A DNA stretch of 60,302 bases, the filler included, from Hausera hauseri (taxonomy: Eukaryota): assembly GCA_046269625.1 (NCBI GenBank). It is 9 parts of 9 records of this genome, joined end to end, with 100 filler letters (N's around TTAATTAATTAA, not from the genome) between each part and the next. Parts side by side here need not be neighbours in the genome. Positions count along the whole stretch, not along the records: positions 8,122 to 14,108 come from JBJURY010157867.1; 8 more parts are not named here. One strand, written 5' to 3'. Every line of letters starts with the position of its first letter. The first letter of the stretch is position 1. The position numbers and the translations under genes were made by a program. Shown piece after piece: positions 1 through 60,302 of this stretch. The notes beneath the pieces were generated by a model that was not told where the DNA came from, did no database searches, and worked only from the letters and a program-made list of their open reading frames with translations.

Positions 1-2220
1 CTGGATACACATCTATTACCGCTCATCAATGACATCCTACATAGACTCAATAGCACCATCGTATCTTCATCCATCGATTTTCATAAAGCCTACCATCACA
101 TTCCTGTCTCACTTGCTGACATATCGAAAACGACTGTGACAACACCTTTCAGCCTTTTTGAGTATGTTTTCATGCCTTTCGGTCTGCATATTGCCTCGCC
201 AACATTTCAAAGATACATTGACATAGTCCTCACTGGCCTAAATTTCGCATTTCCTTACACAGATGACATTCTCATATCCTCGTAATCTCCTAAGCAACAT
301 TATGAACATTTACGGAGTTTTTCGAGGCCTTCACCAAAATAATCTAGAATTAAATTTCGCTAAATGTTCTTTTTTTCCAACACAAAATCCATTTAGTTGG
401 TCACACCACCACAAAATTTGGCCACTCGTCCCAACAAGACTGTATAACTCAACTTAGAAACATCCAACTACCATAATCAACGACTGGAATGAGCTATTTT
501 CTTGGCACGCTCCACTTTGTTCACAAATATGTGCCACACTGCTCCGAATTAACCGCATCCTTTGCATTTCCATCGTCTGAAGAAAAGGAACAATTAATTC
601 ACTGGACGCTTGAACTTGTCAGCCGATTCGACCATTTACTTGAAGGTTTAAAACCGTTGAAATTCTAACATACTCCAAGCCTGAAACAGAGGTGATATTA
701 ACCAAAGATGCCTCTACCGCAGCAGTCGGCGCAGTACTGCATCAAATTTCTAATATCATCAATGAGCCTTTGGCATTTTATTCTCGGAAACTTATACCAT
801 CAGAAAGTCTTTACTCAACTTTCGACAGAGAGATTCTAGCTATAGTATTAATTTTAAAAGATTTCTCCCATTTGTTAATCGCCAGATCTTTTCTGATCCA
901 AACGGATCACAAACTTATTATTCGCATTATGGATACGAAAACTCCTTCACCTATATAAGAATGTCACATATCATACTTTTCGACATTCACTTTTAAAATG
1001 GTACATATTTTTTGTCGAGATTAGTTAACACCATTGGAATCAATCCAATATTTTTAACAAATAGTGCTTCAGAAGAACCTTCCAGCATAATTTATTCTTA
1101 AATCCTTTAAATCACCCCAAATTATTGATGGTATTGCCTACGACACTTCTAAACCCGGTAATTCCAAACCCATACTGTCCTAATCCTTACAGAAAACTGA
1201 ATTTCATAGCATGCACTCTCTTCATCATCCGCGTGCAAAAGCAACTTTTCGTTTTTTGCAACGCAACGTTATATGGCCGTCAATGAGATCAGACATACAG
1301 GCATGGATTAAGCAATGTGTGGCATGCCAAAATTTCAAAACCAACAAAAATTTGAAGCCACCATTATATCACTTTTGTACGTTGCGTTTCGCGTCCGTGA
1401 ATATTGACCTAGTCGGCCCTCTTTGTCCTGACAACGGCAATCAATTCATTTTGACCACAATAGACCGTGCCTCTCGATAGCCAGAGGCCATTCCATTACG
1501 CTCCACCGACACTGACACCATCGCGGATGTTTTCCTCAAAACTTGGATTAGCATATTCGGCTCACCTCGCTTCATCATCACGGACCAAGGTCCACAACTT
1601 GTGTCAAATCTTTTTAAATTCTTAGTCAATAGCCTGGGGATCAAATACATACGCACTTCTAAATTATCATTCCCAAGCGAACGGGTTACTACAAAGATTA
1701 CACTGCACAGTGAAAACCTCACTTAAAATCTTCGCTGATTCACGCACCAACTGGATAGCTCCTCTATCTCTTGTCCTGCTTCGCTCGTGAAACACACTCT
1801 CCACGACTACGGATTGTGCTCCTGCTGAATCATTCTTTGGGATACCTATTTGATCTGGACGACACACCAACAGAAGAGCTCATTCGACGTGCACAAAGTC
1901 ACTTTGTTGCAAACAAAGATTCATTTTGCAAAATAGTAAATTATAACAAATCAAACATGCCAAATGATTTATACACCGTTAAGTTTGTTTGCTTTCGTAA
2001 TCCCTCGCTTCGTGTTTTTCAGTCACAATACGTTGGGCCGTTCAAATTCCTTTCTTTATCTTCTCATACGGCTACTATTCTTGAAGGTGGTAAAAACAAA
2101 CTGTTGACATCACAAACTTAAAACTTGACTTCTTTTTAGACTATTGTTCTAACGAGCCATAAATCAACTTCCACACCACGAGCCCTTTTCTAGATTATTA
2201 TGTTCCAATTTCACATCTTA
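1..2220 (+). mobile_element. Decayed Ty3/Gypsy pol (RT, RNase H, integrase); same family as the copies in contigs G and I
   Basis: RT MPFGL and YTDD; RNase H DASTAAVGAVL...YSTFDREILAI...TDHK; integrase HHCC (HSLHHP...CVACQ), IDLVGPL, TDQGPQL, C-terminal YVGPF. Many stops and frameshifts. Confidence 0.93.
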
Positions 2221-2589
2221 CTAATTCAATGCGCCTCGATCACCACCTTATCCAATTTTCATCTCTACTTCTATTCTTTTCACCCCTGTTTCCAGTTCCT
2301 TACCTGCTATTTCTTATATCTCATTTTCTATTTCTAACTCCCCGTCCACTACTTCTTAATCATCACTTTCTACTTCTACTTCTTTTTGTCACCTTTCATC
2401 TATATTTCTCACTCCAATTTCTGCTTCTCAAGCTTCATTTTTTAGTTCTCATTTCTCACTCTCTTCCTCTACTTCTCCTGCAACTAATCCTTCTTCACAA
2501 CTCTCGCTTCCTTCTGCACAAGCAGTACCCCACGACTACGCAGTAACTGAGATTTGGTGCCTCATAATTCTGGAGATGTTTCAACCACT

Positions 2590-3500
2590 TTATCACAACC
2601 GAGAAGCCCAAGCGCTGTTGAAAACAGTGTCAGACGTATCAAGTGCTTGTATTCATGAAGTAGTCCACGACGACTATGCTGAGTTCTCAGAACTCTCACT
2701 GCTCTTTCTGGAAGTCAGTGAAGAGGAAGTGCAGTGTCGCCGACTTGGTACACTTAATAAAACCGGTGGATGGAAAAGCCAATCTACTGCTTCAATATTT
2801 CATTACTGGAGAACAGCACTAAATAACGGTCACCAGGAACAATCACCAACAAACATCAAATGCCGAAAGTCCAAGCATTTGTCACTTTCGGGACTCACGT
2901 GTTCTGCAATCGTTGACGTACTTGCACGAAAGCAGTTGACATACAATGGAATGGCTTACAACTGTTTAAAAACTGCTGCAGTTTCAATTGGTTCAATCTG
3001 CAGTATGAGCATTTGGTCGGAATTTCTAGTACCTGACTGCTGAAATGGTGCCATTACTCTTCAGCACTCGTGCACCTTTATCGGAATGTCGAGCTGTTGC
3101 TTATGAACTGTTTTAAGTTCAGCCAGCCAGTGTGTTATGAAGTCCATTGAATCGTTCTGGATACGAGTGAGGTAAACCACAGTTTCCCGTCATCACGTTG
3201 TTTACACGGCTGTCTGACCTTATTTTAGTGGACCTCTGGTTCACAATGTTGCTTTTATAGACTGACAGCAGCTTTCTTCACCTGCCAGTCAGCGAGTGAG
3301 ACGCTAGTGTAAGATACAAAACGAGCTTGAAAAACATCAAAGAATTCAATGTGGTGAATGATGCTGCTGAATGCGATGCCAAACTATCAAGGGATTTTAT
3401 CAATGATGCTCGTAGGGATGAATATTATCAAAATCTGTTGCAAGTCGTCGAATGCAGTAGTGAGGCAAAGCCCTACCTAAGGAAGAACAGTAATACCTTA
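2590..3500 (+). mobile_element. Decayed hAT-superfamily (hATm-like) transposase, C-terminal half
   Basis: Across frameshifts: HDDYAEFSELSLLFL, RRLGTLNK/RWMEKPIYCFNI, NVVNDAAECDAKLSRDF...YYQNLLQVVE, matching remembered motifs RDDYxE, PGAxHxARWMxKxIY and VVNDxAERxVKL. Confidence 0.72.
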
Positions 3501-3610
3501 TGCCTGATCAGCAGGACCTTTGATAGCACAAACTGAACCATGAGATTACTTGTGAACAGCTGAGCATGTGTTTGCTTCCTGGTTTGCACTAGTGCACTTT
3601 AATACTATAA

Positions 3611-3810
3611 GTTTAGACAGCTTTGTTCTAAAAAATCGGCGGATTGAAATCCGGAGTATCGCTTAGCTTATTGTCATACATTTCAACTCAAATTGAATTC
3701 GAATTAAAGTTTTTATAGTTTTTGAAATATATTTATTTGAAATCCAATTTTGAAACAAATTAAAGGTTAATTATAATTTTACTTATTATTTATTTTCCCT
3801 GTCTTTTATG
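3611..3810. repeat. LTR remnant (3' LTR of the minus-strand element)
   Basis: Direct repeat of 7711-7913 (aaaatcggcggat-gaaatccggagtatc...catttcaactcaaattgaattcgaattaaagtttt). Confidence 0.8.
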
Positions 3811-6800
3811 ATCTTTGTTCACTCTTTTAAACCATTTCATTCTTCTTTTAATACCTCTACCGTATTCCAGATTTTTCAGCTCCCACTGATGCAGCGAAAT
3901 TTGTCGAATTATTTCATACCATCCTTCGAACGTATAAGCATCCTTCCTTCTTCTGAGGATCTACTTTCAAGAACATTTTCTGTCTAATTTTAAAATTTCG
4001 TTTTCCTCTCTTCTCCCCCCTCGAAATTTCCCATTCGGTTAGCTGCTTCTTTAATATGTCTTGTAATGCATTGTATCAGTTTTTCAGTATCGGTCTGTCT
4101 TGTGACTCTACAAGCTGCATGTAAATTGATTTCTCGTTTAAAAACTATTTCAAACGGTGAGTGTCTCGTTGTGCTTTGTACTGTGGCATTTATCGAAAAT
4201 TCAATTTTTGATGGTGACTTCCAATATATCTCAAACAGTTCGGATGACCCTTTCTGTCAACCCGTTAGATTGATGTTGAAACTGATTGCTAATTATCACT
4301 CCTGAAAATGATCCAGAAAATTGTCACTCTTAATAGGAATGAACTTTTCTTTTGTCTTTTCTGCTGGGATTTTCCGACATAAGCATTCTTCACATTTTCC
4401 AATAATATCTAAGTCTTTCTATATACCCAGGACGCAATTTGATGATGAATATATTGTTCGTTCTGCACACCTAGATGGCATTGATACACATGTCTTTCTG
4501 TAGTGCATGTTTGCCCGCATTTACCCAATAATAAAAATAGCCATTGATGCAAATTTGTTTAAATATGCAGTGGTAAATGGAATGACTTAAAAAAATATTA
4601 AAACTTTTTACAGTGCATTTATCTTTTGTTTTTAGTTTTTGTAGCCGACGTCATTTTTGTAACTGAACTTACGCAGATTCTTAAATATTAATTTCTATTA
4701 AAAAAATTTATCGAAGTAACCGAAATGATATGACAGATGTTCACACTTTCCACATATTTTTTGAATAAATGGTAATATGTGGTTCATATCTTTATATACT
4801 AGGAAACCGTCTGTCATTTCCAATTTATCGATTATATTGATTATCTCTTTCGAAAGTTTCACGTTTTCCACCGTTAAGCTGTCTAATCGACATTTTACTT
4901 GTTGTATTTTCCTGTTCGTCTTTTATCCACTGCAAGGTTGACCTGAACAATAATGAATTAATATGCTTTACACGCGCTTTTGTTTGTTTAGGATCAGCAT
5001 GTCTTGTTTGGCACTAAGCACCAATATCTTCATAAAACCACGACAATCCATCTGCATTTCCATGCTGTTCGCCCTTTCTATATTCTAGTGTAAAATTAAA
5101 ATCTATTATGTTTTCTTGCCACGTCTGGCATTGCGGTATGATTGGTTTGGTAGAGGTCTTCATATATAATAACGCCTATATGCCTTATGATCTGTTCTAG
5201 CCGTAAAGTGCTTATCATACAGATACTGCTTAAAGTGCAGCATAAACTCTTGTAATTCCAGTAGCCTTCCAGAGAGTTCTAGAGGCATACGTTACCACCT
5301 TCTTTTCATTTCTTATTTGTTGGCTAAATACTGCTCCAATTGCACGAGACGATGCGTCTGTATCCAAAATAAAATCCTTCGTTGGATCCATAAAGCTTAA
5401 TATTGGCGTTTCACGTAGCATGAATTTCAATTGCGTGAAACTTTCTTCACATTCCTTTGGCCAAAACAACTCTCTACAAGTATTCGTGCACGCCTGATGT
5501 AACGGCGCCGCAATGAGCGTGTAAGTATTGATAATCCTTCTGTAGTATTTAAGCAGTCCTGAAAATGTTCTGAACGGCTGGGTACACTTTAGGACTGGGA
5601 AATTCTGGATCTCTTAATTTTAATTGATTTGTTGACACTCCCTAATTATTAGTGGTATATTCGAAAAATATTAACTCCGAAACACCAAATCTGCATTTTT
5701 TGGGATTCATTTTCAGATTTGCAATGCTTCGAAATCGTCTTTGAGTAAATCAGCACGTCATCTATGTATATGACAACACCCGCAAACAATAAGTCTTTGA
5801 ACAGTGTATTCATCAGTCGCTGAAAAGATTCTGGAGCCGTTAAGAGGTCGAATGGGACTCGGTTGAAAGAATATTGTTGTAATCTCGTAAAAAAAACTGT
5901 TTTTGCTTGGGAGTTTTTATCCAACGCGACTTCATCATATGACTTACCGAGGTCTATACTTAAAAAAATTTCGGATTCACCTAACGCATCAAATAAGGTC
6001 TTACATTGCGTCATTGGAAAATAAATTTTCTTTGCTATTTCGTTTAATTTTCTCAAATCCAAACAAATTCAGATTCCTCCATCTTTCTTTTGAGCGCCCA
6101 CTAAAGGAGAATTCCATTCACTTTTGTATCTCCGAATAGTATCCGCTTTCTCCAAGTCATTGAAAAATTGTTTAATTTTACCTTCTAGATGTACTGATTG
6201 TCTTCTAGGATTCTCTGGTTCGAGATCCGCTAACGCCGGTTTTTATTAATTTCATACAGAATGACTTTAAAATATCTATTCCCCCAATAGCTTCAGGTCT
6301 GATTGTTTTTATTACTACCAATTCAATCTTATGTATTTCAGCATCCCACTCCATATTGACTTGTACACGCCCCAAACAACTATCACTTTTCGAAAGGCTG
6401 CACTGAATATTAATGATCATTTAATTATCCCAGGCTGTCCTATTGCTTTCCTATTCTTTTCACTGATTACTGACTCACTGGCTGAACTTACCAACAACAT
6501 TTCTATTCCACACTTGTTCAACTTTTCTTTACTCCGCCACTGTCCATCTTTCCCCACTACCATTGATGCATCTCTATTTTGTAAATTTTCTACGCCAACT
6601 CCACTGACAAAATGCTCACGACAGAGTTTCTGGTGTTTAAAGTTTCCTGCACGTCGTCTTCATATGTCACTATTTTATTCCTATGGTCTTCATACATCTC
6701 TTCCACACACATAGGACTTACCTGTCGTAATTTGAAACAGTTTCTAAATGCGTCCACTTTTATCACATATCAATCACAAGTTGTTTAAAGAGCAGTTTCT

Positions 6801-7710
6801 TCTAATGTGTCCATGTTTTCCACAGAAAAATCAATCACCCTTAGATAGCACTTCAGCTTTCGGAGCTGGTAACTGTTTTATGCAGCATTAGAGCTTACTG
6901 GCTTCATGATGCGCATAGTGCGTTGGAGTCTGTCGTCTCCTATCCATAATTAAACTGAAAGGTGGTTTCTTGTCCTGAGCCATGTTGTTGTTCATCGACC
7001 TTGTTTCAAGCCTTTCTTTTTTCGCATATATTCTGTTCCACTGTTGTATATGAACGGTCTTTTTCATATTCAATGGGTTTTACGTACTGTGTCTTTGCAA
7101 AATTTCCGTTTGGAGAGTTTATCACATCCCGGAAAGATTTCTTCACTGCAGCCACTTCACTGTACTCTTCTACGGTTTGGCTATCTTCAAAAAATTTAGC
7201 CTCTTCCCTCATCTCTTCAACCGTCATTCTTGGTTTAAAAACAAAGCGCTCTCTTAGCACTTTTGAGCTGATCCGTTTTCTCAGAACTTTTTCAACAAAT
7301 TCTTCTTTGTTTAACTCACAAATTTTATCAGTTGCTTGACGCACTCTGATTTCAAATATCAATTTTTTTCTCTTTCTTTTTGACACATATTGGCCAAATA
7401 CCTCAACGAGAGAGTTCACCTTCCTCACAAATGTCATTTTAAACCATATTATGGCCTCTTCAACCGACTGTTAGTTCCCCTTTTTTGTTTAAAATCAGTT
7501 CACAGAATTGTGGCTTGTTCCGTTTACAGGAATTCACATAGTTCCACAAACGGTCGTCGAAAAATTTGTTTGCATGCATCATATCTTCCAGCCATCGTTT
7601 TGCTTTATGCGTGAATGAAGCATCAAATTGCCGAAGTGAGGCATCAAAGTATTTCGGGAAGTGTTCGATACAGTCCGGAGGACTGGAATTACTTGGTCCT
7701 ATGGTCGCTA

Positions 7711-7913
7711 GTAAAGACGGGTTTTCTTGGCAAAATCGGCGGATCGAAATCCGGAGTATCACTTCACTTATTATCACACATTTCAACTCAAATTGAATTC
7801 GAATTAAAGTTTTAAAATATAATTTATTTAACTCCAATATTTGAAACAAATTAAAAATAAATAATAATTTTACTTATTATTTATATTTTCTCGACCGTTT
7901 TTCTCTGTCTAAT
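7711..7913. repeat. LTR remnant (5' LTR of the minus-strand element)
   Basis: Direct repeat of 3611-3810; the adjacent minus-strand TAGCGACC resembles a degenerate TGGCGACC primer-binding site. Confidence 0.78.
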
Positions 7914-8021
7914 GAGAAGTGGCAGTAAAATGCATTCATTTTGCATATTCGGTTTTTTCAAATGCATGGTGGAACCGCTAAGTCATCTCGACAGCAACAA
8001 ATTTGAAAAATAATTTTCGGA

Positions 8022-8121
8022 NNNNNNNNNNNNNNNNNNNNNNNNNNNNNNNNNNNNNNNNNNNNTTAATTAATTAANNNNNNNNNNNNNNNNNNNNNNN
8101 NNNNNNNNNNNNNNNNNNNNN
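8022..8121. other. Artificial contig linker
   Basis: 44 N + TTAATTAATTAA (stops in all six frames) + 44 N; the identical 100-nt block occurs 8 times. Confidence 0.99.
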
Positions 8122-8129
8122 GACTTCCA

Positions 8130-10980
8130 TGCCTAAGCAAACTCAAAACTGCAGTTCATACGTATATTGCACATATTCAATACACAGTCCTCAGAACTGT
8201 CATAATACTATGATGGGCTATTATGGATACAAATTCAATAGGATCCTCTATTATATTTGCCCAGGATGTGAGGCTGTATGTGATGAAGAATACATGCTGT
8301 TTTACGAAGATCATATTGCCCATTTGGCAGACTTCAAGTCAAAGTCAAAGAAGGTCATCTTTAAGGAGCAACAGCATTTTTCGGCAGCAAGGCACTATGC
8401 AGGACTAAAAGGCATAGCAGCAACAGCAGCAGCACATGTTTCATCAAAAAGCCAAAGACAGGGACCAGTTGATGCGACAGCATTAAAGAGAAAATTCCGC
8501 AGAATGTTACTGATGCAACTGGTCAAACAACCCTCCAAGACTTCCTCTTATACGCGAAGGACGAAACAGAGGGAAATCTTTAGGACAACATGGCTGAACT
8601 CATAGCTCTTAAGTTGAATATAAAACTGGAGGCTACGTACATCAATGTTGATGGCCAAGCATCCAGTAAGGCCTTCAAGACCAAAAACAGGTCAGTATTG
8701 GAAATCACCAACATAGAAGAATGGCTGCAAAAGGCGCATGAGAAGCTGATCCGTAAAGCCGGAGAGAGTCAGGATAAGAAGAGCGGATGGACTCTAGCAA
8801 GAGATTGCTTGTGTATGTTCACAAGTACTCTCCAATGCGGGAGAATTAATATATTCAGGTCTCTGATTGGATCGCTAATAAAAAAGTATATGTCACTGTC
8901 CATAACAACGACAATATGTGTTTCATGTATGCCATTCTATCCAAACTGGTAACGGATCAAAATCATGCTTCATGAGTTTGGCTATATAAGTATGTGCAGC
9001 ACAACTATGACTTCCAAGGTATCAAGTTCCCTCCATCCATAGATGAAGCTAAAAAATTTGGAAAAGTCAACAACATGTCCGTCAATATCTTGGGATTGGA
9101 TGAGGAGGAAAAATTTTATTCGCTGCAGATATTCGATGCTGAATTGGAAGATCGTAGGAATCTGCTCCTACTAGACGATGGAGAAAAGAAACATTATGTT
9201 TGGATCAAAGACTTTGAGCGGCTAGTAAGATCACAAATTACGAAACATCATGAACAAATAGAATACGTAAACGGTGCTTGTCCCATTTCAGCGGCGATGT
9301 AGCTGTATTGAATCTTGAAGAGCACAAGATGTACTGCAACAATAATTATTGTATCAGGTTAGAATTTCCCAAGGAGGAGTACATGGAATTTAAGGTCTTT
9401 GGGAAGAAGATCAAGGTCCCAATCGTTATCTATTGCAACTTTAAGGCTATTCTGCGTCAATTACAGAGTTGCGGTCATAATCCCAAACATAACAGCACAA
9501 CGGCATACCAATATCATGAGCTCTCATCATATTGCATGTATGCCAAATGACTGAACAGTGAACCATTTCTATTCAGTGGTTTAGGAACAGCAGCTCATTT
9601 TATGAAACGACTTGAAGATATGACTCATAGGATTGGAGATATGCTGCAGAAGCATAAGGACGACATGAGCATGACGAAGCAGCAAGAAGAAAAATGGCGC
9701 AAGGCAACAGCATGTTACTTTTGCTTCAAATCATTCACTAAGGATAATTATAAAGTCAGGGATCATTGCAATTTTACAGACACATATCAAGGTGCGGCAT
9801 GCAAAAAGTTCAATCTACGTTGCAAAACATGCACATATATGCCTGTAGTGTTCCATAATGTCAGGGGATATGATTCCCATTTCATTGTTCTGGAACTGGG
9901 CAGCATTGAAGGAAACATTGATGTGATCCCTAATAGTGAGGAAAAATACATGACATTTACGAAGCATGTTGGTAAAATCAGGCTTCACTTTGTAGACAGT
10001 TACCGTTTCATGTCGTCTTCACTTAACAGTTTAGTGAAGAAACTTCCTGCAGAATAACTCAAGGAGACGAAGCAGTTCTTCCCCACTACATTTAACCTCG
10101 TCAAAAGGAAAGACGTGTTTCCCTATAACTATGTAACATCATTGGAAACACTGGATAAGACCTCATTGCCGGACAAGAAGGACTTTTACAATATCCTCTC
10201 TGATTGCGATATCAGTGATATGTACTACCAGCATTCCCAGAACATCTGGCATGCATTCCAATGCCGGACAATAGGGGAATTCAGCGACATATACCTCAAG
10301 ACGGGCGTGCTAATGCGACGTATGTCTTTGAGAGTTTCAGGGATGTTACGATAAAGAGCGATGTATTGGATCCGGTTTATTTCTTTACGGCTCCAGGGAT
10401 GAGCTGGGCAGCTATGCTGAAATATAACGGTACTAGACTGCAGATCATAAAGGATTATCACATGATCCTCATGATCGAGAGGCATTAGAGGCGGAATATA
10501 CCAGGCCATCCACCGGTATAGCGAGGCGAACAACCAGTATATGGTCCAGTATGACCCATCCAAGGAATCCTCATATATATAATACCTGGATGCCAACAAC
10601 CTATATGGATGGGCAATGAGCGCCCCATTGTCATATGATAACTTCAAGTGGGTCGAGAATCCTGAAAACATCCCTATGCTGGACCTTGATCTCAGTGGAG
10701 ATACGCGATACATACTGGAGGTGGATATGGAATATCCGGCTTCTATCCACACAAGGCATCAACATCTGCCTTTCTTCCCTCAGAGCAAGCCTCCGCTTCA
10801 TGCAAAGCATAGAAAAATGCTCTGCCATCTGGATAGTAGGGAGATGTATATAGTTTACTACATAAATCTCTAGCAGGCGGTCGGGAATGGACTTCGAATT
10901 ACGAAGATCCATCGGGCCCTGCAGTTCAGCCTGTCAAACTGGCTGCAACCCGACATAGACCGTAACACGAAACTGCGGAT
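8130..10980 (+). pseudogene. Decayed protein-primed family B DNA polymerase with endonuclease VII-like insert (Polinton/Maverick-type), truncated after motif A
   Basis: KSGWTL; HYVWIKDFERL; CYFC...VRDHCNFTDTYQGAAC...NL; PVVFHNVRGYDSHF; FVDSYRFMSSSL; FPYNY; YLDANNLYGWAMS; YILEVDMEYP. Frameshifts and stops throughout; 5' boundary uncertain. Confidence 0.9.
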
Positions 10981-11089
10981 AAATGATGTTGTGCCTATTA
11001 AAATTTTTGTTTTGTCAAAGTCGGTCGTAGGTTTGAAGTCGTCTCTTACCTCATTAGTTCTACCTTGTCATTCGAAACCAACATGGTAC

Positions 11090-11760
11090 ATGGACTACCA
11101 ATGTTCAATCTCATGCTCTTTACTTTGGAACTAATGGCATTGATCTGAACAGGAAAATGGAGTAAAGCTAGTTGATCTAGTCTGAAACCTTCAATGTGTA
11201 ACCAGACTTTGTGATTCTGATAAAAGGTATGGATTTCATCCTATTTTTCCATATTGTCAGTATTAGTACTACCTGTGAATGCAAATACCAACAGTGACAC
11301 TTTACCAGCATTCACATCAACTTGAATTAACTGTTCTAATGACACGGGATCTATGCTTCCATCACTAGTTAATTCAAAATTATTCGGAACTAAAGAAATG
11401 CATTCTGGTTGCAACCCGAGATTTATTTTTAGATAATCAACGATATTTGAATCAACTGCACTGTTTAAATAAATCACCGGAAATTTTGAGCATAATGCAT
11501 TATAGCCTTCAGTCTGATATTTTGAATACCGATCGGCCAAAGCTACTTTATAAACGGCCAGAACTCCATCGTAGAGTTTGTCATGGAACAGTGTAGACGT
11601 GCAACGATATCGCCATATTTTCGAGATCCACTATCATTTTCTCAAAATTATCCATCACTTTTCCCATAACCGAATTTTTCATATCACATTTGAAATCAAT
11701 AAAATGAGGATCAATATGATGATTTTAGCCAATCGTTGAATGATGGCTTCTGACAGAAAC
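11090..11760 (-). pseudogene. PDXDC1: PDXDC1-like (pyridoxal-dependent decarboxylase domain protein) fragment with an in-frame stop
   Basis: WISKIWRY...FHD...ALADRYSKYQTEGYNALCSKFPVIYLNS...LGL...LEQLIQVD...TDNMEK*DEI...VWLHIEG parallels remembered PDXDC1 (GFNVLYNKKPVIYLS...WLHVEG). AG acceptor at 11631-11632; TAG at 11241-11243. Confidence 0.8.
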
Positions 11761-11999
11761 TTTCACCGACCTGACAGTAATTACCAATCATAGAATTATT
11801 TTCCATTAGACATTAATTATAGAAATTGATTTTAGTCGTCGTTCTTTTGAATTGAGAAATGAACGTATGTTAATGCATTTTATCGTGTAAAAAATTCTCA
11901 ATCAGCAAATTTAAGAATTTTATTTTCACTAATATTGAAAGTTAGGCCAAGATAATTGAATTGCGACATTTAAGCGACCGTGGTGGGGCAGATCATCGA

Positions 12000-13059
12000 T
12001 ATCAAAAATTATAAAAGTTCAGTATTATCCATATATCAAGTTACGCTGTTGGTGCACAAAAATTCATACGTTGACATTTTGATGCACCAACAAAGTCTGG
12101 TTAAGACTTGATTATTTTATTGATTTAAATGTCTAAGATACTCGATGGACGGTACCGAAACAATTTATATTTGCTACAATTCGCAGTCCACTACTGCTAC
12201 AATTTATATTTGCTACAACTTGGTTGATTAGGCCGTATCTTGTAGAAGTCAAATTTTATTTTGAATTCTCGATTCACAGGTATTTTACTACACGGATGTT
12301 GCACACCTGCACGAATGGAACAATATCCTATTTTCGGAGTTGGTCCTATTGCTGCCTTGAACACGATACTGATTTTCCTACTGACGGTTAGCTCCGTCCG
12401 AGTATTTACTTGAATACATTGTCTTTTCTTATTCACAGAGATTCTCTGGATATTTTCGTTTAGTAGTCTTATATCTGGGTCAGTGGATTGCAACATTTTG
12501 TTCAGTTTTACTCCATGATCCTTATTCCAAGCAGGAATGACTAGTTGAAACTGTGGTTTTGTTTCATACATTTTAGATAAGCTTGGTAGGTACAGACGAT
12601 AGGTTAGATTATAAGTATGTCCGAAATCTATGTCACAATATTTCGTACGTTCTTCTAACTCAAAGTCACAATTCTCTGTTTTTTTGTTATTACGTCATCT
12701 AAGACAATTAGGATCCTTCCAGAATTTCGGTGTGTTTTCCATGTTTTAAATCAAACGCATGTAAAGTTAGGAGAGTAGTAGTGGATCATTACTGTTTGTA
12801 ATAATCTTATACCTTCTTGTCTTTGGTTTTCTTCGACTGCTGATTTTCTTTCCGTTTTAATAACCTCCAATCTCGTTTCACTTTTCCGAACTCTGTAACT
12901 GTCGTACCACCAGTTAGCTTGTGTTCTTGGAATATAGGAGGCAATTAGCAATAATGCTAAAACTATTTGAACGTAAGATGTTGGTTTATTAATTATGGAA
13001 GACGTTTTTGTTTTCTTTTTATCTTGATGGGAGCTATATCGCAAATTGTAATGTCTTTC
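12000..13059 (-). pseudogene. Putative env-like extra ORF directly downstream of, and in frame with, the integrase C-terminus
   Basis: GPYEVIRT...HYNLRYSS...SYVQIVLALLLIASYIPRTQA/NWWY read without a stop; then frameshifted pieces with Cys and sequons NFT and NLT. Confidence 0.5.
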
Positions 13060-14108
13060 TGGCTTTATTTCTGTTTTAACAACTTTTTGAATCGATACTT
13101 CCTCTTCTTTACCATTTTTGTTAATGTATGCCGTAGCTGGTGTGGTTCGGATAACTTCATAAGGTCCTCGTCCGGTACGAGTAAGTTTTAATGAGGTGCT
13201 TTTCTTTGCGACTGGGTAATATCCATAGACCCAGTTTCCTTTTTCTAAATCGTTAGGTTTGGCCTTTTTATCGTATTGTTTCTTAAACTGTTCTTGATAC
13301 TAAAGAGTAAGTGTCTTAGCTATATCCCAACATTTTTGTAATCGCATTTGTAAGACTTCTGCGAAATTGGGTTCTAAATCTTCCGGATTTCCGTGATACG
13401 GAGTCATCACTAAGTCCGTAGGCAAAATCGCTTTACGTCCATACATCATAAAGAACGGTGTAAATCCTGTGGCGTGATGTGGAGTAGTATTGATAGCAAA
13501 TTGTGTTTCTTTTAAAAATTCATCCCAGTCCTTTTGATCCTTCGCTACTACGGTTGATAGGACACGTATAACTGTTGCATTCGTACGCTCGACCATCCCA
13601 TTGCACTGAGAGTGATATGCGGTAGTAGTTCGTCGTTCAAATTCAAAGATTTTAGAAATTTTGTCAAATAATTCGCTTGTAAAATTATTTCCTCAATCGG
13701 TTAGTATTTGATCGGGCGGTCCATATCTACAAATGATTTTCCTTATCACTGCGTCGTCTAGAGTTTCTGACTTTTGATCAATTAGTGCGATCAATTTCAC
13801 AAAGTGTGTGAAACGATCTACGAATGTCAAAATGTATTTATTATTTTTATGAGTCGTAGGTAAAGGTCCTATTATATCTATAGACATAGCCTGCATAGGT
13901 CTATCTGGTACGTCGATCGGTTTCAATTCTGCTACATAGTTTTTCACTTTTCTTTGTTTCGTTGCACAGACTTTGTAAGCGTCCACCCAGTTCTTCACGT
14001 CGATATAAACATTTGGCCAGTAGTACTTGTTCAATATCTTTTTAATGTTTTCTTCCATGACATATGTCCCGCTAGATGTGAATCATATTTAGCCATTAAT
14101 AGTTCCGT
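13060..14108 (-). mobile_element. Decayed Gypsy integrase (third family), cut by the contig end
   Basis: HLAGH...YYWP, IDIIGPLP, VDRFT, ILTD*G, YHSQCNGMVERTN, NTTPHHATGFTPF, GPY module. Confidence 0.92.
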
Positions 14109-14208
14109 NNNNNNNNNNNNNNNNNNNNNNNNNNNNNNNNNNNNNNNNNNNNTTAATTAATTAANNNNNNNNNNNNNNNNNNNNNNNNNNNNNNNNNNNN
14201 NNNNNNNN
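14109..14208. other. Artificial contig linker
   Basis: Same 100-nt N/TTAATTAATTAA block. Confidence 0.99.
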
Positions 14209-15309
14209 TAAATAGCTTTTATATATACCGGCACTTCTTCATTATTTTCATCATATCTATGATTTTCTCATGTGTTTTATGTCCTAACACAAAATTAGAA
14301 TATATTAGACAATCCCAATGAATTTGCTGATTTTTACGCATAACATAGATCTTTGTAACTTTTAGTTGAAACTTGTACTTGTGCATTATACTCTCCACAT
14401 TTCCTTTTTCTCCTGAGACTTATTTCATTATTTTAAATTACAGGATATTATACAATTTTAAGATTTAACGAATTTACACACACATTCAGTGAACAGAAGA
14501 TAACTTTCACATATATCTTGGCACTTGTGCATTACATCATCCACATCAACATTTTTTCGTTCTTCTAAGTACTTTTAAACTTTGTATCAACTACTATTCG
14601 ACTCGTTTAAATTATTTAATGCGCCACTTTTAATATACGGATGATAGTCCGTCCAAATAAAACGAATAAGTACCGTACAGCAGTATTCGGCGAAAAGTCC
14701 ATAATTGTCCAAACGATATACGCAATCGTGTTCCCCTTGACTTCATCCATTTTATCGATTTCCTCTCTAAATGTTTCATCTTCTCTTCTACACTACTAAT
14801 TCCTGGTGTTCGATTTGGACTTATTCGTTAACATGTTTTCAATTCGAATTTCATTATCATTCGGTTGCTGTTTCACCATATTCTAAACACCCTGTTTTTC
14901 ATTTATTAGAGATGAAAACTTCGTGCGACCTCGCGTGTCGCCAAGTTGACTCTTTCATAGGAACCAACCCTTCTCTTTTAATTTTCCTACCTCTCTCACC
15001 TCACCCGATCATTTTTCGAATGTCAACAGGAGCCGCACTGTATCTACACTCAATCACAACACATTCTATTGCATTTCCATACCTATTTTACATCTTCATG
15101 CACGCAGATTTTCTACAAACAATCTCCATTCCACACAAAATTCACGTGATAAACATAAAAATATATGTACAATATACCTATATACAACGTCACCATTCAC
15201 CCACTCCGTTCTGTACATAAACATACGCATACTCCCACACATACCTATAAATATACTATATACACCTTTCTTCTTCTCTATTTCTTCTGTCTTCCGGATT
15301 ACCAAACTA

Positions 15310-15720
15310 GTCAGTCGGGTTCCAACAGTATGCCTCTACAAAGTAGGCTCGGTTGTGAGGAAATGCTTGTCGTCCAACATAATCAATGATAGTCTGATCA
15401 CGGGGATTCTTGAATAACACCAAGTAGTGTACGTTTAGATGTCTTGTTCGGTGCTGTCGGCCCTGATGGAACATGTTTTGCGTAATGAAAATAACCGTCA
15501 CACCACGGTGTCATGCGATCTTCGTGAACAGGTTGTTGAATTCCGATTGTTTCGCGGCTTCCTGAAATAAATCGTCAATAACAATAACGTCACCGCTGCG
15601 TAATCATTCAGGCCAGTTCGCATCAAACCAATCAATTACCGTTACGGATTTTAATTTACAGAATTTCTGACGTGTCAGGCCGGACTCTCTATCATCACCA
15701 CTCTCCTGATGCCAGTAAAT
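15310..15720 (-). pseudogene. Polinton/Maverick packaging ATPase (A32/FtsK-like) fragment
   Basis: DVIVIDDLFQEA (Walker B)...LFTKIA*HRGVTVIFITQNMFHQG...LNVHYLVLFKNPRDQ...RQAFP...FVEAY. Confidence 0.88.
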
Positions 15721-18700
15721 GTGATTAAACAGCGGCGATTGGAATATGTCTCGGTAGTTCTGCAGCAATTTGCAAACAGTGGAAATTCTTCAATATTTTA
15801 CGTAATAAATTTATTATAATGTTATTGCTACATATTCGAATTTCGTTTTTGTGCGATCGTGTTTCCTTCTTTACGTATGCTACATACATTATAGTTCGAA
15901 ACGTTATTAATTTCTTATCACAAAACTCTATATTCCTCGTCTTTCCACTTAATCCAGATCCCGTAAGACCCAGTTTGCAAATTCTGTTAAACCCCAAAAT
16001 TCCCTTATCCAATATATAATTATATAAAAACACATTTACATTAATATTACAAACATACCTTGCCATTGTTTTCTCGGTGCTGCTCCGTGGGGATTTTCTC
16101 CACCTTATACCTTTCTTTCCATTCAACCATTCTATTGTTATCAGACACACTTACATCTTTACAGCTCAAGTCAGCCAACACAGAAATGGAAAACAAAGAA
16201 TAACCAACAACGATATTATTTAAAGTACCTTTTATGAACCATCGTCTTTCTACAATTATTACAAATCCAACGTCATTCGCGCCTTCACAAATTAATAGAA
16301 ATGGTTTATCATCAGTACCCTTTTCACTCGAATCTCCTGCATTCGTTCGTTCCTTCAATTCCCATCCGCTCGTTACTCTCCTTTCTCTCTGTGATAAGGC
16401 ATTTGTATCTAATTTTCCCTTCTATCCCTTTCTTATGTAATGGTCGGGATATAAGTTCGCAAAAATATATAATGAAAACGGATAATAAATCTATCATGTA
16501 TTACTTCCTTTATCTTCATCTTTTCTCCTTTGAAGTTTGTGGTAATGACTAAACTTGTATAATTTTCAATATCATTGTGAGACGTCTCCTTTGTTTAATC
16601 GAGTGTTCTTTTATTGTATAATCTGGTATCAGTCCAGTGGGAGTCACAATAAATTTTCCTTGAACTTAAAATGAATAATTTGAGAAGTAAACTAGACAAT
16701 TGGGAAAGAGAGTTTGATTTCGGTTTTGGCTCCTCTTTCCGACTATCTTTCATTATTTTTCGACGAGGATCGGTATGTGTACGCTTTAAACATTTTTTAA
16801 CTATGGTATGAATGTTTCATTTGGCCAACTTTGCTACGTTATGATGAAATTGATGTTTGAATTGGTCACTGCCAAAAGTTTCTGATAGCTGTATTGTAAA
16901 TTCATTATTGGAATTTTTATCGATTTCTTTATTTTAATTCCTTATTGCTGTCGTTGCATAGCAATGAATGATCGTCGTAAGTGGCTTCATAAATTATATA
17001 AAGAATTAAATAGTGGTTTCATAATGAATTTATATGGTTTTAAAGAAACCATAAATCATAGTGGTTTCTTTTATAATTCATAAATGGTGCTTATAATTTC
17101 AAATGATACACAGCACTTTACGGACTCCAATATTAGAATAATTATACCCTTAGTATTATGCTCTTGAATGCAGTATCAATGTTATGAAAATTCTACCCTT
17201 TTTGTTTCGTTCTTATATGCAAGTACCAATATTACAAGAATTCTACCTGTTGTATTATTTATTAATTTGAATTATTTTACTATATGTCTATTTCCTGCTA
17301 GCCTATATTCTACTGCTTCTGAATACTTATTCTTGTCCATTTTACTTTGGTCACCTTCAATGATCCTTTGATCTCTATTCGTCAAATTCATCTTCTTTGT
17401 GTTCCTCGCATTTTGATGTGAACTTGAACATTCTGATTCGTGTATCGGTCATTTTCACTAAAATTCTTTGTTTCATTCAACAACAGCTTCCATAACTCAA
17501 TGATAAGTTCCATTTCTATATGCGCTTTGCAGGTGAATATCTTTAATGAAATTACCATTTATTAAAGGAACGATGTCATCAATCAACCGTGCCCGTTTCC
17601 CACTCCATGGTCTGCGGTATATTTTACATCTTCTTTCCTAATTTGTTACGCTCATCACATATTTCCATCTTCAATCATGTTTTTCTCCAAGCAAATTCAT
17701 TCTCAAGCAAATTAATATGTTAAACCTAAAACTTTATATGTGCAATATATATAATATTAATATGCCAGATGGCGGTAATTTTGTAGAGCGTGGTTGAACG
17801 GTGAATTTGCAAATAAACATAAAATTGTAGGATTCATAAGAAGAGTGGCAAGTGAGGGGCGAGTATGAATTATCTGAAGATGGTGAGTTCGAGTGGCGGT
17901 TCGGTAATCCAGGGTAGCCTGCGCCTGTTTTATAAGGATCCAAATTGGATGAATAAATTAATCAGATAATAGAATTCCAAAAATCTATGGATAGTGGTGT
18001 CGTTTAAGTAGTAATCCGACATATAAAAGATTTAATGTAATTCGGAATATCGGTATTGATCTAATCTGAAGGTCCGAGACTAGTTATATCTTATCCGGGG
18101 TGAAAGAACTAAATAATCGCCTTGTCATCATAATCATGTTTGATGCTACATAAACCTTTGCAACTACCAAGTGCGTAATACTACTATTTCCCATTCACCG
18201 GCACTCCATTAATTCAGTTAGATAGACATGAAATTAATACAAAGGGAAGTCTAAAATTTCTTCTGGTATGATCTGACTATATATAATATAAGGTAATCAA
18301 AGTTGCAATTTCATAAATAATGTATTTAGAAACTTTTGCAGAATCATTATCATTATGACATTAAATGTGTAGGGTCTTCCATTCTCAACTCGTTATAAAA
18401 GACAATCAACATGTATTATCGCTATATCAGTTCGTCGGTTTATAATTGGTCACACTGTTATTACTGTTGAGAGATTTAGTTGCATACGCATTAAAATAAT
18501 CATCAATTGAATACGAAACATGATTCGTATACTGGTTAACATATAAGGAAGTCTCTCATCTATCCTCTCTGTTGCCATCATTTATCCGTCATTCTTGGTC
18601 AGACGGGTCGGCATATGATTCTTGTTCTTTGTGATTGTATTGTTTTCAGCGCAAGTGATTCGTATCGGCTACTTAATGTCTCTCTTTTGACCGTAGTGAT

Positions 18701-18936
18701 TCCCTGTACATTAATACAGTGAGAATTATACTTCGTTCGTAGATCAAGGTCACTGCCCTTTCATTGACAATGTGAATATGCTTTTCGTGAAATATCGTCA
18801 TGATACTTTAATAAAATATTTACATTTAATCATTTTTATCGGCTAAGTTAAAATTCTCAAATGATAAGAGAAGGAATTTACTCAGAGGTTCTCTTTGTAC
18901 TCCTAATTGATCAACATCTCGTTCGGCCATTCTTGG

Positions 18937-19036
18937 NNNNNNNNNNNNNNNNNNNNNNNNNNNNNNNNNNNNNNNNNNNNTTAATTAATTAANNNNNNNN
19001 NNNNNNNNNNNNNNNNNNNNNNNNNNNNNNNNNNNN
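18937..19036. other. Artificial contig linker
   Basis: Same 100-nt block. Confidence 0.99.
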
Positions 19037-19047
19037 GGCACTTTTTG

Positions 19048-19126
19048 GATCGATAGTGCACAGTGTGCACTATCGATCGGCACATGTGCAAAATCGATTT
19101 ATCGATTACCCCCACCCCGGGGTGGG
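19048..19126. repeat. Cluster of perfect palindromes
   Basis: 19048-19078 15-bp stem with 1-nt loop; 19080-19089 gcacatgtgc; 19091-19100 aaatcgattt; 19111-19126 cccaccccggggtggg. Confidence 0.95.
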
Positions 19127-20640
19127 ACCGAAGGCACATTTCCCCCATACTGTCTGAGGTTGTTCCGGTCCCGTTTCGTGGCATTTACAAGGCGAAGCTG
19201 GTGCATGGCCGGTGTTGACACTGGTCACCTCGGGATGTCGTCCCTCGTTGGCTTTGTGGTCAGGGATCAACCGGCTTACTGACAGACTTACTGATTCAAA
19301 CAATTGGTCCACGGCCACCATCAGCCGGATAACCATCGTCATGAATCTTGTAGAACCGAAGAAACGCCTATTTCCGCCGCCCGCGTAGAATTGGTTGAGG
19401 CGCACTACAGGTAATGCATAAGGGACATGTACCGGAAGTCTAGTAAGGTGTCGTACAAACCGGCTGCGGTGTAGCAGTTTGCTTGCCATTCGGAAATCCG
19501 AATATGACCGGCAAAGGATAGGTCGTCTCATCGTTTGGTGACACATTTTTAGAGACTTGGTCATTTGGCAACCAGCCAAAGTATTTCTTTTTGATACACT
19601 TTCCAACTAAGAATTATTTCCATAGTACTTAAAATGAGTTCCGATGCAAGCTCATTCGTTTGCTCGCGGGATTCCATGTCCCTGAGTCATACCTGTGATT
19701 CGCTCGATGTAGAATTACTCAACGGGCGCTTCCAATGATCGGAATTGGTCTTTTCTCAGGTATCGTCGCGAGATTCGCTCGTCGGCCCCATTCTCGGTGA
19801 CTGAAGACTCCACACGAGCAATGTATTTGACAGACGATGTGTCTGACTCCGTCTCATATTTGCAAAATACTTCCGTTAGATGTATAAACCCGTCTTTCGT
19901 GTCATTCTGATCCAGGTCGACTATACATGTAGTAGAGATGGCTTCATCGTCCGAGCTGATGAGGTCCACAACTTCCTTTCTTTTCCTCGTCGGTTCCAAG
20001 GGGGTGTCGTCCCGGTGGCTTCGGGGGTTTCGTACATGGGTCATGGTCCCATCAGTCATGGAATCGGTTATTGCATGGCTGTCGTTGGATTTATCGAATT
20101 GGGTATCTCGATCCCGATTACTCTTTCCTCTTACCTTGACGGCTTCCTTTCGTTTTCGGGTTCGGCTATTCTCGTAGGTCGGAAGGCCGGCACCGATTTT
20201 CCGATTTCCTGCATGTGCTTTCTGTCAAAAATAGATTCATACCTCGCGATCCCTTTCCTTCTAGTTTTCTCCTTCATCTTCAACTGCATTGGGTTTCTCC
20301 AGGTTTCTTTTCTGTTAAAGGTAGACCTCTCACCTTCGGTATCATTCATTTCAATTGTTTCTCCTTCATGATGGGTACGTTGACTTTTGAGGCTTTTCAT
20401 TTGGCCTACGCGGGTTTTGTTCTTTCCGTGCTTGCAACTCTGTATTTCGTCTCTTTCATACTCGGTGAATTGTTTTCTGGAATTTCCCTTTCGTCACGTA
20501 GGAAGATTGTCCTTTTCATTTCGGTCCTTCAGGTCCCGTTACCCGTTCCGTTCTCTTGCTTTCATTTTTTCAGTTGTCCGAGTATCTGCAATCTTTCACC
20601 CATGCTGGTAGAGTTTTCTTTCCTTTTTTAACAACTGCCT
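19106..20640 (-). pseudogene. Broken ORF(s) of unknown function, K/R/E-rich, in a GC-richer block
   Basis: Three collinear minus-strand ORF pieces (20131-20400, 19715-20059, 19106-19606); no family recognised. Confidence 0.3.
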
Positions 20641-22529
20641 TCATCCTTGAAAATGTATGTCTAAACAGAAATAGTTTAAAAATATTTAACAAGCATTTTT
20701 TTGTCCAGTTTTTTCGTGATATGATTCCGTGAATTCGTTATTAATCCTTTTGTATCAATTTCGTTATTACGCGTACATTAGCATTTCTGTACTAATTTCG
20801 TAAATTACTATTTTTACCTAAATTGGTATTTCCGCATTAAATATTTTTTGTAACGCAAAGCTTTACATTCACGAGTAGCATGATCACACGATCATTTCGA
20901 TAGGAAATTATTTTTCTAAAAGAAGTGAGTTATACTTTAGAAGTGCGTTAAGAAAGAACTTCCAATAAACAAGACTTAAAGCATATGCAGCACCATGTAA
21001 TATCTGTAGGAAGTCGGGCAATCTTTCTTCCTTGACAACGGTTTAAGTCAATTGCCGAAAGGTTCCGATATTGTATATCAAAGTGTGGTCAATAATGTAC
21101 AGTTTCAAGTTGTGAAGATCGTAAAAATATTTCTTAACTTTTCTCCAATATGCGAACAGTTCCCATCAATTTTCGATTTCTAATGGGCAGTTGATTCTTT
21201 TTAAAAGCTAAATAGCATTGACTCATGTACATATTTGGGCTACACCTTGACAGAACATAAAAAACTAATTATCAACCAAAGGGTGACAAAAATTTTACCA
21301 ACGCCCAAATTTGGTTTCTATATTGTGGGTTATTAAAGTAGTGCCGATAATTATTTGCATTCTAGGCAGATTTCAGAAGTTGACTTATTGAGGAGGCTTC
21401 GTCATGTATTTTGGTGAAATAACAATGTATTAAGAGCTGCTATTGATCGTCTGATTGAGCACACAGTAGAAGAGAATTTTTTCATGAGATTCTGAAACGA
21501 TGGAGTAGAAGATGATAGCGACCAGAATACCGACATTTTGTTAATATGTAAATAAATAAAACTATATAGTCTATTCTTGTAAGATAATTAACTATAACAG
21601 TATTTAGTATAACATTAGTTTGGTGTACTGTAAAAATTACTGGTATTCATAAAATTATTTAAATTCGCAAAAAGCAAAATAAGTTAGCCCCATTTATGCA
21701 CACTTTAATACTGAATTGATTTGATATTTTCCAAAGCTTCAGAATTAAATTAATTAATAATCAAAAAAAAAATTGCGAAAAATCTTCACTTCATACCTCG
21801 CTTGCCATTTTCATAATTACTTTTGTCAAAATAAAAATTTTATTTACATTAGTTTATCACTCTGATGATGTAATCATACATGGAATCGGAATTTTGCATG
21901 TTTACATTGGTGTGGTAAATATTTACCCGATACTACAGAGATCGGAAATGTTTGTTAATAATACGGTTCGACTTACACGTCAGGGCAGCTCGTTCGTAAA
22001 GGAAATATTAATGACAGATATCAATAAAATTAAAAATAACAAGTAATTGACGTAATATTACCTGTCAATTTTTTATTTTACTGCGATCAACTTCAATCAA
22101 TACTTCGATTCATTTTCATTGGTTTTTTTATTTTTATGAACAATATGCCATTAACCGTTTTTACATGGACTTCATTTATCCAATGAGTCGAATTTTTACA
22201 ATAACAGTACTTTACTTCTAGTCCGAATTCTACAAGTTCTGAATATGTAGTGTCAACCAATGAATTGTATCAGGTCATCTAGCACATTAGGGGTTTTGTA
22301 CAACCAGCTATGCTGAGTTCAAAAATTTATAGCAAAAAATCAACAGTTAGTTGAACGCTTCCTTTTTCCTATGCTAAATATTTAAAAAACCAGGTTTTTT
22401 TCCTCTGACAGAAATTCTCTACGTATATACTGGAGTTTATTAAATCCAAGTATCTCAGTTCCTTATAATATCTATAAGACTTACTGTGAAACACTAAAAA
22501 TAAAAACATTTCTCGTATCAGTTTTTATT

Positions 22530-23030
22530 TCTAGTTGTGCGGTAAAACAAAATCTTACTTCTTCTGAAATGATGTCATGAAGTCTCTGGACTTGACGACT
22601 GATGGAATGTAGCCATCCTTTACATTCATCTCGTAGAGTGATTTTGATGTCTGATTCACTGTTCTCACACATCGTTCGGCTCCTTGAGAGTGGCACGGTA
22701 TCATACTGTGAAGTGTTGTGTGAGAAACTGCTGAAATTCTTGATCAGGAGGTTCTTTGTGAGAGGTGATTCTTGATTATTCCACTGTGACCATCTTACTG
22801 ACTTCGTTTTTCCATCTCACCAGCGTTATATCTTTCCACCCATCAAAAAATATTGCTGTGATTTCTTTCTCAGCATTAATAGGATTTGCTGTGACGTTCC
22901 TTCTCAACTGCTGTCGGGCTCTCCATGCTTTGTGATGATCGACAACACTGATCTGATATTGTAGGCTAATAACACCGCAGTCCACCAAAATAACTGTGCT
23001 GATGACCGCAGTAGCTCTGTTTGATACTAC
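22530..23030 (-). mobile_element. Internally deleted hATm-like transposase
   Basis: N-terminal AIFFDGWKDITL is followed closely by C-terminal ESPLT...IPCHSQGAERCVRTV...KDGYI...SRDFMTSFQKK*DF (remembered motifs YFDGRKD and PCHTQAVERCVK). Confidence 0.82.
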
Positions 23031-23130
23031 NNNNNNNNNNNNNNNNNNNNNNNNNNNNNNNNNNNNNNNNNNNNTTAATTAATTAANNNNNNNNNNNNNN
23101 NNNNNNNNNNNNNNNNNNNNNNNNNNNNNN
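23031..23130. other. Artificial contig linker
   Basis: Same 100-nt block. Confidence 0.99.
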
Positions 23131-23189
23131 TCTCCTAGCTCTCAGCAACAGCTCATTACCTCACACACCTGCACCTCGTCAGCTCCTAG

Positions 23190-25370
23190 TTGAAGAACTT
23201 TCTGACGGGTTCTTATGCCAGGCATTCCTACCAAACCCTCACTACACGTTTGGTTCTACCGGGTCTGTCTGGCATCTTCCCCTGCCATCTGACCCAGCTC
23301 ACTACCAGGTGGTGCTCAGTTGACAGCTCAGCTCCTCTCTTCACCTGTGTGTCCAAAACAAGTGACTGCAAATAAGAAAACAAAACAATAAAGTCAATCA
23401 TAGATATAGAACCTAGGGCATCCTGGTGCCAAGTGCCTTTATGGACACCCCCATGTTCGAACATGATGTTTGTGATGTACAAACTATGACTAGTACAGAA
23501 ATCCAACAACAGAACACCGCTTGAGTTCAGATCAGAGAGGCCGTTCCTCCCAATCACGCCCCTCAACATCACACTGTCATAACCCACGTGTGCATTGAAG
23601 TCCCCCAGTAGAGTACAGGGGTCCCAAGCTGGTGCACCTTCTAGCAACCCCACCAAGGACTCCAAAAAGGCAGGATACTATAAACTGCCATTTGGTACAT
23701 AGGCATAAACTAGAGTCAGATCCTGTTCCCACACCCAAAGGCACAGAGAAGCCACCCTCTCATCTACTGGGGCAAACTCCAACACAGAGGCACCAAGTTG
23801 GGGGCCAAAAGTAGACCCACACCAGCTCGACACCTCTCACCATTGGCAACTTCAGAGTGGAATAAAATCTAGCTCCTCTCAAGAAAGTTGGTTCCAGAGC
23901 CCATGCTGTGCATTGAGGTGAAGCCAACTATATCTAGTCGGTATTTCTCAATGTCGCGTACAACCGCGGACTCCTTCCCTGCCAGAGAGGTCACATTCCA
24001 TGTCCCAAAAGCCAACTTTAGTAAGCCAGGGTCAGAGCATCAAGGGCCCCGCCTCTGGCCACTGCCCATGGCATTATGCAATCTACTTGTATGGCCCCTT
24101 CTGCAGGTGGTGGGCCCAAAAGAAGGCAAACCCATGTTTCTTCTTTGGGCTAGGGCTGGGCGATATGGACCAAAATTAACATCTATATTTTTAAGATAAA
24201 TTGCAATATACTATACATATATATATATATATATTTTTTTTTTCTTTCCATAAAGTAATAACAAAAAATATGTTGCTGAGTCAAAGATTTGTCTCAATAG
24301 TCACAGGCACATTTATTAACTGTACAAAATAAAAAATTAAATAATAATAAATAAAAAAAATGTAAAAATATTAAAGTTGGGTTTTTAGACATTTATTTAC
24401 ATAAATTAAATAATAATCCTCCCCAACTGCGCTGCCTTCATGCAGTTAAGCAGTGTGTGTGAAGCAGCAGTGAGAGGGGCTGCTTGTATTCAGCGAGGGA
24501 GAAGGAAGGGTCGTGTGAAGGTGGACAGGCTGAAAAAGGAGAACTACTGTACACACACAGATTTTCAAGTCTGACAGTGAGAGGTGACATGACATTAATA
24601 AAGCAGCAGCTTATCATATTGCTAAAGACATGATCCTTAGCGACTAACATGATGGCTAACTTTAGCCGTCTTGTTCCACAGTTGAGACTAAGACTGTGTC
24701 TTTTGCAATAAAAGCTGCTGTTTTATTAATCTCACGCAACCTCACTGTTCCTCTCATAAGGCATAGCACAGGTAAAATAGTTTTGTATTGTAGTTTGTTT
24801 CAGGGAAGGAAGCTGGTAAAACTTCACACAGCCGGAGCTGCAGTACAAAGTTTAACATACTCTTTATACTCCACTTTATAGAGCTGTTTTAAATCGTGAA
24901 AAAAGTGTGTTGGGCTTGAACTTTTCGTCTGGATTATTTTCGGCATTGTCTACAGAAAACATTTTTCTGCTACACATCTGACAAATTAAATCCAAACCAT
25001 CTCCAAATAACAGAACAATCTTGTTTTCCCTGCTGACAAACTGCTCTGCGAATTCTACATGCCTACGAAGCAGGAAACAGGGGGGAGCGGTTGAGGGGTT
25101 GGGTTGAGAGGAAGGAGGGGCCGTGTGGGAGAAAGAGAAGGCATATTTTCAAATATACATAACACTATATCGTTTATCCTGATATAGTCTCATCTTATAC
25201 TGCAAATGAAAAAATCTCAATATTTTTTTAGATATTGAGATATCACCCAGCCCTTCTTCGGGCTGAGCTTAACCGGTCCCTATAGGTAGAGATCTGGTCA
25301 GGCACCTGCCAACGTGCCCCTCCCCCAGGCCTGGATCCAGGGTGGGGCCCTGAAAACCTACATCCGGGTT
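23190..25370 (-). mobile_element. RTE-clade LINE (Rex3/Expander-like) 5' region and APE endonuclease, interrupted by a hAT insertion
   Basis: [10 protein letters not shown]...GVIGRNGL...LLLDFC...ITNIMF...MIDF...[16 protein letters not shown]; LINE-like sequence resumes at 25256. Confidence 0.88.
24151..25255. mobile_element. Non-autonomous hAT DNA transposon
   Basis: TIRs tagggctgggcgatat ... atatcacccagccctt; 8-bp target duplication ctttgggc (24143-24150) / cttcgggc (25256-25263). Confidence 0.88.
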
Positions 25371-25974
25371 ACTACTACTACTTAAGCTTTGACTGACCAA
25401 AACTTTTATTTATTGAGTGAAAGTTTTCACAGAGCATTTTAACATTACAAACCCTGCACCAGTCACTTAAAGGGATTGTCTGGTCATTGGTGAAGCTAGG
25501 CTAATGGCTAGCCAAACGAGAGGCCAACGTTATCGTCATGCACATTCTAATTGACACATAACTGTCTATATAAGCTCAGTACTGAACAAAAGTGTTGGTT
25601 TATTAACCATTATTCATTATTAACCAATACAGCATTCTTTCACACGAGTATGTTGTGTATGAGAAAGAGTTGGCATGAAAAATTATATTAAATGGGCTTT
25701 TGTTTGGCTAGACATTAGCCTAGCCTAGATAAAGACTTTTGCCTCTTTTTCCATACTCTATGCTGTATGACTAATACATTACTGCTAAGATAGTAACTAC
25801 TGATAACTTTTGGACATAACATCACTTCAAAAATGACTACACTGTCTTTTTTTTCTGACACTTTTGATGAAGACAGACACTTTCTTTTCCCTGTCCTCCC
25901 TCCCTCCTGCTTTTGCTCTTGTCCTGTGGATCTTTCTCAGAGCCTTTCTTTACACATCTTCCTAATCATAAAGT

Positions 25975-26442
25975 ATGGATCTGGTCAGCTGGTCTCTCAA
26001 CGCAATTGATGAAATTTTTTCAACGAAAATACAGGGCGAAGGAGAGCCCTCTTGCCCTGATGGGACACTTGCAGCTGGATACACAATGAATTCCTGGGGT
26101 CAGTGGAAGATCATGTGCCTGTCCGTATTGTCCGTTGAAGATGTAGAAGACACATACATAACTGGATTTATGATAACCAGATTTCTGCTTTTTGGTGTTG
26201 GCAGGTATCTGGCATATCGACAAATTCGGAAGACTGCGGCAGCAGTTCTGGCAATTGTAAGCCTGCCTGCCTTGTATGAAGGAATGTACCGAGCGGTAAG
26301 CTCTCAGACTCAGACGCTGCATGAGCTGAGTCATAAGCTGGACGCAATTTCTGAGAATCGCAAGGCACTTGTGGCTCCTGGGATTCACTGGCAGGAAGGA
26401 ATTGACCTTGGAAAAGGCTACAAGCTCTGTTGGGCAGTGTGA
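25975..26442 (+). CDS. Repeat-borne ORF of unknown function (hydrophobic segment plus coiled-coil-like tail), probably degenerate
   Basis: ATG-started 155 aa ORF MDLVSWSLNAID...; resembles multicopy hypothetical proteins I recall from teleost assemblies (not verified); downstream gcaatgacaataaagctgattctgatt resembles a Rex1/Babar 3' tail. Confidence 0.4.
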   Translation: MDLVSWSLNAIDEIFSTKIQGEGEPSCPDGTLAAGYTMNSWGQWKIMCLSVLSVEDVEDTYITGFMITRFLLFGVGRYLAYRQIRKTAAAVLAIVSLPALYEGMYRAVSSQTQTLHELSHKLDAISENRKALVAPGIHWQEGIDLGKGYKLCWAV

Positions 26443-27191
26443 CCACAAAATTTGGCTGTTTGAAATCGCCACTGAGACATACCAGCAGAACTATGAAGGC
26501 AGATGTGAAAATTCAAGCAGATGCTGCCTGTCCCAAAATAACTGATCTTATCTGAATTTGGCTCCCCCGTTCTGCCTTGAATTGGCCAGTTATCTTAAAA
26601 TTCTCCAGGTTGTTTATGTGAACGAGAAGTTCTGCCCCCCATCGCTCCCCTCTCGAAGACATCTGTGGATCTGTGTCAGAGTGGAGCTGGCTGATAGACA
26701 TTGTGCCATCTTTATCCAGGCTATGGAACTGTCTGACAGTGTCCACGGACAACTCACTGCCCTCGTCGGCCTCCTCATGCATAAATGTATTATGATGTCA
26801 TCATTATGTTGCTGTTTCATGTGCTGAGGTAGTTTTTTTTTTTTTTGCAACGTTCACACTGTGTCCCGTCTAGGACACATTCTGAGATTTTAATTTTTTT
26901 ACACCTTCACTTTTTTCTTTTCCTTATCTGAAAAAAGGGCTGCGCCTCTCGAGGACAGCGGCCTCAGTCACCTCCGTCTCCCCATGTTTGTTTATGGTTC
27001 TCTCAGACGTGCTTTACTGAAATACAGTATAATTTCACTGTGCTTCGATGCAATGACAATAAAGCTGATTCTGATTTAGACCAAATCTAAAAATAACATT
27101 ATGCACACTCATGAAATAAAGAGATTTGTTAGCACTTGGAGCATGTGTTGTGATTGACTCTCAGCTACTACCACACCCCAAATGAGCTCAG

Positions 27192-27291
27192 NNNNNNNNN
27201 NNNNNNNNNNNNNNNNNNNNNNNNNNNNNNNNNNNTTAATTAATTAANNNNNNNNNNNNNNNNNNNNNNNNNNNNNNNNNNNNNNNNNNNN
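27192..27291. other. Artificial contig linker
   Basis: Same 100-nt block. Confidence 0.99.
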
Positions 27292-27340
27292 AAGTTGACT
27301 GAAAATTTGTCACTGACAACATTCATAAAAATATGACAAT

Positions 27341-27500
27341 AACAATAACAGAAATTTTCATATGGGGTAATTCATTTAATCAATACAGAAAATTTAAATT
27401 TAAAAATGCAATATTTAACTGACTTTATAAATGCATTTTTAAATTTAAATTTTCTGTATTGATTAAATGATTTATCGCATCTACAAATTTTTGTTATTGT
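27341..27500. repeat. Intronic fold-back (inverted repeat)
   Basis: Perfect 39-bp arms at 27372-27410 and 27432-27470, with imperfect outward extension. Confidence 0.92.
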
Positions 27501-27524
27501 CTGTTATATGGTACATTATTTCAG

Positions 27525-30500
27525 AGGCACAGTCATCGGACCGACCTTCAATTTCAACGTACCAAAATTGAAATTCGGAAACGTATCTGTAGGTACATTT
27601 AATCGACATTTTGTTGTAAAACGATATAACAAAATTCTGAAACAGGATTTCCCACTACTCGAGAAATCGTCCTTCACAATACCTCCTTAGTGCCACTCAA
27701 ATACCGCCTAAGAGTTCCATCAGATGGCACCTTCAAACCTTTGTTAGCGGAAAATCTGCAAAGTGAAATGTCCCCTCGATCATTCTGTGAAGTTTACCAG
27801 CCGAAAGAATTCGAAATCCACCCAGCTGAAGACACAGTCGGGTCGTTGTCATCGAAAACGATAAACGTTACGTTAACATCGAATAGCGTACGTAAATACA
27901 ACACAGATATGATCATAGATGTAATCGGAGTGGGTGATGAAGTGGCCTCCATACCAATCACTGCTAGGTTTCCTGCCAATGAGTTGTTGAATTGATAACT
28001 CCTCATTTTAGTGCAATTGTACCAGACTTAGAATTGTCGTGTGACGTTTTGGATTTCAGTCGATGTTTTCTGCGGTACCCCTATCAGAAATTTGTGACAC
28101 TGTCCAATACTTCTGCACTCCCTGTTAGATATAAACTGCTTCCTCAGACGGACGATACTGATCTTATTAATTACAGCAGTGAAATGCCTACGGTGAATGA
28201 TTTTTCTTATTTTGTATTCGTCTTCAATGCATATCTGCTTCTGAAACTACCAATTACTAATGGATTGACTGTGTATATGTGTGCGTGTGTGTGAAATTTA
28301 AAATGTAGTTTCCATGTGAAATTATGAATTTGCATAATTGAATACAACAAATAAAAAATTGACATTTCACGTGTCAATAAATGTTCTATAAAATGATACA
28401 AGGCTAGAAGATATCAGGAAGAGAAAATGTCAAATTGAAGGAAGTGTCAAATTTTCATTTATTGACTTCAATTATGACAACTTTATAATTTCACATGAAA
28501 ATTATATTTTAAATTACACACACAAACAGACAGACAGACATACAGTTTACCCATTGGTAATTGGTAGCTTGATAATTGACTAACAAGTAAAAATTGATAG
28601 GGCGATATAGATTAACATGGCTAAATATTATTCGATTGTTTCAGGCCGTGGTAAACCCAAATTCCGAACTGGAATTACCAATACAGATTCAGGCCCACAG
28701 CATAGGAGAAATAACAACTGCGGTGAACGTGAAACTCTTCGGTTCAACGAAGGATGCTCTGGTAAACATGACAACCGCTGAATATTCGATTGTCCTCTTC
28801 TCTATTTAGATGGTGACTCTGAAATGTATCGGCGAAGGGCCGGTGGTGAACATTTCCCACGTATCTCTTGACTGGGGTACTATAAAGGTTCTGGAGGACA
28901 ATCAGCGAATAATTCGCCTAACGAATGAATCAGAAATTGAAGCGATATTTTCGGCAAATGTCGTGAGTTTCATGTTTATTCAATTGCAGACAAAACAATA
29001 TTTTCAGATGAAACACGAAACGATTTTTCGAACTGAGCCACAATCCGGCATTCTGCAGCGTCATGAGAGTTTAGACGTTCGTGTAATTGCAAATTTGAAT
29101 GACAGTATAAAATTCTCGGATGAACTCCATCTCATGATAGAAGAGAGTAAAACGAAGGTGGTACCATTGATTGCCGTTGGTCAAGGTACGACTATCACAT
29201 TCGATCCACAAATGCCGGCAATGTTGAACCTTGGTGCCCATTTCAGCAAGTCTCTGTTCCAGAAGATATTCCGGGTGACAAACCAGGGTAGACGTCATCA
29301 GCAATTAGTGTGGTCAAATGATGGGTACTCATTTACGAAAGCCATGCGTCAAGCCGGTTCCACAAAGGTGATATTTTAAGGTGATAGCTGTATGTTTGAT
29401 ACGAATTATTCAGCCCGGACCTGCAGCACCAATTCTTACCGTAGTCCCACACAGATTTGATCTGAGTCCGGGTGAGTCTGCAGAACTAACGATACAAGGC
29501 AGTGTTGATAAGTTAGATGAATGTTCGGCATAAATCCAACTCATAGCATGTTCAGACCACAAATTGTCCATGAGAAAATCGCATGCCATGCCATCATTGG
29601 TAGACAGGGTGGAAAAGAACTTATAAAACGAGTGGAACTGGAGATAAATTTCATATCGCCAGTGCTGGAATATTCTACTCGTCGACTTGAATTCAGATTG
29701 GATAAAGTAGTTGTACTGTAGAGAATACTTGTTGATTTGCTTTGTCGGGTAGAGCATCCACAATGAATTTGAAATTCTACAACAGACGTTCTCTTTGAGA
29801 AATGTTTCTGGGTTGCCTCTCAACAGTACCCTGTCAGTATATTATCCATTTTCTATTGTTGACCAGAATGGACAGCAAACGTCAAATTTGGTTTGAAATT
29901 TTCTTATCTTTAACAATATGTTCATTTAACGGATCAATAAATTCAAATTTAAAATTCATAAGTTATATTACTAAAATATTTACTTATTCAGCTATTTCCA
30001 TCAACTTTTCATAGGTCCTTAAATTGTTCCGTTTTACGGATATTTTGAATGGTTTTTCTTTCGCCTTGTTTGTGCATGAATTTCATTGGCTGCATGGGAT
30101 ATTTTCTTACCTATTGAGATTTGATAAGTTAAGATAATCATAAGATACATTGTTATAGAAACACAAACAAATTTCATGATACACTCGATTTTAGGGGCCT
30201 AAAATTTTTTGGATACTGAGAAATTTTATGAGAATATTTTTCATATACTAATGTATATTTATCGATATATAGAACATACTACTCAGTGAAGAAGACGAAA
30301 GCCTCATAACAGTTGAATTCGACCCTCTCTACAAGAAGGATACTCACAGCAGACGTACTGAAGATGCGCTGAAGGTGTCATTTTTGGAGCACCCGAATGT
30401 GGTTAGTACAATGTTGGAACTTGTAACTTTCACATCAAAACTATATTTTATGTATCACACACACACACACGCAATTGACTAATATTCATATTCAGGACGA

Positions 30501-33500
30501 AATTTGTCTAATCGGGGAGGTCAATTTCCCAAACGTAACATTCGATAGAACATTGGTCAATTTCGACTGCGTCGTAAACAATTCCGAAGTCAGTCAATTT
30601 GTCGTCATGACGAATAATTCACCACTCGAAGTTCGATTTTCGTGGAGTCTCGTTATTGGTGAACGGCCAAACATCATATTCCATCGCAGACGATTAGAAA
30701 CACCGGAAGTCGTATTGGAACCAATTCTAGACGCTACAGAAAAAGACGTCGACACAGAAAAGGAGTCGACGAATCCGATTGTCGTAGAAAAACTCAATTT
30801 GGACGATAGTCTTGATGAACAGAATTTCGATTTTTCTCTTAGCGATATGAAACAAAATCCTGCGGAATCGAGTTGGTCTGATATAGTAATAACGGGCGAT
30901 GAATTCGACATGAGTCGCAAACAATCTCAACCAATTGCAGTTGTGAAGAAACCACCAGTCAATGCAAAACTGAAAGAATTATTGAATACCGAATGTGACA
31001 TTGTACCACTGGGTGTTGAGGAAATATTCGATGTGAGACCACTTTTTGGTTCACTGCAGCCGGGGGAAATTGAGCAAGTTACCTTTACTTATTTCGGTCA
31101 TGCCGATGTTGAGGCTACTGTTACTGCCATTTGTGAAGTTGACGGTGGTCCAACTTATCGATTTGAACTTAATGGAGAGGCGTCTTCTGTTCTTTATGAG
31201 ATCAGTTCATTGGATTTTGACTTCAAACACGTCCCATATAATGAGGTTGTATTCCAGGATTTAGAAATTCGAAATACGGGAAAAGTCGGATTCGAATTTA
31301 CGTCGAAAATGGCATCGTCATCTTTACCAGAAAATCAATATCCAGTACAGATTCCCATTATGATACCTGTGTCAGGATACGTTTCTGCTGGGACCAGCAC
31401 ATCAGTGAAGGTGGGCTATTTGCCAGGAATACCGGGCAAATTCCAGGATTCGTGCAACATCCAGATCGCTCATTTCCAGATGCAAACAATCTCCCTTAAG
31501 GGATATGGAACGTTCCCTCGTTTAACTCTCGATTTGAAACGTGATGATGGACTATTCGATGATTTTGTGTCTCGACGATTTGATGGTGCTTTATCGGTCA
31601 GACAACTATTCGGTCAGGATATGCCGTTTCATGAGTTAGTTGCGCTGAAGAAAAAGGAAATTGAAAACGAAACCAATGCATCGGCAATGAACGATGAAGT
31701 GATGAATATTTTGGAAGACGAAGCAGTTCGTAATCAATACGTCAAATCAGAAGGGTCCAGCTTTGCGAGGGTGCTTTTAAACAAAAACTTTGATAGGTTT
31801 GTTATTGTTGTATTCTTTAATACGTGTTTATTGACATTATTTTGCACTTAATACGGCACGGTACTTCTTCACTATCCCTCCCATACGGAAATTACTTTTG
31901 CGGAAATTTCTTCCTGTTAATTAATGGATTATCTACTGATTTCTAACTCATCAACAAACAGACTTTGGCACTTGTTCAATTTTCCCCGGATAAAGTTTGT
32001 TTTCATATGGGGAAATTGAATAAGTTCCTAAATTTTAATGGCTGCTGAGGTGGTTCAAATGATACAATTAGGAAAAATTGCTTAGAATGAACTTCTTTCC
32101 CCATACTACGTGACAATTTACCCATTTTTATCAATCTGAAACATTCTGTCGTCATACCATTTCATAGAATATTTGTAGATGTGTATATATGTGTAAAAAA
32201 CGAACGACTAAACATTTATTATTGATAACCATTCAGACCATCTCTACCTCCATATCATCTGGATTTCGGTAATGTTGTACTGGGTGAGAGAGTCACCAAA
32301 GAAATTCGAACGAAGAACACTGGACCATTCCCTATTCATCTGAAGCTAATGAAGACATATTTGATGCAGACGGGATTTTCCATGGCTCTGAATTATGTCA
32401 AATGTTTCCCACCGGGAAAAACATTCGAGTTTGAGATAGATTTCGATCCTCGGGCAGCTAATCTCGAATTGGGTGTAGTCGAGACATTTCTTTTCCTCGA
32501 TGTAATTGATATGAATGTAATTGATTGTGTATGACGGATATATGCATTAGATCATGAACGGGCCTGTCGTACCTGTACGACTAACAGTCAACGTTACCAT
32601 GCCGGATTTGGTCAGCAGTTCGGATGTGATCGAGTTTGACAAGGTGAAAGTTGGACAAGCCAAATTGGTGACAATACAGTTACATAATCCTACTCCAGTT
32701 TGTGCAGAATGGAGTACGATGAGTTCGGAACCGGAATCGTCATCGCAACAACTGAAGCACAATAAACTCCTTAAGAAGAATAAATTGAAACGACCACAAG
32801 AACGGAAACCTTTAGTATTCGAATTTATCCCATCATCAGGTTCTGTGAAACCTGATCAACATGTCAATATTCAAGTTAAATTCATGCCCCTCGAAGGGAA
32901 GTCATACTCACAACGAGCTGTGCTATTGCTCAATAAGAGTAGTAAAAGATTAGTCATGAAATGTACCGGGTTGGGTCTGGAACCAATGCTCGAATTCAGA
33001 GAACAATTCATCCAATTCGGTCCAGTGTTACCGCATACTATTGGGTGTGAAAAATATATTACTGTACACAATCCATGTTTCTATCCCATCGAGTTTTACA
33101 GTTTGGAATTCGATAAAGTTTATTTGGATGATGAAGAGATATTACGTCACATCAATGGCTATGATACATATGGCAACATCTTGATGCCTCCACGAGCAGC
33201 AGGGGAAAAACTCCCACAGGAATTCATCGAGTATTATGAGGATTACTGCAAACGTAGAAGTGAAATTGAAACTGACAGTGGACAGAAGGATAAACATGGG
33301 GAAGATGTAATAACGAATATTAGTAAATTAATAAATTGACTCTACCGAATAGTTGTCTGAAATCGAGCAGGCCGATGTTAAGCGTAGTCAATCAGTCCAC
33401 AGACCATCAAAGTCAGCTACATCAATCTCAGATTCGGAATCAACAGCGCTGGATGATCTCGAACAGACTCCCGTTTCACAGGCAATTGCCCGATATCTTG

Positions 33501-36500
33501 GCATCGAATTAACTGCAGAAGGAAAGGCTGCTCGTCGAAATCGAGGCATAGCAATCGTCGTTATCGGCAGTCCAATATCTGGGAAATCAGGTTTCTAGGA
33601 CTATGTATCAGGGAGTGAATTACGAACTTCCTTCTTTCAGATACGGCCAGCATTTTGTCGGATAAATATTCGGCATGTTTGTTGACGATTGATGGTATCA
33701 TTTTGGATGCTGTAAGTTCGTCAAATACTTCCGCTGCGCAGAGGGCTAGAGCGGCATGTCTTGATGCTGCAAGGAGGAATGAAATATTCGAAATTGATGA
33801 ACCGGCTGAGAAAAAGGCACCCTTTGAAGGAAGTAAGTTTCGACTGGAGCGAATTTGAATTCTTTTATTATTTTTATCATTGATGGGGAAAACTCGATGA
33901 AAATAACTTTAATAAATGTTGGCACGTCTTGCACAAATAGTTGCCCGAATATGACTTTATATAGGAATTGCATCTGAAATATTGCGAATATTCGGTGATT
34001 TCAAATAGGATAATTACTTATGCCGTTCGAATTTCTGGATAAGAGTCGAAATAATTTTCATATTCGACTTTGTACCGAATTGTTAGTCGAAATGAAATGA
34101 CCGAATAATTGACTACTGTCCAATATTAATTTTGATTCAGGTACAGCAGCAGCAGCAGCAGCAGCAGCAACGAAACGTTAGTTATTTTTTTGTTATAATT
34201 GCCGTATGAAATGGCTTAATTGCATGGCTCGATTGTTTAACATGCATGAAACGTTTAAACCACTGTTCGACGTTTGATTCGGTGGCACTGAAAATTGTGA
34301 CACAGCCATAGCACATTTAAATGGACTTTCCAACAAGTGATTCGAATTGAGTACTGATCGAACTGTATTAATACTACGATGTAACGGATTCGCCTGTATT
34401 TATTTACAAATAAGAATTTAGTTCTGTGTATTTGAATGGATGATAGATTTTGACCACTTGCATCTATTGCCAACACCCTTTCATTACAGTGTGGTAACGA
34501 TCTTAATTTGTGTTGTGTAGGTAGCGTGGCTGCTAGTGCTGCACATGGACAGTCGCAGACAATCCACAACAGGAAGACAAGCAATGTATCTACTGCTGGT
34601 CGACACCCATCCAAACAATCGGGAACAAATAAGGATCACGGCACTGATAAAGCGGATCCCAATGCATATTTAGTATGATTGGTTGTTCGTATGATGTCTA
34701 ATCTGCACTCAGGTCGCGGCTAGTCCACCTCCATTGACTGGACCACCATCCACAAAATTAAATATATTCGAGACAAACAATGGGGAAAATATTGCATTGA
34801 TGAGTTGCGTACTGCAGGATGAAATTGTGATTCAGTTACTCAGTGAACGATTACTGTATAGTGATTGTCAGAAGGGTGTTGTATTCGATGGGCTCGATAG
34901 TTTATTTACCCAGAATCAGTCATCATCTGCTCAGTTGATTCTCCATGCTTTGAATAATCGACGTTTTCTCTATTTTGTAACATTGAAACGGGATTTTAAA
35001 ACAATAAAGGAAGAGGAAATAGAGGCAGAGGAACGTGAAAAGGCCCTAAAGGCCAAAGAAGAAGAGGATCATTTTCTATGGATTCAAGAAATGACAGAAG
35101 AGGAATATGATGCTCTGGATGATGAGACCAAATATCAGATTGAAGAGAAACGTTTAAGAGCACGACGAGAAAAGAAGAAAAAAGAGTTGGAAGAAGAAGA
35201 AAGACAACGAGTATTGAAAGAAGAACAAGAAGCTGAGTTACAAAGACAGAAAGAGTAATAAACAATTATGGTTGATTTTCATTCGTCAAAATTATGTTTA
35301 GAATGAATAAGAAAGGAGGGAAAAAGTTGCAACCCGGCGATGATAAACTGAAACCAAAAGGCGGAAAAGATACATCGATGGGGCGACCGACGAGGGAAAA
35401 TACGATGTTACACAAGGATAATTCTGCGGGAGCTGCAGATAAACCTCATCTAACCGATCGACCAGAGTCTCACATGACAGAAATGTCAGTTGAGGCTGAG
35501 GAGAAGTAAGTTTCATTTTATTGCAGTGATTTGGACTTTGTACGTACAATGCAGGACACTGATCCTATACGTCCTTGACCAAGGATAATATAGAATAATG
35601 CAAACCTTAAGTAACCTTGGCTGACCCTGACCTTATGTGACCTTGACCTTGTCTAGTCTTGACATGGGATGGCATTAACCTAGGATGACCTTGATGTTTA
35701 CGACCTTGATCGTGGATGACCCTGACCTTATGTGACCTTGACCTTGTCTAGTCTTGACATGGGATGGCATTAACCTAGGATGACTTTGATGTTTACGACC
35801 TTGATCGTGGATGATCTTGACCTTAGGTGATCTTGACCTTGGCTGACCTCGACATGGGATGGCATTAACCTAGGATGATCTTGATGTTTACGACATTGAT
35901 CGCGGATGAGCTTGACCTCGGATGGTATTGATCTCTAAAGATCTTTATGTTAGATGAAACTAACCTTCATGACCTTGACCTTAAATCACTTTAACATTCA
36001 ATGACTCAGATATTAAATGACATTGGCCTTATATTGATTTTATTATGGGATAACTTTATTTTTGTAATCACTACAGAAAGAAGAAACAGCGTAGTTCGGA
36101 CAAAAAGTCTGTTGGGAAAATTGACGAAAACTCCAAAGACAACACAGACCTTGTCGAAGAAGTTGTTAAAGATCCAAAAAAGGAGCAAGAATGGCTACTT
36201 AATCAGAGGTACGAATACGAATATGTCAACTATTTTTATTTATTCGAATTTAGATTCAAAACATTTGATGTCGAATACAAGTCAATCAGTGAAATCCTAT
36301 CCCTATGGGACCGGGCACATCCGCCGATGAAGCAGAGCCACGCCATAGCCGAGGAAAATAATAGTGAGGACAACGTACTGGCCACAAAACGAACAGGACG
36401 AAATACAGTGATCAAACGTGGAAAAGATCATTTGAATACTCATAATCAACCATCACTCCCTTCTCACAGTCCGAATCAGGACGATCCTGCCGACACGGCG

Positions 36501-39500
36501 ACTGAGGCTGCTGCCAGTAGTGAGGAAGCACCAGGCATCCCAAATATTGTCATAGACGTATCCAAAAAATGCCAAGCTGACAGGGACGCCATTGTTCATC
36601 AGACTCTGGAAAAGGAGCTGCCATTACCAAATGATATTCTTGAAGGACTGGGATTGGGGCCTCGTGGTCCACCTATTCCCCCACCTGCAGTGTTTAGTAT
36701 TGTGCAATACCCGGTAAAACGACGTGCACCGAATATGCCCGAAATGTTCGGCGAGTTGGGTCATTATAATTTTCTGGGAACATTGGAGGATAAGGAGGAT
36801 GAGAAAATTCTTAAGGAAACCCAGGACAAAGAGGAAGAAAGATATACAGAAAGGGTTAGTTAGTCGGGTGAAGTTATTGATATAATATCTCACCGAATTT
36901 TCATTCAGATTAAAGATGACGTGATATCTCAAATTTCGAGTATCAAAACGAGTCGATCGAAAAAACTCAGCACGGCAAGGGATCCAATCGTGGCACAAAA
37001 ATCAACGAATAAAAAAGCCAGTAGCACAAGACGTGGATCCCAGTCTGCAGCATCAGTTGGGAGTGCCCCAACACCGATATCCGATGATTGCAATAAGTAA
37101 GGGTTTTTATTGACCATTTTAGACTGTTTTCATATTCACAATCAGCATAACAGATTGTGTGTTCCTGAAAAAGGCTGGCAACTAAATACCCGGATATCTA
37201 TAACGATAATTGTTGCACACAATCAAATGTATGAATAACAGAAATTGTCTAGTCAGTCATTATGACATTGATATTACATTTATACAATCAATAACTCATT
37301 ATATGAATTTATATCATATAATATAAATTATAATGGATGATATTCCTGTGATAGTAGAAACGGGATCTTTTCTAAATAGCTGTCTAAAAGTTCCCAGTGA
37401 ATTCCCCACAGAGATTCAACTGTCTGATTGTGAGCACCACTTAATGGGTCAATAAAGTTGGTTGAAGTTGGCATGCCTACATACACCTTCAAATACCCAT
37501 TGAGGGGATAATATTTGTCTTACATTATTTTTACGACATGCAAACTGACTTTCATCAATTAAAACATTAAAAATCAATCAATATATAGGGGACAAATTGT
37601 AGAAACGTTACGTCATTCCATATGGCATATTTTGATTCATTATATTTCAGTGACAACTTCACGATGTTCAATCAGTAAGTTTATCTACTCATCCCGTTGT
37701 TGCTGTGGCTAATTAACAATGCCATCTATAACATATCTTCGCTAACCCCTGTTCTTCCAGATCTCAATCCTATCGTTGGGTCATTCTACCGGAATCCGAA
37801 ATAAACCTTCGACTTCGATTTCGATCTGATGAACTCGGTCAATACGACCAGACGTTTAATTTCGAAATAGTCGATACTCGTAGAAAATACCAGATATTCT
37901 GTCGAGGTATTTGTGCTTTCCCGACTATAAGTAAGGAGCCGCGAATTGTTTTCCCAAATCGAAAACGAAACAAGGAGCTCAACGAGATTGTTCATAAGAA
38001 GTTCATCCTCGATGATGACCTGTTTGATTTCGGTCCTTTGTTGATTCATAAGGATAAACAGAGGTCGGTTTGATTTGGTTGAAAATGTGATTTCGAATGG
38101 TTTGTTTGTATAGGATCTTGGAGAAGAAATTCGTCGAGAATTACGAAGAACTCACAATAAAAAATTCCTCACCTCTTCCGGCAGAAGTAAACTTCAGTTT
38201 CCTACACGATGCCAAATGCGAACGATTCGCATTGGATCCACCGACGATGACCCTTCAATCTGATGAGACGAAGAAACTGACAATTTGGGCATTTCCGAGG
38301 GCAGTTCAGAAATTTGAAGATGCGCTCGTCTGTTGCATTAAAGAGAATCCAGAACCAGTGATTTTTAAAATTATTTGCTTCGGAGTCGCTCCCGTTTTGG
38401 AACTTGATAGAAAAATCCTTCATTTCGATCGAGTTCTGCTGCACAGGAAAGATATGAAAATCCTTTATTTACGAAATAGTACCACATTGCCATTATTCTG
38501 GCAAATTACGGGACTTGAGACACTGGGTGATGAATTCTCCTTCTCCAACGACAGTGGAGTGATCGAACCGTTGACCGAGTTCAAATTGAATGCCTATTTC
38601 CGTTCAATGAAACCGTACAAACCGAATCAGAAGAAGAACATTCGAATTGAGGTGTACGATGTGGACAAAATAGCAGGAGTTCTGCAAACGGAAACTATTC
38701 AAGTTTTGGCTGAGGCTTATGACGTAGCATTGGATATGAGTTTTCCTAAAGGTGCATCGAATGGAATTGATCTGGGAGTCATCAAAGTGGAGGAGGAGGC
38801 TAAACAACAGATTACGTTGAAGAACAGGGGGCCATATGAAATAAAATACAGATTTGATATTGACTCGACTACAACTAAATACAATTTGCAGAAGTTATTT
38901 ACAATAACTCCAAATCAGGGTTCGTTGTCTCCAGGAGAAAAGGCGGTTCAAGTTGTGGTACATTTTTATGTCAGCTGTATAAAATATTTTGTCTGATTTG
39001 TGTATGTGTGTGTGTGTGTGTATTGATTTATAATTTAGACAATAAGTAACGATGGATATTGGATTGGTGCGTAATTTTGTGCGGCTTTTTTAAATTCAAT
39101 TTTTTTATTCATCCGATCAATAATGTATTCTAATTGGGTATTTAGAACTTCTTCCCAACTTTTTAAACTTTTCGGTGCCTCGGCGCTAAAAATCGTCCGG
39201 TCGTTTGACGGGGATTTTCGTGAATAAGTTGGTTCATTTTTGTCGACTTGACATTTCATTTAAACGATCTAAAAATAGACATAAATAAGTGAAAAAAAAC
39301 TTTTTATTTTATTTGCACAATTTTGAATTAAGAAAAAAAAACGCACGAAATTATGCACCAACCCAATAGTATACTTCCCTGTCATGGCGAAAGGAAATGG
39401 AGTTCGTGTCATATATTGATAGAGGTAAGCAAGTCCAATGTATAGATCTGTATTCAACTCTGTAATACGTCGCAGAGAGTCTCAATAACAAACCCTTTTG

Positions 39501-40054
39501 CCATGGCAGGACAGTATAATTATCGATCACATTGAATGTATGGTATTATTTGACGATTTGCCAATTTTCAGATAACATTTTCTGCAAAGGATGAAGTATT
39601 CATCAAAGATGATCCTATTCTCAAATGTCACGTCATTGAACCATCTGTAACTGAAACCGGCGAAACAATCGCCATTATTCCCATAAAAATATCAGCGAAA
39701 TGTGTGTATAGCAAGTAAGACATTTAGTATTAATTCAAAATGAATTTGAAATGGATTTAAATCAATGGGATATTGATTGTTGTCAAATTTTATTATACCA
39801 TGGATGATATAGAGTTATCTGTTAAGATTTGTCATTACACCAAAAGCTGACATCAATTTTGGGTCCGCAGCGGTACACACGAAGAAAACCCGACCATTTA
39901 TAATCGAAAATATTGGTGACTTTGATTTGAAATTTTCCATATCAAGAGCTCAAAAAGCCACTGTCCAGTCGACTACAGCAGGAACTGTGATCAAAGCCAC
40001 TAAAAAAGACGTCCAGAAAGATACCGGTGCAGCACAAACTGTGAAGTCGAAACA
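27525..40054 (+). CDS. HYDIN: Hydrocephalus-inducing protein homolog (ciliary central pair), multi-exon internal portion; both ends lie outside the contig
   Basis: Spliced reading gives GTVIGPTFNFNVPKLKFGNVS-GFP...NTSLVP..Y.LRVPSDG, LIGEVNFPN, EEIFDVRPLFGSLQPGE, GGPTY, NPCFYPIEFYSLEFDKVYLDDE, adenylate-kinase-like RGIAIVVIGSPISGK and SDCQKGVVFDGLDSLF, GLGLGPRGPPIPPPAVFSIVQYP, AEAYDVALDMSFPKG; GT-AG introns restore frame where I checked. Confidence 0.97.
28244..28570. repeat. Intronic fold-back element with about 125-bp imperfect arms
   Basis: ctaccaattactaatgg...catgtgaaattat...aattgaca mirrored by tgtcaaatt...ataatttcacatg...ccattggtaattggtag. Confidence 0.9.
35622..35906. repeat. Intronic tandem repeat, 3 x 95 bp, built from TGACCT-like subunits
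   Basis: Units start at 35622, 35717 and 35812; degenerate flanks extend to about 35570-35985. Confidence 0.93.
39059..39366. mobile_element. Mariner-type MITE in a HYDIN intron
   Basis: TIRs ttggattggtgcgtaattttgtgcg / cgcacgaaattatgcaccaacccaa with TA on both sides; resembles mariner TIRs of the Hsmar1/MADE1 type. Confidence 0.85.
39370..39518. mobile_element. Second Tc1/mariner-like MITE, adjacent to the first
   Basis: tatacttccctgtcatggcgaaagg ... ccttttgccatggcaggacagtata, an inverted pair bounded by TA. Confidence 0.72.
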
Positions 40055-40378
40055 GTAAGTGAAAATCTATTGATTGCATAATGCTTCGATTATGTAACAG
40101 CAGTAAAAATGTTCGGTTTTTTACATCAGTTCGAGTTTTGCGAATATTGTCTTATCAATCATTGCGGTAGATCATATAAATGTTTTGATCACAGATTTTT
40201 ACGAGTGATTTTGTTCCTCGTTCATCATGATATCAGTGATTGTGTGTGTGTGTTTGCTTCAGGAATTGATGAGGTAGTTAGTGAAAATAGACTCAAAAAC
40301 ACTGCCATTATACTGAAATTTCTCGCCGAAATTAGTCGAAATACTGTTGTATAAATATACTTCACAAAAGACTAGTTA

Positions 40379-40478
40379 NNNNNNNNNNNNNNNNNNNNNN
40401 NNNNNNNNNNNNNNNNNNNNNNTTAATTAATTAANNNNNNNNNNNNNNNNNNNNNNNNNNNNNNNNNNNNNNNNNNNN
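40379..40478. other. Artificial contig linker
   Basis: Same 100-nt block. Confidence 0.99.
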
Positions 40479-40960
40479 AAGTTAATATAGTCTTTGCTCC
40501 AAAACTAGACTCTATTGGTTTTCCACTATCATCACGAATATTAACTTCGATTTTGCTTATACATGATGATGAAACAGGCAAAGACATTGGATTTTCTGGT
40601 GCGATATGTACTGACTCACCATACTTGTGTTCTGAATAATCTATCCAAACACATCTTAACAGAGGTATTTGTTCTGAACCTACCATTATTGGTTCAACTA
40701 TACTTGAATAAATTTGATTACAGTACATTTGATTAAATGCATTGTTCAATTTAATTGGAAACACACCTTTATTTCTTTACTTGTTTGTGAATTCAGTCTT
40801 GGTATAACCCAATACCCGAGCTAGTTGAGTATCAAAAATAATTTGCTCAACATCATCCTTGAGTGTGAATGATAGAATGTTATTTTTTGCTGCAATATTC
40901 TTAAATATATTTTCGCACGTGGAAATAAGATGATTTACAACTTTCTGACTACTATACAAT
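40479..40960 (-). pseudogene. Polinton/Maverick minor capsid (penton-like) fragment
   Basis: LARVLGY...IYSSIVEPIMVGSEQIPLLRCV...P...PV...ISKIEVNIRDDSGKPI...G. Confidence 0.8.
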
Positions 40961-41576
40961 GGTACAGCTCCTGGAATTATATGCTTGTGCCATGTATAGC
41001 CATCTGTACGGGTAATTCATAATCCGATTTTATTTCATAATAGCTGCCCATCGGCACTGCACTTGTCTTTGGGGTTGCAAAACCCCAAGTGTTGGTAGTG
41101 GGTCTAGACGATAAATAGCCAATATCGATGTGATAAAATTCAGATAGATAATTAGAAATTCAGATTAAAAATGACTAAAATTCCAACAAATAGACCGAAA
41201 AAATATTAACTGTAAATCAGAACCAAAATAGTCGAAATAAAATCAATTTATTTAAATTATTCTACAAACTGTGTAAAGATTTATACAATATTAAAACAAA
41301 TGCATTACATCAATCGTAACAGGCTGGTTAATACTGATTGTGAATACACTATTAATCACATAAAAGAACTGTAGAAGTAACCGAATTTTAACGACATCAT
41401 TCTGAAGTATCGTCACATTCTGATAGAATCCGTATGCATCATAGGCACTGATCCAGGATACGAACAATGGAACAAATGTAAAATTATAATGGAAGCTGTA
41501 ACGCGGGATAAAATGTTTGAGCAATATTTGGTATATTCTTTCTGGCGGTAAACATTGTACAAAGTCATTTTATAAT

Positions 41577-41810
41577 TTAAACAGTGCATGAATGAAATCG
41601 CCCTTTGAATAGCTGAACTGCTGCAACAGTAAACATGAATTCGAGTATAAATGTTACGAGCATCATTTTACCAATACACTTTACAGCAACGTCAACACAC
41701 TGGACAACGTGTTTTAGGCCTTTAGCCCTATTGATAGCCCTAAACGGCCTTATAACTCTCAGCACACAAAGAATCTTCACGACAGATATTGACTTGTTGG
41801 TTTCGTAAAA
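41577..41810 (-). pseudogene. L-type voltage-gated Ca channel alpha-1 fragment, domain III S4-S5
   Basis: [33 protein letters not shown]...[11 protein letters not shown]; substitutions at normally conserved sites. Confidence 0.9.
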
Positions 41811-41881
41811 AAGATAATCCGGCATCGTTCCTGAATCTAACTACTCCATTGTTATCCATTGACATTTTCAAAGCAGAAAAT

Positions 41882-42036
41882 CGGGGCCTGCCTATGCGTC
41901 CGACACGCCTGCAGCGGAAAACCCGGCCGTGCCCAATTCAATGGGCCGGAGGGCGACGATCGACGCGGGCAACACATCACCCCCCGTGGCAAGGTTGAAA
42001 CTATAAAGAATAAAAGATAGACAGAAAAAAAGCGCA
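41882..42036 (-). repeat. Inverted, diverged copy of the retroelement 3' UTR-PPT-LTR start
   Basis: Reverse complement of 44381-44539 (ggggcctgcctatgc, gcagcggaaaacccggccgtg, cccccgtggcaa, actataaagaataaaa). Confidence 0.92.
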
Positions 42037-44560
42037 TTAACTTTTTAGGCCACGTTATTATACCAAACGGTCATTCTCCCCAATCAGACCGAGTTGAAGC
42101 TCTTAAAAACATTCAATTGCCACGTACGACCACCGAAGTGCGTAGCTTCCTTGGCACACTTCACTTTGTACATAAATATGTACCATATTGCTCGGAGTTG
42201 ACAGCACCATTCTCGCACCTACGCGGTGGCAAAAAACATTAGCAAATGTAGTGGACACCTGAATTGGTTGACAAATTAGACAAGCTACGCGAAGGCATCA
42301 AAACCGTAGATATTCTAGCTTTTCCCAAGCTTGATGCAGAACTTATCCTTACTACAGACGCGTCAACCACTGCTGTAGGCGCTGTAATCCACCAGATCTA
42401 CAAGGGAAAAAACCAACCATTAAAATTTTTCTCTCGCAAACTAACCGCACCTAAAACCAGATATTCCACATTTGATCGTGAACTATTGGCCATCGTTCTC
42501 GTTCTAAAGCATTTCTCACACCTACTTGTAGCTCGTCATTTCACTCTACAAACCGATTACAATCCCTTACTTAACATCATGGCTATGAAACACCCTTCCA
42601 CACGCCAAGAACGACAAATATTATACTTGTCGACATTTAATTTCGATGTTAAACATATTAACGGGGTTAACAATTTAGTTGCTGATTTTTTATCTAAGTC
42701 GGTTAGTTCGATTAACTGTTCACCGATCTTTACGCAAGACCAACTTCAACAGAACCAGCCACCTCAAGACATGCTTTACTCTTTCAAATCTTGCACAATC
42801 GTTGACGGCGTGGCTTTAGACACCTCCAAACCAAACCATTCCGTAATAATTCTCGCACCATCATTGCAAAGGCAAGCATTTCATAGCCTGCATTCATTAC
42901 ACCATCCTGGTGCTAAAGCCACCTTTCGTCTCCTCTATCGACAAGTAATATGGCCGTCAATGCATTTTGATGTGCAGGTATGAGTTAAGGAGTGCGTGGC
43001 TTGCCAGAAATAAAAAACAGCTAAGCATTTTAAGCCACCACTATTCCACTTTCCCTGCACATCGCGTTTCGAGTCCGTGCATATCGACATCGTTGATTGT
43101 CTTCCTCCAGACAACGGTCATCAATTCATTCTCACCATGATGGACCGTTCCTTGCAATGGCCAGAAGCCATCTTTCTGCGGAACACAAACACCGACACCA
43201 TAGCTGACGTTTTTATTCGCACATGGATTAGCAGGTTTGGATCACCTCGCTTCATCATTACAGACCAAGGTCTACAGTTTGAATCCAACCTGTTCAAATC
43301 CCTTGTTAGCCGATTGGGCATCCACCACATACATACCACGCCTTATCAACCCTAATCGAATGGCCTTTTAAAAAGTTTCCATCGAACATTGAAAACATCA
43401 CTAAGAATTCTCGCAGAATCCAACAGTAGTTGGACAAATGTTCTTCCGTTCGTTCTGCTCGGCTGGCGGAACACTCCATCCACTTCTACAGGATGCTCAC
43501 CTACTGAAGCCTTATTTGGAGCTCCTGTCCGATCATTATTCGAACTAACCGCCTTAGACGACACTCCCACAGATGAGACGATACGGGCGGCGCAATATCA
43601 CTTCATCGAGGTCAGTAAAGATTCGTTCTGCAGGATACTTCACAAAAACAAAACATACTTACTAGAAGATTTGTATACGGCTAAATTCGTATGGTTAAAA
43701 AATCAAGCTTCTTGCGGTTTCCAGCTACGGTACCTGGGGCCCTACAAACTGATACAGCTACACTCGCATAACGCCATCATCTCCAAAGACGGCAAAGACT
43801 TCACAGTACACATCACCAACTTAAAGCCCGCTTTTTTGTCGACGACACCTTACCAACCGACACATAAACTTCTTTTCTCACGCCTCCACTCCCTGCTATC
43901 ACTACATCTATTGCTACACCATTTCCACCTTCCTCCTCCGCGCCTAGTCTTGATTCATCATTTTCTACACTTTCTACTTCTGTTCCTACCCACTATTTCT
44001 GTATCATCTTCCTCTTCCACTCTTTCACTCAACACAATTCCAATCTCTACTCCAACTTTTTCCTCTCTTCCTTTATTTACCACTACACCTGTCATCACTC
44101 CTTCGTCTTCTAACACTTTCTTCAACGCCTTTAACCATCCGTCTTCAACAATCACTCTTCCTTCTTCGTCCTCTTCTTCTTTTATTCCGACTCATCTTCG
44201 CACGATACAACACCTACACCAAAATCTACCAATTTTTTCCCCAACCTCAATCTTTGCACACAAAATCATTGCATAAACACACAACACGCAGTCACATTCA
44301 GCCAATATAGTAAGGAAAAATCAGTCGACGGTATTCAACGTCCTATACGCACTAAGCTCAACTGACACAAACACTTTTCGTTTTGCGGTTTTCCCTCTAC
44401 CTTTTATTCTTTATAGTTCTAACTTTGCCACGGGGGAGGGGTGATGTGGTGCCCATGTCAATTGTCGCTCTCCGGCCGATTAGGTTGGACACGGCCGGGT
44501 TTTCCGCTGCTGGCGCATCGGGAGCATAGGCAGGCCCCGGCATCCCGCCTCAAGGCAGCG
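42037..44560 (+). mobile_element. 5'-truncated Gypsy element (end of RT, RNase H, integrase, PPT, start of 3' LTR)
   Basis: FLGH, TTDASTTAVGAV, YSTFDRELLAI, NNLVADFLS, HSLHHPG, ITDQGLQFES, YLGPY; PPT gggggagggg at 44432-44441, then TGTGGTG at 44445. Confidence 0.93.
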
Positions 44561-44945
44561 TCATCAACAAGAATCTTAAAATTTTAATCAAAAGGTATTT
44601 ATGTTCCTTTGTTTGGTTGGTAAATTAGAAACTGAATGCTAAGTCCTTTCAAATAAATCGGATGGCAGTTGACTACCGAAAATATTTAAATGGAGTTTTA
44701 ATTTTAGAAAATGTTTATGGCGGCCGACGTTGGTAGGTTTCGAGTAACTCATTGGTCGTCTTTGATACTAGGTCAAATCCTCCTTCAACAATAACAGTTG
44801 TTGATTTATGAATGAATGAATGAATAGGAAACTGTCAATTGTATTGAGGAATAATTTGGCTAATAGTAATTCATACAGTTCTATGTTATACTAATGCACT
44901 TTTGTCTCTCATTCTATACCTCGTACACTTTGCAATTGTATGTAG

Positions 44946-45372
44946 AGGAAACTATCTCGAATTCTCCGATCGAATGGTATCAAAATAGAAACCACGAGAA
45001 TGGAAACGATACACATTCAATTATGACAATCTCACTAATGCAATGATAACATTATTCAAAGTGACATCAGGTGAAGGATGGTCCAATGTACTAGAAAACC
45101 CCATGTTCGCTACATACCAGAACATTGGCCCTATCGTCAACTTTAGACAAGAAATGGCAGCGTATTATGTCGTCTTTTTGTCGTATTCCCGTTTCTCTTC
45201 GTCAACATATTCGTGGCACTTATTATCATCACATTTCAGAATCAGGGTGAGAATGATCTGGCCAACATGAATCTTGATAAGAACCAAAAAATGTATTGAT
45301 TTTGCAGTTAATGCCAAACCATTTTCAAGATACATGCCAACAAACAAACAGTCCAAATTCTAGTGGCGACAT
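44946..45372 (+). pseudogene. L-type Ca channel alpha-1 fragment, domain III pore, S6 and III-IV linker
   Basis: After an AG acceptor: RGNYL...REWKRYTFNYDNLTNAMITLFKVTSGEGW...[17 protein letters not shown]...[22 protein letters not shown]; contains a stop and frameshifts. Confidence 0.9.
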
Positions 45373-45419
45373 GTCGGTCGTTGAAGCTACGAGTCATTCA
45401 ATAAAACGTAGTACAAAAC

Positions 45420-45780
45420 AATCTGGGCTATATTTAATGATTCAAATGGAACTCTGTGAAGGAACGTGTAATACACTGCAAAAATATATCGGGACGGAAC
45501 ATCTATATGAATGAGAAATTGATTTGGAAAATTTTGTTTGAAATTGTTTCGGGATTGGAATATATTCATTCAAAGAATATGGTGCATCGGGATTTGAAGC
45601 CATCAAATATTTTCATTGATTCCCATAAAAAGTTAAACTTGGTGACCTCGGATTGGCCATAATTCTCATTAACAAGAATTTAGAAGACGTGAAGTGCATT
45701 AACGGCAGTTCTGTCGGTACCGAAATGTACATATCTCCAGAAATGAATAAAAACAACCATACAATGACAAAACTGACATA
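45420..45780 (+). pseudogene. Ser/Thr protein kinase fragment (eIF2-alpha kinase/Wee1/NEK-like), subdomains V-IX
   Basis: [10 protein letters not shown]; [26 protein letters not shown]; VKLGDLGLA; VGTEMYISPE; QPYNDKTDI; frameshifted and truncated. Confidence 0.85.
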
Positions 45781-45871
45781 ACAGGAAGATAGCGTTAAAA
45801 GTAGTAAAACAAGTGATGACATTACTCAAAAAAGCTATTTGAATTTTTGGATTTTTGCCACTTGTTTCACA

Positions 45872-46739
45872 GCTTATTTTCAGACCGTAATCGGGAAAAC
45901 TATGATTTGCGGACATGCTTGTAAACGATTCTGTCATCCTTCGAATATAGATCATTCAGTGAGCTCGTGTATGGAAAATTGCCAACGAAAATGTAAAAAC
46001 AATCATACATGCCCATTGTTATGTTTTGCAAAGTGTGGAGATTGCATGAAACCTATTCAAAAAACAATCAAACCTTGTGGACATAGTCAATTGGTACCCT
46101 GTTCAAAAGACCCAACTCAAAGTGACTGCTTAACTGAAATCAGCAGAACATGTCAATTATGTGATTGGACCGGTGATTATTTCTGTTCTGAAAGAACATT
46201 TATCTGTAAAAACCCATGTAAAACTGTGTTGGACTGCGCCCATCGATGTGGCGGTAGTTGTGGTTTATGTTTTGGTGGTCGACTTCATATTGCATGTAAT
46301 GAACCATGTCCATTGTCCTTTATCTGTGGTCACCGCTGCACGGGGAAATGTGACCAGGAATGCTTACCTTGTTCAGAAAAATGTGAAGAAATGTGTTGCC
46401 ATAGAATCTGTGATGAACCGTGTAATGAACCCTGCAAACCTTGTTCTGCAAAATGTCAGTGGAATTGTAAACACAAACAGTGTACTAAACGTTGTGATGA
46501 AATTTGTGATCGGGACGTTTGTAATGAACCTTGTTTGCGAATGAAAAATTGTTCAAATTGCTCGAAACGATTTCAGTGCTATGGACTTTGTGGTGAAGAC
46601 TGTATGAAAGACTGCAGAATATGTAACAAAGATGTCGACAAAACTTCAATGAATATTACTCGTTTGAAATTTATTATGTTGAAAACCTGTGGTCATTGTT
46701 TAGAAGTAACAAAACTAGATCGATATATGTTCAGTAATT
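45872..46739 (+). CDS. ZNFX1: ZNFX1-like Cys-rich NFX1-type zinc-finger region, open to the contig end
   Basis: CGHACKRFCHP..DH...C; LDCAHRCGGSCGLCFGGRLHIAC; CQWNCKHKQCTKRCDEICDR; CYGLCGEDC..CRIC; FIMLKTCGHCLEVTKLDRYM. Confidence 0.82.
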
Positions 46740-46839
46740 NNNNNNNNNNNNNNNNNNNNNNNNNNNNNNNNNNNNNNNNNNNNTTAATTAATTAANNNNN
46801 NNNNNNNNNNNNNNNNNNNNNNNNNNNNNNNNNNNNNNN
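46740..46839. other. Artificial contig linker
   Basis: Same 100-nt block. Confidence 0.99.
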
Positions 46840-46927
46840 GTGGACCATTTTTTTCAATTTCCACCACAGGTTTCCATTGGGTTGAGATATGAACTATTTG
46901 CAGGCCATGACATTGGACATGTAGGTC

Positions 46928-49900
46928 AAGATGGCGGCGCCGGTGTTTGGCTTGGCCACCACTGCCTCCTACTCACGCTTTTTCTTTGTAATTTTACGCT
47001 TTTTCTTCCTGATTTTAACTCAAACACTTAGTCCTACCTTTTTTCCTTCGCCTCTCCTGGACATCTCCGTTGCTGCAGTTTCTCAGCTCCGCTACGATCG
47101 CCAGTCTCTGCTGATGATCAGAAAATCCATGGAGCTCCCTTTCTCCTCCTGGCAGGACTACCACCGCACCTTTCCCCCTCCACCGTTTCACTACCACTCG
47201 CTCCCGGACCTGCGTCTTTTCTCCCTGCCTAATCGACAAGGAAATCCCGGGAGAAAACACAAAAAAAGAGGTCGCCGTGCGGGAGTGTCGTCACAACGGA
47301 GATGCCCCAATGGACCCGGCTGGGCTCCTCACGGGAACCGGCCTCGACGCCTTCGTCTGCTGACCGGGGGCCGAGCGCATGAGGGGGCTCCAGGCACGAA
47401 CCACACTCGGCCCTTCTACACACCGGCTAAATCCTCCAGCTGCCGAGAACGAAACCTTATTCAAATCCCCCTGGTTCCTCCTCAGGTCCCAACCAGCTCT
47501 CCGCCGCTCCGGATGTTTCTTCTAAATGCTAGATCCATCTCCAACAAGGCTCTTCTGCTAAACGATCTTTTCCACTCCAAAGATCTTGACTTTATGTTCC
47601 TGGTTGAAACTTGGCAGAAGAAAGACGAGCATTTCCACCTAAAGGAACTCTGCTCCCCCGGCGACGCGGTGATCGCGACGCCTCGGCTGGATCGGCGCGG
47701 TGGAGGACTAGCAGTCGTACACCGGGACTTTTTCTCGTGCTGGCTGGTAAGCACACGGACCTTTTTCTCTTTTGAATCGCAGACTATTAAGCTCGGATCT
47801 TCTCCCCCTCTTTACTGTATCCTGATTTATCGCCCTCCTGGACCAGCTACAAACTTTCTTAAAGATTTTGCAGATTTTTTGTCCTCCGTCATAAAATTGG
47901 ACCGCCTTTTATTGCTTGGTGACTTTAACTTTCACTTTGATGATGCAGACTGCAGCGAGGCCCGCGATTTCACCTCCATTCTGGACTGTTTTAACTTTAT
48001 TCAACATGTTTCAGGCCCCACTCACCAGCGTGGCCACATGTTGGACTTGGTTTTTTCCCTGGGCCTGAATGTAGAGAATGTGTGTGTTGAGGACTTGCAA
48101 ATTAGCGACCATTTTGGTGTGCTCTTTGATGTAAATTCTGTCCTGGAGCCCCCTCCCCCCAAAGAGCAGATCCAGAAAAGGATTGTTAAACAGGACGCCA
48201 TTACCACCTTTTCAGCCTCTTTTGACCCATCTGTTTTGACTGATATAAATCAACCGGACGATTTTATCCATGTATTAGACAATCATTGCTCAACTGTTTT
48301 TAATGCCTGTACTGTAATAACCACTAAAACCTCTGCTGTTAAAACCACTACACCCTGGATAAATGAGACCATCCGCTCTGCTAGACGCAACTGTAGGCAG
48401 GCAGAACGTCTGTGGAAGTCATCCCGCTTAGAGGTGCACAGGCTTCACCTTAAAGAGCTCAGATCATCACTGCAGTCCATGATAAAAGATGCCAGGTCCC
48501 AATACTTTGCCCAGTTGGTCTCCCGCTTCAAGAAAAATCCCGGAGCATTATTCGGCACCATTGACACTCTGGTTTCCCCGGTCGTCCCCCCGCCTGCCAC
48601 CCTCTCTCTTGCCAGTCCTAATAACTTTCAAACTCACTTTGTTAACAAAATTGAGAACATCCGGCGCAGCATCTTAAATCAGCCTCCTCAGGCCCCATTT
48701 CACTTAACCACCTGCCCTGAGGTTGGTCTTAGTCCGTCCTGGACTTCGTTTGATCTGGAAACTGTTAACTCTCTAGAAACAATAATCCAAAAAATGAAAC
48801 CTTCTGGCTCCCCTCTCGACATCCTACCCCCCAGATTCTTAAAAGCTGTTTACGGCGCAGTGGGACCCACACTTGCGGACCTGCTAAACCTCTCTCTTGC
48901 TTCTGGGTGTGTCCCAGGATCCTTTAAAAAAGCAGTCGTGGAACCCATACTAAAAAAGCAGTCCTTAAACCCATCCGACCTGAATAACTACCGGCCCATC
49001 TCAAAGTTACCATTCTTGTCTAAGGTCTTGGAGAAAATAGTTTCAGCACAACTCATAGCTTACTTGGATGCCAACAACCTTCACGACCACTTCCAATCTG
49101 GCTTCCGCAGATCACACTCCACAGAAACCGCTCTTCTTCGAGTATCTAACGATCTACTAATGTCTGCTGATAAAGGAATGTACTCTGTCCTGCTCTTACT
49201 GGACCTCTCCTCAGCCTTTGATACCGTCGATCACACTATTCTGATTCAAAACCTAAGTGACATAGGCATATCTGGGATTGTGCTAGACTGGTTTAAATCA
49301 TACCTCTCAGACCGCTCCTTCTCAGTCTTATTAGGCCAATCCTTCTCTGACTCCGCCAAACTCACCTGCGGAGTTCCTCAGGGTTCCATTCTGGGCCCAA
49401 TTCTATTCCTGCTCTACATCCGTCCGCTGTCTCAGATCCTGAAAAACTTCACCGACATCTCCTACCACTTCTATGCAGACGACTTGCAGTTATACTGCTC
49501 CTTTAATGACTCCACCACACATAAGCTAACGTCCCTCAAAAACTGTGTCACCAGAGTTAATCAGTGGCTGTCTGACAACCTGCTGCTCCTTAACCTCGAC
49601 AAGACAGAGACCCTGATCCTGGCCCCAGAACATAAAATCCCCAAAATAAAAGAACACCTCGGCTCCTTGAGTTCAACTGTCCAGCCATATGTGCGCAACC
49701 TGGGAGTAAATCTTGACTCAGATCTGTCTCTAGACAAACACATAAAAAACCTAGTTTCTTCAAGCAACTATCAGCTTCGTAACATTTCTAAACTTCGGCC
49801 CATACTCTCCACTTCAGACTTGGAATTGGTCATCCACGCATTCATCTCAAACCGCATCGACTACTGCAATAGCTTGTTTACTTGTCTGAACCAGAAACAG

Positions 49901-50609
49901 CTAAACCGCCTTCAGCTGGTCCAAAACTCAGCAGCAAGACTCCTGACTCGAACCTCCAAATTCAACCACATCTCCCCGATCCTAGCAGAACTCCACTGGC
50001 TCCCTGTTCAATTCAGAATCAGGTTCAAAATTCTGGTCCTCACCTTCAGAGCTCTTCATGGCCAGGGCCCCACCTACATCAAATCCCTCATCTCCCCGTA
50101 CAACCCCAAACGCGCCCTACGCTCACAGTGTCAAAATCTTTTAACGATTCCTCAGACCCGCTTTAAGACTCGTGGTGACCGTGCCTTCGCCTCTGTTGCC
50201 CCCAGACTCTGGAACGAACTCCCCGTTAATCTGCGCTCCCTTGATAACATAGTCTCGTTCAAGAAACAACTGAAAACCAGTTTCTTTAAACAAGCCTTCA
50301 GCTAAACCATCAATAACAGCCTTCCCCCTGACTGCTCACCATCCATGGGTCCTTCCGTTCTAGTTGTCTTTCAATCATTCATTTCATGGAAACAACAACT
50401 CTAACATTCTGAGTTTTAATCTTAATTTGTACTCTTCCTATCGTTGGATGTATCTCCTTAAGTTGTTTATGTCGTTTTTGGGCATTCTTATGTTTGTTCT
50501 GTTTTCTTTACATTTTATCCTTTTCTTTTTACTCTAATAATGATTGTACAGCACCTTGTGAATCTATTTCTATGAAAGGCGCTTTATAAATAAACTTTAC
50601 TACTTACTA
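46928..50609 (+). mobile_element. Near full-length L2 LINE, teleost-like
   Basis: Single ORF, then a 3' UTR ending gtacagcaccttg...gaaaggcgctttataaataaac plus short tact repeats. Confidence 0.9.
46931..50305 (+). CDS. L2-clade LINE ORF: APE endonuclease plus reverse transcriptase, uninterrupted 1124 aa
   Basis: NARSISNK, VETW, IYRPPG, GDFN, SDH; NYRPISKLPFLSKVLEK, FQSGFR, LDLSSAFDTVDH, GVPQGSILGP, YADDLQLY; SNRIDYCNSL, HISPILAELHWLP. Confidence 0.96.
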   Translation: MAAPVFGLATTASYSRFFFVILRFFFLILTQTLSPTFFPSPLLDISVAAVSQLRYDRQSLLMIRKSMELPFSSWQDYHRTFPPPPFHYHSLPDLRLFSLPNRQGNPGRKHKKRGRRAGVSSQRRCPNGPGWAPHGNRPRRLRLLTGGRAHEGAPGTNHTRPFYTPAKSSSCRERNLIQIPLVPPQVPTSSPPLRMFLLNARSISNKALLLNDLFHSKDLDFMFLVETWQKKDEHFHLKELCSPGDAVIATPRLDRRGGGLAVVHRDFFSCWLVSTRTFFSFESQTIKLGSSPPLYCILIYRPPGPATNFLKDFADFLSSVIKLDRLLLLGDFNFHFDDADCSEARDFTSILDCFNFIQHVSGPTHQRGHMLDLVFSLGLNVENVCVEDLQISDHFGVLFDVNSVLEPPPPKEQIQKRIVKQDAITTFSASFDPSVLTDINQPDDFIHVLDNHCSTVFNACTVITTKTSAVKTTTPWINETIRSARRNCRQAERLWKSSRLEVHRLHLKELRSSLQSMIKDARSQYFAQLVSRFKKNPGALFGTIDTLVSPVVPPPATLSLASPNNFQTHFVNKIENIRRSILNQPPQAPFHLTTCPEVGLSPSWTSFDLETVNSLETIIQKMKPSGSPLDILPPRFLKAVYGAVGPTLADLLNLSLASGCVPGSFKKAVVEPILKKQSLNPSDLNNYRPISKLPFLSKVLEKIVSAQLIAYLDANNLHDHFQSGFRRSHSTETALLRVSNDLLMSADKGMYSVLLLLDLSSAFDTVDHTILIQNLSDIGISGIVLDWFKSYLSDRSFSVLLGQSFSDSAKLTCGVPQGSILGPILFLLYIRPLSQILKNFTDISYHFYADDLQLYCSFNDSTTHKLTSLKNCVTRVNQWLSDNLLLLNLDKTETLILAPEHKIPKIKEHLGSLSSTVQPYVRNLGVNLDSDLSLDKHIKNLVSSSNYQLRNISKLRPILSTSDLELVIHAFISNRIDYCNSLFTCLNQKQLNRLQLVQNSAARLLTRTSKFNHISPILAELHWLPVQFRIRFKILVLTFRALHGQGPTYIKSLISPYNPKRALRSQCQNLLTIPQTRFKTRGDRAFASVAPRLWNELPVNLRSLDNIVSFKKQLKTSFFKQAFS

Positions 50610-51235
50610 TTTAATGGCTAAAAAATGGATTTTGTATCATATGTACCCATTGATTGACATTTTGAACAAAATGAACTAGACAGCATATTGAGCTATACTG
50701 CCTTGATCTGTTGGGTTATACATAAAACATTCAACTTGTGAGTCTGAAAATTAAATTAGTTCATTGAAAGACACCAGAGAGGTATGCAAAGCTGCAGTAA
50801 ATGTCATCAGGTCACAAATCTTTGTTGTCTTTTTATTGTCATGAACAATCCATTGAAAATGGGCATATGATTTACTGTTCAAATTTGCCTTTTAAAATAA
50901 CTAACAGCAATGACATGCAGCTAGTGTCTAATCATTTGGAATAGATTATGCAGAGTTGTGGCATGATGAGAAAAAGAAATAGGACAAAAGCACAAGTTTG
51001 CAAATAAGAGACAATCTTCTGCCATTGATTTAGCATTTCCCGGCCTGCAAATTTATGGCTCCCTTCCACATTCCAGCTTATGCGAGAACAAGATTAAATA
51101 CTTTTGGAAAAGAGTTCTGGATGTTCTTCCTACTGTGGGTGGAACAGTTGATCTTTAAAAGAAAGTCACTAATAAAAATGTTTCCTTATGTTTGAAAATC
51201 TGTTTTGTTTTATCTTGAGAGTTAATCAGGTTTTT

Positions 51236-51335
51236 NNNNNNNNNNNNNNNNNNNNNNNNNNNNNNNNNNNNNNNNNNNNTTAATTAATTAANNNNNNNNN
51301 NNNNNNNNNNNNNNNNNNNNNNNNNNNNNNNNNNN
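51236..51335. other. Artificial contig linker
   Basis: Same 100-nt block. Confidence 0.99.
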
Positions 51336-52712
51336 ATTTCACTAATTGGTCTCAATGGTAGACGTTCTAGAAGCAAGATAGTTACTTTCAGTAAATATAT
51401 CAGAGAACAAAATATAAACAAGGTTCAACGTTTTGTTCATACGAAAACTTATTAGATCACATTCACTGTTCTCTTTTGCAGCTTTTTTACTTTTATTTTT
51501 GCCGCAGTTGCGGGAACCACCACAAGTCCATGTTTTGTTTGGGGCATGACGCCGCGCGGTTGTGGTGTTTGCCGTCTCGGTCCTTGCTTGACGGTCCTTG
51601 TTGGTTTAGCAGTCTACTGGTCCGCATTCGCTTCAATCGACATCATCATCCTGACCGCAAGAATAAAAATCACCTTTCAAACCAATATAGATGAAAGATT
51701 GTCATTGATATTGGCACAGGTTGATATATTAAGATTCTTCAATACTATTAATCACGGCATAGTAAGCGGTATCAACAATGAATTATTCGGAGGGGCAGAA
51801 GTTAGCTATATACATAAACTGAAAGGATACTTTATGTTCCGAAAAATCCTACCAGAAAACTGGGGTTGATAAAGTTTTCTGTTTTTGTGTTAGAAAAATT
51901 TGTTCACGTAACGAACAAATGCCAGAACCTTCATTTGATGGATTTCCTCGATTTTATCATAAAAATGATATGAACTTGTTTATAAAAGCTATATGTTTCT
52001 ATGTACAGATTTACGTTTACTTTTAAGTTGTTTCAAGAAATTGTTTTCTATCTAATCATTAATTATATGATTTCTGCCTTTTGAATTCTAAAGCTCTCGG
52101 TTACTTTTGAAGAAAATGTCGTAATAGTATTAAATATTCCTTTTGAATGAAACACATTTTATATTATGGAAGCATATTTTATATTATGGATGGAATTTCT
52201 ACCGTGTACCGATTGACCCGACCAACTATGGCCGAGAATGGTACTATGAGGTGTGGCTGATTTATCTTAATTACAAACCCTTTTACTATACTACTGAGAT
52301 TTGCTCTACGTCGGGACGAGATTAACAATGGTGTCAGATACAGTCGTATGATAAATATAGGCCAGGACCAATCATCGTGATGACATCCCTTCATTCGTTC
52401 TTTCAGAACACTGCAGATTTTTGGACTCTTAAAGGAAAAATAAGGTGGGTAAATTTACCATTTGATGGTCTTTGGCACTTGTTTACCACTGAACGTTGTC
52501 GTATTTTACTGATCCATTATATTGGTGCAGTATAAAATAAATTTTATATTGCGTTTAATACCATTCACTGTCATGATTTTATAAAAGAATTTCATTTCAT
52601 GGTATTTGATAGACGATACCGTAAATGTTGTATGCTGGCCGATAAAAATTATTCCAATACCATACAACATACAAACTAAATCAATACAATTGCTAGTGAT
52701 AAATTATTTGAT

Positions 52713-54134
52713 ATGAAAAATAAAATCAAACGAGTCAAACGGAAATATTTCCTGTTGTTCATCAAAATAAACACGTATATCCGGTCGAAATTTTCATCGC
52801 GCAGTATCTACATAGAATGCGACATCAAACCCGAATCATTCAAACTCGAATTAGGAAGATCGATTAGAACGCTCAGCAAAATATCAGTTAATCTGAACAT
52901 TAAATTTTCAACGAACGACCAGAAATCTCTATCACTCCGAATTAATAAAAACGCCGATTGTTTGAATGCTGCTGAAATGATATTGAAGAAAGATGATCGG
53001 AAAATGTGGCTAACGAATTTAATCGAGTATATAACAGCATCCAGAAATAAACTCGATTTGAAAATTTACACTTCGAAACCAATTATAATGACCCTTGTGT
53101 CTTGCGGCCGTGATAATAACGAAAGAACACTTGAACTAAAAGGCTTAACCGAAATAAACTGCCATTCCGGAAAACTGCTGATGGATCAGTTTGCATCACG
53201 ACTAGAATATGAATTTGCTAATCTGTCCATGAGAGTCTTAACCACATGGATTCCTGTAAAATTGCATACGACGGCCGACTCGAAAATCGATTTCGTATTG
53301 GATATGAAAACAAACAAAGAACCACACGAATTATATATGCATGTAAATAAACATTTTATCATATTACTTATGGCAAAAAACTACACAACCCATTTTAATT
53401 TTAAAATCGATAATCATAAGGAAATCTCAGATTCAGACTTACACTTTACACAAAACAGTTTTGACTTTAAAGTGAAAGGTACTCCAATTTTTGATATCTG
53501 GAAATCTTTCAACGGTAAGTTCGGTCACTAATCAATAGATACAAAAATCATAGTTGCATCAATATTTACACAAGAAAATACGGAAATGTACAACGCACAA
53601 TTTGACTGCGACGTATCAAATTTTGTAAAACTAGTATATGAAACTAAATGTGAAGTAATGAAATCCAGTACGTCGAATGTTGAATATTTTAGTCGTCCTT
53701 CAAAATTAACAATATGGTTAAATTCGTTGAGTTTTAACGGCAAACTAAATCCCGACCTATTCATCAACGATTACAAAATTAGAGATAATTGTGAATCACC
53801 ACTACCTTCCGCAAAATACATTGAAATACAAGGCGAACTGACAACCAATGAAAATGACACCAAAGATTCCGTAAAAGTGGTAATAAACGTTGCTAACAAA
53901 ACAGTAGAAGCCTGTATAAATTACGTTAAACGTACGAAAAAACTGACAATAGATATACTGCCATCATTGGCTTCTCAAATCGACAAATTTAGTGTGTTAT
54001 GTGAAACTGAAACGACAAAAATAGTTTTCAAACTTTCACAAAACGAAAATACAATCTTGGAAATCTTATACATTATGCCATCAAATGAAGCAGATAGTGT
54101 TTGCGCATCAAAAAGTATTGGACAATTTAAATGA
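52713..54134 (+). CDS. Unknown beta-strand-rich protein; two same-frame ORFs separated by one stop that lies inside a possible 24-nt intron
   Basis: 52713-53531 and 53586-54134 are in the same frame; alternating hydrophobic pattern only weakly suggests a lipid-transfer beta-sheet protein. Confidence 0.45.
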
Positions 54135-54274
54135 ACGGAAAAGGTACGATTAAATGTCAAACCTTCTCATTACAATGTAGATGTAGAGACACACATCTAA
54201 AAGAACGGAAGTTATTGCACGTCCGAAAACTTTGGTCACCTCCAGCTGACGAGCCGCGATCGGCGAGCGTTGAA

Positions 54275-57200
54275 TGGGGTGCCGACGCTTCGATTGGGCG
54301 GCCCAGGCGCCACCTTGTCGGATATTTCCCCTCGCCCACACTTCGAACACCACATTGCCCACCCAACTTATGTGAAAATTTAGTCCCATTTGCCTGTTAT
54401 TCGCAAATAAACATACAGAAACATTACATACGCCAATCAACAACTATCGCAAACTTATCCGGCGTGCTACAACGAGAAACATCCATTACCAATTTTCCTC
54501 TTAGTCTTAACGGCTTTTTTACAACAATTCGACATTATCACAAAATACACCCGCTCATCTTCGACACCTATACTGACTGCACACTACCGTGTTAGGTAGA
54601 TCCGATCCAAAAGCCTCATGTAACGAAGAACAAGACTTTTCCGACATTCCTACTATGAACGTATCTCTAAATTCACCTCTACACCCGTCATCTACCGTAA
54701 ACCTCCCTTGCGTAGAATACTTCGTTGACAAGCAACATTCCAGCCGCACATGGTTGAACTTCCATGCGGCTTGGTAAAAGTCTTTTCTTAAAGCAAACAG
54801 CTTGCTTATACTTTTGCCCTCCAACATTAAGTCGCAACTTTCCAACTTGTCGGAAATTTTTCAAAGCAGTGACCCATACAAAACACTTTTAACTCAATTT
54901 TAAACATCACAGAACCATCTCTTAATAACATTATCAACGAATATTTTAATAACAACACCATAGGCACATTAAAACCCTCAGAATTTCTTCAGACCTCATT
55001 AACTCAATTGAGTACTCTAGGCGTTAATCAATCAAACAACGCCTATTTACTACGCATGTATTTTCTGCACTCTTTACCCAGAAAAATACATGCGCTGCTG
55101 ACCACAGTAGAGGACACATCATCACTACTAAAACTAGCACAACTGGCTGACAAAAGCCACGAGATATTACATGCACATACAGCCCCATTAGTAGCCGCTA
55201 TCTTACAAGCACCAACAATTCAACATGTTAGCGATATAGCTAATCTGAATTCACAGATAAATTCTTTAAGTGCCGAAAACGCCAAAATACATCAAGCAAT
55301 TTCTGCACTCACGTTAAAAATCGAAGCTTTGACCATGCCTAGAAGAAATCATTTTGATGCGAACCGTATCCGCACTTCATCTCAAAATTCAAGGCATGCA
55401 AGGTCACCTACACAATCAATGGTGTGTTACTACCATACGAAATTCAAAAACCACTCGACTAAATTTTGCTCAGATAGCCGGTTTTATGCTCCCCATTTCA
55501 AATGTTCCGATATTATCTGCATTTACCACAATAAATTCAATTCTAAAGCACAGAACTGCGTTACAGGTTGCACATTCGTTAACCTATCTAATCCATCACA
55601 TTCTACGCCTTCCAACAACATAAATTCCGTGCCTCAAAAAACGCATAAAGCCGCCAGATGTTTCGGCACACGCAGGCACAGGCAGACGTTTTCATCATGA
55701 TAGCCGTACTTATGCCCTTTTTACATTAAAAGCATCTTTAACTTCCGAATACAATCAATCAATCAACTTCCTAATTGACTCTGGGGCGGATGTTTCTTTT
55801 CTACCACGATTCATCAAAACAATATCCATTTCTCCATCTAACACCAAATTGTGCACAGCTAGCGACCAAACGTTAAGCATTTTCGGCACGTCCAATGTTT
55901 CATTCACTTTACTACCATTCTCCGACATTTTCAATTGTACTTTGATTGTCGTTGACACACAATCTCCAATACTTGAGTCTGATTTTTTATCTTTCTACAA
56001 TCTCCTTGTATATTGCAGACAATGTCGGATCATTGAAAGCAGTTTAACAAAGCCAACCTCCAACAATAACCAACCGATCACTCAGACTATTTCACCTATA
56101 AAAACCATATTAAAAAATCCATTAACTAATGTGAATAAATGCCTTATTAAGTCCAATATAAATAGTGCTACGTTTTTGTTAAAGTTCGATTTAAAAACCC
56201 GATTTCTACCGTCCAATCAAGCCACTGCCATAAAAACAACAGCCTTTGCTACACTTAGCCAAGAAATGAAACAATATTTTACCAAATCTTGTTTTCACAC
56301 AATAAAAAAAGACCCATTATTTCGACTGGTTAAAACGACGCTTCATTATATAATCACAGAAAATCCTAGGACCGTTAGGCAGAAATTCCGCCCACTTTCA
56401 CCACGCCGTCGACACGCAGTACAAGCCGAATTCTTTGCACTACAGCAAGCTGGCATAACAAAACGCTCGAAATCACTTTGGGCATCACCACCCCACGTCG
56501 TCCTCGGAAAAGATGGCACATTCCGTCCATGCGGCGATAACGTCACTACCATGGATGCTTATCCTCTACCTTTGATTAAGGATACATTACATTCCTTACA
56601 CAAGACAAAATTCTATTCTACTATAGATCTTGAAAAAGCCGACCATTAAATACCGGTAGGCATTCATGCCGTTTGGTTTAAAAAACGCTGCAAAAACGTC
56701 TTAGCGGCACACTGGTTTAGTCCTCTCATGTTTGCTATTTGTATATCCGTAAATCTATGATATACTAGTTGCATCGGCATCGCCCAAACAACACAAAGAA
56801 CATCTCAGGCTAGTTTTCTAACGCTTGCACAACTACATTTTGCAAGTAAACTTTTCTAAGTGTTTCTTCTTTCAGAAAAAAGTCAATTTCCTTGGTCACG
56901 TCATCACACCTGATGGTCACAGCCTGATAGAATTCTTCAATTACGAAACATCGAACTACCAAAAACCACTACTGATATGTGTAGTTTCCTTGAGATTTTA
57001 TATTTTGTCCATAAATATGTCCTACACTGTATCCAGTTAACTGCTCCTTTAGATCAACTAGGAGCAGGGCCGAAGAAAAGCTCTTATATTGGACAACAGA
57101 ACTTGTTAACCAGTTCGATGGACTCTCGACAAGCTCAAAACAATCGAGATTTTATATTACCTAAAACCTGATTCTGACATCATTTTAACAACTGACGCCT

Positions 57201-59089
57201 CAACTACAGCAGTAGGAGCAGTTCTTCATCATATATCTCAAGGTATAAACGAGCCGTTAAAATTCTTTTCACGTATGCTCCAGCCACAAGAACGCCGTTA
57301 CTCCACCTTCGATAGACAACTCCTGGCCACATTTTTAGCTCTGAAACATTTTTCCCATTTGCTTATCGCTCGTTCCTTTACTATTCAAACGGACCACAAA
57401 CCTGTCGTTCACGTAATGAACACGAAATAACCATCACTGCGACAAGAACGCCATATTTCATATATATCAACATTCAACTTTAAAATTTGCCATATTTCTG
57501 GCACAGACAATTTAAAAGCAGATTTCCTATCCCGGTCAGTCGGGGCAATCAGTGTCACGCCTATATTCTCATAGAAACAACTGATCCAAAATTCCCCTTC
57601 CACTAAAATTCTGAAACAATACAAATCCGTGGAAATCATCGATGGAATAGCCATGAACACATCGACACATGGGCAATATTTAGCAATTTTAGAACCTTCA
57701 CTTCAACAAACAGCATTTAATTATATTCATTCGTTGCATCACTCAGGTTCAAAGGCTACATTCCGCATTCTCAAACACCAAGTAACATGGCCATCGATGA
57801 GGTCTGACGTACAGAGCTTGGTCAGGCATTGTGTAGCTTGCCAAAAGTTTAAGTAAATAAATATCTTAAGCCACCATTATTCAATTTCCCCTGTATATCC
57901 CGCTTCGAATCAGTTCACACAGATATTGTTGGCCCATTACCTTCGATAACGGCAGCCAATTCATCTTAACAATGATAGACCGCGAATCTCCTTGGCCTGA
58001 AGCCGCCCTTTGCGCTCCATCAATATAGATTCCATTGCTGATGCATTCATAAGGATTTGGATTAGCCGGTTCGGTTCACCTCGCTACATAATTACAGACC
58101 AAGGTCCCCAATTTGAATCGAATTTATTCAAATCTCTAGTTAATCGACTGGGAATAAATCACATACACACAACTCCATATCATCCCCAGTCAAACGGCTT
58201 ATTAGAACGCTTTCATCGCACTCTCAAGATCTCGTTAAAAATCCTGGCCGAAACCCATAATAATTGGACAACCATCCTCCCTTTTATCTTTCTGGGGTGG
58301 CACAACACGCCGGTTGCGCACCTATTGAAGCACTTTTTGGTACCGCAATTCGCGCACTTTTCGAGATCACTGACTTTGACAACACACCAACTGACGAAAC
58401 AATTAGATCAGCACAAAATCACTTTGTTCAGTTAAGTCAGGACTCTTTCTGTACAATAGTACAAGGCGATGAAACACATTTCAACGCAAAATTCATTTGG
58501 TTAAAAATCCGTCACCCTTTGGTTTCCAACCAAACTACATAGGACCATTTAAAGTCCTCAACGTTACCTCACATACAGTTACTATGTTAAAAAATGATAA
58601 AAAACAAAACGTTCACATACCTAACGTGAAACCCGCATTTTTTGTCAATGATACACCAGATACCTCAGCTAAGCCTTCGAAAACCTTTCTCGATTTCTTC
58701 GCTCCTTCCCTCATTCTACCTACACGACAACCTGCTACTCCAAAACCTGCATCAGTTCAAAAGACTATGCAGAACGACATACCAACCAGTTCTCATGCTG
58801 CTGATAATTCAAATCAAAATTTCACTTCCTCCCCACAATCGCAGTAAACAATCAAACAAGACATTAAAAAACACAAGACAGTCACTTTCAGTAAATACAG
58901 CAGAGAACAAAATATCCACAAAATCCAACGTCTCGTTCATACAAAACGCAATAACTCATTACTATTCTTTCCACGTTTCGCTAGTTCACCTACACTTTTT
59001 TGTTTTGTCTTCTTACTTTCTTTACATTAATACAGTGTCATCTTCGTAATGGGGGGTAGTATGGTGCCGCGGACTCGGGCGTCACCACA
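54275..59089 (+). mobile_element. Near full-length decayed Gypsy element, CsRn1-like clade
   Basis: gag KPSEFL...FLHSLP...LAQLAD with C-X2-H-X9-C-X3-C; protease FLIDSGAD; RT WASPPHVV..KDGTFRPCGD and IDLEKA; RNase H; integrase HPQSNGLLERFHRTLK and YIGPF; PPT 59051-59059; LTR end motif caccaca at 54348-54354. Confidence 0.92.
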
Positions 59090-60129
59090 ATCCAACTAGA
59101 GCCAGTCAAGTTCGCTATACTCAGTCGCTATCTCCAGTCGTACTTCTAGTTTGGAGAGTCAGAGTCTTAAAGAATCAGATTATTTTATCAGCACCACAAC
59201 AGGCCAAAGATAAATAATCAGAGTAATCAGGTTCATGAAATCAGCTGAGGTAAGGAAAGTGCAATATTTTGTATAATCGCTGAAATAATTGAATATGAAT
59301 TTGGCTCTACAATATCGCAACATAAAACATTAATAGTTACTTCAACAGTTTTCTCAATCCTGTTATTTATACTATATTTAATCGCGAATTCCGAAACCCA
59401 TTCAAAGAAATCATTTTTTGTGATTGTACAAACATTAATGCTCGGCTACGATCGGAATCTTACGCAGAACAATACGGAATCCATACGCATCATACGACTG
59501 CAAATTCTCACAATTCATCATGAAATCAACACAAATTCTCATCAAGGCGCAAATAATCGAGCTAATAGACGACGAAGCTCCGATCCGCTTACGTTAGTCA
59601 GTACAAAGAATAAACTACTTGCCTCTCAATCAAATCTTTCCATGAAAAATCTAAATCAAACCGTACCCGAGTCGTGATGCTTTGCGTCGAGACTTCACCG
59701 AATTCATACATGTCTTAAATCAATAAGTGACCATGTTTTTTATTTTTTTGTCATTTTATGCCACTGTGATATTTAAAACGTTATTTTAAAAGAACGAATT
59801 CATTTCCTTTATGAAAAATGGAATTTTTTCGGATAGTATTATTGAAGTTAGAATATTATTATGATATACTAAAGACAGAAAATTATTTCTTATGGATTTG
59901 CAGAGTTTTTGTACGTCTGTTGAAGGAAAATTTTCTATACCGTTAAGGTGCGTTATTCTTCAAAGAGAAAAAAGTTTATTTGTCGTGCTAAGTGTGATAA
60001 TCCTCAGACTAAATAAATATAAATAATTTTGTATATAAACGATAAATCGATAAAAGATTGTTAGAAAATTTTTGAAATAAAGCTTTGTTATGATTAACTT
60101 GGATTTTACATTGACTTTTTATACTGAAA

Positions 60130-60302
60130 TAAAACATACCTTTACCTTTCCGTCTGAGAATAGGCTGAATTCGATATATGTCGGGTTTTCTCGGTAAAAC
60201 CTGTAATTCTTCCTCATAGAATTTCCCTTGTATTATATCATTATTTTCATCTCTAATTACATACATCACCGGAGACTGTTTTGTATTTATGTCAGATATT
60301 TG
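60130..60302 (-). pseudogene. Polinton/Maverick integrase C-terminal fragment leading into the chromodomain
   Basis: PVMYVIRDENNDIIQGKFYEEELQ...YRIQPILRRKG matches remembered YxLxD..ExIxGxFYExELQ...YxIEKIL. Confidence 0.8.

Follow-up and report, generated by a model that had tools for sequence, protein, structure and literature searches.

A predicted FN3 membrane protein at the end of Pol in a gB-bearing Ty3/gypsy element of Hausera hauseri

The copy in the window

The window, the whole stretch of DNA analysed, comprises 60,302 nucleotides of Hausera hauseri joined from nine parts, and the copy that bears the motifs described here lies on the minus strand of the part at 8122–14108 (G000:C157867). 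The zinc-binding end and the start of the core of its integrase, at 13696–14082 (−), are identified by Pfam (rve, E 5.4e-08; Integrase_H2C2, E 3.4e-05), the upstream side being cut by the contig end. The integrase is also broken, by stops at 13695 and 13302; between these stops the remaining core is found in translation at 13303–13692 (−), with 85–87% DNA identity to sister copies. The C-terminal part of the integrase follows at 13039–13299 (−), its frame and motifs the same as in the sisters, and contains the GPY module (GPYEV, 13167–13153) and the HYNLR tail (13053–13039). Both motifs fall inside an open frame that runs in translation as a single reading frame from 13299 to 12754 (−) and continues past HYNLR into a predicted internal signal peptide at 12913–13038 (−). 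This is recognised by its sequence pattern, a basic run KKKTKT (13020–13003) followed by a hydrophobic core, VQIVLALLLIASYI (12972–12931), and a predicted cleavage site after TQA (TQA/NWWY, 12924–12904), all of which the preliminary description of the locus had placed correctly in one frame.

The sequon NFT (12768–12760, −) lies in the same open frame, which ends at a premature stop (12753–12751). Beyond a one-base frameshift near 12681, the next frame contains the Cys-rich pieces ENCDFELEER (12676–12647), NLTY, KRQCIQV, GYCSI and HPCSK (12298–12284), all on the minus strand. Alignment to unbroken sisters, together with a structural model of a sister, assigns the stretch at 12585–12912 (−) to a charged leader and a first FN3 domain, with approximate inner limits, and that at 12218–12584 (−) to a linker helix and most of a second FN3 domain. 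The broken, Cys-rich and sequon-bearing coding sequence reported after the cleavage site is therefore present, but at ∼700 nt it is shorter than the 900 nt first given, ending at 12218. The matches of the sister copies to the window copy all end at 12218–12220, and the copy, already noted to be truncated, is cut there by an unrelated repeat outside the element (11988–12217, −; 43 genome matches, most to 12179–11988 only). This repeat is ∼190 bp long, with a short partial duplication before it. The window copy is a dead, truncated member of a large Ty3/gypsy family; the third FN3 domain, the stalk, the transmembrane helix, the leaky-stop signal and the RING ORF described below are absent from it and are seen in sisters only.

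The window has other features as well. Within the repeat region at 10987–12217, a piece at 11244–11630 (−) resembles a PLP-dependent decarboxylase, with PDB matches to aromatic amino acid decarboxylases at E 0.1–0.75; we take it to be PDXDC1-like, and it is likely a captured host mRNA fragment behind an LTR-like head. A second copy of this repeat and decarboxylase piece is found on G000:C553005 (93%). Broken ORFs at 8584–10985 (+) look, by eye, like the protein-primed type B DNA polymerase of a Maverick/Polinton-like element, and on G000:C553005 a similar piece, at 81%, also adjoins this repeat, but turned the other way round. Exons of a large host gene, presumably HYDIN-like from their translations, occupy 27292–40378, and another part of the window has an open stretch of 1126 codons at 46925–50302 (+).

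The integrase junction in the family

Searches of the genome returned 1566 candidates at the DNA level, 40 of them scored, and 3112 at the protein level with the C-terminal part as query, where all 142 scored candidates match at 50–100% identity; both tallies are lower bounds and not copy numbers. All copies seen are partial or broken. Among 30 distinct copies that span the junction between integrase and signal peptide, 24 have it in frame (19 stop-free, 5 with a stop) and 6 out of frame. An integrase end is found at most 900 nt upstream of the first domain in every one of the 39 copies with enough flank (600 nt), including all 22 that were fetched without integrase in the query. Since the junction is in frame in 24/30 copies and the integrase lies upstream in 39/39, the fusion is not due to chance. 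The sisters do not end after HYNLR but continue into a conserved ORF, nor is this a host gene joined to the element in one copy only, its position being fixed in 39/39 copies. The signal-peptide pattern is repeated in about 34 distinct copy variants and in a distant relative outside the genome, P0004.

In the natural copy L104, a 1192-codon open frame comprises RT, RNase H, integrase, signal, ectodomain and transmembrane helix, and the same contig also carries a gB-type glycoprotein, the protease and the RING ORF, all in the same frame. Pfam finds RVP, RVT_1, RT_RNaseH, Integrase_H2C2 and rve in that order on L104, and the order protease–RT–RNase H–integrase is that of a Ty3/gypsy element. One contig, L117, carries two different family members head to head, each with an FN3 gene and a RING ORF.

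Predicted topology and fold of the post-integrase protein

Beyond the point where the window copy breaks off, the sister ORFs go on to encode a third domain and, after it, a stalk, a hydrophobic helix and a short basic tail. A predicted C-terminal transmembrane helix, as sought in the sisters, is present in 3/3 copies, with a 19-residue hydropathy of 3.0–3.2; on the same scale the signal core, which is short, reaches 1.3–1.5, signal and single anchor being read from hydropathy and sequence pattern. No internal stretch of the ectodomain exceeds 0.9 on this scale, and a furin-type R-x-K/R-R site is found in none of 12 natural pieces.

An AlphaFold2 model of 333 residues of the natural copy L106, made with 59 natural rows, has a mean pLDDT of 82.8 and consists of three β-sandwiches and a disordered Ser/Thr-rich linker (37% Ser/Thr), which lies between domains 2 and 3. 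The pTM is only 0.54, so that the packing of the domains is left undefined by the model. The best Foldseek matches in the PDB are contactin FN1-3 (E 6e-10), fibronectin, neogenin, gp130 and Tie2, and those in BFVD are phage and giant-virus FN3/Ig proteins. In a wide PDB search, domain 3 matches an FN3 domain of Tie2 (VIA Z 9.4, rmsd 3.2, 85 residues) and domain 1 one of NCAM2 (VIA Z 7.8, rmsd 3.0, 94 residues); domain 2 matched FN3 only inside multi-domain alignments. Differences in domain packing keep the whole-chain TM-scores low (about 0.2), and the FN3 assignment covers the domain fold only. Pfam fn3 is weak, matching 8/60 pieces with a best E of 0.026 and none at the curated cut-off. Other Pfam matches on these pieces were rejected as scattered (AJAP1_PANP_C in 4/60, best E 6e-05), as was, as chance, the single match of a PDB sequence profile search (E 1.2). 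The post-integrase ORF is predicted to encode three FN3 domains in a type I membrane topology.

The best fold matches, which include contactin, NCAM, DCC/neogenin, Dscam and RPTPs, would suit a cell–cell adhesion protein that keeps the expressing cell in contact with a stem cell or germ cell, allowing gB to transfer the element between them, and the Ser/Thr-rich linker would suit it too. Such matches, at 8–12% identity, nevertheless reflect how often FN3 arrays have been solved, and we consider adhesion unlikely.

Few relatives were found outside the genome. A HMMER search of 1.84 billion representatives gave two, P0004 and P0005. P0004 (479 aa, 35% identity) keeps the signal, all three domains and the anchor, but a separate Met, immediately ahead of the signal, opens the protein, so that fusion to Pol may not be general. 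The contig that encodes P0005 is 16,242 bases long, as is that of a RING protein, P0006, and the two are probably one and the same. No homologue of P0001 was found among 591 candidates from 5.8 billion proteins of similar length, nor, as weak evidence, among 5861 candidates when the alignment was compared with longer proteins.

Selection and domain exchange

Among natural copies the FN3 ORF has dN/dS of 0.13–0.61 in 54/54 usable pairs, with a median of about 0.3, compared with 0.06–0.17 for the integrase (5 pairs) and 0.06–0.18 for the RING ORF (9 pairs). The pieces had been selected for lacking stops, and many of the dS values lie close to saturation; the pairs span subfamilies, with dS near or above 1. 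One of 55 FN3 pairs was excluded for having fewer than 80 codons, one integrase and six RING-ORF pairs were saturated, and two integrase references and one for the RING ORF were dropped as out of frame. The FN3 ORF is under purifying selection, the value below 1 that the preliminary description had looked for being found throughout.

These values bear on whether the ORF is a piece of a captured host gene, carried passively. The fold is host-like, and a likely captured host mRNA piece does adjoin the window copy. Against this, dN/dS stays below 1 in every pair, across subfamilies with dS near or above 1; the position is fixed in 39/39 copies, and protein homologue searches found no host parent gene. 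The fixed link to the integrase also excludes dN/dS values drawn from copies of a host gene. A passenger is therefore very improbable.

Similarity between copies differs from domain to domain. L106 and L104 are only 20% alike in domain 1, against 73% in domain 2 and 81% in domain 3, whereas L104 and L107 are 74%, 35% and 75% alike over domains 1, 2 and 3. Domain 1 occurs in at least four types, mutually 20–37% alike, combined with differing domain 2 and 3 types. FN3 domains have been exchanged between copies, giving mosaics; some mosaics could be assembly chimeras, and L107 and L108 are single contigs.

The gB-type glycoprotein and the layout of the element

A gB-type class III glycoprotein (PF24664) lies directly upstream of the protease, in L104 on the same contig as the FN3 gene. 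PF24664 is found in four copies, all above the curated cut-off (E 2.1e-44 in L104, and 4.2e-29, 7.4e-15 and 2.5e-13), and the gB piece has its own internal signal-like stretch. The glycoprotein directly precedes the protease in 18 copies, with a gag-like region further 5′. Breaks between gB and protease are scattered over these 18 copies with no shared stop, which indicates that the frame was originally continuous. A programmed stop at this point, raised by the finding of only 1/22 open junctions, was rejected on the same ground. Overlapping natural copies together give one frame that encodes gB, protease, RT, RNase H, integrase, signal peptide, ectodomain, transmembrane helix and tail.

Upstream of gB, L124 and L126 have degenerate CCHC-like motifs, and Pfam found no family in one gag piece and two spacer pieces. 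Between gag and gB, L124, L126 and L127 have a helical-looking spacer of more than 1000 codons. At the other end, a purine tract followed by TGTTG is found at the end of the RING ORF on five distinct contigs (six rows), the last codons of that ORF overlapping the purine tract and the first bases of the putative LTR. An LTR-like match (72% over 334 nt) links the 3′ region of L021 with the 5′ end of L126, and a primer-site-like word, TGGCG, comes next. These LTR-like ends are seen on separate contigs, none of which spans both, and over overlapping contigs the element sums to roughly 16–17 kb. It fits the GAG-ENV-POL layout of gB-type errantiviruses, in which the env gene, here a gB fusogen, stands between gag and pol.

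The preliminary description had proposed an enveloped LTR lineage with Pol fused to an env-like ORF. The lineage does bear an envelope gene and the fusion is in frame; it is the reading of the post-integrase ORF as the Env fusogen that fails, because the family encodes a gB-type glycoprotein in a known GAG-ENV-POL layout. A signal, a Cys-rich ectodomain with sequons, an anchor and selection are indeed Env-like, and might have marked a new kind of fusogen. Yet a gB-type fusogen is already present, the ORF is modelled as three FN3 sandwiches, its next best hydrophobic stretch is not strong (0.9), and the R-x-K/R-R site is missing from 12/12 pieces. No fusogen is named among the matches listed in the PDB, BFVD and wide PDB structure searches with the FN3 model; this alone does not exclude one, because the lists are full of FN3 proteins, and it is the positive FN3 match that is the argument. 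The fold prediction already largely refutes a fusogen, and the chance that the ORF is one appears minimal.

The stop of the FN3 gene and the RING ORF

TGA closes the FN3 gene in 45 of 46 distinct copies, and the hexamer CARYYA comes next in 41 of the 46; the variable position is a Y (29 CAACTA, 12 CAATTA). Beginning 12 nt beyond the stop is a stem-loop in which 10/18 pairs show changes on both sides. In the alignment of the 46 stop regions, from which L055 was left out because its 3′ part is unrelated, 95% of cells are paired, compared with 36–59% in slid controls, and 0/500 shuffles reach this level; many of the changes separate two subfamilies, so the covariation represents few events. The folding z-score is below −2 in 24/46 copies, as against 1/43, 0/42, 2/43 and 4/41 for neighbouring windows.

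An ORF of ∼800 codons lies 3′ of this UGA, in frame with the FN3 gene. It stands between the predicted anchor and the PPT/LTR, so that the anchor is not, as had been foreseen, the last feature before the PPT/LTR. In L021 (3662–6103) and its sisters the ORF is made up of an AlkB-like part, a middle region and a RING finger. The RING finger, at the C-terminus, is matched by Pfam zf-RING_2 (E 3.4e-06), with its Cys pattern intact in 8 pieces. The N-terminal domain matches Ofd2 (Z 10.2, rmsd 2.9, 134 aligned) and ALKBH6 (Z 9.4); its pLDDT is 61–87, in a model with a mean of 47. By this modelling it is an AlkB-like double-stranded β-helix fold. Of the iron triad HxD/E...H, no shared HxD/E is found among 25 copies of the domain, which share a single conserved His. 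HMMER gave one relative of the RING ORF, P0006, among 1.84 billion representatives.

Behind the hairpin is a pyrimidine tract (82%), with YAG in 43/45 copies and GTRAGT 4 nt later in 34/45. This acceptor-like YAG and donor-like GTRAGT, both conserved, fall in columns 100–112 of alignment A4, ∼100 nt after the FN3 stop, and the Val codon ends only in A or G in 35/35 copies. Three-base periodicity is absent from the 32 codons that follow the stop. They are open in 31/45 copies, compared with 12/45 and 0/45 for the other two frames; coding controls are open more often, in 37/43, 37/42, 33/42 and 31/40 (78–88%). The splice-acceptor pattern behind the hairpin suggests that the RING ORF may be made separately by splicing, and this route and read-through can coexist. 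A leaky stop context, a 3′ structure and an in-frame ORF are all present in the sequence at the FN3 stop, and we judge that UGA–CARYYA with the stem-loop probably acts as a read-through site, although most of the FN3 product would still terminate there.

Such a signal could mean that the FN3 protein mimics a receptor on the host-cell surface, acting as a decoy for a host signal, blocking superinfection or, once extended by read-through, serving as a membrane RING ligase that removes host surface proteins. The UGA in 45/46 copies, CARYYA in 41/46, the covarying stem-loop and the in-frame RING ORF speak for this, as do the cytokine receptors among the fold matches and the apoptosis and ubiquitin domains carried by Burro elements (PMC6431247). 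Weighing on the other side, the splice-site pattern means that the RING ORF may come from spliced RNA alone, the codons after the stop are aperiodic and less often open than coding controls, and the majority of the product would terminate at the stop regardless. We regard a receptor mimic as possible, with the balance of probability against it.

A candidate attachment protein

The reading we favour is that the FN3 protein is a second membrane protein with an attachment role beside gB, gB likely being the protein that fuses; on sequence grounds we give it a probability of about one half. It is favoured because the FN3 protein would be made together with a fusogen and on the same side of the membrane, has a higher rate of evolution than Pol and is most variable in its outermost part.

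The polyprotein would thread the ER membrane twice: the internal gB signal would start the first passage, and the signal that follows the integrase the second. After the gB anchor the chain would return to the cytosol with Pol; a cut by signal peptidase would then free a type I FN3 glycoprotein into the lumen, leaving Pol cytosolic, and both glycoproteins could reach the budding membrane. Exchange of the outer domains might bring a change of receptor or an escape from recognition by the host. Some ribosomes, a minority, would continue past the UGA–CARYYA and stem-loop and so extend the tail, on the cytosolic side, by the AlkB-like fold and the RING finger; this form would be a rarer, receptor-like ubiquitin ligase.

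Two-protein entry is familiar from herpesviruses, where gD acts with gB, and from paramyxoviruses, where an attachment protein acts with F; membrane RING ligases include ZNRF3/RNF43 and the herpesviral MARCH proteins. The FN3 protein and gB resemble the former pairs of receptor-binder and fusogen, and the order ectodomain–helix–cytosolic RING can be likened to the latter, in each case by analogy only and not by any demonstrated kinship of sequence or fold. Several points count against attachment. Among other class III fusogens, rhabdovirus G and baculovirus GP64 need no partner. The short signal core, the separate Met of P0004, the low pTM and the chance that some mosaics are chimeric weigh on the same side. 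FN3 folds are generic, and the cytokine receptors gp130, IFNAR and IL-22R among the structural matches fit a decoy or host-modulating role equally. The putative leaky-stop link to a RING finger points to the host-cell membrane and not to the particle. On the other hand, herpes gB needs gD, gH and gL, and the entry of gB-bearing errantiviruses is described as unexplained (PMC13524379).

The full scheme that the sequence suggests, in which gB and an FN3 attachment protein with swapped cassettes form a two-protein entry apparatus encoded in one polyprotein, a leaky stop converting a fraction into a RING ubiquitin ligase, is appreciably less probable than the attachment role by itself, and is offered tentatively.

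Comparison with known elements and viruses

GAG-ENV-POL errantiviruses with an HSV/gB-type Env have been described from flatworms, nematodes and bryozoans (Chary and Hayashi, eLife, PMC13524379). The element here shares with them the Ty3/gypsy Pol order and the gB-type fusogen between gag and pol, and its gB pieces resemble, by eye only, six Schmidtea gB sequences in supplementary file 2 of that paper. Enveloped lineages of this Gag-Env-Pol type have been described before (PMC13524379, PMC6431247). The available text of PMC13524379, which places other ORF arrangements outside its survey, does not use the words fibronectin, RING, accessory, readthrough, in-frame or fused. Those errantiviruses could carry an FN3 gene unnoticed, because the supplements covered here give gB pieces and coordinates and not Pol C-termini.

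Burro, or GYPSM1, comprises giant gypsy-like planarian elements of more than 30 kb with BIR, MATH, BCL2-like and ankyrin parts (PMC6431247). Like Burro, the present element has accessory ORFs, ubiquitin-related domains and a single long polyprotein in which env follows gag and precedes pol in the same frame; its long spacer between gag and gB resembles the long ORF1 of Burro, and it has a protease–RT stretch where Burro has a dUTPase-like domain (PMC6431247). Unlike Burro it is about half as long, at 16–17 kb, and three pieces of its gag–env region have no Pfam matches. The section of the review devoted to Burro names no FN3 or second membrane protein (PMC6431247). Bdelloid rotifer LTR elements carry extra ORFs, among them small membrane proteins, which in the passages considered replace env, whereas the FN3 protein accompanies a gB env; the available text on these elements does not mention FN3 or RING (PMC5408684). 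An AlkB domain is reported in orchid Ty3/gypsy elements (PMC9289625); the AlkB-like fold here is without a conserved HxD/E motif.

CARYYA of tobamoviruses and the 3′ stem-loops of alphaviruses and benyviruses are tested stimulators of read-through, CARYYA giving ∼15% in a mammalian reporter, similarly with UGA and UAG (PMC4132726, PMC3159437). The signal here is like these viral leaky stops in its UGA, its CARYYA hexamer and its stem-loop after a 12-nt spacer, which is also 12 nt in Sindbis. Unlike them, it is a putative signal and stands behind a membrane protein gene in a retrotransposon. In the plant element SIRE1, CARYYA read-through is reported to lead into an env-like ORF. A literature search for CARYYA read-through in a retrotransposon returned nothing, and one for an errantivirus attachment protein had no errantivirus paper among the matches listed. 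No description of a gypsy integrase that runs into an FN3 membrane protein, in an element that also has a gB env, was found in the literature searched; Repbase, the original Burro paper and the deposited sequences of PMC13524379 lie outside that search and could hold one. The type of lineage is already known, then, and the FN3 gene at the end of Pol beside gB is apparently new, in that we found no earlier description.

Annotation by gag, env and pol misses a predicted surface protein at the end of Pol that is under selection. For a retrotransposon, the analysis also adds a putative leaky-stop signal, supported by covariation, through which a RING finger would be joined to a membrane protein. 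The route by which gB-bearing elements enter cells is unexplained, since herpes gB needs partners (PMC13524379), and the FN3 protein is a candidate partner, of a kind that these elements had seemed to lack, whose natural outer-domain variants would allow a direct comparison of binding. If the attachment reading is true, an LTR retrotransposon would have a two-protein entry like that of herpes- and paramyxoviruses.
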